In this document: piece after piece, positions 1-14,112 of the stretch | How positions within the stretch are numbered: position 1 is the stretch's first letter | How the letters are laid out: the number at the start of each line of letters is the position of its first letter | NCBI GenBank assembly: GCA_043813155.1 | Contig: JBDRLK010000004.1 | Span: forward strand, 1-14,112 | Direction of reading: 5' to 3' | DNA: 14,112 nt | Source of the DNA: Pseudomonadota bacterium | GTDB taxonomy: Bacteria > Myxococcota_A > Polyangia > DRWM01 | Translations under genes and position numbers: made by a program | The notes under the pieces: generated by a model | Databases searched by the model: none | The model's input: the letters and a program-made list of their open reading frames with translations, nothing else | Told to the model about the DNA's origin: nothing

Positions 1-230
1 TTCGTGCCCGCGCCCGAGCCCGACCGGCCGCTCGTCTTCACGCCCCTGCCGCCGCCCACGGACCAGGAGATCGAAGCACTCACTGAAAAAATCGCCGACC
101 GCCTGAAGAAAGTCGCCGTGGCCGCGGGCGTGGGCGGCGACGAGGGAATCGAGCCCGAGGACGAGCAGCTCCTGCTGGCCCGGTCCATGGCCGAGGCCTT
201 GCCGGCGCACGGATCCCACGAACCTTTCCG
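1..230 (+). CDS. 3' fragment of an unknown gene entering from upstream of the window. It reads ...TDQEIEALTEKIADRLKKVAVAAG..., then has an acidic tail. It appears truncated: there is no in-frame stop until 711, and the reading frame runs into a lower-GC, non-protein-like region.
   Basis: The open frame starts at the window edge. The first ~70 aa are protein-like. GC content and amino-acid plausibility collapse after ~230, where the opposite strand encodes a transposase fragment. Which strand is genuinely coding between 170 and 230 is ambiguous. Confidence 0.25.
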
Positions 231-450
231 AGAAGGATTCTGCCAGGGCGCCCGGAAGGCCGTTCTTACGATTCTCACGCCCATGTTTCTCAATGCAGCT
301 GGAACGACCTCGCCGTACTTCCCGTCGCGGTCGAGGATCACGTACCGCGGGATAGTGCTTTCAGGGAATGCTTCTCTCAATGGATGTAATTTTGTCGAGG
401 CAGTCCTAAAGCCCCCGCCACATCGCACGCAGCATGCGGGTTTCCCGCAC
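190..450 (-). pseudogene. Frameshifted C-terminal fragment of a DDE (rve/integrase-core) transposase; IS remnant.
   Basis: The minus-strand translation gives ...YVILDRDGKYGEVVPAALRNMGVRIVRTAFRAPWQN, then a 1-nt frameshift, then (A)FSERFVGSVRRQGLGH. This matches the conserved 'DxG..F ... SPWQNG.AERF.GS.RRECLDH' C-terminal core of rve-family transposases. The N-terminal catalytic region is absent and there is an upstream stop at 450-452. GC drops across this segment. Confidence 0.5.
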
Positions 451-790
451 TACGCGCTCCTGCACACTTCACCATCAAGGCTTATGAAACCTATCAGAAG
501 GAGAAGCTTTCAGCTGAGGCCACCTGACCCTGTAGTCATTATAGAGACCGAGAGAGTCATACAGCCACTGCCTATTCCACCTCTTCCAACCGAAGCCTCG
601 GCGCAAGCGAGCTCTAGCCAGCGAAAGCTTCTTGACTTTTTGTGTTTTTTTAAACATGGTTTATCTGAACCGTTGTGGGGAGCACGTCCATGTCGGCATT
701 CAGGCGCTTGAGCCGCACCTTGCATGACCTTGCGCTTTTTTAAGGGGTGACTCCCCCTGATGACGCAACACGCCATCCGGAGGTATGAAC

Positions 791-1405
791 ATGACTGAAT
801 GGTGGGCATCACTTACGCTGGCCCAGCAGATATTCCACGCCATCGCCATCATCACCACGCTCATTCTGCTGGTCCAGCTCGTCCTCAACCTCGTGGGCCT
901 CGCGGGTCACGATGCGGACGTGGATACTTCCGGCGCCGACATGTCGGCAGATGCCTCCGTGGACCACCCGGGAGACGCGGCCCACAGCACGGGCCTGGGC
1001 ATCCTGTCCATCCGCTCGGTTACGGCCTTTTTCGTGGGCTTCGGATGGGGCGGCGTGGTCTCGCTCCGGTCCGGGATATCGCTGCCCCTGACGATCGTCC
1101 TGGCCTTTCTCGTGGGCGCCGTCTTCCTCTTCATGGTTTTCTACATCATGAAGTGGATTCTCAAGCTCTCGGACTCAGGCAACATCCAGTACCAGAACGC
1201 CATGGGCCAGTCAGGCACGGTGTACATAGCCATCCCCGCCTCCGGCAAGGGCAGGGGCCAGGTCCAGGTGAAGGTGCAGGGCCGGCTGCGCGAGGTCGAG
1301 GCGATCACGGACGAAAAGGAGGGCCTCCCGACCGGCACCCCCGTGTCCGTGGTCAAGGTCATCGGAGATTCAACCCTGGTTGTAAGAAAGATGGAGACAA
1401 AGTAA
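791..1405 (+). CDS. NfeD-like (YqiJ/YuaF-type) membrane protein: N-terminal TM helix, a His/Asp-rich linker, further TM helices, and a C-terminal OB-fold beta-barrel. It is the partner of flotillin.
   Basis: Hydrophobic segments: AIAIITTLILLVQLVLNLVGL and FFVGFGWGGVVSL...LTIVLAFLVGAVFLFMVFYI. The C-terminus reads GTVYIAIPASGKGRGQVQVKVQGRLREVEAIT...VKVIGDSTLVV, typical of an NfeD OB domain. GGAGG at 779-783 gives a 7-nt spacing to ATG 791; the ATG at 785 is only 1 nt from the SD. The stop TAA overlaps the next gene's ATG (TAATG). Confidence 0.8.
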   Translation: MTEWWASLTLAQQIFHAIAIITTLILLVQLVLNLVGLAGHDADVDTSGADMSADASVDHPGDAAHSTGLGILSIRSVTAFFVGFGWGGVVSLRSGISLPLTIVLAFLVGAVFLFMVFYIMKWILKLSDSGNIQYQNAMGQSGTVYIAIPASGKGRGQVQVKVQGRLREVEAITDEKEGLPTGTPVSVVKVIGDSTLVVRKMETK

Positions 1406-2844
1406 TGGCAGGAGAATTAGGACTCGATATCGGCTGGATTCTGCTCATTGTAGCGTTCGTCATCGTCGTTTTCGGGACGATCATCACCTTCCTGAGCCGT
1501 TACAAGCGCTGCCCGCCCGACAAGATCATGGTCATCTACGGCAAGGTGGGCAAGGGCGCGGCGGGCAAACGGTCGGCGCGGTGCATTCACGGAGGCGCGG
1601 CGTTCATCGTGCCCGTGGCCCAGGACTTCCAGTTCCTTGACCTCACGCCCATCACCATGGACATCGATCTTCGCGGCGCCCTGTCCCAGCAGAACATCCG
1701 CATCAACGTCCCCTCGACCTTCACCGTGGGCATCTCCACCGAGGAGGGGATCATGGAGAACGCGGCCGAAAGGCTCCTCGGCATTCCCATCGAGCAGATC
1801 AAGAGGATCACCGAGGACATCATCTTCGGACAGACCCGTGTGGTCATCGCCACGATGCGGATCGAGGAGATCATCGCCAACCGGGACAAGTTCGTGGAGA
1901 ACATCATGAACGGCGTGGAGGTGGAGCTCAAGAAGATCGGCCTGAAGCTCATCAACGTCAACGTCAAGGACATCATCGACGAGTCGAGCTATATCGAGGC
2001 GCTGGGCAAGGAGGCCGCGGCGCGGGCCATCAACGAGGCCAAGAAGGCCGTGGCCGAGCGCAACAGGGACGGCGAGATCGGCAGGGCAGAGGCCGAAAGG
2101 GAGCAGCGCATAAGGGTGGCGGCGGCCAACGCGGCCGCTGTGGACGGCGAGAACACGGCCCGCATCAACGTCGCAAACTCCAATGCGAACCGGCGAGAGA
2201 AGGAGGCCGATGCGGAGCGCAAGGGCGTGGCGGCCGAGAGGGTGCAGGCGGCCCGGGCCTTCGAGGAGTCCTACCAGGCGGAGCAGAAGGCCGAGACCCA
2301 GCGCGCCGAGCGCGAGCGCGCCACCCAGATGGCCGACATCATCATCCCGACCCAGATATCAAAACAAAGAGTCGAGATCGACGCGGACGCGGCCGCCGAG
2401 AAGCTGAGGCGCGAGGCCAAGGGCGAGGCCGACGCCATCTATCTCAAGCTGGACGCCCAGGCCCGCGGAAACAAGGAGATCCTCACGAGAAAGGCCGAGG
2501 GCCTCAAGGCCATCGTCGAATCCGCCGGCGGCCAGGCGCAGCTGGCCTCTCTGCTCATGATCACCGAGAAGCTGCCCGAGCTGGTGACTGCCCAGGTCGA
2601 TGCGATCAAGAACCTGAAGATCGACAAGGTCGTGGTCTGGGACAACATGGGCGGCGGAAAGGGCGACCCCACGACGGCCCGTTTCTTCTCCGGCATGCTC
2701 CAGTCCCTGCCGCCCCTGCAGAATCTCTTCGAGATGGCTGGCATGACACTGCCGGGATTTCTCGATGTGAAGGACAAGGCCGGCGCAGCCGGCCAGGCCG
2801 GCCAGCCGGGCGGGCCCACCGCCCCCGGCCCCTCCCGTTCCTAG
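1405..2844 (+). CDS. Flotillin / SPFH (band-7) family protein (YqiK/FloT-like) with an N-terminal membrane anchor and a long Ala/Glu/Arg-rich coiled-coil (EA-repeat) region.
   Basis: N-terminal TM: GWILLIVAFVIVVFGTIITFL. SPFH core motifs: ...IMVIYGK...GGAAFIVPVAQ...VKDIIDESSYIEALGKEAAARAINEAKKAVAERNRDGEIGRAEAERE.... The C-terminal half is EA-rich coiled coil. GGAG lies 9 nt upstream of ATG 1405. The gene shares a frame with, and is translationally coupled to, the NfeD gene; a membrane NfeD immediately upstream of a flotillin is the classic two-gene arrangement. Confidence 0.9.
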   Translation: MAGELGLDIGWILLIVAFVIVVFGTIITFLSRYKRCPPDKIMVIYGKVGKGAAGKRSARCIHGGAAFIVPVAQDFQFLDLTPITMDIDLRGALSQQNIRINVPSTFTVGISTEEGIMENAAERLLGIPIEQIKRITEDIIFGQTRVVIATMRIEEIIANRDKFVENIMNGVEVELKKIGLKLINVNVKDIIDESSYIEALGKEAAARAINEAKKAVAERNRDGEIGRAEAEREQRIRVAAANAAAVDGENTARINVANSNANRREKEADAERKGVAAERVQAARAFEESYQAEQKAETQRAERERATQMADIIIPTQISKQRVEIDADAAAEKLRREAKGEADAIYLKLDAQARGNKEILTRKAEGLKAIVESAGGQAQLASLLMITEKLPELVTAQVDAIKNLKIDKVVVWDNMGGGKGDPTTARFFSGMLQSLPPLQNLFEMAGMTLPGFLDVKDKAGAAGQAGQPGGPTAPGPSRS

Positions 2845-2855
2845 TTCTGGAGATA

Positions 2856-4385
2856 TCACCGGGACCTGCGGCGGGCAAGGACCACCAGGACAACGGCAAC
2901 CATCCACAGGAAGCCAACCGATGAAACCGGACCTTGCGGCGACATGGTGCATGCGCACCCCGACCCGACTTCCAAGGACGGCGGCAGGGAAAAATCAGCT
3001 TCGGCATCCCCGCCGGCATCGACGTCAACATCAGGCTCAGCCATGTCGTCAACGTCAGGCTCAGCCACGTCGTCAACATCAGGCTCAGCCACGTCATCAA
3101 CATCAGCGTTCACCCAGTCCTCGGTCATGGCGTCCATGCCGGCATCGGACGCTCCGTCGGGCTCGGCGTCCGGTTCCGTGTAGGCGTCATCATCAGGTTC
3201 GGGCCCGCTGCCGGGCGTGACGCGGATCGCGTCGAAAGCGAGCTGGATATTCTCGGAGACCGGCTCGCCCGTGTTGTCGTTGAGAAGCACGAACTGCTCG
3301 CCGCTCGCGGCGAAGTCGAATGAGCCGATCGGGTTCCATCCATCCACAGCGGTCTGGTCGACGCGCACCGAATCGGTCGTCTCCCCGTGCCGTATATCGT
3401 AGAGGGCCCTGCGGCTTTGCGCGAAACCACCGTCCGTGTAGGCCTCGAGCATGTATCTCCCGGGCGTGGAAAAGATGATGTTCCAGCGGCCCCAGTCATC
3501 CGGCGAAGAGTCGGACGTGGCCGTGGTCCAGATCAAGTGCCCGTCCCATCCCGCGGATTCGTGGTGCCAGTACATTGGCGTTCCGCCTTTCACGAAGCAC
3601 GGCCCGCGCTCGTCCAGGATCCCGCCCTCGGGCGGAAGCGGATCACATGTCGGCAACGGCCCGCCGCCGTCATTGTGTGAGACGAGCGTCATCCTCCTGA
3701 CGAGGTCCTCGTAACCGTCGAACGGTTCGGGCACCACCGCGTTGCCGCCGTACGAGCCGCCGGACCCCGAGCCGCCGACGGTCGAGTCCCGGTGCATTGC
3801 AAAGTGCAGGTGCGTCCCGAAATAAGGACACGAGAGCTCCCCGTTGCACGAGTCGCCCAGCTCGCCGACCTCGGTGCCCATCACCACACTGTCTTCCTCT
3901 GACACATAGACGTCATTCAGGTGGCAGTACATCGTGACGTAACGATGGCCGTCAGCGTTGTAGTCGTGCAAGATGACTACGCGCAGGCCGTAGTTGGACC
4001 AACCGGACGTTGCCCATCCTGCCAGGAGCACCGTGCCGGAGGCCACGGCAAGGACCGGCTGCCCAAGGCCATCGGACGGGTAGTCGGGGAGGGTAAAGTC
4101 GAGAGCATAGTAGTCGTTGGCGTGGCTCGTGTCGTCCGTTGTGGCATGCAGTGACGAACCGCCCGACGGTGAGTAGCCGGCGGAGATATAAACGTTCTCA
4201 CCTGCGAGGAATGGAAGGCGGATCTCGAAGTCAACAGGGAGACTCACGCCTCCCTCGATCGGGGTTGTGATCGCTTCGGCGCCTTGCGTCGCCAGCAGCG
4301 CCGAGACCAGCACTGCCGCCCGGAACCCGGCATGCGCGCTCCCGCGGAGCAGGCGCCCGCGCCGCATGTTCAATCTTCCCTGCAT
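2856..4385 (-). CDS. Secreted M23 (LytM/lysostaphin-type) zinc metallopeptidase with a signal peptide, a C-terminal beta-rich domain, an acidic DVDDVAEP tandem-repeat linker, and a MYXO-CTERM-like Cys-containing sorting tail.
   Basis: Signal peptide: MQGRLNMRRGRLLRGSAHAGFRAAVLVSALLATQGAEA. M23 motifs: SHANDYYALDF (HxxxD-like) ... VVILHDYNADGHRYVTMYCHL ... GTHLHFAMH (HxH). C-terminus: ...GSGCACTMSPQGPVSSVGFLWMVAVVLVVLARRRSR, a Cys motif plus TM helix plus basic tail. The RBS is aaaGGAGtccggccATG, giving a 7-nt spacing. Confidence 0.85.
   Translation of the reverse strand: MQGRLNMRRGRLLRGSAHAGFRAAVLVSALLATQGAEAITTPIEGGVSLPVDFEIRLPFLAGENVYISAGYSPSGGSSLHATTDDTSHANDYYALDFTLPDYPSDGLGQPVLAVASGTVLLAGWATSGWSNYGLRVVILHDYNADGHRYVTMYCHLNDVYVSEEDSVVMGTEVGELGDSCNGELSCPYFGTHLHFAMHRDSTVGGSGSGGSYGGNAVVPEPFDGYEDLVRRMTLVSHNDGGGPLPTCDPLPPEGGILDERGPCFVKGGTPMYWHHESAGWDGHLIWTTATSDSSPDDWGRWNIIFSTPGRYMLEAYTDGGFAQSRRALYDIRHGETTDSVRVDQTAVDGWNPIGSFDFAASGEQFVLLNDNTGEPVSENIQLAFDAIRVTPGSGPEPDDDAYTEPDAEPDGASDAGMDAMTEDWVNADVDDVAEPDVDDVAEPDVDDMAEPDVDVDAGGDAEADFSLPPSLEVGSGCACTMSPQGPVSSVGFLWMVAVVLVVLARRRSR
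3021..3108. repeat. About 3.5 tandem copies of a 24-nt unit, gtcgtcaacgtcaggctcagccac on the + strand. They encode (D-V-D-D-V/M-A-E-P)n in the M23 peptidase on the - strand.
   Basis: Near-identical 24-mers sit at 3021-3044, 3045-3068 and 3069-3092, with a degenerate copy at 3093-3116. The repeat is in-frame and coding, so it is not CRISPR-like: there are no spacers. Confidence 0.85.
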
Positions 4386-4470
4386 GGCCGGACTCCTTTA
4401 TTGGGGATATTAATATAGAATGTTATTTCTGAAAATAAATCAAGGGGTTTCACCAGGTGTCCTTAACCAT
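4386..4470 (-). promoter_or_regulatory. AT-rich upstream region of the M23 peptidase gene with a candidate sigma70-like promoter.
   Basis: The minus strand reads TTGATTtattttcagaaataacattcTATATTaatatccccaataaaGGAGtccggccATG. The hexamers are plausible, but the spacer (~20 nt) is long, so the promoter assignment is weak. Confidence 0.25.
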
Positions 4471-4540
4471 TCCCTTCTCTCCCGCCGCCGCAGTGCGGAC
4501 CCCCGTGAGCCCGGCTCATGACATCTTGACCCCAGCTGTG

Positions 4541-4573
4541 CCTCCCGAAAACTTATTTTCCCTTGGAAAATAG
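4541..4573 (-). terminator. Weak candidate rho-independent terminator downstream of the CCC transporter gene.
   Basis: Inverted repeat tattttcc (4554-4561) / ggaaaata (4565-4572) with a 3-nt loop. On the minus-strand RNA it is followed by AGUUUUCGGG. The stem is AU-rich with only 2 GC pairs, so it is weak. Confidence 0.25.
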
Positions 4574-4630
4574 CAGACAATCTCAACCGATCACAGATGA
4601 AGTTGAAACCGGAAAAAGCGACAGCCCGCG

Positions 4631-6973
4631 TCAAACGAAAATGTTGGCGTCGCCCTTGGACAGGACGATGACGGTAGTCGGGAGCGACTTGAACACGTCG
4701 TGCATGTCGTGCAGGTAGGCGGCGAAATTCAGGGCGTTGCTCTCGGACATGCCGACGAAAACGAGGTCGGCCCGGGCCGACATCCGTTTCATGATCTCGC
4801 GCGGCGGGTCGCAGGACGCGATGACGTCCACGGCCATGGACAGCCTGGCTTTTTTAAGCATGAGCTTGAGGAGGCTGCTTTCCTTTCCGGCGTCCTCGTC
4901 ATCGCCAACGATCCTCAGGAGCCGGACCATGGCCCCCTGCCATGCCCGGTTCAATGTCATGAGGTAGGCGAAGAGGGCCATGAGAGAGCCGTTCCTCTCG
5001 CCCCTCCACCAGACGTCGATGATCCTCTTTCGCCGCTTCCCCTTGACGAAATCCCCCGGTTTCAGGATGGCCAGGTTCAGGCCGTGCGCCCACATGAGGT
5101 GCACCTGCCGGGCCAGCTGCGCCCTCTCCCCCGGGTCGGCGCCCGGCGGTATGGCGATCATGCCCGTGTTCGGCCGCAGGGGGCCGAGGGAATAGCACTG
5201 CAGGAACGATGAAAACGTCTCGAGATAATCGCTGCCCACGACGGCCTCGCCGTAGGCCTGGATCCCCTGGGCGGCCAGGAAATTTTTAAGCTCCCCCAGC
5301 CTGGCCCTGCGCATCTCGAGCCGCTCGCCCTGGTCCATGCCGGGCTCGGCCGAGATGTCCGCGACCGAAAGGAGGCCCCTGCGGCCCTCGATCAGGGCCG
5401 CTATGGTCACGAGCTGAAGCTCGCTCGTCGGGTTGTCGGCCACGGCCGTGAGGATGGGCCGCCAGTTTTTCGGGTGAACGGGCGTGTCGCCCAGAACGAG
5501 CAGGTTGTCCCTTATCTTTGAAAACACGTACCCGCGCTTCGCGTCGCCCCACTCGGTCTTGATGTTCTTGCGCGTCAGGTACATCCAGATCGCGCCCGTG
5601 ACGGCCATGGCGATGAGGGCCGCTGTCTCATTGATCTTGATCATGGCCACGACGCAGCCCACCGTGCCCGTGATCGAGGTGAACTTGTTGGACCACTTGA
5701 ACCCTGGACGGAAGGAGGGGTTTGCGCTGACCGACTCCACGAAAGCGGAAAGGTTGATCATGCCGTAGGCGATGAGGAAAAACATGGAGATGACCTCGGC
5801 CACGGCGTTCAGGTCGCCCGCCCAGATGATGCAGGCCGCCAGGATGAACGTGGCCACCGTGGCGCGGCGCGGCTCGTTGTCCACGCCGTGCCCCTTGGCG
5901 AAAAAATTGAGAAAGCCAAGCAGGCGGTCCCGGGCCATGGACTGGAGGATGCGCGGCGCGCCCAGGAAGCTTCCCAGGGCCGAGGAAAGCGTTGCCGTGA
6001 ACACGCCCAGGATCACGAGCGGGCCGAAGAGGCTCATCTGCTGCAGCGCGCCGAAGGGATCCGCGATGAGGGCCTTCCTGCCGACCGAGCCGGCCATGAG
6101 CCAGATCTGCAGAAGATAGATCGCGGCGGTGAAGGCCACGGCGAAAATAGTGCCCAGGGGTATGGCGCGGCTGGGGTTCTTCAGGTCCCCCGACATGTTG
6201 GCGCCCGCCGTGATGCCGGTCACGGCCGGGAAGAAAATCGCGAAGACCGCCCAGAAGGACATGTCCTTTGTAAAGGCGCTGCCCTTGTTCGCCTCGAGAA
6301 TGGCCTCGTCATAGCTGAGAAACCCTCCGACGATGAAGCTGAGGATGGAGATCACCAGGATGGCGAGAACGATGTACTGGGCCTTGATGGCGATGCCCGC
6401 GCCCTTGAAGGTCAGGACGAACAGGCCGAAGACGACCAGGGTCGAAAGGACCTGCGCCGCGTGCAGCGTCTGCCACAGGGCCCACAGGTCCACGTCGAAA
6501 AACGTGTAGGCCTTGAGAAGCGGGGCGACGATGCTCTCCAGCGCCTCGGTAAACCCGATGACGTAGAACGCCACGCCCACCGCCTGGGCCAGGAAAAGCG
6601 TGATGCCGATGGACCCGCCGAAGTTCAGGCCCAGGACCCTGGAAATCATGAAGTAGACGCCGCCGACCTTGACGTCCGTGTTCGTGGCAATGGTGGATAT
6701 GGAAAAGCTCGTGAGGATCGTGATCATCTTGCTGATGCCCAGGATGACCAGGGCCAGCCACAGGCCGCTCTCGCCCACGACGAACCCCGTGCGCATGAAC
6801 ATGATCACGCCCAGGATCGTCAGCACGCTGGGCGTGAAAACGCCCCCGAAGGTCCCGAACCTTCCCCTGGTCTCCTCCTCCTCGTCCGGGAGTTCGTCCA
6901 GGGAGGTCCTTACCCTGCATTCCCTTTCGCTTTCATCCCGGTCCGGCTGACCATTGTGTTCATTCCCGCTCAT
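4631..6973 (-). CDS. Cation-chloride cotransporter (SLC12/CCC family, APC superfamily) homologue with 12-TM permease core and full SLC12-type C-terminal cytoplasmic domain
   Basis: N-terminus: MSGNEHNGQPDRDE.... TM1 region: FGTFGGVFTPSVLTILGVIMFMRTGFVVGESG (SLC12 signature GTxxGVFxP...NIxGVxxFxR). C-terminal domain: ...HPKNWRPILTAV... (compare KNWRPQLLVL), ...IDVWWRGERNGSLMALFAYLM... (compare IDVWWIVHDGG) and ...TVIVLSKGDANIFV (compare VLLVRGGG.EV). The start was chosen at ATG 6973, preceded by GGAAG; the 1117-aa six-frame ORF is an upstream artefact with no stop. Confidence 0.9.
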   Translation of the reverse strand: MSGNEHNGQPDRDESERECRVRTSLDELPDEEEETRGRFGTFGGVFTPSVLTILGVIMFMRTGFVVGESGLWLALVILGISKMITILTSFSISTIATNTDVKVGGVYFMISRVLGLNFGGSIGITLFLAQAVGVAFYVIGFTEALESIVAPLLKAYTFFDVDLWALWQTLHAAQVLSTLVVFGLFVLTFKGAGIAIKAQYIVLAILVISILSFIVGGFLSYDEAILEANKGSAFTKDMSFWAVFAIFFPAVTGITAGANMSGDLKNPSRAIPLGTIFAVAFTAAIYLLQIWLMAGSVGRKALIADPFGALQQMSLFGPLVILGVFTATLSSALGSFLGAPRILQSMARDRLLGFLNFFAKGHGVDNEPRRATVATFILAACIIWAGDLNAVAEVISMFFLIAYGMINLSAFVESVSANPSFRPGFKWSNKFTSITGTVGCVVAMIKINETAALIAMAVTGAIWMYLTRKNIKTEWGDAKRGYVFSKIRDNLLVLGDTPVHPKNWRPILTAVADNPTSELQLVTIAALIEGRRGLLSVADISAEPGMDQGERLEMRRARLGELKNFLAAQGIQAYGEAVVGSDYLETFSSFLQCYSLGPLRPNTGMIAIPPGADPGERAQLARQVHLMWAHGLNLAILKPGDFVKGKRRKRIIDVWWRGERNGSLMALFAYLMTLNRAWQGAMVRLLRIVGDDEDAGKESSLLKLMLKKARLSMAVDVIASCDPPREIMKRMSARADLVFVGMSESNALNFAAYLHDMHDVFKSLPTTVIVLSKGDANIFV

Positions 6974-7090
6974 GCCTGCTTCCAACGTGGCGCAAATATT
7001 GTATAAACAAAATTCAAGGGCAAAAAAAGGGGTAGGCGAAAAAAATTTACCTCTTGCACTCTTCACGTAAAAGTGCCATGAATTTTCAGG
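6974..7090. promoter_or_regulatory. AT-rich divergent intergenic region between the CCC transporter (-) and the hdrA-like cluster (+); presumably carries both promoters.
   Basis: The region reads ...ttgtataaacaaaattcaagggcaaaaaaaggggtaggcgaaaaaaatttacctcttgcactcttcacgtaaaagtgcc. A candidate -35/-10 pair, TTTACC-16-TAAAAG, lies just upstream of ATG 7091, implying a very short leader and no clear SD. Confidence 0.3.
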
Positions 7091-7978
7091 ATGGGTCCGC
7101 ACGAAAACCACGACAAGGCCGGGAAAACTTTCCGGCCCGCCATTGGCGTCTACGTGTGCCACTGCGGCCAGAATATCGCCTCCAGGGTCGACATCGGGGC
7201 GGTCGTTTCCTTTGCGGCCGGGCTCCCGTCCGTCAGCGCCTCCCGTGAGTACAAGTTCATGTGCTCGGACCCCGGCCAGAACCTGATCAAGGAAGACTTG
7301 AGGAGCGGGCTTGTCAACAGGGTGCTCGTGGCATCCTGCACACCGCTCATGCACGAGACAACGTTCAGGAAAGCGGGTGAGGACGGCGGCATCAATCCGT
7401 TCCTGGTCCAGATGGCGAACATCAGGGAGCACGTCTCCTGGGTCACGGACGACACGGACAAGGCCACCCTCAAGGCCAAGGCCCTGATTTCCGCGGGCGT
7501 TGCCAGGCTCAGGCGGCACGTCCCCCTGGAAAGAAGAAGGCTGCCCGTGCGCCAGGAAGTCGTGATCATCGGCGCCGGCGTGGCCGGCCTGTCCGCGGCC
7601 CTGGCCATAGCCGAGGCGGGGAAAAAAGTCTTCCTCGTCGAAAAGGAGCCCTCCATCGGCGGCCACATGGGATATTTCGACAAGACGTTCCCCACGCTCG
7701 ACTGCGCGGCCTGCACCCTGACGCCGAGAATGGTCAGGGCGGGAAGCCATCCGAACATTGAAATCCTGTCCATGAGCGAAGTGACCGGAATTTCCGGAAG
7801 AACGGGGGACTACACGCTGAAGCTGAAAAAAAGGCCAAGGTATATCGACGAAGAAAAATGCAACGGCTGCGGCGCGTGCTGGAGCAGCTGCCCCGCGGTC
7901 AGGGTGCCTGCCCGCCGGGTCATAACGATCGGCGGAAAGCCAATAGGTGAATCGACGATCGAGCGAACCTGCAAATGA
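7091..7978 (+). CDS. hdrA: HdrA-like heterodisulfide-reductase subunit A, N-terminal portion. It holds the N-terminal Cys-cluster domain, the first half of the FAD/thioredoxin-reductase-like domain, and the first CxxCxxCxxxCP motif of the inserted ferredoxin domain.
   Basis: Motifs follow the order of a canonical HdrA N-terminal half: IGVYVCHCGQNIA...YKFMCSDPGQNLI...VLVASCTPLMHETTFRK...NPFLVQMANIREHVSW (N-domain); VVIIGAGVAGLSAALAIAEAGKKVFLVEKEPSIGGHM (FAD Rossmann); TFPTLDCAACTLTPRM; YIDEEKCNGCGACWSSCP. The gene ends in TGA overlapping the next ATG (ATGA). Confidence 0.85.
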   Translation: MGPHENHDKAGKTFRPAIGVYVCHCGQNIASRVDIGAVVSFAAGLPSVSASREYKFMCSDPGQNLIKEDLRSGLVNRVLVASCTPLMHETTFRKAGEDGGINPFLVQMANIREHVSWVTDDTDKATLKAKALISAGVARLRRHVPLERRRLPVRQEVVIIGAGVAGLSAALAIAEAGKKVFLVEKEPSIGGHMGYFDKTFPTLDCAACTLTPRMVRAGSHPNIEILSMSEVTGISGRTGDYTLKLKKRPRYIDEEKCNGCGACWSSCPAVRVPARRVITIGGKPIGESTIERTCK

Positions 7979-9747
7979 GCGCAACGGTTGACATAGTTGA
8001 CATAGAGGTGGGCGGCAGGGCCATCGCCGCGCCCGAGGGCGCGATGCTGCTGCCCGTGCTCCTGAAAGAGGGCTTCGATGTTCCCCACCTGTGCTTCCAT
8101 GAAAAGCTCAAGCCCTATGCGGCCTGCCGCCTCTGTCTCGTGGAGGTCGAAAAAGGCGGCCGCAGGAAGATCGCCACGTCGTGCAACCATCCCGTCATGG
8201 CCGGGCTCAAGGTTTTCCTGGACACGGACGAAATCCTGGAGCAGCGTAAAAATCTTCTCGAGACCATGCTCGCCCAGGCGCCGGACTCGGAGCAGGTCCG
8301 CCGCTATGCCGCGCGCTACGGCGTGCATGACACGGCGCTGAAAAAACAGGAAGGCAAGTGCATCATGTGCGGCCTGTGCGTCAGGGCCTGCGAGGAAATC
8401 GCGGGCGCCCATGCCATCACGCTCGCCGGGCGGGGCAACTTCAAGACGGTCGATTCCCCCTACGGCGATGTCACGCCCCGATGCATTGCCTGCGCCGCGT
8501 GCGCAACCGTCTGCCCCACGGGCCACATCGAGGTGCGCGACGCAAGGGGAAGGGCCGTTGCGCACGACGAGCTCGTCGTGGGCCCGCAATCGGCCGTGTT
8601 CACACCCACGCGCCAGTCCGTGCCGGCCGTGGCCGTCATCGACCCTGAAAGCTGCATCCACATGCTCACTGGCGGATGCGGGATCTGCCGCGACGCCTGC
8701 GAGCGGGAGGCCATAGATTTCGACCAGAAGGAAGAGACCTCCGAGCTGAAAGCCGGCGCGGTCATCGTGGCCACGGGCTTCGAGCCGTTCGACCCCTCCG
8801 GGCTGCCGCAGTTCGGCTACGGGGTTTTCAACAACGTCATCACCGCGCCGCAGGTGGAAAAGATGTCCAACGCGTCGGGCCCCACGGACGGAAAGATCCT
8901 CACGGCCGAGGGACGCAGTCCCGGGAGCGTGGCCATTGTCCATTGCATCGGTTCGCGGGACAAGAACACGAACGAGCACTGCAGCAAGGTCTGCTGCATG
9001 GTCTCGCTGAAGCTGGCCCATCTCATCCACGAGAAAACGGGCGCGTACGTTACGAATTTCTACATCGACATCCGGGCGGGCGGCAAGGGCTACGAGGAGT
9101 TTTATGCAACAGTAGCGGCGCACGGGGTAAGGTTCATCAGGGGAAAGGTCTCCGAGGTGAGGGCGGGAAGCGAGGACGACCCCGAGGAGAGCGGGAAGCT
9201 CGTCGTGGAGGCTGAAGACACGCTCATCTGCAGGCCGGTTCAGCTTCCCGTCGACATGGTCGTGCTCGCGGTCGGGCTCGAAGCGCGCAGGGACGCCGGC
9301 AGCCTGTCCGGCGCCCTGAAAATCGCCAGGAGCAGGGACGGTTTTTTCATGGAGCGGCACATCAAGCTTGCCCCGGCGCACACGCTCGAGGACGGCATTT
9401 TCATCGCCGGCGCGGCCCAGGGGCCCAAGGACATCCCCGAAAGCGTGTCCCACGGAGCGAACGCCGGGCTCGAGGCGCTCAGTCTCCTGGACAGGGGGGA
9501 GATCGAGCTGGAAGCCAGCATCTCGACCATCGACCCTGACTTCTGCACGGGATGCGGCGTTTGCGAGGCCATCTGTCCTGCCGGCGCAATCTGCGTTGAC
9601 GAAAAGAAGAAAATCGCAAGAGTCGACGAAACAGGCTGCAAGGGCTGCGGCCTGTGCGCGGCGGCGTGCCCGGCGCAGGTTGCGGACCAGAGGGGTTTTA
9701 CGGAGCGGCAGATATGGGCGGAAATCGACGGGCTCCTGATAGTGTGA
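7975..9747 (+). CDS. hdrA: Fusion protein: an N-terminal NuoG/HydA/FdhA-like [2Fe-2S]+2x[4Fe-4S] module, followed by the C-terminal portion of HdrA. The HdrA part holds the second cluster motif of the inserted ferredoxin domain, the second half of the FAD domain with the CxGSRD...C..CC cluster, and the C-terminal 2x[4Fe-4S] ferredoxin domain.
   Basis: N-terminal module: MSATVDIVDIEVGGRAIAAPEGAM...HLCFHEKLKPYAACRLCLVEVEKGGRRKIATSC (Cx10CxxCx15C plant-type 2Fe-2S), then CIMCGLCVRAC and CIACAACATVCPTG. HdrA-derived part: ESCIHMLTGGCGICRDACEREAIDFD; AVIVATGFEPFDP; VAIVHCIGSRDKNTNEHCSKVCCM; FYIDIRAGGKGYEEFY; SRDGFFMERHIKL; IFIAGAAQGPKDIPESV; CTGCGVCEAICPAG...CKGCGLCAAACPA. This region matches a canonical HdrA C-terminal half. 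Confidence 0.85.
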   Translation: MSATVDIVDIEVGGRAIAAPEGAMLLPVLLKEGFDVPHLCFHEKLKPYAACRLCLVEVEKGGRRKIATSCNHPVMAGLKVFLDTDEILEQRKNLLETMLAQAPDSEQVRRYAARYGVHDTALKKQEGKCIMCGLCVRACEEIAGAHAITLAGRGNFKTVDSPYGDVTPRCIACAACATVCPTGHIEVRDARGRAVAHDELVVGPQSAVFTPTRQSVPAVAVIDPESCIHMLTGGCGICRDACEREAIDFDQKEETSELKAGAVIVATGFEPFDPSGLPQFGYGVFNNVITAPQVEKMSNASGPTDGKILTAEGRSPGSVAIVHCIGSRDKNTNEHCSKVCCMVSLKLAHLIHEKTGAYVTNFYIDIRAGGKGYEEFYATVAAHGVRFIRGKVSEVRAGSEDDPEESGKLVVEAEDTLICRPVQLPVDMVVLAVGLEARRDAGSLSGALKIARSRDGFFMERHIKLAPAHTLEDGIFIAGAAQGPKDIPESVSHGANAGLEALSLLDRGEIELEASISTIDPDFCTGCGVCEAICPAGAICVDEKKKIARVDETGCKGCGLCAAACPAQVADQRGFTERQIWAEIDGLLIV

Positions 9748-9756
9748 GCAAGCCCT

Positions 9757-10902
9757 ATGACATGGAGCGATGATACAACAATGACCGGCTATAACCTTCC
9801 ATACGACGAATGTGCCGGCGACGGCCTGCGCACCGTGCTCGAGAAGCTTTTCGAGACCGGGGCCGTCTCTGCAGCCATCGTGCCGCTGGAGAGCAGGGGA
9901 AAGACCAGGCTCGATCTCTGCCTCGTCGGCGCTCGCGGCGCGCTCGAGAAGGCCAGGCCGATAGCGCCCTTTTTCTTCGGCAACAGGGCGCTCGGCGTTT
10001 CCAGGCTCACGCGCCTGGGCGAGCTCCCGGAACGGGCCATCGCGATTCTCAGGCCGTGCGAGGCCAGATCGCTCGTCGAGCTCAGGAAGCTCAAGCAGGC
10101 CGCCTCGGACAACCTGATCATTCTCTGCGTGGATTGCGCCGGCACGGTTTCCGCCGCTGATTACAGGGAGAAGATGGCGAGTGGCTCGGGGTTCCACCAG
10201 CAGCTGGCCCATGCCTTTCGCCAGGGACAGGACCTTGAGGGAGCGCGTGAAGCCTGCTCCATCTGCCGGTATCCCGCCCTGGACAATGAAATCGACATCC
10301 ACGCGGGCCTCTTCGGCCAGGAGGGCTGCGTGCTGCTGCTGCCGGTTTCGGAAAAGGGAGCCGGCCTGCTCGGGGGCCTCGGCATGCAGGAGGCCGGGCA
10401 GCCGGAGCTGGATGCGCGAAAGGAGGCCCTGAAAAAAATCAGGGAGCACAGGAAAGCCAGGCAAGGGGAATGGCTTGCCGCCCTGCCCTTTGCTTCGGGG
10501 GGGGCAAAAGCGCTGGCAGCGCATTTCGATTCCTGCGAGCAGTGCCGGGCGTGCTCCGAGACCTGTCCCGTCTGCTACTGCAAGCAGTGCTACTTCAAGA
10601 TGGCGTCCATGGAAACAGAGCCGGCGAACGTGTTTCTCAAGGCGGCGCACCTGGAGAAAGTGCCCCTGCCCTCCTCGCCTCTTTTCTTTCACCTTGGCAG
10701 GATGACGCACATGGCCCACTCGTGCACCGGCTGCGGCGCCTGCACCGAGGCCTGCCCGTCGGGCATCGACGTGGCAAAAGCGTTCATTGCCGCCGCCGGC
10801 GAGGTCCAGAAAACGTTTGACTACGAGCCCGGCAGAAGCACGGACGATAAACTGCCGGTAACGATTTTCAAGGAAGACGAACTGGAGGATGAAGTAAGGT
10901 GA
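9757..10902 (+). CDS. Iron-sulfur flavoprotein: an FrhB/FdhB-family (F420-hydrogenase beta-like) N-terminal domain fused to a C-terminal HdrC/GlpC-like di-[4Fe-4S] domain.
   Basis: N-terminal half, ...GDGLRTVLEKLFETGAVSAAIV...APFFFGNRA...IAILRPCEARSLVELRK...LIILCVDCAG, parallels the FrhB order Q-DGG...EGAVV / KYTFSPN / AIPCQTMGIR / LLVGIYCMENF. C-terminal half: CEQCRACSETCPV and CTGCGACTEACPSG motifs spaced ~54 aa apart, as in HdrC. The start is ambiguous: ATG 9757 has no SD, and ATG 9781 lies 13 nt after GGAG. The stop TGA overlaps the GTG of mvhD. Confidence 0.7.
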   Translation: MTWSDDTTMTGYNLPYDECAGDGLRTVLEKLFETGAVSAAIVPLESRGKTRLDLCLVGARGALEKARPIAPFFFGNRALGVSRLTRLGELPERAIAILRPCEARSLVELRKLKQAASDNLIILCVDCAGTVSAADYREKMASGSGFHQQLAHAFRQGQDLEGAREACSICRYPALDNEIDIHAGLFGQEGCVLLLPVSEKGAGLLGGLGMQEAGQPELDARKEALKKIREHRKARQGEWLAALPFASGGAKALAAHFDSCEQCRACSETCPVCYCKQCYFKMASMETEPANVFLKAAHLEKVPLPSSPLFFHLGRMTHMAHSCTGCGACTEACPSGIDVAKAFIAAAGEVQKTFDYEPGRSTDDKLPVTIFKEDELEDEVR

Positions 10903-11309
10903 CCGAATTCAATCCAAACATCATTGCCTTCCTGTGCAACTGGTGCTCCTACACCGGGGCCGACCTGGCGGGAACCTCGAGGCTCAAGATTCCCGACTCC
11001 ATCAAGGTCGTCAGGGTCATGTGCTCCTCGAGGGTCGACCCGGCGTTCATCATCAAGGCGCTGCAGGAGGGGGCGGACGGGGTCCTGGTCGGGGGATGCC
11101 ACCCCGGCGACTGCCATTACCAGAAGGGAAATTACTATGCGCGAAGGAGAATCGCCGCTTTGAGAAGCATACTGGGAGCCCTGGGCCTCGAGCCGGAGCG
11201 GGTGCGCCTCGAATGGATCTCGGCGTCCGAAGGCCCCCGTTTTTCACAGGTCACGGGCGAGTTCACGGACGCCGTCAGGCGGATGGGGCCCAGCCCCCTG
11301 CGTGTGTAG
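10899..11309 (+). CDS. mvhD: MvhD (methyl-viologen-reducing hydrogenase delta subunit) family electron-transfer protein.
   Basis: Hallmark Cys pattern: IIAFLCNWCSY...VVRVMCSSRVDP...GVLVGGCHPGDCHY. GTG start with GGAGG 9 nt upstream. A 4-bp GTGA overlap with the preceding gene indicates translational coupling. Confidence 0.85.
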   Translation: MTEFNPNIIAFLCNWCSYTGADLAGTSRLKIPDSIKVVRVMCSSRVDPAFIIKALQEGADGVLVGGCHPGDCHYQKGNYYARRRIAALRSILGALGLEPERVRLEWISASEGPRFSQVTGEFTDAVRRMGPSPLRV

Positions 11310-11342
11310 CTGCACGCCCCCGGCGCGCCTGGTCAACATCAT

Positions 11343-13649
11343 ATGAATGACAACACACCATATTTCCCGGCGGTCGTCATAGGCGGCGGCGTGTGCGGCC
11401 TGCGCGCGGCCTTCGACCTGAAGGACCTGGGCGTGCCCTGCCTCGTCATCGAGAAGAGCGACGCGGCGGGCGGAAAGCTCCTGAGGCTCGAGCGATGGTT
11501 CACCGAGGATTCCTGCGGGCTGTGCCGCATCCTTGACAGCGAGAAGCGCCCTCTTCTTCCCCGGGACGAAGATGAAATCCTGTGCCTCCGCCGCAACGTG
11601 GCGCGGCGCGACATCGACCTGTGGACGGGCTCGCGGGTTGTCGGCGTGAGCCGCACCGGCGAAGGGCTCACCCTTCAAATCGAACGTAACGGCAAAGCGG
11701 CGCAGCAGGTCTCATGCGACGCGGCCATCGTTGCCGCGGGCATGGACGATATCGACATGCATTACCTGTCCCACTTGAGGGCGGGCCTGGATCCCGACGT
11801 GGTTTCGGGGGAGCGGTTCGAGGAGATGATCGCGCGCGCCGCGCAAAAACCCCTGCGCAGACCGTCGGACGGCCGCCGGGTTGAAAAAATCGCTTTCATC
11901 GGGTGCGCCGGGAGCAGGGACGCCGCGCACCCGTGGTGCTCCTCCGCCTGCTGCGGCTACCTGGTGAAAGAAATCAGCCTGCTGGCCGGCGTGGACGGGG
12001 GCATCAAGCCCACCCTCTTCTGCATGGACGTCAGGCTCCATGCCAAGGGCATGCACCCGTACGGTGAAAAGGCGCTGAGCCGCACTCGCGTGGTCAGGGC
12101 CAGGGCCGGCAGCCTGGAGAGGAAGCGCAGCGGCATGCTGGCGGTCCGGGCTGTGAGCGATGAAGCGCTGGAGGAAATCGAGGTCGACCTGGCGGTCCTT
12201 TCAGGCGGCGTGAAACCGGGCAGCGCTGATCTCTTTTCCATGCTCGGCGTGAACACGGACCGGCACGGTTTTCCGGCAGCGCAGGCAGCCGTCAATCCCA
12301 CGGTTACATCGAATCCCTCTGTTTTCGTTGCCGGGGCGGCCAAGACGCCGTGCGATATAGCATCCAGCGTAATGGAAGCCAGGGCGGCAGCGGCCGCTGT
12401 TTTTGATCGGCTGGCGGAAATCAAACCGGACATCACCGGCTTTGCGGGCAAGGGCGGAAGGGCGCTTGTCATCGGCGGGGGCGCGGCAGGGCTCGCCGCG
12501 GCAAAGACCCTGGCCGCCGCGGGCCACGAGGTCACTGTCCTGGAAAAGCAGAATGCGGCCGGCGGCATGAGCACGGACATTCGCATCGACCCGGCCGGCA
12601 GGGACGCGGCAGGCCTCATTGAAGCGCTTGCGGCGGAGGTTGCCGCTGATGACAGGGTCCGTATCCTGAGCAACACGGAGGCAATCGCGATCAATGGAAG
12701 GTTGTGTAATTTCAGCGTGTTACATAACAATTCTTCCACTGCACTATCAGGTCATTTCGACACGGTTGTCGTGGCCGCGGGGGCCTCGTTGCACAGGGAC
12801 GAAAGGCTCGATAATGGAAAGATCATCACCCTGAAGCAGATGGAGTCAAAGCTGCATGCCGGCGACGGCGTGGGGGGCGATGTTGTCTTCATTCAGTGCG
12901 CCGGGTCGAGGGACGCCGACCACCCTTACTGCAACGCGGTCTGCTGCCCAAAGGCCCTGGCCCTGGGAATGGAAATACTGAAAAAGGGCCCAAGGGCCTG
13001 GATCCTCTACAGGGACATGATGACCGCGGGCAGGGACGAAGCCCTTTACACCAGGGCGAGAGAGGCGGGAGTCATCTTCGTACGCTACGAGCCGGCACGT
13101 GCGCCGGCCCTCAGCATCGGCGAGGGCGGCGCTGTCCGCGTCGAGGTGGAAGAGACAACACTGGGACGAAAGCTTGTTCTGAGCCCGGAGCTCGTCGTCC
13201 TGTCGTCGGGGATAGATCCTCCGGCCGGGGTTCTCGCGTCCCTGCAGGTCCCGGTCGGCGGCGACGGTTTCGCCGCCGAGGACGACCCGAGATTCAGGCC
13301 GTGCCAGTCGACGAGAAAAGGCATTTACGTGGCCGGCAACGCAAGATACCCGGCAAGCAGCAGCCAGGCCGCGCTCCAGGGTATCTGTGCCGGCATGGGC
13401 GCGTCGATCCTGGGGGGGCTCGCGAGGACGGTGAGCCATGAAGTCGAGCCGTCCCGTACCAGGGAAAAGCTGTGCGCCGCGTGCGCCGTCTGTGTCGACG
13501 CATGCCCGGCAGGGGCCAGGTTCCTGGACAGCGCGATCGAGCCCACGGCACGTGTCGAGGCCCGCCTTTGCCAGGCCTGCGGTCTCTGCGCAGCAGCCTG
13601 CCCTTCCGGCGCCGCCGTCGTCCCGGGAGCACCGCTTCGAGCGCCTTAG
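11343..13649 (+). CDS. Tandem-duplicated HdrA-like flavoprotein: two consecutive FAD/TrxR-like HdrA core domains plus a C-terminal 2x[4Fe-4S] ferredoxin domain. The HdrA N-terminal Cys domain and the inserted ferredoxin domain are absent.
   Basis: Domain 1: AVVIGGGVCGLRAAFDLKDLGVPCLVIEKSDAAGGK ... EDSCGLCRI ... IAFIGCAGSRDAAHPWCSSACCGY ... VFVAGAAKTPCDIASSVMEARAAA. Domain 2: ALVIGGGAAGLAAAKTLAAAGHEVTVLEKQNAAGGM ... VVFIQCAGSRDADHPYCNAVCCPKAL ... IYVAGNARYPASSSQAALQG. C-terminus: CAACAVCVDACPAG ... CQACGLCAAACPSG. Confidence 0.85.
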   Translation: MNDNTPYFPAVVIGGGVCGLRAAFDLKDLGVPCLVIEKSDAAGGKLLRLERWFTEDSCGLCRILDSEKRPLLPRDEDEILCLRRNVARRDIDLWTGSRVVGVSRTGEGLTLQIERNGKAAQQVSCDAAIVAAGMDDIDMHYLSHLRAGLDPDVVSGERFEEMIARAAQKPLRRPSDGRRVEKIAFIGCAGSRDAAHPWCSSACCGYLVKEISLLAGVDGGIKPTLFCMDVRLHAKGMHPYGEKALSRTRVVRARAGSLERKRSGMLAVRAVSDEALEEIEVDLAVLSGGVKPGSADLFSMLGVNTDRHGFPAAQAAVNPTVTSNPSVFVAGAAKTPCDIASSVMEARAAAAAVFDRLAEIKPDITGFAGKGGRALVIGGGAAGLAAAKTLAAAGHEVTVLEKQNAAGGMSTDIRIDPAGRDAAGLIEALAAEVAADDRVRILSNTEAIAINGRLCNFSVLHNNSSTALSGHFDTVVVAAGASLHRDERLDNGKIITLKQMESKLHAGDGVGGDVVFIQCAGSRDADHPYCNAVCCPKALALGMEILKKGPRAWILYRDMMTAGRDEALYTRAREAGVIFVRYEPARAPALSIGEGGAVRVEVEETTLGRKLVLSPELVVLSSGIDPPAGVLASLQVPVGGDGFAAEDDPRFRPCQSTRKGIYVAGNARYPASSSQAALQGICAGMGASILGGLARTVSHEVEPSRTREKLCAACAVCVDACPAGARFLDSAIEPTARVEARLCQACGLCAAACPSGAAVVPGAPLRAP

Positions 13650-13864
13650 GGCGCACTCAACAATAGATTCACATTTCTGGACGCCGATCCATCCCGGCTG
13701 GCTGCGTTGCTGCACCCCGCCACTCGTCGGCGTAGAACGACTACGCCTCCGTCGTGACGGGGACCCCGCGCCTTGCCAGCCGGGCGCCTCGGCGTCCAGA
13801 AAATATCATTGCATGTAATGAGAACATTAGCCCACATTCTGTGAATCTATTGTTGAGTGCGCCC
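13649..13864. mobile_element. MITE-like non-autonomous element (216 bp). It has perfect 25-bp terminal inverted repeats, GGGCGCACTCAACAATAGATTCACA, is flanked by a 3-bp TTA direct duplication, and carries nested internal palindromes.
   Basis: IR-L at 13649-13673 is the exact reverse complement of IR-R at 13840-13864. TTA occurs at 13646-13648 and 13865-13867. Internal inverted repeats: tttctggacgcc (13674-13685) / ggcgtccagaaa (13791-13802), and cccggctggc (13693-13702) / gccagccggg (13775-13784). There is no ORF of meaningful size inside. The element abuts the TAG stop of the hdrA-like gene at 13647-13649. Confidence 0.55.
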
Positions 13865-14112
13865 TTAGTACAACGCCCCGCAAGTTAGGGACCAGCCTTG
13901 TAGCGAGGCCGCGGATGTGGAGCCGGATCGCGAGCGCGCCCGCAGCGCCCGATGGAGGCGTAGCAGGGCTACATCGACGAGGGCGCGAGGACGAAAGCCG
14001 CAAAGTGCACCCCACGGAAGCCATTTCGTCTGGAACGATTTTCCGCTTCCGCAGGGACCCCGCCTCATTGCCCACAGGCGCGGCCGCAGTAGAGTGGTGG
14101 TCCCTGATTTGC

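Follow-up and report, generated by a model that had tools for sequence, protein, structure and literature searches.

A five-gene bacterial operon predicted to rebuild a methanogen-type heterodisulfide reductase electron-splitting enzyme from known parts, without the disulfide-reducing part

The five genes at positions 7091-13649 of the window (the whole 14,112-nt stretch of DNA analyzed here) form a rare operon of an uncultured bacterium in which, as judged from the encoded domains and motifs, known parts rebuild the electron-splitting enzyme of the methanogen-type heterodisulfide reductase without its disulfide-reducing part. The product is tentatively described as a soluble cytoplasmic complex of the HdrA family that would couple ferredoxin to a second partner by bifurcation or confurcation, in the absence of the disulfide-reducing HdrB site; we place the probability of this reading at roughly 0.45. 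The high-potential partner of such a complex is best read as something other than a disulfide. The relevant features are the following:

6973..7090, no strand assigned: divergent intergenic region of 118 bp, the presumed operon promoter region
7091..7978, plus strand: g1, N-terminal piece of a split HdrA, 295 aa
7975..9747, plus strand: g2, BfuA/NuoG-like module fused to the remainder of HdrA, 590 aa
9781..10902 (NCBI start), plus strand: g3, FdhB/ElpB-type iron-sulfur (probably flavo-) protein, 373 aa, from its family profile and AF2 model
10899..11309, plus strand: g4, free-standing MvhD ([2Fe-2S] connector), 136 aa, from Pfam FlpD and NCBIfam
11343..13649, plus strand: g5, tandem HdrA-like flavoprotein, 768 aa, from phmmer and motifs
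13645..13868, plus strand: near-perfect hairpin of 224 nt, beginning at the g5 stop codon

The five ORFs are co-directional and overlapping or closely spaced, at the coordinates first noted: an ATGA overlap joins g1 to g2, a GTGA overlap links g3 and g4, and a gap of 33 bp separates g4 and g5. Selenocysteine read-through across g1/g2 was considered and is ruled out, since the ATGA overlap puts g2 in a different frame. The start of g3 at 9781 is that of the NCBI annotation and is preceded by a GGAG; an alternative ATG at 9757 would extend the ORF to 9757-10902. On the other side of the intergenic region, an SLC12-type transporter gene (Pfam; 4631-6972, minus strand) is divergent from g1. The sole sigma-54-like match, TGGCGC-N5-TTGTA at 6988-7003, is imperfect and is not kept in relatives.

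Pfam and NCBIfam calls agree with the first-pass annotation on a split HdrA with a NuoG-like insertion, a standalone MvhD and a tandem HdrA core. The N-terminal [4Fe-4S] domain of g1 has the ligands C23, C25, C58 and C83, followed by the FAD Rossmann motif GAGVAG at residue 161, by C205 and C208, equivalent to Cys197 and Cys200 of HdrA, and by C257-C267, the inserted ferredoxin domain's first CxxCxxCxxxCP motif. All ligand cysteines of g1 are invariant among nine orthologues. In phmmer searches g1 matches residues 10-266 of HdrA 8RVU_a (E 1.4e-86) and residues 3-263 of 5ODC_A (3e-83), and its identity to the HdrAs of the Elp-Hdr and Fdh-Hdr complexes (8RVU, 7BKB) is 55-60%. The chain is continued in g2: on the NCBIfam HdrA2 model g1 covers positions 2-258 and g2 positions 240-639 (E 1.7e-124). 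Residues ~196-590 of g2 supply the rest of HdrA, namely the second inserted-ferredoxin motif (C227-C242), a thioredoxin-reductase-like domain with the CxGSRD..C..CC cluster motif (C324, C336, C340, C341) and a C-terminal 2x[4Fe-4S] domain (C524.., C555..). Together, g1 and g2 make up a full HdrA in which no cluster ligand is missing and the FAD motif is present. Four lineages keep the split, with junctions that differ among them, and so do over 100 clusters of more distant relatives; on this conservation, it is not an assembly error.

Spliced into the inserted-ferredoxin domain of the split HdrA is a BfuA/NuoG-like [2Fe-2S]/2x[4Fe-4S] module, corresponding to g2 residues 6-195 (nt 7990-8559). 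It comprises a [2Fe-2S] site (C40, C51, C54, C70) and two CxxCxxCxxxC motifs (C129.., C170..), is recognized by Pfam Fer2_4 (E 7e-14), and matches residues 3-193 of WorA/BfuA 9MQX_A (phmmer E 1e-35). The first-pass annotation had listed this part among the unusual input and output modules. It is better described as a BfuA-type connector lying within the inserted ferredoxin domain; in published Hdr-type complexes, that domain serves as the exit for low-potential electrons and not as an input (PMC12350162; PMC9012536).

Regarding g3, previously described as an FrhB-like/HdrC-like hybrid, the architecture is the ordinary one of Hdr-associated FdhB/ElpB subunits, whose partnership with MvhD and HdrA is solved (7BKB, 8RVU). 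The protein itself has no FrhB Pfam match and none to PF04422. Its family profile aligns over the full length with 9T1S_M (5e-56), ElpB 8RVU_E (3e-48) and FdhB 7BKB_E (3e-43) in the PDB, and the AF2 model (pLDDT 87.8) superimposes on FdhB 7BKB_E and ElpB 8RVU_E with TM scores of 0.74 and 0.71. Fifteen family-invariant cysteines fall into four motifs: a core of C93, C119, C159 and C162, a CxxCxxCxxxCP at 252, a CYCxxC at 265-270 and a CxxCxxCxxxCP at 315. The F420-binding turn (163-IGKGK in FrhB, 'EEIDKGKF' in FdhB/ElpB; motif assignment from PMC3591093) is absent from g3 and from its whole bacterial family. A deletion of ~22 residues in g3 spans the 'EEIDKGKF' segment, and the DC.G cysteine is spaced 61-62 residues from the CxxC in the solved chains vs 40 in g3 and 23-45 in the bacterial family. 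Because of this missing turn, F420, one of the donors first proposed, is unlikely to serve g3. The FAD-pyrophosphate motif GG(A/V)VT is partly kept as C-A-G-D-G-L-R-T, of which only C11 and G13 are invariant, and the wider bacterial family does not conserve this motif; the first long helix of g3 is predicted at residues 12-25. Since the F420-binding turn is absent and the pyrophosphate motif only partly kept, g3 might lack a substrate site and act purely as an iron-sulfur connector.

The neighboring g4 is covered by Pfam FlpD over positions 1-123 of 123 (E 9.3e-55), and the NCBIfam models VhuD and HdrA2, the latter through its C-terminal MvhD part, match it at E 1e-36 and 1e-51; its five cysteines are at 13, 16, 42, 67 and 72. 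Both the Fdh-Hdr and the Elp-Hdr complex, whose structures are solved, have a 'mobile donor arm' of FdhB/ElpB and MvhD, to which g3 and g4 are homologous; in the published structures, one electron path runs from FdhB/ElpB through MvhD/ElpC to the HdrA FAD (PMC12350162; PMC9012536).

The last protein, g5, is made of two HdrA-like halves, which phmmer matches to HdrA 9SFI_A/5ODC_A as separate stretches. The first (residues 1-365) contains an FAD Rossmann motif, the Cys197/200-like pair C58/C61 and the cluster motif C188/C199/C203/C204; the second (366-700) contains an FAD Rossmann motif and C519/C530/C534/C535, so that two CxGSRD..C..CC motifs are present, and residues 701-768 form a C-terminal 2x[4Fe-4S] ferredoxin domain. 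The HdrA N-terminal domain and the inserted ferredoxin domain are both missing. The listed cysteines are invariant among five orthologues, and no classical NAD(P)H motif is conserved in either half, the GxGxxG at 507 included. Tandem HdrA proteins proved to be a populated family in an exhaustive search, and the C-terminal half of g5 aligns to that of the ~1000-aa double HdrAs, of which g5 is, by this alignment, a shortened form. Only four full-length close relatives were found in 5.8 billion clusters, which suggests that g5 is specific to this operon and acts as a dedicated replacement partner. In sulfate reducers, g5-type proteins hold the HdrL position beside mvhD and fdhB-like genes.

The same five genes occur in the same order in four lineages at 47-87% identity. 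The CCG-domain signature of HdrB, reported as lacking in the window, is indeed found in none of its six frames, and no window ORF matches PF02754. Hydrogenase and formate dehydrogenase catalytic subunits are likewise missing: the window and the related five-gene loci contain neither NiFeSe_Hases and Oxidored_q6 domains (MvhA/MvhG) nor molybdopterin or FdhA/ElpA-like ORFs. Complex1_51K and 2Fe-2S_thioredx (BfuB/BfuC, NuoF/NuoE-like) are absent from the window and the five-gene relatives and are present in more distant relatives (L006-L008). Ordinary partner genes just beyond the window would have made the cluster conventional; in the two related lineages with long contigs (L001 and L002/L009), no hdrBC, mvhAG, fdhA or nuoEF lies within the 5-10 kb flanks.

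A putative electron route can be drawn through these subunits, with contacts taken from gene order and from homologous complexes, all of which contain HdrBC. Motif counting predicts ~16 [4Fe-4S] and 2 [2Fe-2S] clusters and 3-4 flavins for the whole complex. Electrons would enter or leave by the iron-sulfur chain of g3, either at a g3 flavin site that uses a non-F420 carrier or via a partner, possibly g5, that docks in the usual FdhA/ElpA place, and would then pass from g3 through the MvhD [2Fe-2S] of g4 to the bifurcating FAD of g1+g2. The low-potential electron would leave by the inserted ferredoxin domain, lengthened by the BfuA-like [2Fe-2S]/2x[4Fe-4S] wire; its acceptor would be ferredoxin or a NuoEF/BfuBC-type partner whose genes lie elsewhere. 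The high-potential electron would leave through the CxGSRD-type cluster, which normally feeds HdrC, to the tandem HdrA-like g5, where the two flavins would provide the second substrate site. At g5 this substrate could be a pyridine nucleotide, given the analogous double HdrA of Moorella, which has two FAD in an NADH-oxidizing complex (MetFV-HdrABC-MvhD) with no other obvious NADH site (PMC5861303).

It is less probable that the operon supplies an otherwise ordinary system with its flavin and donor part alone, although several observations favor this view. The CCG proteins (HdrBC, HdrD or DsrK/TmcB-like) and/or NuoEF/BfuBC would then be made elsewhere in the genome, and the chemistry would be conventional, based on NAD(H)/ferredoxin and on a disulfide such as that of DsrC or a different thiol carrier. 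The window spans only 14 kb, and hdrBC-like, hdrD/dsrK-like or bfuBC genes could lie beyond this contig. Furthermore, the closest wider relatives of g1/g2 always adjoin hdrC-hdrB and mostly nuoE-nuoF and mvhDGA as well, the sole known role of the BfuA module is wiring into BfuBC (PMC9304861; PMC12318220), and methanogen hdrABC functions without co-localized partner genes (PMC6085437). In contrast, the four lineages retain exactly these five genes and nothing else amid different flanks, g5 is operon-specific, and the locus L016 has an HdrA with a BfuA-like insertion and no nuoEF nearby.

Homologues of HdrA are not always bifurcating, as in Qmo and sHdr. A non-bifurcating chain, i.e., a Qmo-like or ferredoxin:NAD(P)-type linear oxidoreductase whose HdrA-like flavins act as simple relays linking a soluble carrier with either ferredoxin or a partner enzyme, is nevertheless considered unlikely. 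Bifurcation is not known for QmoAB or for sHdrA 6TJR (the latter among the phmmer matches of g5), two HdrA homologues that lack HdrBC; with its two HdrA cores and ferredoxin domain, g5 is similar to a QmoA-QmoB-like pair, and the presence of an HdrA gene is insufficient to infer bifurcation (PMC5861303). Against this, g1+g2 keep all features of the bifurcating methanogen HdrA, with the identity given above over the N-terminal half, the arm of MvhD and an FdhB-type protein is otherwise known from bifurcating complexes, and neither a membrane redox subunit (QmoC/HdrE) nor aprAB is found in the window or the flanks of relatives. Finally, although the source is a short, high-GC MAG contig with many long spurious ORFs, the idea that a frameshift, assembly error or degenerating operon produced the split hdrA and the odd gene set is effectively refuted by conservation, as the split occurs with intact ligands in all four lineages, all cofactor motifs are invariant, and the overlapping start and stop codons are typical of translational coupling.

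Among characterized systems, the operon is most readily compared with ElpABC-HdrABC of Methanothermobacter marburgensis (8RVU) and FdhAB-MvhD-HdrABC(-Fmd) of Methanospirillum hungatei (7BKB), which share the FdhB/ElpB-type subunit with four [4Fe-4S] motifs, the free MvhD/ElpC and the full HdrA. The operon differs in lacking ElpA/FdhA, HdrB/HdrC and the F420-binding turn of g3, in its split HdrA with a BfuA-like insertion, in the extra tandem HdrA-like protein and in its bacterial host. An HdrA split in this way, with the module in the corresponding position and mvhD following, is very common in uncharacterized bacterial hdrC-hdrB-hdrA(N)-(nuoE-nuoF)-[BfuA::HdrA(C)]-mvhD-mvhG-mvhA clusters from MAGs of Aminicenantes, Neomarinimicrobiota, Acidobacteriota, Planctomycetota and 'Pseudomonadota', whose HdrA is ~50% identical to g1/g2. 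Unlike the operon, these clusters encode HdrBC together with a [NiFe] hydrogenase and, usually, NuoEF, and they have no FdhB-like or tandem HdrA genes.

For g5, the counterparts are Moorella thermoacetica MetFV-HdrABC-MvhD and the ANME HdrA3/4 and 5/6, in which two HdrA cores likewise occur in one chain or in adjacent genes together with MvhD, and one core keeps Cys197 without an N-terminal domain. They are ~1000 aa vs 768 aa in g5, in which the N-terminal and inserted ferredoxin domains are wholly lost. In the tandem pattern, the first core has the N-terminal cluster domain without Cys197 and the second has Cys197 without that domain (PMC9012536); g5 breaks this complementarity, with no N-terminal domain and the Cys197-like C58/C61 in its first core. 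The operon also lacks the MetFV and HdrBC of the Moorella complex and has a second, complete HdrA alongside g5. Sulfate reducers (Desulfobacterium autotrophicum loci VII/VIII, Desulfobaculum xiamenense, Desulfonema magnum) place members of the FdhB-like family of g3 (34-36% identity) beside mvhD and a large HdrA-type flavoprotein, without FdhA and in some cases without HdrBC. However, HdrA is there a single chain that lacks the BfuA-like insertion, and the flavoprotein is an HdrL with a GltD/Fer4_20 NAD(P)H module, accompanied in D. xiamenense by HdrCB.

None of the named complexes Flx-Hdr, Qmo and HdrL matches the operon in its defining subunits or domains. The FlxD/MvhD equivalent alone represents FlxABCD-HdrABC, the NAD(P)H/FAD subunit FlxA, FlxBC and HdrABC not being found by domain calls; QmoB has a fused MvhD domain, whereas here MvhD has its own gene and FlpD is absent from g5; and the GltD/NfnB-type Fer4_20 (PF14691), present in the HdrL proteins of L004/L005, is absent from g5. 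With HdrABC-MvhADG the operon shares HdrA (positions 2-639, split and with the insertion) and MvhD, without HdrB, HdrC or MvhA/MvhG. From BfuABC it has the BfuA-type connector as a domain only, without BfuB (NuoF-like, FMN) or BfuC (NuoE-like). The class II benzoyl-CoA reductase BamBCDEFGHI likewise combines an HdrA-type flavoprotein, an MvhD-like subunit and a BfuA-type connector (PMC9304861), but its BfuBC (BamGH), CCG protein and tungsten catalytic subunit BamB have no counterpart in the operon.

The exact combination, with a tandem HdrA and no HdrBC, appears to be undescribed, as no account of this five-gene set was found in literature searches. The kind of machine is not new. The input and output modules earlier called unusual all have precedent, so the claim of a novel electron-splitting module is only partly supported: the FdhB/ElpB and MvhD arm is solved, the BfuA-like insertion is widespread, tandem or fused HdrA is found in Moorella and ANME archaea, and HdrA/MvhD/FdhB-like clusters occur in sulfate reducers.

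Downstream of the operon, the hairpin at 13645..13868 has 29-nt arms that are 97% complementary and a nested perfect inverted repeat of 14 nt, with an RNA fold of -130.5 kcal/mol (z = -12.6). It is not found at related loci, and may be either the operon terminator or a miniature inverted-repeat element.

The operon lies on a contig that coincides with the entire window (14,112 bp, from an NCBI metagenome-assembled genome labelled 'Pseudomonadota bacterium', G+C about 62%), in the following arrangement:

4631-6972, minus strand: SLC12/amino-acid-permease-type transporter, upstream of g1 and also adjoining the operon in L001, the closest related locus
7091-7978, plus strand: g1, first part of a split HdrA
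7975-9747, plus strand: g2, BfuA-like module and remainder of HdrA
9757-10902, plus strand: g3, FdhB/ElpB-type iron-sulfur subunit (NCBI start at the ATG at 9781, with GGAG upstream)
10899-11309, plus strand: g4, free-standing MvhD
11343-13649, plus strand: g5, tandem HdrA-like flavoprotein

Neighbouring genes overlap as ATGA at g1/g2 and as GTGA at g3/g4. Selenocysteine read-through or a frameshift at the g1/g2 junction is ruled out, since the two genes are read in different frames and relatives keep the split, with junctions that differ. The remaining window genes encode an SPFH protein and an M23 peptidase; no redox gene is present in the rest of the window, and no credible gene in the 463 bp 3' of g5. 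The high G+C content gives rise to many long spurious ORFs. The minus-strand ORFs at 4631-7984 (1117 aa) and 7810-10719 (969 aa) are such artefacts, except for the 3' ~780 codons of the former, which are the transporter gene. An Rfam search gave zero matches.

The g1 protein (295 aa) aligns to methanogen HdrA residues ~3-263 (E 1e-86 to 3e-83) and carries the four cysteines of the N-terminal domain, the FAD Rossmann motif, a TFPTxDCxxC segment holding the equivalent of Cys197 and, from the inserted ferredoxin domain, the first motif (CxxCxxCxxxCP). Residues 6-195 of g2 (590 aa) match WorA (9MQX_A, E 1e-35), the minimal BfuA subunit of a bifurcating tungsten aldehyde oxidoreductase (PMC12318220), with motifs for one [2Fe-2S] and two [4Fe-4S] clusters and without the His-ligated cluster; the rest of g2 corresponds to HdrA positions 240-639. 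This mapping places the NuoG-like module between the two half-motifs of the HdrA inserted ferredoxin domain, the gene break falling directly before it. Although the first-pass annotation counted the module among unusual input and output modules, the same fusion occurs in the very large family of bacterial proteins to which g1 and g2 belong, comprising upwards of 120 clusters with 45-50% identity along the full length. The usual setting of this family is hdrC-hdrB-hdrA(N)-nuoE-nuoF-[BfuA::HdrA(C)]-mvhD-mvhG-mvhA (L006-L008), and an unsplit 925-aa form is found in hdrC-hdrB-hdrA-mvhD-mvhG-mvhA, without nuoEF (L016). Because the fusion is common in such Hdr-Mvh clusters, the 2Fe-2S module of g2 is a trait inherited from the bacterial Hdr-Mvh lineage and not an operon-specific input device. 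Both the Cys197 equivalent and the N-terminal domain are retained by g1 in all orthologues; consequently, the complementary pattern of these features is uninformative with regard to a g1g2:g5 heterodimer.

For g3, the only Pfam matches are to Fer4. The family profile (40 sequences) matches FdhB/ElpB at full length in three Hdr super-complexes of known structure (9T1S_M, E 5e-56; 8RVU_E, 3e-48; 7BKB_E, 3e-43), and the AlphaFold model (pLDDT 87.8, pTM 0.88) superposes on FdhB with a TM of 0.74 and on ElpB with 0.71, FrhB, Fsr and HCAR ranking behind. Profile and model thus indicate that the layout previously described as an FrhB/HdrC hybrid is the ordinary Hdr-associated FdhB/ElpB architecture. 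The stretch from the DC.G cysteine to the CxxC pair is about 22 residues shorter in g3 and in the whole bacterial family, with a spacing in g3 of 40 residues compared with 61-62 in the solved chains. The missing segment ('EEIDKGKF...') is the counterpart of the 163-IGKGK turn that touches F420 in FrhB (PMC3591093). Together with the only partial retention of the GG(A/V)VT motif at the FAD-pyrophosphate helix, this makes F420 an unlikely substrate of g3, which may be a flavin-free connector. The absence of the turn also argues against F420H2, considered earlier as a possible donor and now improbable. At 34-39% identity, the g3 family is common in Desulfobacterota, Aerophobetes, Chloroflexi, Latescibacteria and Asgard archaea. 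The gene order is hdrA-mvhD-fdhB-like-hdrL-hdrC-hdrB in Desulfobaculum xiamenense, the g3-family gene adjoins mvhD and hdrA/hdrL in Desulfonema magnum, and 'FdhB' genes beside HdrA/HdrL-MvhD were recorded in Desulfobacterium autotrophicum in 2009 (PMC2702500).

The g4 protein is MvhD at full length. In g5, two HdrA thioredoxin-reductase-like cores, both bearing a GxGxxG motif and a CxGSRD...C..CC cluster motif, precede a single C-terminal 2x[4Fe-4S] domain, while the N-terminal domain and the inserted ferredoxin domain are both absent. A conserved classical NAD(P)H motif is not found in g5: orthologues do not keep its GxGxxG at residue 507. The protein is a shortened representative of the double HdrAs, a family of ~1000-aa proteins. 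Fused or tandem HdrAs have been analysed in ANME archaea and Moorella (PMC9012536), and the double HdrA of Moorella, part of an NADH-oxidising complex, holds two FAD (PMC5861303). Archaeal family members adjoin mvhGA, and a Dissulfuribacter member lies beside mvhD and a fused NAD(P)H-type formate dehydrogenase, a further HdrA-MvhD arrangement without HdrBC:

L015 8001-17907 (Dissulfuribacter thermophilus): 1022-aa double HdrA, then 204-aa MvhD, then a 1372-aa fusion of Fer2_4, GltD-like (Fer4_20/Pyr_redox_2) and molybdopterin formate-dehydrogenase domains, then selB

In the HdrA scheme, the C-terminal 'shuttle' cluster hands the low-potential electron to the inserted ferredoxin domain, and the CxGSRD-type cluster hands the high-potential electron on to HdrC/HdrB (PMC12350162). 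By analogy, g3-g4 would constitute the donor arm and g1+g2 the bifurcating core, with a low-potential exit lengthened by the BfuA-like module, and g5 would be the sole candidate for the HdrBC position. The resulting working model, to which we tentatively assign a probability of roughly 45%, envisages a bifurcating or confurcating complex coupled to ferredoxin, whose high-potential branch runs through g5 and does not involve a disulfide. Two limits apply to the analogy with the solved Hdr complexes, namely the F420-turn deletion in g3 and the lack of a conserved NAD(P)H motif in g5. It is rather doubtful that the five proteins form a self-sufficient Hdr-family bifurcase without disulfide chemistry, in which the tandem two-flavin g5 replaces HdrBC as the high-potential branch and the F420-independent FdhB-like g3 acts as donor or adaptor. 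If true, this would be a new HdrA-family reaction class, for example a ferredoxin-/pyridine-nucleotide-linked transhydrogenase-like or other-substrate bifurcase.

The main alternative, itself somewhat unlikely, is that the operon is part of a larger system whose CCG or BfuBC partners are encoded elsewhere; hdrC-hdrB and nuoE-nuoF do stand in the usual setting of the g1/g2 family. The CCG motif of HdrB, reported missing by the first-pass annotation, is indeed absent from every frame of the window. The same annotation left open whether canonical partners lie beyond the operon: none of hdrBC, mvhAG, fdhA and nuoEF occurs within 5-10 kb of it in L001 and L002/L009, which excludes partners just outside the window for about that distance on each side in these loci. 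That the operon is a non-bifurcating relay is improbable. An artefact is ruled out by conservation: the five genes recur in identical order in three further lineages, as the first-pass annotation had thought worth searching for, namely L001 (proteins 84-92% identical, 51-kb contig), L002/L003/L009 (44-63%, 229-kb contig) and L017 (about 55-60%, 5.5-kb contig). The flanks differ between lineages and the presumed cofactor ligands are invariant throughout; the operon is real, under selection and, apparently, self-contained.

The arrangement that the working model concerns is rare. The g3 subfamily comprises about 10 clusters at ≥47% identity. For g5, a word search returned 4 close full-length relatives; when 1.84 billion representatives were searched exhaustively, the best 150 matches included about 9 colinear tandem relatives. 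A g3-family pattern scan of 185,579 GTDB species genomes gave no close relatives, and a metagenome scan with g5 patterns only one new locus. In the lineage at 47-63% identity, g1 is preceded, at a distance of 130 bp, by a co-directional gene for a class-I pyridine-nucleotide-disulfide oxidoreductase of 486 aa (Pyr_redox_2 + Pyr_redox_dim):

L002 1891-3351
L009 7544-9004

As it is missing from the window, L001 and L017, it is probably outside the operon core.

When compared with canonical Hdr-Mvh, Fdh/Elp-Hdr, Flx-Hdr, Qmo, HdrL, Bfu, Bam and MetFV-Hdr, the operon misses at least one tested defining feature of each. Qmo, Flx-Hdr, HdrL, Bam and MetFV-Hdr are accordingly rejected as its identity, the first, second and third of these being the examples that the first-pass annotation had named. 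The proposed novelty appears to stand for the exact five-gene set, of which no description was found in the literature (the Appel et al. 2021 review lying outside the comparison), but not for the modules, each of which is clearly homologous to a published member of the Hdr family. Bacterial HdrA/MvhD clusters with an FdhB-like gene exist, some of them without HdrBC, and the operon is consequently a variation within a known Hdr kind. To our knowledge, HdrA is one of only four known flavin-based electron bifurcation scaffolds, its mechanism is known nearly entirely from methanogen complexes ending in HdrBC, and bacterial HdrA/MvhD clusters without HdrBC are common and biochemically uncharacterised. 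The compact operon could be a tractable expression target, revealing what replaces the disulfide branch and what role an FdhB-type arm plays where F420 is an improbable substrate; for the specialist, it would be a plausible and useful target rather than a surprise.

Among the wider relatives, a BfuABC-type (NuoEFG-like) module is spliced into the HdrA inserted-ferredoxin domain of Hdr-Mvh hydrogenase systems, in a family of more than 120 clusters from several phyla:

L006 4208-13673
L007 158-13734
L008 1-13639
L016 6479-13858

As deduced from their gene structure, these Hdr-Bfu-Mvh hybrids physically join two different bifurcation machineries. A description was found in the literature only for Bam benzoyl-CoA reductase and not for the hydrogenase-linked form, and the hybrids may outweigh the five-gene operon in importance. 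In two of these clusters, the interval separating hdrA(N) from nuoE holds what looks like an embedded regulatory cassette, made up of a gene for a HydS-like protein with an [FeFe]-hydrogenase domain and of DRTGG, HATPase and PHP-domain genes:

L007 2474-6289
L008 2179-6082

Many related Hdr clusters are also adjoined by sigma-54-dependent response regulators:

L001 11727-13103
L002 13627-15018
L005 5241-6659
L006 2719-4089
L008 16232-17767

A sigma-54 promoter of g1 was rejected, the sole sigma-54-like match (6988-7003, TGGCGC-N5-TTGTA) being imperfect and not kept in L001, L002 and L017. At the other end of the operon, a 224-nt near-perfect hairpin (window 13645-13868) begins on the g5 stop codon. 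Its terminal inverted repeats of 29 nt are 97% complementary, a perfect inverted repeat of 14 nt is nested within it, and it folds at -130.5 kcal/mol (z = -12.6). Neither the matching position in L001 nor any locus retrieved has this hairpin; possible identities are an unusually large terminator and a miniature inverted-repeat element.

Follow-up and report, generated by a model that had tools for sequence, protein, structure and literature searches.

Four families of electron-bifurcating enzyme are known; the HdrA and Bfu types are two of these and are normally treated separately. In HdrA the low-potential branch runs from the FAD through the N-terminal cluster to the clusters of the inserted ferredoxin domain, which form the exit (PMC9012536). 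The closest described Bfu protein is WorA of WorABCSL (9MQX; PMC12318220, PMC9304861), a type-2 BfuA that is a free subunit with the cofactor set A1, A2 and A4 and without A3; the roles of these clusters used below are taken from PMC9304861 and PMC12318220. The one described combination of the two types is the Bam-Bfu class II benzoyl-CoA reductase BamBCDEFGHI, which brings together BfuABC (BamGHI), an HdrA-type (BamE) and an MvhD-type (BamF) protein (PMC9304861) and for which two bifurcations in series have been proposed (PMC9304861). In addition, the inserted ferredoxin domain of ANME-1 HdrA paralogues is interrupted by an NfnB-like domain (PMC9012536), and NiFe-HydABCSL (7T2R; PMC8880783) pairs BfuABC-type genes with [NiFe]-hydrogenase small and large subunits.

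Here we describe two adjacent genes, ORF1 (7091..7978, 295 aa) and ORF2 (7975..9747, 590 aa), in a window of 14,112 nt, this being the whole stretch of DNA analysed, with all features given below lying on the + strand. These are probably the two halves of one naturally two-gene, bifurcating HdrA that contains a BfuA module and belongs to a rare sub-lineage, with no bfuCB in the operon, of a Bfu-Hdr family.

ORF1, the hdrA N-half, matches the NCBIfam HdrA2 profile at positions 2–258 (E 2.9e-100) and aligns with the solved HdrA chains 5odc_A (3–263) and 8rvu_a (10–266). Its N-terminal [4Fe-4S] domain contains C23, C25, C58 and C83, all matched in 8rvu_a, and a FPTLDCAAC segment, corresponding to the Cys197 region of methanogen HdrA (FPTLDCxxC), is present and aligns with the same chain. 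The FAD-binding Rossmann motif VVIIGAGVAGLSAA is found at 7556..7600 (Pfam FAD_binding_2, NAD_binding_8 and Pyr_redox_2, residues 156–210), and the first CxxCxxCxxxCP motif of the inserted ferredoxin domain, CNGCGACWSSCP, at 7859..7894 (C257–P268). The protein ends 28 residues past this C257-x2-C-x2-C-x3-C-P motif, in a family-specific C-terminal tail, AVRVPARRVITIGGKPIGESTIERTCK (7895..7975), which is conserved among ORF1-family proteins with the consensus xxVPxxRVIRKGxxxI.

ORF2 is the bfuA-like::hdrA C-half. It begins through an ATGA stop/start overlap at 7975..7978 (ATG 7975–7977, TGA 7976–7978), where ATG 7975 is the earliest start codon available downstream of the in-frame stop in the ORF2 frame, and this overlap suggests that translation of the two genes is coupled. 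The first domain is of the [2Fe-2S] type (7996..8214; Pfam Fer2_4, residues 8–80) and corresponds to BfuA cluster A1, with the ligands C40-x10-C51-x2-C54-x15-C70 conserved in 100% of 121 sequences, matches to the N-terminal domains of NuoG, HoxU and HydA-A6, and an alignment to WorA (9mqx_A). A 2x[4Fe-4S] ferredoxin-like part follows at 8350..8532 (Pfam Fer4_7 and Fer4_21, residues 126–186), with two CxxCxxCxxxC motifs (C129/132/135/139 and C170/173/176/180) corresponding to clusters A2 and A4, whilst no His/Cys A3 (N5-type) site was found in ORF2 residues 86–125. The best solved match of the module is WorA (9mqx_A residues 3–193 against ORF2 6–195, E 4.6e-35) and the next-best representative matches are free-standing BfuA-like proteins of ~250 aa. 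Judged by its cluster ligands and the alignment to WorA, the module is the N-terminal domain of a type-2 BfuA, with A1, A2 and A4 present and without A3 or A5.

HdrA resumes with the linker HDELVVGPQSAV...QSVP, from which point (8560..9747) the assignment rests on 5odc_A, the HdrA2 profile and Cys conservation. This part contains the second inserted-ferredoxin motif (8653–8700; C227, C235, C238 and C242), the [4Fe-4S] motif HCIGSRD...C..CC of the FAD/thioredoxin-reductase domain (8944–8997; C324, C336, C340 and C341) and a C-terminal 2x[4Fe-4S] ferredoxin domain (9523–9684) with eight Cys at positions 524–565. Residues 200–587 align with 5odc_A 266–649 (E 1e-101), including the remaining FAD/thioredoxin-reductase fold at residues 250–505, and ORF2 covers positions 240–639 of the HdrA2 profile; taken together, the profile and PDB alignments span ORF1 and ORF2 200–587 with neither overlap nor loss. 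ORF2 has 28 cluster-ligand Cys, all of them kept in 99–100% of 121 sequences. Both ORFs score below the NCBIfam whole-protein cut-off for HdrA (NF040770, 1100 bits), ORF1 reaching 336.5 bits and ORF2 416.7 bits, because HdrA is split.

These alignments agree with a first-pass annotation of the locus made from the letters alone, which had HdrA broken in the loop past the first inserted-ferredoxin Cys motif, the following gene starting through an ATGA overlap and the FAD domain shared by two polypeptides; the Rossmann motif indeed lies in ORF1 and the remaining fold in ORF2, and 5odc_A and 8rvu_a, the kind of HdrA structure that it had proposed for comparison, place both halves. Its estimate of an insertion of ~200 aa against a canonical spacing of ~35 residues becomes a net insertion of ~210 aa (about 254 residues between the two Cys motifs, over two chains) against the 37–45 or so residues of canonical HdrA. 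The NuoG/HydA-type [2Fe-2S]+2x[4Fe-4S] module that it placed at the break is borne out by Pfam, NCBIfam and PDB matches and was right as to type, and can now be specified as a type-2 BfuA, with the break at the place that bfuCB occupies in related loci.

The operon recurs with all five genes in three relatives (L086, L087 and L001), whose assemblies are independent and whose proteins show 92, 73 and 63% identity, and each of them again has two genes for HdrA. The junction varies between them, with a 4-bp overlap in L086, an 8-bp overlap in L087 and a 5-bp gap after the stop in L001, and the split is therefore genuine. Most of the best 120 homologues of ORF1 are 275–323 aa long (median 283 aa; a further two reach 416 and 452 aa), and 119 of the best 120 homologues of ORF2 are 575–624 aa. 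Comparison with L086 gave dN/dS values of 0.14 (module), 0.11 (HdrA part of ORF2) and 0.12 (ORF1), ratios which indicate that the module is under purifying selection.

The other three genes of the operon encode an FdhB/FrhB-like iron-sulfur (flavo)protein of 381 aa (9757..10902; Fer4_8 being the only Pfam match), an MvhD-type [2Fe-2S] adaptor of 136 aa (10899..11309; Pfam FlpD, E 9e-55; NCBIfam VhuD) and a tandem (fused) HdrA-like protein of 768 aa (11343..13649). In the last, the FAD/thioredoxin-reductase unit occurs twice, with a CxGSRD...C..CC motif in each copy; there is a single C-terminal ferredoxin domain and no N-terminal domain. FdhA is not encoded in the operon. The conserved core of Bfu complexes consists of BfuB, which is NuoF-like with additional FeS domains, and the NuoE-like BfuC. 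Neither bfuB nor bfuC was found on the 14-kb window contig, nor, in L086, L087 and L001, within 10 kb; HdrB (CCG domains) and HdrC were absent by Pfam from the five operon ORFs and from within 10 kb in the same three relatives, and no [NiFe]-hydrogenase (MvhA/MvhG) was found in the window or within about 10 kb in these relatives, where the five-gene operon is flanked by unrelated genes.

A wider family of loci gives this arrangement its context. The counts from the genome scan are those of a sample, so that figures are lower bounds: in at least 37 loci a NuoF-like gene lies immediately upstream of the module gene, and in 31 of the 37 loci listed NuoE-like and hdrA_N genes likewise lie upstream, giving the order hdrA-N, bfuC (NuoE-like), bfuB (NuoF-like), bfuA::hdrA-C. 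BfuC and bfuB thus sit between the hdrA halves of these relatives, and the split therefore marks a Bfu cassette inside hdrA, an arrangement of which we found no description in the literature searched. The NuoF-like protein of the L010 operon (669 aa) has BfuB architecture, and the halves of hdrA are 6–7 kb apart in L005, L007, L025 and L043. Many of the related loci read hdrC-hdrB-hdrA_N-bfuC-bfuB-bfuA::hdrA_C-mvhD-mvhG-mvhA, with mvhDGA present in about 15 relatives among the loci listed, and the loci listed span many bacterial phyla and include two archaeal MAGs. The window represents a rare and reduced version of this Bfu-Hdr chimera, without bfuCB, hdrBC or hydrogenase in its operon.

Compared with the HdrA of MvhAGD-HdrABC (5ODC, 8RVU, 7BKB), with which the window shares an MvhD adaptor encoded in the operon, HdrA is here made of two chains with ~210 extra residues (module and tail) and lacks HdrBC and MvhAG; both inserted-ferredoxin motifs are present, yet on separate polypeptides. 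The cofactor set is that of WorA, and in at least 37 related loci the module gene follows bfuC and bfuB as BfuA genes do, but instead of being a free subunit the module is joined to HdrA and, in topology, inserted within it. As in Bam-Bfu, HdrA-type and MvhD-type proteins occur together, here as a tandem HdrA and MvhD in the window's operon, whereas in Bam-Bfu the NuoG-like BamI is separate and HdrA unsplit; Bam also has a tungsten AOR-type catalytic subunit (BamB) and an HdrD-like one (BamD), domains that no protein of the five-gene operon contains. ANME-1 HdrA, and HdrA proteins of ~1000–1240 aa with a GltD-type insertion (PF14691) that were found among the homologues, also have a foreign redox module in the inserted ferredoxin domain, but there a flavoprotein is inserted and the protein stays a single chain, whilst here the module is an FeS wire and HdrA is divided between two chains. 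The full-size relatives resemble NiFe-HydABCSL in pairing BfuABC-type genes with hydrogenase small and large subunits, although their hydrogenase is Mvh-type with MvhD and is linked via HdrA and HdrBC, and the window has no hydrogenase.

Fused forms, for which the first-pass annotation had suggested a search along with forms free of the [2Fe-2S] domain, were both found among the homologues, the former at 870–925 aa and the latter as a single-chain class of ~800 aa that has lost that domain. The fused L003 (925 aa) is colinear with the split L088 except that bfuC and bfuB (~2.5 kb) are replaced by ~108 bp, and the fused P0094 sits among split proteins at 81–88% identity (bootstrap 100), both being evidence that loss of bfuCB can reunite the hdrA halves. 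An AF2 model of P0094 resembles both HdrA (TM 0.77) and WorA (TM 0.72), with pLDDT below 50 across the junction (271–326). The N-half tail is kept in P0094 and in the ~800-aa class and is missing from the fused P0244 and P0245, which could represent an older state. In L041, whose assembly may be long-read, a frameshift breaks the module. The NJ tree resolves poorly at depth, and the family could have arisen either by insertion of the cassette into hdrA or by insertion of the module followed by fission.

The division of the FAD and inserted ferredoxin domains between ORF1 and ORF2, together with their strict co-occurrence, suggests that the halves co-assemble. This would restore both domains, and if the standard 2x[4Fe-4S] fold is adopted each cluster of the inserted ferredoxin domain would draw three of its Cys ligands from one chain and the fourth from the other. 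The likeliest role of the module is to lengthen the low-potential branch of HdrA, which would then run through FAD, the N-terminal cluster, the inserted ferredoxin clusters, A4, A2 and A1; by topology the inserted ferredoxin domain carries the module at its distal end, which is not, as had initially been supposed, beside the bifurcating flavin. In the relatives A1 would trade electrons with the NAD(H)/ferredoxin core of BfuBC, coupling two bifurcating modules, whilst in the window's operon the tandem HdrA, ferredoxin and a BfuBC from elsewhere in the genome are candidate partners of A1. The probable point of entry or exit of electrons is the C-terminal ferredoxin domain of HdrA, by way of the FdhB-like protein and MvhD. 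More tentatively, a class of chimeric Bfu-Hdr machines may exist in which the low-potential arm of the HdrA FAD is wired through A4-A2-A1 to the BfuBC site, allowing serial bifurcation between H2 or another donor, disulfide, NAD(H) and ferredoxin; the window would be a stripped version in which the orphan module wires the split HdrA to the tandem HdrA, a multi-flavin bifurcating or confurcating enzyme for which HdrBC and BfuBC are dispensable.

The likeliest rival is that BfuBC, and perhaps HdrBC and a hydrogenase, are encoded elsewhere and that a full Bfu-Hdr chimera is assembled from unlinked genes. The module is conserved as though it had a partner, and the 6–7 kb between halves in L005, L007, L025 and L043 implies that tight linkage is dispensable; since in L086, L087 and L001 the operon has unrelated genes on either side and no bfuCB within 10 kb, we regard this as unlikely. 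It is rather improbable that the module is a functionless relic left by the loss of bfuCB in an ordinary, merely split HdrA: bfuCB is not near the operon in four loci, the ~800-aa class shows that the module can erode and that of L041 is frameshifted (with the proviso on its assembly given above), but all 12 module Cys are intact in the window and in relatives down to 63% identity, and the module and the HdrA part have similar dN/dS. Public records give the two genes separate names ('FAD-dependent oxidoreductase' and '4Fe-4S binding protein'), and they could be read as independent proteins, one a small flavoprotein and the other an electron-transfer subunit of HoxU/BfuA type whose HdrA tail is degenerate; this is very hard to maintain when the Rossmann motif is in one and the rest of the FAD/thioredoxin-reductase fold in the other, each half has one motif of a single 2x[4Fe-4S] domain, the halves share an operon in 31 of the 37 loci listed and natural fusions are known. 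Least credible of all, and rejected here, is the view that one ~885-aa hdrA only looks broken through a frameshift error in sequencing or assembly, or has recently become a pseudogene, since, although the ORFs are one frame apart with a 4-nt overlap, so that a 1-nt indel could in principle join them, and single-chain proteins with the module do exist, the three junction types, the two or more genes between the halves in at least 31 other loci, the mostly half-length homologues of both ORFs, the intact Cys, dN/dS values of 0.11–0.15 in halves and module and the coincidence of ATG 7975 with the domain N-terminus of homologues all oppose it. The doubt about an artefact voiced in the first-pass annotation is thereby answered, and where it had asked whether related genomes have a single long gene, L086, L087 and L001 carry two.

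On the reading preferred here, of a natural two-gene HdrA with a BfuA module, HdrA incorporates a BfuA wire at its low-potential exit, and in many genomes the Bfu core genes lie inside hdrA. The halves carry other names and score below HdrA cut-offs, and metagenome inventories of Hdr and Mvh will therefore miss or miscount them. Nature provides a set of deletion variants, namely loci that have bfuCB, loci that lack it, re-fused forms and forms free of the [2Fe-2S] domain, and these offer a means of dissecting how HdrA hands on low-potential electrons. The split HdrA would be a natural two-chain form whose FeS clusters bridge two polypeptides, and the prediction for the family is a physically coupled, serial bifurcation.

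The window, which is the entire 14,112-bp MAG contig, carries HdrA as two overlapping forward-strand ORFs, ORF1 (hdrA_N; 7091-7978, 295 aa) and ORF2 (bfuA::hdrA_C; 7975-9747, 590 aa), which share the bases ATGA. The NCBIfam HdrA2 profile covers ORF1 at positions 2-258 (E = 2.9e-100), and the solved HdrA chains 8rvu_a (10-266) and 5odc_A (3-263) align with it as far as the first CxxCxxCxxxCP motif (C257-P268), the protein containing the N-terminal cluster domain, the FAD Rossmann motif and an FPTLDCAAC segment. ORF2 opens with a Fer2_4 [2Fe-2S] domain (C40, C51, C54 and C70) followed by two CxxCxxCxxxC motifs (C129-C139 and C170-C180), and HdrA resumes from residue 200 on, where 5odc_A 266-649 aligns (E = 1e-101). 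The two ferredoxin motifs are separated by ~254 residues over two chains, versus ~37-45 residues in single-chain HdrA. The first-pass annotation, which had described a split HdrA with an inserted iron-sulphur module and proposed its alignment to HdrA structures, was accurate in that description. Both halves bear only generic names in public records. The C-x8-C spacing of the second ferredoxin motif was considered as a family marker and discarded, since ordinary ~650-aa bacterial HdrAs share it. On the 3' side of the first ferredoxin motif (window 7895-7975) ORF1 ends in a conserved ~20-aa tail, xxVPxxRVIRKGxxxI, common to ORF1-family proteins and loosely resembling the first beta-strand of a 2Fe-2S domain. 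This tail is kept in P0094, a deletion-derived single-chain fusion, and is missing in the fused proteins P0244 and P0245, which may therefore represent a different or older state.

As ORF1 and ORF2 lie in different frames, an indel could in principle fuse them, and a frameshift artefact or pseudogene had initially been left open. Comparative evidence rules this out. Half-length homologues dominate: 119 of the best 120 matches to ORF2 are 575-624 aa long with Fer2_4 (the other is 925 aa), and most of the best 120 matches to ORF1 are 275-323 aa (median 283), two being longer at 416 and 452 aa. The same five-gene operon is found in three independent assemblies, which keep two genes with a junction that differs each time, namely a 4-bp overlap in L086 (92% protein identity), an 8-bp overlap in L087 (73%) and a stop followed by a 5-bp gap in L001 (63%). 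All cluster-binding cysteines of ORF2 are 99-100% conserved among 121 sequences. Compared with L086, dN/dS is 0.12 in ORF1; within ORF2 it is 0.14 in the module and 0.11 in the HdrA part.

The closest solved relative of the module (ORF2 residues 6-195) is 9mqx_A (E = 4.6e-35), the chain of WorA, which serves as BfuA in WorABCSL, a bifurcating tungsten aldehyde oxidoreductase (PMC12318220). WorA is a type-2 BfuA with the clusters A1 [2Fe-2S], A2 and A4 [4Fe-4S] but without A3 (PMC12318220; classification PMC9304861). ORF2 has an identical cysteine set, and no A3-type His/Cys motif was found at the expected A3 position. Only ~15 clusters among 1.84 billion library representatives give a continuous match to the module plus the HdrA start; after these, the best matches of the module are free-standing ~250-aa BfuA-like proteins. 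An AF2 model of P0094 (mean pLDDT 75; module >90) matches both HdrA (TM 0.77) and WorA (TM 0.72); it is good for the module and most of HdrA and uninformative across the junction. The underlying alignment was built from fused, canonical and C-half sequences, half-length N-half sequences being left out because MAFFT misaligned them (~20-27% apparent identity).

The position of the split is explained by other genomes. Using an alignment of ORF2 residues 1-330 as query against one genome per GTDB species, with the loci then mapped by tblastn, the module was found fused in frame to the HdrA C-part at no fewer than 37 loci. In all 37 of the loci listed a NuoF-like gene (bfuB) lies immediately 5' of the module gene, and 31 of these loci have a NuoE-like gene (bfuC) and the hdrA N-half further upstream; at most of the others the contig end is reached before these genes. 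Many of the loci listed have the order hdrC-hdrB-hdrA_N-nuoE-nuoF-[module::hdrA_C]-mvhD-mvhG-mvhA. Lineages with such loci include Ignavibacteria, Zixibacteria, GN15, Eubacteriales, Anaerolineae, Armatimonadota, Terriglobia, Verrucomicrobiota, Planctomycetota, Desulfobacterales, Bipolaricaulota and two archaeal MAGs. At one of them, L010, the genes are tightly packed and the 669-aa NuoF-like protein comprises, from N- to C-terminus, a thioredoxin-like [2Fe-2S] domain, an FMN domain, NADH_4Fe-4S and 2x[4Fe-4S], which is the BfuB architecture (PMC9304861). The break in hdrA thus marks the position that bfuC and bfuB occupy in related loci, and ORF2 is bfuA joined to the remaining hdrA.

Two variations on this arrangement were seen. 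At L005, L007, L025 and L043 an extra ~4 kb parts hdrA_N from bfuC. In L005 this stretch (3179-7561) holds DRTGG, HATPase and PHP genes and a sensory [FeFe]-hydrogenase-like gene (Fe_hyd_lg_C plus FeS domain), pointing to H2- or redox-responsive control built into the operon; judging by gap size, the stretches in the other three loci would be equivalent. The second type is a ~1,090-aa bfuA::hdrA::hdrA fusion (L027, L028, L030-L033, L035, L038 and L045; ~1,080-1,110 codons, at about 10001-13300 in most), in which the BfuA module is joined to a shortened HdrA C-part and a second HdrA. Upstream of it lie a short hdrA_N that lacks the N-terminal domain, then bfuC and bfuB, and downstream, in most of these loci, mvhD and an FdhB-like gene; the hosts include Desulfobacterales MAGs, an Altiarchaeales genome and another archaeal MAG.

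On the NJ tree of the HdrA C-part the window groups with L086, L087 and L001 (bootstrap 98), and all four have in common the operon hdrA_N, bfuA::hdrA_C, FdhB-like, MvhD and tandem HdrA. This operon is self-contained with unrelated flanking genes, and neither bfuCB nor hdrBC nor a hydrogenase is encoded within 10 kb of it. The FdhB/FrhB-like protein (9757-10902, + strand) matches 7bkb_E (E = 1.6e-18) and gave no match to the Pfam FrhB_FdhB models; no formate dehydrogenase catalytic subunit is encoded in the window operon. ORF5 (11343-13649, + strand, 768 aa) carries a tandem pair of HdrA-type FAD units, both with CxGSRD...C..CC, and a single C-terminal ferredoxin domain, without the N-terminal or inserted ferredoxin domain, and is kept in all three relatives (754-773 aa across the clade). 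Tandem HdrA arrangements of this kind have been discussed for ANME archaea (PMC9012536). The relatives carry a sigma-54 response regulator 3' of the operon; a sigma-54 promoter 5' of ORF1 was rejected, the match at 6988-7003 being weak, the number of matches at chance level and the site not conserved in relatives.

Other features of the window were recorded alongside. A 29-nt inverted repeat (13645-13673/13840-13868; 97% complementary, arms 166 nt apart) begins in the last codons of the tandem-HdrA gene (stop 13647-13649) and could be a small mobile element, a structured RNA or a terminator region. Opposite ORF1, a mechanical ORF of 1,117 aa (4631-7984, - strand) is an over-extension whose N-terminal part in the hdrA region is not a gene; the true gene within it encodes an amino-acid permease/SLC12-type transporter (781 aa in the syntenic L086). 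A 24-nt unit repeated three and a half times in tandem (3020-3106, in the ORF at 2856-4385, - strand) encodes acidic VDDVAEPD repeats near the C-terminus of a 509-aa protein.

Searching for orthologues that are fused or lack the 2Fe-2S domain, as the first-pass annotation had proposed, yielded both, namely the fused P0094, P0244 and P0245 and a [2Fe-2S]-less ~800-aa class. Fused proteins are rare (3 of the 120 best matches to P0094). L003, which encodes the 925-aa P0094, has the gene order of the split locus L088 throughout, save that ~108 bp take the place of bfuC and bfuB (~2.5 kb), and P0094 nests among split proteins (81-88% identity; bootstrap 100, NJ, HdrA C-part). Comparison of these sequences documents loss of bfuCB in one related case, by likeness to which the window lineage would also be a reduced derivative. 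The ~800-aa class (P0249-P0251, single-chain HdrAs of 795-801 aa) keeps the family tail and two extra [4Fe-4S] motifs without the [2Fe-2S] domain, and looks like an eroded version of the module. At L041, also without bfuCB, the BfuA-like module is frameshifted (10001-10512), reflecting either module decay or an assembly error. The NJ tree supports shallow clades only (the window clade, 98; P0094 with its split relatives, 100); at depth canonical, GltD-insert, ~800-aa and module-bearing HdrAs interleave, so that it supports neither a single nor a multiple origin, nor any ancestral state.

From the domain content, conservation, gene orders and natural variants presented here we infer how the complex would assemble and route electrons. 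Since ORF1 and ORF2 each hold only part of the FAD fold and of the inserted ferredoxin domain, the two halves would co-assemble. In the standard 2x[4Fe-4S] ferredoxin fold each cluster is bound by three cysteines of one motif and one of the other, and with the motifs on separate chains both inserted ferredoxin clusters would bridge ORF1 and ORF2. Together the two products are predicted to hold about nine [4Fe-4S] clusters and one [2Fe-2S] cluster. In methanogen HdrA the low-potential branch runs from FAD through the N-terminal cluster to the inserted ferredoxin domain, the outlet, and on to ferredoxin (PMC9012536), and in type-2 BfuA electrons follow A4-A2-A1 to the BfuBC core (PMC9304861, PMC12318220). 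In full-size relatives the fusion would thus connect the low-potential outlet of HdrA with the NAD(H)/ferredoxin site of BfuBC. Among described systems the one analogue is Bam-Bfu, which has been proposed to carry out two bifurcations in series (PMC9304861). In the window, possible partners of A1 are ferredoxin, the tandem HdrA or an unlinked BfuBC, and by analogy with FdhB and MvhD in 7BKB, the FdhB-like protein and MvhD probably provide entry or exit at the HdrA C-terminal ferredoxin domain.

Both building blocks, HdrA and BfuA, are already known, and insertions at the same HdrA spot include an NfnB-like one in ANME-1 (PMC9012536) and GltD-type ones among the P0094 matches. In full-text literature exclusive of Appel et al. 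(2021) we found no description of a split hdrA, a BfuA-HdrA fusion or bfuCB inside hdrA. The module-bearing split-HdrA family is widespread, and the window carries a rare and apparently reduced member of it.

Follow-up and report, generated by a model that had tools for sequence, protein, structure and literature searches.

HdrA-based electron bifurcation is central in anaerobic energy metabolism. Beyond methanogens, acetogens and class II benzoyl-CoA reductase, most bacterial HdrA clusters have, to our knowledge, no assigned electron donor or acceptor. HdrC is a small (about 185 aa) Fer4_8 dicluster protein that partners HdrB, the subunit with CCG domains. Modules of the FrhB family are found in Fsr, in F420-reducing CODH and Fmd components, and in HCAR.

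The FAD-contact loops of FrhB are 24-QDGG, 73-GTKYT and 132-IYCMENF (PMC3930138). Two further members of the superfamily, FdhB and ElpB, contain FAD and four [4Fe-4S] clusters, and electrons pass from the FAD through EB1,2,4 to the N-terminal clusters of HdrA, the [2Fe-2S] cluster of ElpC and finally the bifurcating FAD (PMC12350162). Genes for fdhB in bacterial hdrA/mvhD loci have been on record since 2009. Desulfobacterium autotrophicum has two hdr loci in which fdhA follows fdhB (PMC2702500), and this gene order is also described in Chloroflexi DscP3 (PMC5736913). The literature searched contained no biochemical characterisation of bacterial Hdr-associated FdhB-like proteins and nothing usable on links between FdhB-like proteins, FlxB and sulfhydrogenases.

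The gene analysed here lies in a window of 14,112 nucleotides, by which we mean the whole stretch of DNA that was analysed; NCBI labels the source MAG 'Pseudomonadota bacterium'. Sequence and predicted fold place the bacterial product in the FdhB/ElpB branch of the FrhB superfamily, with an architecture that is normal for the family. We assign a probability of roughly 0.7 to the reading that this subunit and MvhD together form an electron arm on HdrA, with F420 an unlikely substrate and a role leaning towards that of an Fe-S relay.

The gene and its operon

The reading frame at 9757..10902 on the forward strand is the coding one, with a GC3 of 0.80 that is close to the 0.78-0.83 of neighbouring genes. 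The original prediction had left the start ambiguous between 9757 and 9781. This is settled in favour of 9781, because the product is 373 aa long in the NCBI record and in all close orthologues, and because in an orthologue of 87% identity a stop codon closes the frame 30 nt ahead of its ATG; the alternative ATG at 9757 is probably unused. An antisense ORF of 969 aa (7810..10719) that covers the gene was rejected as a high-GC shadow ORF, having a mirror GC3 pattern and lacking a Pfam match.

Table 1. Positions of the operon genes and of the domains and Cys ligands in the fdhB-like gene
Feature	Position	Strand	Details
hdrA, N-terminal piece	7091..7978	+	295 aa; NCBIfam HdrA2 positions 2-258, E=3e-100
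hdrA, C-terminal piece	7975..9747	+	590 aa; HdrA2 positions 240-639, E=2e-124; Fer2_4
fdhB/elpB-like gene	9781..10902	+	373 aa; homology to FdhB/ElpB
mvhD, [2Fe-2S] adaptor	10899..11309	+	PF02662 E=9e-55
Fused double HdrA core	11343..13649	+	768 aa
FrhB-type alpha/beta core	9781..10395	+	aa 1-205; four core [4Fe-4S] Cys
C11 codon (DEC)	9811..9813	+	candidate 16th cluster ligand
Core [4Fe-4S] Cys	C93 (10057), C119 (10135), C159 (10255), C162 (10264)	+	conservation
C-terminal helical dicluster domain	10525..10815	+	aa 249-345; Fer4_8
CxxCxxCxxxCP motif 1	10534-10569	+	residues 252-263 of 373
Extra triad CPvCyCkqC: C265/C267/C270	10573-10590	+	third conserved Cys group
CxxCxxCxxxCP motif 2	10723-10758	+	residues 315-326 of 373

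The gene belongs to a five-gene operon comprising a split HdrA with a NuoG/BamI-like insert, the fdhB-like gene, mvhD and a BamE-like double HdrA (Table 1). The N-terminal hdrA piece encodes the N-terminal Cys-cluster domain and the FAD Rossmann motif, along with the first half of the ferredoxin insert. A NuoG/BamI-like [2Fe-2S] + 2x[4Fe-4S] module (about 7975-8560) lies ahead of the C-terminal piece, whose best PDB match is 9mqx_A, a 'NuoG-like protein' (E=2e-36). MvhD is canonical, matching 5odc_D (MvhD) with E=5e-49 and 8rvu_F (ElpC) with E=9e-48, and its gene shares 4 nt (GTGA), running from its GTG start into the stop codon of the fdhB-like gene. The FAD Rossmann motif and the CxGSRD..CxxxCC signature each occur twice in the double HdrA, which has a 2x[4Fe-4S] segment at its C-terminus and is covered over its full length by only four relatives. 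The operon contains no fdhA, no hdrBC, no CCG-domain (HdrB-type) gene and no recognisable module for NAD(P)H, formate, H2 or a disulfide. The fdhB-like gene is encoded with an MvhD/ElpC homologue and with HdrA genes on both sides; the 4-nt overlap with mvhD and the flanking HdrA genes are decisive context that the original prediction left unused.

A sigma-54 promoter ahead of the N-terminal hdrA piece was considered because orthologous loci have a sigma-54 activator downstream. The best match (6988-7003) has two mismatches, including one in the -12 GC, and is not conserved in two of the related loci (L001 and L002); sigma-54 matches are as numerous as expected by chance, and the candidate was rejected. 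Promoter-like and terminator-like sites in the window are at chance level, and an Rfam search over the window found nothing. A neighbouring peptidase has a sub-threshold MYXO-CTERM match.

The link to mvhD extends across the family. The fdhB-like gene adjoins mvhD in all nine loci examined, a large HdrA/HdrL gene is always close by, and the 4-nt overlap is found in the window and in four of the other eight loci (L001, L002, L011 and L013). The five-gene cassette is retained in orthologous loci at 87% and 47% identity, with differing flanks. Neither a partner gene for FdhA or ElpA nor a molybdopterin or truncated FdhA gene was found in the window or the eight related loci. In Desulfovibrionales, Desulfonema and Aerophobetes, the FdhB-like gene is paired with an HdrL carrying Fer4_20 and Pyr_redox_2, and in Pseudodesulfovibrio and L013 it lies alongside separate hdrC and hdrB genes. 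The family has 151 representatives at E<=1e-30, which databases name 'Coenzyme F420 hydrogenase/dehydrogenase beta subunit C-terminal domain' or 'formate dehydrogenase subunit beta'. The target clade itself is rare and divergent: one 50%-identity representative stands at 84% and the next at 41%. A profile search of genome contigs with the close-clade alignment returned only five matches, all distant and partial, from Desulfovibrionaceae, Bdellovibrionales and Thermoproteota.

Membership of the FdhB/ElpB branch

A PDB sequence search aligns the target colinearly and over its full length with FdhB/ElpB (single-sequence E=1.6e-18), including the C-terminal dicluster domain and a CPxCxCxxC triad. 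The family profile strengthens these matches to E=1e-55, 8e-47 and 2e-43 and aligns residues 10-358 with 17-377 of the archaeal proteins. A profile of the core alone scores 45-61 bits against FdhB/ElpB, where the highest score among 10,000 shuffles is 13.4; against FrhB, the core gives no sequence-level signal above shuffles. The predicted structure has the FrhB alpha/beta core fold, with an AF2 pLDDT of 88 and pTM of 0.89, and Foldseek aligns the model to 7bkb_E and 8rvu_E with TM scores of 0.73 and 0.72.

The original prediction placed the N-terminal 230 aa in the FrhB/FdhB order of conserved blocks (the sequence ILRPCEARSLVEL lies at 10045-10083) and named profile HMMs as a check. On the target, PF04432 (FrhB_FdhB_C) reaches E 0.0086 and 16.4 bits, short of its 23.3-bit cut-off, and does so only in a scan restricted to the N-terminal 253 aa; PF04422 (FrhB_FdhB_N), which covers the FAD pyrophosphate and adenine loops, gives no match. 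The block order therefore holds only in part, and the lack of a significant FrhB_FdhB match, which the original prediction itself had named as invalidating the FrhB call, formally speaks against that call; superfamily membership is nonetheless borne out by the family profile and the fold. Among 60 relatives, 55 match PF04432 at E<=0.1 (best 4e-12) and two match PF04422 weakly (best E 0.014). The archaeal FdhB/ElpB controls, rebuilt from HMMER alignments and missing their first 13-16 residues, score 56-85 bits with PF04422 and 131-147 bits with PF04432. Membership of the AsrA/HydB/FlxB type is not indicated, with PF17179 (Fer4_22) at 14.2 bits on the target, under a cut-off of 27, and with no AsrA model above its own cut-off.

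The protein was originally described as a hybrid. An FrhB core followed by a dicluster domain and a CxCxxC triad is, however, the native full-length architecture of archaeal FdhB/ElpB.

Cluster ligands

The four core Cys are invariant among 60 relatives; in alignments they fall on the PC, NCGG and CxxC motifs of FdhB/ElpB and on FrhB C134. As originally proposed, the C-terminus is of the HdrC/GlpC type, with a Fer4_8 (PF13183) dicluster domain at 37 bits against a cut-off of 27, and both predicted CxxCxxCxxxCP motifs are found, with 51 residues in between. Overlooked at that stage was the triad of C265, C267 and C270, which is invariant in the 60 relatives and recurs in archaeal FdhB and ElpB. 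All 11 Cys of the C-terminal domain are invariant or nearly so in this set.

C11 aligns to the Cys of the archaeal 'GECGG' and is invariant in the target clade (10/10). Across the family, only 8 of 60 members have a Cys in this column, and all of them belong to the target clade. Together with C11, the 15 conserved Cys make 16, which can accommodate four [4Fe-4S] clusters; the triad and the clade-specific C11 can hold the fourth.

The flavin pocket

Of the three FAD loops of FrhB, two differ in the target. Loop 1 (24-QDGG in FrhB) reads ECAGDG in the target and ECGG in FdhB, with one Gly kept. It is unconstrained across the wider family, where no Gly is conserved, and within the target clade (EC.G[DE][AG].R) it still resembles the archaeal ECGGAVT. 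Loop 2 is PIAPF instead of GTKYT/GSLHC, following the family pattern P(L/I)AP(V/F), and this replacement is itself highly conserved, with P63 present in 58 of 60 sequences. Loop 3 (DCxGT), which reads VDCAGTV against VNCGGSV, is kept, as is the D..G..G motif.

A further change lies in the lid. Between the second core Cys (DCxG) and the CxxC there are 40 residues in the target (family median 40, range 23-46) compared with 59-63 in FrhB, FdhB and ElpB, corresponding to a deletion of ~20 residues from the hairpin that forms the lid of the F420 channel. In FrhB the F420 access channel is walled by a subdomain of a helix and a three-stranded sheet (residues 128-188), which the target does not retain intact. 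The archaeal F420 hydride site is not conserved, which makes F420 an unlikely substrate.

The original prediction assumed a flavoprotein, and its question of what reacts at the flavin site was legitimate. With the pyrophosphate motif partly kept, loop 2 replaced and ~20 lid residues gone, flavin binding is not established. It is possible that a modified pocket remains, given the likeness of loop 1, the retention of loop 3 and D..G..G, and the conservation of loop 2.

Role of the subunit

Homology and gene order suggest that the fdhB-like protein and MvhD, co-translated within an operon of HdrA-type flavoproteins, would form an electron-delivering arm docked on the N-terminal domain of HdrA. 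Electrons would run along the cluster chain of the fdhB-like subunit to the [2Fe-2S] cluster of MvhD and from there to the flavin of HdrA, the route taken in the Fdh-Hdr-Fmd and Elp-Hdr complexes of solved structure, and the arm may connect the split HdrA to the BamE-like double HdrA. We lean slightly towards a subunit that acts mainly as an Fe-S relay, its flavin pocket lost or strongly remodelled. Since the operon has no recognisable substrate module, a complex whose fdhB-like subunit is a pure relay would have no obvious place for a substrate to react. This speaks for some retained hydride site, possibly in the fdhB-like subunit.

Such a site could be a remodelled FAD site for NAD(P)H, making the fdhB-like protein the hydride entry or exit of a five-subunit complex. 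The operon has no GltD/NuoF-type NAD(P)H module, by contrast with the HdrL-paired relatives described above, and loop 2 is replaced yet strongly conserved, while the target clade retains parts of loops 1 and 3. We know of no FrhB-type site that works with NAD(P)H. The lack of constraint on loop 1 in the wider family also counts against this reading, and loop 2 may just as well be conserved as part of a protein interface, leaving NAD(P)H a rather doubtful partner.

An ElpB-like F420H2 oxidase that keeps its FAD, in which F420H2 or another reduced deazaflavin of the host feeds HdrA bifurcation as in Methanothermobacter Elp-Hdr, would suit the closest solved relatives, the F420-reactive FdhB and ElpB (PMC12350162), and the absence of a catalytic FdhA, a feature shared with Elp. 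The PF04422 signature that archaeal controls match strongly is missing, however, loop 2 is replaced, the beta-hairpin domain lining the F420 channel of FrhB is ~20 residues shorter, and there is no ElpA-like gene at the locus; we regard this reading as quite unlikely.

A true formate dehydrogenase beta subunit, passing electrons from formate oxidation to HdrA with a molybdo/tungstopterin FdhA encoded elsewhere, is very unlikely. The HdrBCA-MvhD-FdhBA clusters proposed in Chloroflexi and Desulfobacula offer a model, JGI annotates relatives as 'formate dehydrogenase subunit beta', and fdhB-fdhA pairs occur in hdr loci of D. autotrophicum (PMC2702500) and Chloroflexi DscP3 (PMC5736913), but none of the nine loci examined (0/9) has a molybdopterin gene and the cassette is conserved without FdhA in three orthologous loci with differing flanks.

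The reading in the original prediction, a lineage-specific fusion of an FrhB flavoprotein to an HdrC-like domain that replaces HdrC in an Hdr complex, is barely plausible: the domain type shared with HdrC/GlpC, the weak HdrC matches in the PDB search (E 0.25-1.9) and the absence of hdrC from the operon are outweighed by the full-length alignment to archaeal FdhB/ElpB, whose identical domain order and CxCxxC triad make the fusion ancient and family-wide, by Fer4_8 being only the C-terminal third of a 373-aa FdhB-type protein, by the absence of HdrB, the working partner of HdrC, and by the separate hdrC and hdrB genes of Pseudodesulfovibrio and L013.

For the electron-arm reading, a broader extension can be put forward tentatively. 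Bacterial Hdr-associated FdhB-like proteins may be F420-independent descendants of FdhB/ElpB, with the hydride site lost or re-purposed, that act with MvhD as a universal coupler of two HdrA-type modules. In the present case the five subunits would make up a self-contained complex that has three HdrA cores (the split HdrA with its BamI-like insert and the BamE-like fused dimer) and no HdrBC. Class II benzoyl-CoA reductase would then be joined by a second example of HdrA-type modules coupled in series.

On the electron-arm reading, the arm of FdhB/ElpB and MvhD, solved only in methanogens, is reused in bacteria with a remodelled F420 pocket, here without FdhA/ElpA and without HdrBC. When bacterial genes of this family are annotated as 'F420 hydrogenase/dehydrogenase beta' or 'formate dehydrogenase beta', the label is not evidence for F420 or formate metabolism. 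Establishing the flavin content and the reductant of the subunit would give a function to a few hundred protein clusters that are now mis-annotated as F420 or formate dehydrogenase subunits.

Comparison with described systems

FrhB (4ci0_C, 9r51_B) lacks the C-terminal dicluster domain present in the target, and its QDGG and GTKYT loops and channel lid are not conserved there. The similarity to the beta subunit of Pyrococcus furiosus soluble hydrogenase I (9nez_B), of the AsrA/HydB type, amounts to one Fer4 motif. FlxB/FlxC of FlxABCD-HdrABC are related to this type.

FdhB of Fdh-Hdr-Fmd (7bkb_E, 9t1s_M) provides the best PDB sequence matches, by single sequence and by profile, and shares the domain order and cluster motifs of the target. 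MvhD mediates its docking to HdrA. Its molybdopterin partner FdhA and its reaction with F420 are features neither present nor supported for the target.

ElpB of Elp-Hdr from Methanothermobacter marburgensis (8rvu_E; PMC12350162) is ~20% identical to the target and shares the core-cluster Cys, both CxxCxxCxxxCP motifs and the CPxCxCxxC triad. Like the target, it is encoded beside an MvhD homologue (ElpC) without a formate-oxidising partner, and it works with HdrA, with whose genes the target is encoded. Unlike the target, ElpB matches PF04422 and PF04432 strongly, has GECGGAVT and GSLHC FAD loops and a lid hairpin ~20 residues longer, and is partnered by ElpA and HdrABC, whereas the target operon has neither ElpA nor HdrBC. 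Its substrate, F420H2, is an unlikely one for the target. FdhB and ElpB each hold four [4Fe-4S] clusters, a count that the 16 candidate Cys ligands of the target match.

The bacterial 'FdhB' proteins of hdrA/hdrL/mvhD loci in Desulfobacterota and Chloroflexi (PMC2702500, PMC5736913) belong to the same family at 33-41% identity, and their genes are likewise tightly paired with mvhD and large HdrA-type genes, in many cases with no fdhA. Only the target clade keeps the Cys at position 11. Where the other loci have HdrL/HdrBC, the target operon combines a split HdrA with a fused double HdrA, the analogue of which is BamE, described as a 'fused HdrA dimer'.

An FdhB/ElpB-type protein in a bacterial HdrA operon

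The gene preceding mvhD encodes a protein that, judged by sequence comparison, is a homologue of FdhB and ElpB. In the PDB, the sequences that match it best are beta subunits of F420-dependent formate dehydrogenase (from Fdh-Hdr-Fmd supercomplexes) and ElpB (from Elp-Hdr), with E values of 1.6e-18, 1.2e-16 and 3.4e-15. A profile of 60 bacterial relatives matches FdhB/ElpB end to end, with positions 10-358 aligning on residues 17-377 (E=1e-55, 8e-47 and 2e-43). Scored alone against FdhB/ElpB, the N-terminal 88 residues reach 12.6-17 bits (best of 10,000 shuffles, 7.5) and residues 89-205 reach 45-61 bits (best of 10,000 shuffles, 13.4). The PDB matches, the full-length profile match and these segment scores therefore support the assignment. 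For FrhB itself, the N-terminal segments do not score over the background of 10,000 shuffles.

Both CxxCxxCxxxCP motifs and the 'ILRPCEARSLVEL' block lie where the original prediction placed them, and the protein scores 37 bits for Fer4_8, above the Pfam cut-off of 27. By the criterion set out in the original prediction, the FrhB assignment does not hold at the Pfam level, where the N-terminal two thirds reach 16.4 bits for PF04432 (cut-off 23.3) and a PF04422 scan gives no match, but homology to the FdhB/ElpB branch is strong. The protein is also not a hybrid, as had been proposed: members of the FdhB/ElpB family natively combine an FrhB core with an HdrC-like dicluster domain at the C-terminus. 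This family comprises 151 representatives (50% identity) at E<=1e-30 and 471 at E<=1e-10, named in databases as F420 dehydrogenase beta or formate dehydrogenase beta subunit. The target clade, to which the protein belongs, is a rare, divergent branch: after the representative at 84% identity, the next stands at 41%.

Features of the window and of related loci
Locus	Feature	Coordinates	Strand	Description
Window	M23 peptidase	2856-4385	-	Golvesin_C domain
Window	Transporter ORF	4631-7984	-	1117 aa; AA_permease/SLC12 match from residue 382
Window	Split hdrA	7091-9747		Two genes
Window	Antisense ORF	7810-10719	-	969 aa; spans hdrA-C and fdhB-like gene
Window	fdhB-like ORF	9757-10902	+	Originally predicted frame
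Window	fdhB-like gene	9781-10902	+	ATG start; 373 aa
Window	mvhD	10899-11309	+	
Window	Double HdrA	11343-13649		768 aa; two tandem HdrA TrxR-like cores, C-terminal 2x[4Fe-4S] domain
Window	Repeat element	13645-13868		224 nt; 29-nt terminal inverted repeats, 97% complementary
L001 (87%-identical orthologue)	hdrA-C/fdhB-like gap	7682-7748		67 nt (33 nt in window)
L002 (47% orthologous locus)	Class-I pyridine-nucleotide disulfide reductase	1891-3351		Pyr_redox_2 + Pyr_redox_dim, 486 aa; immediately 5' of hdrA-N
L011 (Latescibacteria)	Gene cluster	3631-9682		hdrA-mvhD-fdhBlike-fdhBlike-mvhD
L012 (Aerophobetes)	Gene cluster	92-8660		mvhD-fdhBlike-Fer4-hdrL(1480 aa)-mvhD-fdhBlike(319 aa)

Gene start and neighboring features

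The window, 14,112 bp long, is an entire contig from an NCBI MAG labeled 'Pseudomonadota bacterium'. The originally predicted frame is present and coding, with a GC3 of 0.80 against 0.78-0.83 in four neighboring genes. Of the two starts that had been left ambiguous, the downstream ATG is most likely: it agrees with the NCBI call, the corresponding residue is the start in 9 of the 10 clade members, and a GGAG lies 13 nt upstream, with none preceding 9757. In the 87%-identical orthologue, the reading frame is closed by a stop codon 30 nt 5' of the ATG. The antisense ORF has no match in a Pfam scan and a GC1 of 0.80 that mirrors the sense GC3; it is the kind of shadow ORF that high-GC DNA typically produces.

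The transporter ORF is over-extended (its L001 orthologue has 781 aa), and ATG 6974 is the probable start of the real gene, which is divergent from the hdrA operon. The MYXO-CTERM sorting signal of the M23 peptidase falls below threshold (17.4 bits versus 20), and orthologous contigs additionally encode Ser/Thr kinases and sigma-54 activators, hinting at a Myxococcota-like host rather than a member of Pseudomonadota in the strict sense.

Operon organization and related loci

The fdhB-like gene overlaps mvhD by 4 nt (GTGA), suggesting that translational coupling of the two is likely. MvhD is canonical (PF02662, E=9e-55; 5odc_D, E=5e-49; ElpC 8rvu_F, E=9e-48). Junctions within the five-gene operon are <=33 nt each, with no terminator-like site above chance level among the genes, and the operon encodes HdrA-type partners on both sides of the fdhB-like/mvhD pair. 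The 5' HdrA is divided between two genes with a 4-nt overlap (ATGA), the break falling inside an inserted ferredoxin domain, a split found identically in L001 and L002. Its second gene starts with a NuoG/HoxU/BamI-like [2Fe-2S] + 2x[4Fe-4S] module, best matched in the PDB by 9mqx_A, 'NADH:ubiquinone oxidoreductase chain G-like protein' (E=2e-36). The 3' double HdrA has two GxGxxG motifs and two CxGSRD...CxxxCC signatures; just four proteins in the database span its entire length, the three others at 85, 57 and 54% identity. The repeat element, which begins at the double-HdrA stop codon, contains an internal perfect 14-nt inverted repeat, has no Rfam match and resembles a MITE or an insertion of REP type.

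Two further copies of the five-gene cassette, 87% and 47% identical, are flanked by different genes. The longer gap in L001 holds a GC-rich palindromic insert (ggcggggctaaagccccgcc) missing from the window. The disulfide reductase gene of L002, a possible hint of a thiol/disulfide substrate, is missing from the window and L001 and is not conserved. An FdhB-like gene also adjoins mvhD and large HdrA/HdrL genes in six additional loci, which come from Pseudodesulfovibrio, Desulfonema, Latescibacteria, Aerophobetes and two metagenomic contigs (one holding just a partial cassette copy); two of the six show the 4-nt overlap, and some include hdrC and hdrB. None of the nine loci (window plus eight related) contains a molybdopterin fdhA. 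The Latescibacteria and Aerophobetes clusters each hold two FdhB-like/MvhD pairs, suggesting that the pair works as a connector module that can be reused.

Cluster ligands

Fifteen cysteines are invariant or nearly so among the 60 relatives, providing ligands for three to four clusters. C93, C119, C159 and C162 align with the PC/NCGG/CxxC ligands of the core [4Fe-4S] cluster in FdhB, ElpB and FrhB, and the two ferredoxin-type motifs are built from C252/255/258/262 and C315/318/321/325. A further triad, C265/C267/C270 (CPvCyCkqC), overlooked in the original prediction, is common to FdhB and ElpB, whose cofactors are FAD and four [4Fe-4S] clusters (PMC12350162). A sixteenth cysteine, C11 ('DEC'), is invariant in the target clade only (8 of 60 alignment members, all from this clade) and aligns with the cysteine of archaeal 'GECGG', making it a candidate fourth ligand beside the triad.

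Remodeling of the hydride site

In FrhB, three loops wrap the FAD, and the F420 channel is bordered on one side by the body and on the other by residues 128-188, a subdomain made of a helix and three strands (PMC3930138). The aligned loops differ in the bacterial protein.

Aligned flavin-site loops
Loop	FrhB position	FrhB	FdhB/ElpB	Bacterial protein
1	24-QDGG	QDGG	ECGG	ECAG(DG)
2	G73-T77	GTKYT	GSLHC	PIAPF
3	I132-F138	IYCMENF	VNCGGSV	VDCAGTV

Loop 2 has the family form PLAPV, with its second proline in 58 of 60 relatives, and loop 1 is unconstrained over the wider bacterial family. The segment from the second core cysteine to the CxxC spans 40 residues (family median 40, range 23-46) versus 59-63 in FrhB, FdhB and ElpB, a difference that corresponds in the alignment to removal of ~20 residues of hairpin. 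The hydride site thus appears remodeled. Only 2 of the 60 relatives touch PF04422 (best E 0.014), whereas archaeal positive controls score 56-85 bits for PF04422 and 131-147 bits for PF04432. Given the changed loops, the shortened hairpin and the missing PF04422 signal, reactivity with F420 is unlikely.

Proposed role

By analogy with solved complexes, the protein and MvhD would form a mobile arm that docks on the HdrA N-terminal domain, with electrons passing from cluster to cluster to the MvhD [2Fe-2S] and on to the HdrA flavin (PMC12350162). In this operon, the arm would probably couple the double HdrA to its split counterpart. We lean slightly toward a relay whose flavin pocket is lost or remodeled. 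Retention of an NAD(P)H-reactive FAD site is nonetheless plausible, because the operon contains no other hydride module.

Comparison with known systems

Work on Desulfobacterium autotrophicum from 2009 described fdhB genes within hdrA/hdrL/mvhD loci of this bacterium, some accompanied by fdhA and others not (PMC2702500). An HdrBCA-MvhD-FdhBA cluster has been proposed in Chloroflexi and Desulfobacula (PMC5736913), and HdrA-FdhB clusters without FdhA have been noted in ANME-1 (PMC9012536). A biochemical study of any bacterial family member was not found in the literature searched. The present locus is of value mainly as a caution for annotation and as a way into an uncharacterized HdrA complex. 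This bacterial FdhB/ElpB-type protein, with its remodeled F420 site, is encoded in an operon that holds neither an FdhA/ElpA nor an HdrBC partner. The accompanying double HdrA is analogous to BamE of class II benzoyl-CoA reductase, described as a 'fused HdrA dimer' (preprint 10.64898/2026.04.10.717634).

Follow-up and report, generated by a model that had tools for sequence, protein, structure and literature searches.

Gene layout at the locus

The window, which is the whole stretch of 14,112 nucleotides that was analysed (contig JBDRLK010000004.1 of assembly GCA_043813155.1), comes from an uncultivated bacterial lineage and contains a five-gene operon in which a type I HdrA, divided between two genes, is followed by an FdhB-like protein, an MvhD adaptor and a fused, two-unit HdrA (Table 1). 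The product of the last gene is identical to the deposited 768-aa protein P0001, "FAD-dependent oxidoreductase [Pseudomonadota bacterium]". A sequence-only reading had described this product as two HdrA-type FAD units followed by one di-cluster ferredoxin within 768 aa, and motif scans, NCBIfam matches and PDB alignments confirmed that composition.

Table 1. Genes, domains and residues at the fused HdrA locus (coordinates are those of the window)
Feature	Coordinates	Strand	Basis
Type I HdrA, split in two overlapping genes (7091-7978 and 7975-9747)	7091..9747	+	NCBIfam HdrA2 positions 2-258 and 240-639
FdhB/FrhB-like iron-sulfur (probably flavo-) protein gene	9757..10902	+	PDB FdhB 7bkb_E, E = 1.6e-18, residues 96-377
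mvhD, MvhD/FlpD [2Fe-2S] adaptor	10899..11309	+	Pfam FlpD, E = 9e-55
Gene for 768-aa fused two-unit HdrA-like flavoprotein	11343..13649	+	ORF list, ATG start, translation, HdrA matches in NCBIfam and PDB
Unit 1, residues 1-360, A-type thioredoxin-reductase-like FAD unit	11343..12422	+	5odc alignment, NJ tree
Unit 1 FAD Rossmann motif, G14-G-G-V-C-G19	11382..11399	+	Motif scan, Pfam and NCBIfam Rossmann matches
C58-G-L-C61 plus C81, in loop of unit 1	11514..11585	+	HdrA C194/C197 by 5odc position
E160 (HdrA E356), flavin N5 environment	11820..11822	+	Alignments; Glu in 31/31 A units
Unit 1 [4Fe-4S] motif, C188-AGSRD...C199-x3-C203-C204	11904..11954	+	HdrA C386/C399/C403/C404 (5odc)
K209 (HdrA K409), bifurcating-flavin lysine	11967..11969	+	Alignments; Lys in 30/31 A units
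Linker between units, ~residues 361-371 (~11 aa)	12423..12455	+	AF2 helix 339-360, then strand 373-377
Unit 2, ~residues 372-700, B-type thioredoxin-reductase-like FAD unit	12456..13442	+	HdrA alignment, B clade
Unit 2 FAD Rossmann motif, G378-G-G-A-A-G383	12474..12491	+	Motif scan, Pfam
Unit 2 [4Fe-4S] motif, C519-AGSRD...C530-x3-C534-C535	12897..12947	+	Motif scan, HdrA alignment, clade alignment
A540 at K409 position of unit 2, lysine lost	12960..12962	+	HMMER and MAFFT alignments agree
R650-F-R652-P653, (K/R)-x-R-P motif (HdrA K524-L-R526-P527)	13290..13301	+	Alignment
C-terminal 2x[4Fe-4S] ferredoxin, C711/714/717/721 and C743/746/749/753	13455..13622	+	Pfam Fer4_7 at 711-757

The same reading had placed a canonical HdrA upstream of this gene. 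A type I HdrA was indeed found there, but as two overlapping genes rather than a single canonical one. It holds a HoxU/NuoG-like [2Fe-2S]+2x[4Fe-4S] module within its inserted-ferredoxin domain (Fer2_4 and NuoG/HoxU matches), and the split type I HdrA is conserved in relatives L001 and L009. Relatives of the FdhB-like protein contain the Pfam domain FrhB_FdhB_C and are annotated as formate dehydrogenase beta or F420 dehydrogenase beta. Between the end of mvhD and the start of the fused HdrA gene downstream of it lie 33 nt.

All five genes are kept in L001 (fused HdrA 85% identical) and L009 (44%), the two relatives with enough flanking sequence for a five-gene comparison, and the FdhB-like/MvhD/fused-HdrA part is kept on two short contigs, L007 (57%) and L008 (54%). 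The fused HdrA gene is adjoined by mvhD in L001, L007, L008, L009 and L012, and has the FdhB-like gene between it and mvhD in L010 and L011. Other minimal fused HdrAs, which have neither of the accessory domains described below (L010, L011 and L012), have the same four-gene module alongside; besides bacteria, an Altiarchaeota genome has this combination of type I HdrA, MvhD, FdhB-like protein and minimal fused HdrA. The recurrence of the module points to a putative conserved soluble redox complex. No CCG-domain (HdrBC/HdrD-type) partner gene was found in the operon of the window, L001 or L009; such genes do adjoin the minimal fused HdrAs of L010-L012, and a CCG-domain partner could be encoded elsewhere in the genome. 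A search for a sigma-54 promoter upstream of the operon returned one match with two mismatches (6988-7003), a number that chance alone would explain in the window, and the site has no counterpart in L001 or L009.

Two HdrA-type units and their flavin sites

When unit 1 was compared with unit 2 by BLASTP, they showed 27% identity over 171 aa (E = 2e-10). NCBIfam HdrA2 matched the protein in four stretches with 288.8 bits, and the PDB HdrA chains 9sfi and 5odc matched it with E = 5e-52 and 2e-46, the same HdrA region being aligned by both halves of the query. Homology of the two units to each other and to HdrA is far above chance. On 5odc, residues 10-63 and 127-358 of unit 1 correspond to HdrA 146-199 and 323-566, and residues 513-758 of unit 2 plus ferredoxin correspond to HdrA 380-632. 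The ferredoxin aligns with the C-terminal ferredoxin domain of HdrA, and 8/8 of its Cys residues are invariant in the protein's 6-member clade.

Each unit was found to have its own GxGxxG motif, CxGSRD...Cx3CC cysteines and (I/V)(F/Y)VAG(A/N)A block, as had been noted from the sequence. The GxGxxG, acidic residue and GG elements read GGGVCG...IEK...GGK in unit 1 and GGGAAG...LEK...GGM in unit 2, and the C-terminal blocks are VFVAGAA (327-333) and IYVAGNA (661-667), respectively. C188, C199, C203 and C204 of unit 1 are invariant both in the family alignment and in the 6-member clade. Unit 2 does not lack an FAD fold: its FAD motifs are intact, and the best Pfam Rossmann matches of the whole protein fall there, at residues 373-482.

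In an NJ tree of 31 fused proteins, unit 1 fell in a clade of N-terminal (A) units and unit 2 in a clade of C-terminal (B) units, and the A and B clades were congruent over the 31 proteins. The earlier description of the protein as tandem-duplicated is thus misleading, since the units are two old, distinct types that run through the whole fused-HdrA family.

The suggestion that the two flavin sites have diverged was borne out. Unit 1 has E160, K209 and C58-x2-C61, whereas unit 2 has A540 in place of the lysine and, by motif scan and alignment, no Cys pair after its Rossmann motif, and is the unit to which the ferredoxin domain is attached. Lysine at the K409 position was found in 16/31 B units, compared with nearly all A units, and in the six clade sequences this column of unit 2 reads A, A, A, R, T, K. 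Unit 2, too, keeps a Glu at the E356 position. The (K/R)-x-R-P motif follows the opposite pattern to K409, being retained by B units and lost from A units. C58, C61 and C81 are all invariant in the 6-member clade, and a third Cys of the C81 type is widespread among A units. Candidates for a fourth Cys that would complete a cluster with these three (C125, C337, C654 and C682) were each conserved in part of the clade, and none was invariant.

The AF2 model of the protein had a pLDDT of 83.9 and a pTM of 0.86, the latter of which indicates a defined arrangement of the predicted chain. Low confidence was confined mainly to the Cys loop at residues 50-88, with pLDDT <50 at residues 50-59 and 63-88. 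A Foldseek search with this model matched HdrA chains at E ~1e-27, and the best single-domain (per-unit) structural match was sHdrA 6tjr_A (TMt 0.84, rmsd 2.4 Å), a hit not assigned to unit 1 or unit 2.

Relatives and missing accessory domains

Relatives matching with E < 1e-30 formed 618 clusters at 50% identity, and the 150 best representatives were subjected to a domain census by regex. The distribution of two-unit HdrAs, which the sequence-only reading had proposed to examine, proved to be wide, with two units per chain in at least 117 of these best 150 of 618 representatives. The full-length architecture of the 768-aa protein recurs in independent samples at 85, 57, 54, 44 and 39% identity, with all cofactor Cys residues conserved. 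In GTDB species genomes the search turned up nothing closer than ~1100-aa Desulfobacterales forms with 34-36% identity (L002-L006). For GlyQ encoded on the syntenic contig L001, the best named relatives ("Deltaproteobacteria bacterium", Nitrospiraceae and NC10) reached at most 73% identity. Relatives of ~1000 aa are 31-38% identical to it overall, with the top-scoring stretch formed by unit 2 and the ferredoxin; this part (~370-760) is 33-37% identical to the C-terminal unit of the ~1000-aa and 1300-1500-aa fused HdrAs.

Two iron-sulfur domains are missing from the 768-aa protein. With the N-domain of the HdrA encoded upstream in the window as query, phmmer detected no N-terminal-type [4Fe-4S] domain in it; the same query does find the ~1000-aa relatives, which have a ~120-aa N-terminal-type domain where the 768-aa protein has its short linker. 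The inserted ferredoxin domain (~80 aa) is absent from unit 1, in which residue 63 aligns with HdrA 199 and residue 127 with HdrA 323. The distance from GxGxxG to CxGSRD is accordingly short in unit 1, 174 residues versus >215 in relatives with the insert. Minimal forms that have neither accessory domain make up about 9-13 of the 150 best representatives.

Fused HdrAs are already known. The idea of a fused HdrA dimer was proposed earlier by Chadwick et al. 2022 (PMC9012536), and such proteins are classified under the name type II HdrA in PMC12054007, according to which no biochemistry has been done on them so far. Archaeal type II HdrA, the core of HdrL and BamE belong to the same family as the 768-aa protein, which is itself a rare trimmed-down version without two of the usual Fe-S domains. 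BamE was sought among the retrieved relatives by its published residue numbers, and no clear candidate emerged.

Several closer assignments were considered and set aside. The protein is not a type I HdrA, as it has two units and neither the N-terminal nor the inserted ferredoxin domain; its NCBIfam HdrA scores are 203-289 bits, against cut-offs of 1100-1400. The earlier claim that it differs from QmoB holds by architecture, since it has no MvhD domain, and it differs from HdrL in having no GltD/Fer4_20 domain. For HdrL, no Fer4_20/GltD-specific Pfam match was obtained, and 768 aa leaves no room for such a module. The two Qmo units occur as individual proteins, of which QmoB bears an N-terminal domain and, at its C-terminus, a fused MvhD. 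Here FlpD is a separate gene, and QmoB was set aside on architecture; a hit with QmoB-like architecture, P0035, matches the 768-aa protein at E = 2e-12.

Proposed electron path, alternatives and known systems

A 2026 preprint on the cryo-EM structure of BamE (bioRxiv 10.64898/2026.04.10.717634) describes "a fused HdrA dimer" with FAD in both thioredoxin-reductase domains. In TrxR1, Lys280 lies 3.4 Å from N5 and the flavin bifurcates, whereas the TrxR2 flavin is non-bifurcating and not at the branch point. A disulfide formed by C59 and C62 separates the bifurcating FAD from cluster E3, and electrons enter at the C-terminal ferredoxin clusters E1/E2, which neighbour the MvhD-like BamF (same preprint). 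From their positions and the shared alignment to HdrA, we infer that C58/C61 correspond to BamE C59/C62 and K209 to Lys280.

The best explanation, to which we give a probability of about 0.6, is that the 768-aa protein belongs to the fused-HdrA family as a form with fewer domains, a covalent HdrA heterodimer in which the flavin of unit 1 is of the bifurcation type. The hard-wired, heterodimer-like pair suggested in the sequence-only reading would fit the predicted arrangement in the AF2 model (pTM 0.86), the reciprocal loss of motifs between the units and the cryo-EM of BamE. The protein would work together with the type I HdrA, the FdhB-like protein and MvhD as one conserved soluble module. 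By analogy with BamE and HdrA, the [2Fe-2S] cluster of the co-encoded MvhD would pass electrons to the C-terminal ferredoxin clusters and on to the flavin of unit 1, which would be the reactive, bifurcation-type flavin with the unit 1 cluster as one outlet, and the flavin and cluster of unit 2 would be mainly structural or act as a relay. The low-potential route of BamE and HdrA cannot run as described, because equivalents of E3, E5 and E6 are absent, and it would therefore end at the C58/C61(/C81) loop or cross via this loop to another subunit. The likeliest partner for such a hand-over would be the accompanying split type I HdrA; alternatively, the 768-aa protein may be only a relay.

A more elaborate arrangement, which we consider unlikely, is that the split type I HdrA and the minimal fused HdrA come together in a single assembly, with two bifurcating HdrA-type flavins in series in a bacterium that has no HdrBC in the operon. 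The C58/C61/C81 loop would then pass the low-potential electron to the type I HdrA, and the split HdrA would contribute its N-terminal cluster domain as well as an inserted-ferredoxin arm that the HoxU/NuoG-like [2Fe-2S] module enlarges. Input would come via the FdhB-like flavoprotein, and the acceptor would not be a heterodisulfide.

It is also possible, if doubtful, that the protein does not bifurcate and, in the manner of Qmo or sHdrA, only relays electrons between MvhD or the FdhB-like protein and a partner, through flavins and clusters at ordinary potentials. Both parts of the low-potential outlet, the N-terminal-type cluster and the inserted ferredoxin, are absent; the minimal sHdrA 6tjr_A is the best single-domain structural match, and the operon encodes no CCG-domain subunit. 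However, unit 1 keeps E160, K209 and the CxxC, which the literature regards as marks of the bifurcating HdrA flavin, C58, C61 and C81 do not vary across the clade, and a complete type I HdrA able to supply the missing branch is always found beside the gene.

That catalysis takes place at each of the two flavins, so that a single chain has two bifurcation sites, seems quite improbable here. Two such sites per polypeptide have been suggested for archaeal type II HdrA (PMC12054007), in a 2025 survey that found the pair of marker residues in 75% of the type II sequences, and the FAD motifs, the Cys4 cluster and the E356-type Glu are present in both units of the 768-aa protein. The second unit, however, has Ala at the K409 position, in a column that varies across the clade, and is missing the Cys pair, and the second flavin of BamE neither bifurcates nor lies at the branch point. 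It is scarcely credible that the gene has no settled function and is a recent tandem duplicate, a chimera made by the assembly or a gene in decay. The units do lie head to tail with a linker of just ~11 residues, but this reading is contradicted by their low identity to each other and their place in separate old clades, by the recurrence of the architecture in independent samples with conserved cofactor Cys residues, and by the conserved operon.

Fused HdrAs are a widespread and, BamE apart, biochemically unstudied group. This minimal natural version is limited to two flavin units, their two clusters, the CxxC loop and the entry ferredoxin, and is handy for asking which parts of an HdrA dimer bifurcation needs and what role the degenerate second flavin has. 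The picture of the fused-HdrA family is unchanged by it; the protein offers useful context rather than a surprise.

Among known systems, Qmo of sulfate reducers likewise combines two different HdrA-like flavoprotein units (QmoA/QmoB) with an MvhD-type module, but here the units are fused and MvhD is a separate gene, and there are no qmoC, apr or sat genes in the window. The sHdrA of Hyphomicrobium denitrificans (6tjr) is a similarly minimal unit of ~340 aa that has the thioredoxin-reductase fold with FAD and one [4Fe-4S] and is without N-terminal or ferredoxin domains; it is, however, a single-unit homodimer that works in sulfur oxidation with sHdrBC and lipoate-binding proteins, whereas the 768-aa protein has two different fused units and another gene context. 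HdrL of Desulfobacterium autotrophicum and its relatives (PMC2702500) resembles it in that the 1300-1500-aa relatives have two HdrA units in the regex census, that unit 2 plus the ferredoxin is 31-37% identical to their C-terminal unit, and that mvhD lies before or after the gene; HdrL differs in its GltD/NfnB-like NAD(P)H module (Pfam Fer4_20), which was seen in the 1318-aa relative P0010 and has no counterpart in the 768-aa protein.

Archaeal type II HdrAs (A3/A4 and variants; PMC9012536, PMC12054007) also have two thioredoxin-reductase domains, derived from a fusion of distinct HdrA classes, a Cys197-type residue in one unit only, and a gene cluster with MvhD, FdhB and, in many cases, an additional type I HdrA. 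In A3/A4 the N-terminal Fe-S domain belongs to the N-terminal unit, which is without Cys197, whereas in the 768-aa protein the Cys pair is in the N-terminal unit and the N-terminal domain is in neither. The locus further differs from the archaeal ones in its bacterial host and in having no molybdopterin-family gene and no HdrBC gene adjacent. In BamE, from the class II benzoyl-CoA reductase of Geobacter metallireducens, the N-terminal-type cluster E3 and the inserted ferredoxin E5/E6, both missing here, pass low-potential electrons on to BamBC, and none of the BamB/C/D/G/H/I genes is in the window. Like the 768-aa protein, BamE has two HdrA-type units in one chain, each with FAD and an adjacent [4Fe-4S], an N5 lysine and a CxxC in the first unit (residues 59/62 versus 58/61 here) and a second flavin without the lysine, and its C-terminal two-cluster ferredoxin goes with an MvhD-type adaptor, which at this locus is encoded alongside.

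Architecture of the fused HdrA

The last gene of the operon encodes 768 residues, identical to a deposited MAG protein (P0001) named 'FAD-dependent oxidoreductase [Pseudomonadota bacterium]'. When aligned by HMMER with HdrA chains of known structure (9sfi, 5odc, 8rvv and 7bkb; E 5e-52 to 2e-39), both halves of the query fell on the one thioredoxin-reductase domain of HdrA, and the query's C-terminus on the HdrA C-terminal ferredoxin domain. The two units aligned to each other with 27% identity over 171 residues (E = 2e-10). Together with the motifs tabulated below, these alignments bear out the arrangement proposed in the sequence-only reading, in which two homologous HdrA-type units lie back to back ahead of a ferredoxin domain; its observation that the second unit lacks a Cys pair was also correct, C58/C61 being found in unit 1 only.

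Position equivalences were taken from the 5odc alignment, which pairs residues 10-63 with HdrA 146-199 and residue 127 with HdrA 323. Unit 1 therefore begins right at the FAD Rossmann fold, without the N-terminal Fe-S domain, and skips the inserted ferredoxin domain of ~80 residues. Unit 2 follows a linker of about 11 residues and is also missing the N-terminal domain; used as a phmmer query, the N-terminal domain of the HdrA encoded upstream in the window gave 0 matches in the 768-aa protein and did match relatives of ~1000 aa. C58 and C61 are equivalent to HdrA C194 and C197, and C188/199/203/204 to HdrA C386/399/403/404. The cysteines invariant in the six-member clade (P0001-P0004, P0050 and P0051) are C58, C61, C81, both Cys4 sets and the eight of the ferredoxin domain; C81, a third Cys in a 'C-L-R-R' context, is common among the N-terminal (A) units of the wider family.

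An AF2 model from a 26-sequence alignment had a mean pLDDT of 83.9; pLDDT fell below 50 in the Cys loop (residues 50-59 and 63-88), immediately ahead of the ferredoxin domain (698-700) and at the C-terminus. Its pTM of 0.86 is high and speaks for a fixed placement of the two units relative to each other in the model. Foldseek comparison with the PDB returned HdrA chains (E about 1e-27) at a TMq of about 0.40, one unit's worth, and sHdrA 6tjr_A (TMt 0.84, rmsd 2.4 Å).

Features of the operon, the fused HdrA and related module loci
Feature	Position	Strand	Details
Type I HdrA, split into two overlapping genes	7091-7978 and 7975-9747	+	first in order
FdhB/FrhB-like protein	9757-10902		matches 7bkb_E (E = 1.6e-18); relatives have Pfam FrhB_FdhB_C
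MvhD	10899-11309		FlpD, E = 9e-55
Fused HdrA	11343-13649	+	last in order, after MvhD
Unit 1	residues 1-360		GGGVCG 14-19; C58-G-L-C61; C188-AGSRD...C199-x3-C203-C204; VFVAGAA 327-333
Unit 2	residues 372-700		GGGAAG 378-383; C519-AGSRD...C530-x3-C534-C535; IYVAGNA 661-667
Two-cluster ferredoxin domain	residues about 705-760
Module locus L010	1-10314
Module locus L011	1688-10711
Module locus L012	450-10972

Family, phylogeny and gene neighbourhood

Two-domain HdrAs have been classified as type II and argued to stem from the fusion of two different type I classes (PMC12054007); HdrL is an HdrA/GltD fusion (PMC2702500). In fused HdrAs of ANME archaea and Moorella, Cys197 and the N-terminal domain are complementary in their presence (Chadwick et al. 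2022, PMC9012536). Searched exhaustively with HMMER, a library of 1.84 billion representatives yielded 4521 matches, 618 of them below 1e-30. Among the best 150 of these 4521, a count by motifs found two HdrA units in at least 117. Most of the best 150 are 950-1050 aa long and run from an A unit that has the Cys pair and the inserted ferredoxin domain, through an N-terminal-type domain and the C-terminal (B) unit, to a C-terminal ferredoxin domain; others, of 1300-1500 aa, have a long N-terminal extension. The 1318-aa relative P0010 has a GltD-type Fer4_20 domain, as in HdrL. The minimal architecture, with neither the N-terminal Fe-S domain nor the inserted ferredoxin domain, is common to about 9-13 clusters among the best 150, and intermediates without just one of these accessory domains are also present. 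A single full-length alignment to the query was obtained for P0050 (44% identity), P0051 (39%), and, at 32-35%, P0057, P0061, P0105, P0107, P0112 and P0136. The 768-aa protein is a domain-reduced form of an already known fused-HdrA type.

In a neighbour-joining tree of 71 thioredoxin-reductase cores, all A units, unit 1 included, lay on one side together with single-unit HdrAs, while all B units, unit 2 included, formed a separate clade. The sequence-only reading had called the protein tandem-duplicated; as a duplication of this gene that description does not hold. The congruent placement of the window clade in both halves of the tree indicates that the fusion is old and common to the family, and the scatter of other minimal forms among fuller ones implies that domains were lost or gained repeatedly. 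The window clade is small, with six sequences of 39-100% identity in a 5.8-billion-sequence collection and the 1.84-billion-protein representative library. No close relative was found among 185,579 GTDB species genomes, and GlyQ of the syntenic contig had no named relative above 73% identity; the host lineage is uncultivated and poorly placed.

Type II clusters described in the literature include MvhD and FdhB and, in some cases, an additional type I HdrA (PMC12054007). The whole five-gene order was also found at two loci of relatives, L001 (fused HdrA 85% identical) and L009 (44%), which further share a sigma-54 response regulator, a protein kinase, an M50 peptidase, ScpA, ScpB and GlyQ. The FdhB-like/MvhD/fused-HdrA part lies on the short contigs L007 (57%) and L008 (54%). 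The minimal fused HdrAs P0136 (L010), P0105 (L011) and P0057 (L012, an Altiarchaeota genome) are likewise encoded in a module with type I HdrA, MvhD and an FdhB-like protein, which recurs in unrelated uncultivated lineages. HdrBC or HdrD (CCG-domain) genes adjoin it at these three loci, as does a DsrE gene at L011; the operon of the window clade contains no CCG gene.

The two split type I HdrA genes (7091-9747, +) are joined by an ATGA overlap, with the break inside the inserted ferredoxin domain, and the second opens with a HoxU/NuoG-like [2Fe-2S] + 2x[4Fe-4S] module of about 140 aa. Both split and module are kept in L001 and L009 and absent from the unsplit 656-aa HdrA of L011. In L009, the operon is preceded at a distance of 130 nt, in the same orientation, by a gene for a 486-aa protein resembling class I pyridine-nucleotide disulfide oxidoreductases (4204-5664; Pyr_redox_2 + Pyr_redox_dim); neither the window nor L001 has this gene. 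The 45 nt directly before the first hdrA gene (7046-7090) are nearly identical to L001 about 4995-5040 and include the imperfect palindrome TTGCAC-N13-GTGCCA; a match resembling a sigma-54 site, at 6988-7003, was not kept in relatives. The fused HdrA stop codon marks the start of a 29-nt inverted repeat (13645-13673/13840-13868, 97% complementary, 166 nt between), perhaps a long hairpin or a small mobile element. In L001 and L008, the next gene after the fused HdrA, at a distance of 95 nt and 38 nt respectively, encodes a sigma-54 response regulator. Elsewhere in the window, three tandem 24-nt repeats (3020-3106, in ORF 2856-4385, -) give the 509-aa product an acidic, DVAEPDVD-like peptide repeat near its C-terminal part.

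Flavin sites of the A and B units

K409 and E356 of HdrA have been used as bifurcating-flavin markers (PMC12054007). Residue conservation was counted in 31 A, 31 B and 9 single cores. At the E356 position, Glu is present in all 31 A units (E160 in unit 1) and in 22 of the B units (E501 in unit 2); at the K409 position, Lys is present in 30/31 A units (K209) and in only 16/31 B units, unit 2 having A540. Across the six clade sequences this column in unit 2 reads A, A, A, R, T, K. The HdrA motif H-P-K524-L-R526-P showed the reverse: neither K524 nor R526 is kept in any A unit (0/31), while B units have K or R at the first position (30/31) and R at the second (25/31), the unit 2 motif being R650-F-R652-P. 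Family-wide, A units retain E356, K409, CxxC and GPKDI, never K524/R526; B units retain K524/R526/P527, have lost CxxC and often K409. The proposed divergence of the two flavin sites was supported. Such reciprocal decay is expected if both units jointly build one complete site, and suggests that each fused protein has a single composite flavin site.

Working model and comparison with BamE

Most pertinent here is a cryo-EM preprint of 2026 on class II benzoyl-CoA reductase (10.64898/2026.04.10.717634), which describes BamE as a fused HdrA dimer. The first BamE flavin is bifurcating, with Lys280 3.4 Å from N5; the second has no such features and its role was judged to be mainly structural. Between the bifurcating FAD and cluster E3 there is a disulfide, Cys59-Cys62. 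The C-terminal ferredoxin clusters E1/E2 form the input side, adjoining MvhD-like BamF; E4 leads to HdrBC-like BamD, and E3, E5 and E6 to the low-potential output. The idea of a covalent pseudo-dimer is probably right in substance and is not new, being already published and, for a homologue, directly observed.

The 768-aa protein has binding motifs for two FADs, two thioredoxin-reductase-type clusters and two ferredoxin clusters, and its partners are conserved. By analogy with HdrA and BamE, electrons would pass from MvhD through the C-terminal ferredoxin clusters to the reactive flavin of unit 1, with the unit 1 cluster as one outlet and unit 2 as a structural or relay partner. BamE clusters E3, E5 and E6 have no equivalents here, so that either the low-potential electron would exit by way of the C58/C61(/C81) loop into another subunit, or there is no bifurcation at all. 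The second possibility, a pure electron relay, is favoured by these missing clusters, and we consider it rather unlikely. For exit through the loop, the obvious candidate partner is the always-present type I HdrA, which has an N-terminal cluster domain and, in this clade, an enlarged ferredoxin arm. We give the bifurcating model as a whole a probability of roughly 0.6, its structural statement being strong and its partner assignment weak. The asymmetry of BamE, in which the first flavin has the lysine beside it and the second does not, is also seen in the two units of the 768-aa protein.

Follow-up and report, generated by a model that had tools for sequence, protein, structure and literature searches.

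The last gene of an hdr-like operon in this contig runs directly into a long palindrome, which raises the question of whether the palindrome is a mobile element or a hairpin of local origin. The window analysed here is the whole contig of 14,112 bp, and the palindrome occupies positions 13649–13864. It is probably a non-autonomous foldback element (MITE), belonging to a family that is absent from the libraries searched and inserted with duplication of a TTA target.

The element is 216 nt in length with a G+C content of 59%, and its ends, by inspection, are TTAGGGCGC ... GCGCCCTTA. A sequence-only reading had described perfect 25-bp terminal inverted repeats (TIRs) directly flanked by TTA, and this was confirmed by direct reading and by shuffling. 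The TIR was matched twice in the window at 0 mismatches (both arms), and none of 200 dinucleotide shuffles gave a match, even when up to 3 mismatches were allowed. Since the flank matches the TIR at its outermost G/C, a 5-nt direct repeat, CTTAG, with TIRs of 24 nt is an equally good reading. At least two more nested inverted repeats had been claimed, and perfect ones of 14 and 10 nt were found, the second pairing 13693–13702 with 13775–13784. The left arm is a continuous perfect 39 nt and the right arm is split by a 37-nt AT-rich segment, with a G+C content of ~0.40 across 13790–13849. The expectation that the unit could fold as a long hairpin also held, as the whole element forms a single rod-like hairpin of -129.1 kcal/mol as RNA (z = -14.5) and -78.7 as DNA (z = -13.9), with 0 of 200 shuffles in each case. 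The two conserved blocks each contribute one half of the 10-bp inner stem and one unpaired loop, TCCAT on the left and CGCC on the right, and an apex hairpin (GGCGTAG-AACGA-CTACGCC, 13729–13747) is predicted by the fold inside the central variable region. The features are listed in Table 1.

Table 1. Features of the 216-bp element and its surroundings (positions in the window).
Feature	Position	Strand	Basis
Last gene of hdr-like operon; 768-aa HdrA-like FAD/4Fe-4S oxidoreductase	11343..13649	+	ORF list; Pfam Pyr_redox_2/Fer4
Left target-site duplication TTA	13646..13648	.	Read directly; compare TAA/TAA in BuS5, TTG in L020
Left TIR, 25 nt, GGGCGCACTCAACAATAGATTCACA	13649..13673	+	Aligned from first base with BuS5 and JGI termini
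Left arm continuation, 14 nt, TTTCTGGACGCCGA	13674..13687	+	Pairs with 13789-13802, 100% complementary; helix 2, 5 compensatory pairs
Left conserved block CGATCCATCCCGGCTGGCTGCGTT	13685..13708	+	22/24 identical to BuS5; invariant columns in three-copy alignment
Central variable region	13709..13766	+	53/58 identical to JGI copy; shorter in BuS5
Right conserved block CGCGCCTTGCCAGCCGGGCGCCTC	13767..13790	+	23/24 identical to BuS5
Right partner of 14-nt inner arm, TCGGCGTCCAGAAA	13789..13802	+	Inverted-repeat search
Asymmetric AT-rich 37-nt insert in right arm	13803..13839	+	Insert at same position in L020; none in BuS5
Right TIR, exact reverse complement of 13649-13673	13840..13864	-	Pattern search
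Right target-site duplication TTA	13865..13867	.	Read directly
Second, weaker inverted-repeat structure, reaching the contig's final base	13880..14112	.	Inverted-repeat search; fold z = -3.5

The gene into which the element is inserted encodes a product identical to NCBI MAG protein P0001. Its TAG stop (13647–13649) consists of the TA of the left TTA and the first G of the TIR, and removal of the element with one TTA yields CCT TAG TAC (predicted empty-site junction CCTTAGTAC), so that the stop is the same with or without the element, as the sequence-only reading had stated. In three orthologous hdr loci (L007, L008 and L009) a conserved response-regulator gene lies 37–94 nt past the stop and the element is absent. 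The 87% nucleotide homology with L007 breaks off 5 nt short of the TTA, at 13641. A clean empty site is lacking, as the downstream flank has no homologue. The sister lineage L007 carries an unrelated strong hairpin over the same stop codon. Exact-protein look-ups for alternative assemblies with the HdrA-like and MvhD proteins of the window returned no record. The truncated ORF at the 5' end of the contig was considered as an IS91-type transposase and rejected, having no Pfam, NCBIfam or tblastn support.

Two relatives of the element were found. One is located on a plasmid of Desulfosarcina sp. BuS5 (L010, 3002–3158; 157 nt) and is flanked by TAA/TAA; its local alignment with the element begins right at the terminal base (z = 15, 0 of 300 shuffles). 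On the left, terminus and conserved block are 39 nt apart in the window and 38 nt apart in BuS5; on the right, after deletion of the 37-nt insert, the spacing is 37 nt in both. The other is located on JGI contig Ga0074469_10704082 (L020, 878–1093), is exactly 216 nt long and has a BadF/BcrAD-type ATPase gene on one side and a sensor-like gene on the other. It is flanked by TTG or, as a G-run leaves the left end ambiguous by one G, by TT/CTTG. GGGC...GCCC termini, the interior blocks and the foldback are common to all three copies, and the equivalents of the TIR are imperfect in BuS5 (30 nt, 80% complementary) and in the JGI copy (28 nt, 82% complementary). The three copies are bordered by short direct repeats, with three different flanks across the genomes, and their orientation relative to neighbouring genes also differs (downstream and co-oriented, antisense, and upstream), as is expected of a mobile element and not of a cis-regulatory RNA. 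The proposal of a MITE-type element is thus strengthened by homologues with the same termini, architecture and direct repeats in two unrelated DNAs, and by orthologous loci from which the element is absent.

A profile built from the family scored 226, 227 and 120 bits on one strand compared with 19–31 bits on the other, which indicates that the unit is both defined and polar. The foldback has been maintained across the three copies, with 92.7% of cells paired compared with ~40% when the partners were slid, and with 18 double-change (compensatory) pairs compared with 0–3 when slid (0 of 500 shuffles). Between the window and BuS5 the interior blocks are more conserved (22/24 and 23/24 identical) than the termini (17–18/25), which would be unusual if only the transposase-binding ends mattered. 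The sequence-only reading had also singled out the AT-rich 37-mer as a possible outward promoter or small-RNA feature. It is a genuine feature of the family, as the JGI copy has an AT-rich insert (16/37 identical) in the corresponding position of the same arm and BuS5 has none, and on this comparison it is best regarded as an optional module. The promoter suggestion did not stand, as no sigma-70-like promoter consensus was detected in or near it.

The element is non-coding. The only internal ORF of the window copy, of 63 aa, has no Pfam match, and comparison with the JGI copy gave 14, 5 and 13 differences by codon position. Of the differing codons 21 were non-synonymous and 4 synonymous, and amino-acid identity was the same in each of the six frames; on this evidence a real small protein was rejected. 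A word-indexed protein search with the ORF gave no matches. An exhaustive HMMER search returned P0020, which is itself a spurious ORF of the JGI copy in public protein sets, and two long repetitive proteins, which were disregarded. The best Rfam match of the window copy was Xoo8 (18.9 bits against 90 needed), which was not repeated in the other copies and was treated as noise; the BuS5 copy gave nothing, and the JGI copy gave a chance-level match to anti-hemB (11.2 bits, E = 9.6, gathering threshold 49.5). The suggestion that the element may supply a transcription terminator was not borne out, as no intrinsic terminator consensus was found in 13300–14112 or in the JGI copy, the stem being followed by GTACAACGCC with no U-tract.

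The second inverted-repeat structure, downstream of the element, has ends reading TTA|GGGACCA... and ...TGGTCCC|TGA. It is not detected by the family profile, and a 37-nt central similarity to the element (z = 4.8) is all that was left to connect the two, so it was rejected as a family member; possibly it is another, decayed foldback element.

Searches for further copies yielded one copy in each DNA in which the element occurs, among them the 14-kb contig and the 108.6-kb BuS5 plasmid, and the family profile found zero copies in the 21.6-kb sister locus L007. An 18-mer TIR core searched against 185,579 species genomes gave five hits, and a 20-mer core searched against JGI metagenomes gave one; all were single chance matches in low-GC coding DNA. 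These probes are specific to the window and would miss termini of the BuS5 and JGI types. Four family patterns run against viral collections gave no match or chance matches only. PLSDB (72,556 plasmids), INPHARED (50,697 phage records) and IMG/VR yielded no autonomous insertion sequence (IS) with ends like these. Weak plasmid BLAST matches in Bradyrhizobium, Ralstonia, P. aeruginosa and Sinorhizobium were found on inspection to be coincidences of coding sequence or unrelated palindromes. The ends of IS1405 in L015, read for comparison, showed no clear termini.

The element agrees with the working definition of prokaryotic MITEs in size, in TIR length, in its direct repeats and in the stability of its hairpin (PMC10969869). 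Like them it is shorter than 500 bp and non-coding, has TIRs, short direct repeats and a stable stem-loop, and lies in an intergenic or gene-end position (PMC10969869). However, it is not AT-rich as typical MITEs are, and its inverted repeat of ~65 nt per arm makes it a foldback, typical MITE TIRs being 4–30 bp (PMC10969869). [quoted passage not shown] Chunjie, in contrast, is A+T-rich with 21-bp TIRs and 9-bp direct repeats (PMC3184786), whereas the element, compared by description only, has a TIR of 25–39 bp, a 3-nt repeat and the higher G+C content given above; the differences in TIR and repeat imply a different transposase family.

IS5-family elements of the IS427 and IS1031 groups, e.g., IS1237/ISLxx6, duplicate TTA/TAA (PMC2516522). 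The element resembles these groups in its 3-nt TTA/TAA duplication and in termini with a G-rich GA/GG start, but it has no transposase gene and one of the three copies is flanked by TTG, so that the IS5-type TNA target rule fits two of three (TTA and TAA). As the 3-nt TTA/TAA duplication is the signature of these groups, an IS427/IS1031-type transposase acting in trans would be the likeliest source. A eukaryotic analogue of such an IS with its MITE derivatives is the PIF/Harbinger-Tourist pair. Correia elements of Neisseria are co-transcribed hairpin MITEs whose long TIR stem is cut by RNase III, and ERIC sequences at the 3' ends of Yersinia genes alter mRNA decay (PMC10969869). The hosts, sequences and target duplication of the element differ from those of both, and, by analogy, mRNA processing or decay of the Correia/ERIC kind would most likely be the type of effect to expect of it. 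The Correia target duplication is TA.

The conserved interior also suits a different explanation, in which no DDE transposase is involved and the hairpin moves either by recombination of its folded single strand or through a site-specific route (attC-like, HUH/Y1 or recombinase), the asymmetric internal loops marking the strand and the flanking repeat serving as crossover core. Invariant, unpaired and strand-asymmetric blocks do lie between the covarying stems (T(C/G)CAT opposite CGCC, and GCGTT opposite CGCGCCTT), the family profile has strong strand polarity, and the apparent length of the flanking repeat varies among copies. The left flank of each copy is also weakly like its own right end (p = 0.08, 0.26, and 0.017; Fisher 0.014 combined), but this statistic is marginal and was spotted post hoc. 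In integrons, attC sites have RYYYAAC ... GTTRRRY core sites around an imperfect palindrome beside a cassette ORF; the ends of the element, by inspection, do not match these, and neither an integrase nor a cassette array is present in the window. No integrase, RAYT or TnpA gene adjoins any of the three loci, and the combination of long perfect TIRs and a short duplication is classical for DDE transposases. We consider this explanation unlikely. It is very unlikely that the family, rather than being a passive transposase substrate, is a mobile structured module with conserved asymmetric loops that a recombinase or nuclease reads in folded single-stranded DNA or RNA; if true, this would amount to attC-like or bridge-like recognition and a new class of element, and would account for interior blocks conserved above the termini.

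A structured ncRNA gene or cis-regulatory 3'-UTR hairpin, spread horizontally and with flanking repeats by coincidence, would agree with the very stable fold conserved in all three copies, its compensatory changes and its conserved loop sequences, and the hairpin in L007 suggests that one might be useful at that stop. We judge it distinctly unlikely, given that no Rfam family came near threshold, that orientation to neighbours is different at each locus, that direct repeats flank every copy and that promoter and terminator consensus sequences are absent. In addition, there is no enrichment of G.U pairs (9 cells) relative to A.C-type mismatches (~6–7), so both strands are equally constrained. 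For a single-copy local palindrome, REP-like or terminator, born in place by inverted duplication, one may cite the single copy per DNA stretch examined and the operon-end site, where hairpins are common. This is highly improbable and is largely refuted by the same-ended homologues on an unrelated plasmid and a metagenome contig; the three orthologous loci, moreover, are without the element, and the stem has no U-tract. REP and REPIN sequences carry a GTAG head, make no target duplication and are palindromes of 20–40 nt (pairs ~60–110 nt), whereas the element is 216 nt with direct repeats and has GTAG solely at the apex hairpin (13732–13735). The MAG contig of 14,112 bp ends 245 nt beyond the element, and a second inverted repeat stops exactly at the last contig base, which could suggest a hairpin chimera of assembly, but homologues of the same length and architecture occur in independent assemblies of other projects and the element is internal with unique sequence on either side, making the chance of such an artefact practically negligible.

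Under the preferred reading of a non-autonomous foldback transposon, a DDE transposase encoded elsewhere would bind the GGGC-terminated TIRs of 25–39 bp, excise or copy the element, and cut a T-rich target with a 3-nt stagger. Such targets would tend to cluster at stop codons in a genome of 63–65% G+C, and insertion into the TTA overlapping the TAG stop of the last hdr-like gene would have duplicated that TTA; the element may be mobile in its source genome. As the 3' terminus of the operon transcript it is predicted to form a rod, ~65 base pairs per arm and perfect over the basal 39 bp, which could block 3' exonucleases and/or serve as a substrate of RNase III rather than as a canonical intrinsic terminator.

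The family is now defined and searchable by its profile, its GGGC(G/T)C termini, the two interior blocks that do not vary and the T-rich duplication of 3 nt. It probably represents small bacterial transposons not described before, absent as it is from the libraries searched, and the element itself is a genuine though fairly ordinary MITE. The family joins a group of MITEs with few catalogued members, those of uncultured, anaerobic, Desulfobacterota-like and related bacteria, and provides an example of stop-codon insertion with the protein unchanged. The practical consequences are modest: the contig probably ends here because of the element, and gene callers would be misled by such copies, as P0020 from the JGI copy is already public and the window copy has an equivalent 63-aa ORF. 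With a perfect 39-bp dsRNA stem predicted at its 3' end, this energy-metabolism operon would offer a testable case of MITE-driven mRNA processing.

The element, a 216-nt unit at window 13649-13864 behind the HdrA-like last gene of the hdr-like operon, was found to be organized as the sequence-only reading had described it. The left terminal inverted repeat (TIR; 13649-13673, GGGCGCACTCAACAATAGATTCACA) matches the reverse complement of 13840-13864 at every base, giving perfect 25-bp TIRs, and TTA is read directly at both borders (13646-13648 and 13865-13867). An alternative parse takes CTTAG as the flanking repeat and shortens the TIRs to 24 nt. When the window was dinucleotide-shuffled, no partner for the TIR appeared, even at three mismatches. 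The nested inverted repeats claimed for the interior are both perfect (see table), and the proposed long hairpin was recovered as a single rod when folded as RNA (-129.1 kcal/mol, z = -14.5) or as DNA (-78.7 kcal/mol, z = -13.9). The stop codon was likewise correctly described as intact, being independent of the insertion because CCT TAG TAC is regained once the element is removed together with one TTA.

Coordinates of features in the window, in relatives of the host operon (L007, L008, L009), on the BuS5 plasmid (L010) and on the JGI contig (L020)
Feature	Location	Detail
HdrA-like ORF	window 11343-13649	stop TAG 13647-13649
Left-arm extension	window 13674-13687	14 nt, perfect; pairs with 13789-13802
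Inner stem	window 13693-13702 / 13775-13784	10 bp, perfect
AT-rich segment breaking right arm	window 13803-13839	37 nt
Sigma-54-type response-regulator gene	L007 11727-13103; L008 3476-3553; L009 3672-4403	
Left-flank likeness to right end	window 13636-13645	GAGCGCC vs GTGCGCCC
Left-flank likeness to right end	L020, minus strand, upstream of 1093	GAGCC vs GAGCCC
Left-flank likeness to right end	L010 2989-2998	GAAC vs GAAC

Probes from the TIR core proved specific to the window copy rather than to a family: an 18-mer run against 185,579 species genomes gave five matches, each single, and a 20-mer gave one in JGI metagenomes, all attributed to chance since they sit in low-GC, mostly coding DNA with no similarity outside the probe. 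When the complete element was compared with 72,556 plasmids by sensitive BLASTN, one meaningful match emerged, in an unannotated spacer of a Desulfosarcina sp. BuS5 plasmid; the other weak matches were each inspected and rejected. As a second route, a 63-aa ORF self-contained in the element was used as bait. A word-indexed protein search with it gave no match, and an exhaustive HMMER search identified P0020, a 99-aa protein of public metagenome gene sets (61–64% identity, ungapped, over 54 codons). The DNA behind P0020 (Ga0074469_10704082, L020 878-1093) is a third copy of exactly 216 nt, across which P0020 (L020 926-1223) is a spurious ORF.

The BuS5 copy is a 157-nt unit with TAA directly outside both termini (GGGCTCGCGCAAAAATAAC...GTGCGAACCC). 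Its terminus aligns locally with that of the window copy from the first base, in one orientation only (z = 15, 0/300 shuffles), and the two copies have in common a GCGTAG...CTACGC apex and interior blocks identical at 22/24 and 23/24 positions. The distance from terminus to block is 39 nt in the window versus 38 nt on the left and, with the window's 37-nt insert taken out, 37 nt in both on the right. No second copy was found on the plasmid. Another near-perfect palindrome, of 75 nt and unrelated in sequence to the element, lies ~500 nt away (L010 2413-2487); generic miRNA-hairpin Rfam models match both its strands at 47 bits, below threshold.

The JGI copy (GGGCTCACGG.../...CGCGAGCCC) is identical to the window copy at 53 of the central 58 nt, and has a BadF/BcrAD-type ATPase gene on one side and a sensor-like gene on the other. 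Its flanks (...GAGCC TTG/GGCTC... and ...GAGCCC/TTG GAC, slashes marking the borders) contain no clean TNA; counting one G of the G-run as flank makes the repeat TTG, and other splits make it TT or CTTG. An AT-rich insert (L020 ~906-940) occupies the same position and side as the window 37-mer, with 16/37 identical positions and similarity limited to a short CAT(G/A)TAATG core, and is missing from the BuS5 copy. The outward promoter suggested for the 37-mer was not borne out, as no promoter consensus was found in the insert and no sigma-70 consensus in the window or JGI copy. The suggested terminator fared no better: neither copy has an intrinsic-terminator consensus, and lacking a U-tract the element is not a canonical terminator.

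A profile built from the three copies scored them at 226, 227, and 120 bits on one strand compared with 19–31 on the opposite strand, indicating a unit with defined ends and polarity. Each copy folds into one rod, and 92.7% of alignment cells are paired compared with ~40% when partners are slid by 1–3 columns. Double (compensatory) changes occur in 18 of 67 pairs, three of them in the inner 10-bp stem, compared with 0–3 after sliding and 6.7 ± 2.1 after shuffling (0/500). By our count from the pair table, G.U cells (9) are not commoner than A.C-type mismatches (about 6–7), so that the two strands are under equal constraint, a pattern more in keeping with upkeep of an inverted repeat in DNA than with selection acting on a single RNA strand. 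A coding role was ruled out, as window–JGI differences in the 63-aa ORF are spread 14/5/13 over codon positions, 21 of 25 changed codons are non-synonymous, amino acid identity is equal in all six frames, and neither start nor stop is conserved.

At the sister locus L007 (same gene order, 85% amino acid and 87% nucleotide identity), homology reaches window 13641 and no further. In all three relatives a conserved response-regulator gene (MFS(I/V)LIIEDE...) follows the HdrA-like gene after 37–94 nt, while the window spacer consists of the element followed by palindromic DNA for another 245 nt or more. The regulator gene is absent from the 463 nt between stop codon and contig end (13868-14112 downstream of the element), having been either displaced past the contig end or lost. 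Although the empty site is not base-perfect, the comparison identifies the element as an addition made in the window lineage. L007 carries its own palindrome over the orthologous stop codon (11615-11680, GGTAGCCGCAGGCTTTAGC ... GCTAAAGCTTGCGGCTACC), suggesting that hairpins accumulate at the end of this operon. It is REP-like, with a 19-bp stem and GTAG heads, encodes the last five codons of its gene, is single-copy within 21.6 kb and is unrelated to the element.

A second, weaker inverted repeat follows in the window (13880-13920 / 14072-14112; 41-nt arms, 73% complementary; RNA fold z = -3.5), bounded by TTA/GGGACCA... and ...TGGTCCC/TGA. On the minus strand its centre (CTCGTCGATGTAGCCCTGCTACGCCTCCATCG) is similar to the apex region of the element (z = 4.8), and the family profile did not detect it. 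The window is the entire 14,112-bp contig. The right arm of this second repeat stops on its last base, 245 nt after the element; the repeat may be a related foldback in decay and the cause of the assembly stopping here. At its other end the contig begins within an ORF (1-711) in which protein-like sequence is confined to the first ~80 residues. Pfam, NCBIfam and tblastn against plasmids all gave no match for it, and a suspected likeness to IS91-type transposase C-termini found no support.

The three homologous units lie in unrelated settings, differently oriented to their neighbours, and each has short direct repeats bordering GGGC...GCCC inverted termini. These observations point to a non-autonomous element, a MITE (PMC10969869), that would be cut or copied by a DDE transposase in trans. 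Within the IS5 family, elements of the IS427/IS1031 groups are documented to make a 3-nt TTA/TAA duplication (PMC2516522). Such a transposase source is proposed with moderate confidence, given the TTG beside the third copy and a search of 72,556 plasmids, 50,697 phage records and IMG/VR that yielded no parent IS. A minority reading takes the folded strand itself as the recombination substrate. It draws on interior blocks that are 92–96% conserved between window and BuS5 compared with 68–72% for the termini, on several invariant bases that are unpaired and strand-asymmetric, and on a weak resemblance of the ~10 nt before the flanking repeat to the element's right end in all three copies (Fisher p = 0.014, post hoc).

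For the proposed MITE, targets containing TTA, TAA or TAG would cluster at stop codons in a 63–65% GC genome, which would account for its position. If the element is transcribed along with the operon, its perfect 39-bp stem, which starts at the stop codon, is predicted to be an RNase III substrate and a 3'-exonuclease block, effects of the type known for Correia and ERIC elements (PMC10969869). Of the families described so far, Chunjie of Geobacter comes closest in size, in folding energy and in operon tolerance, but identity was rejected on its 21-bp TIRs, 9-bp repeats and A+T richness (PMC3184786). A REP/REPIN and an attC site were also rejected, and no Rfam family came near a match. The proposal of a MITE stands in its essentials, with the element probably founding a new family within an already familiar class. 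Spurious ORFs such as P0020 can serve as protein-level handles for locating MITE copies.
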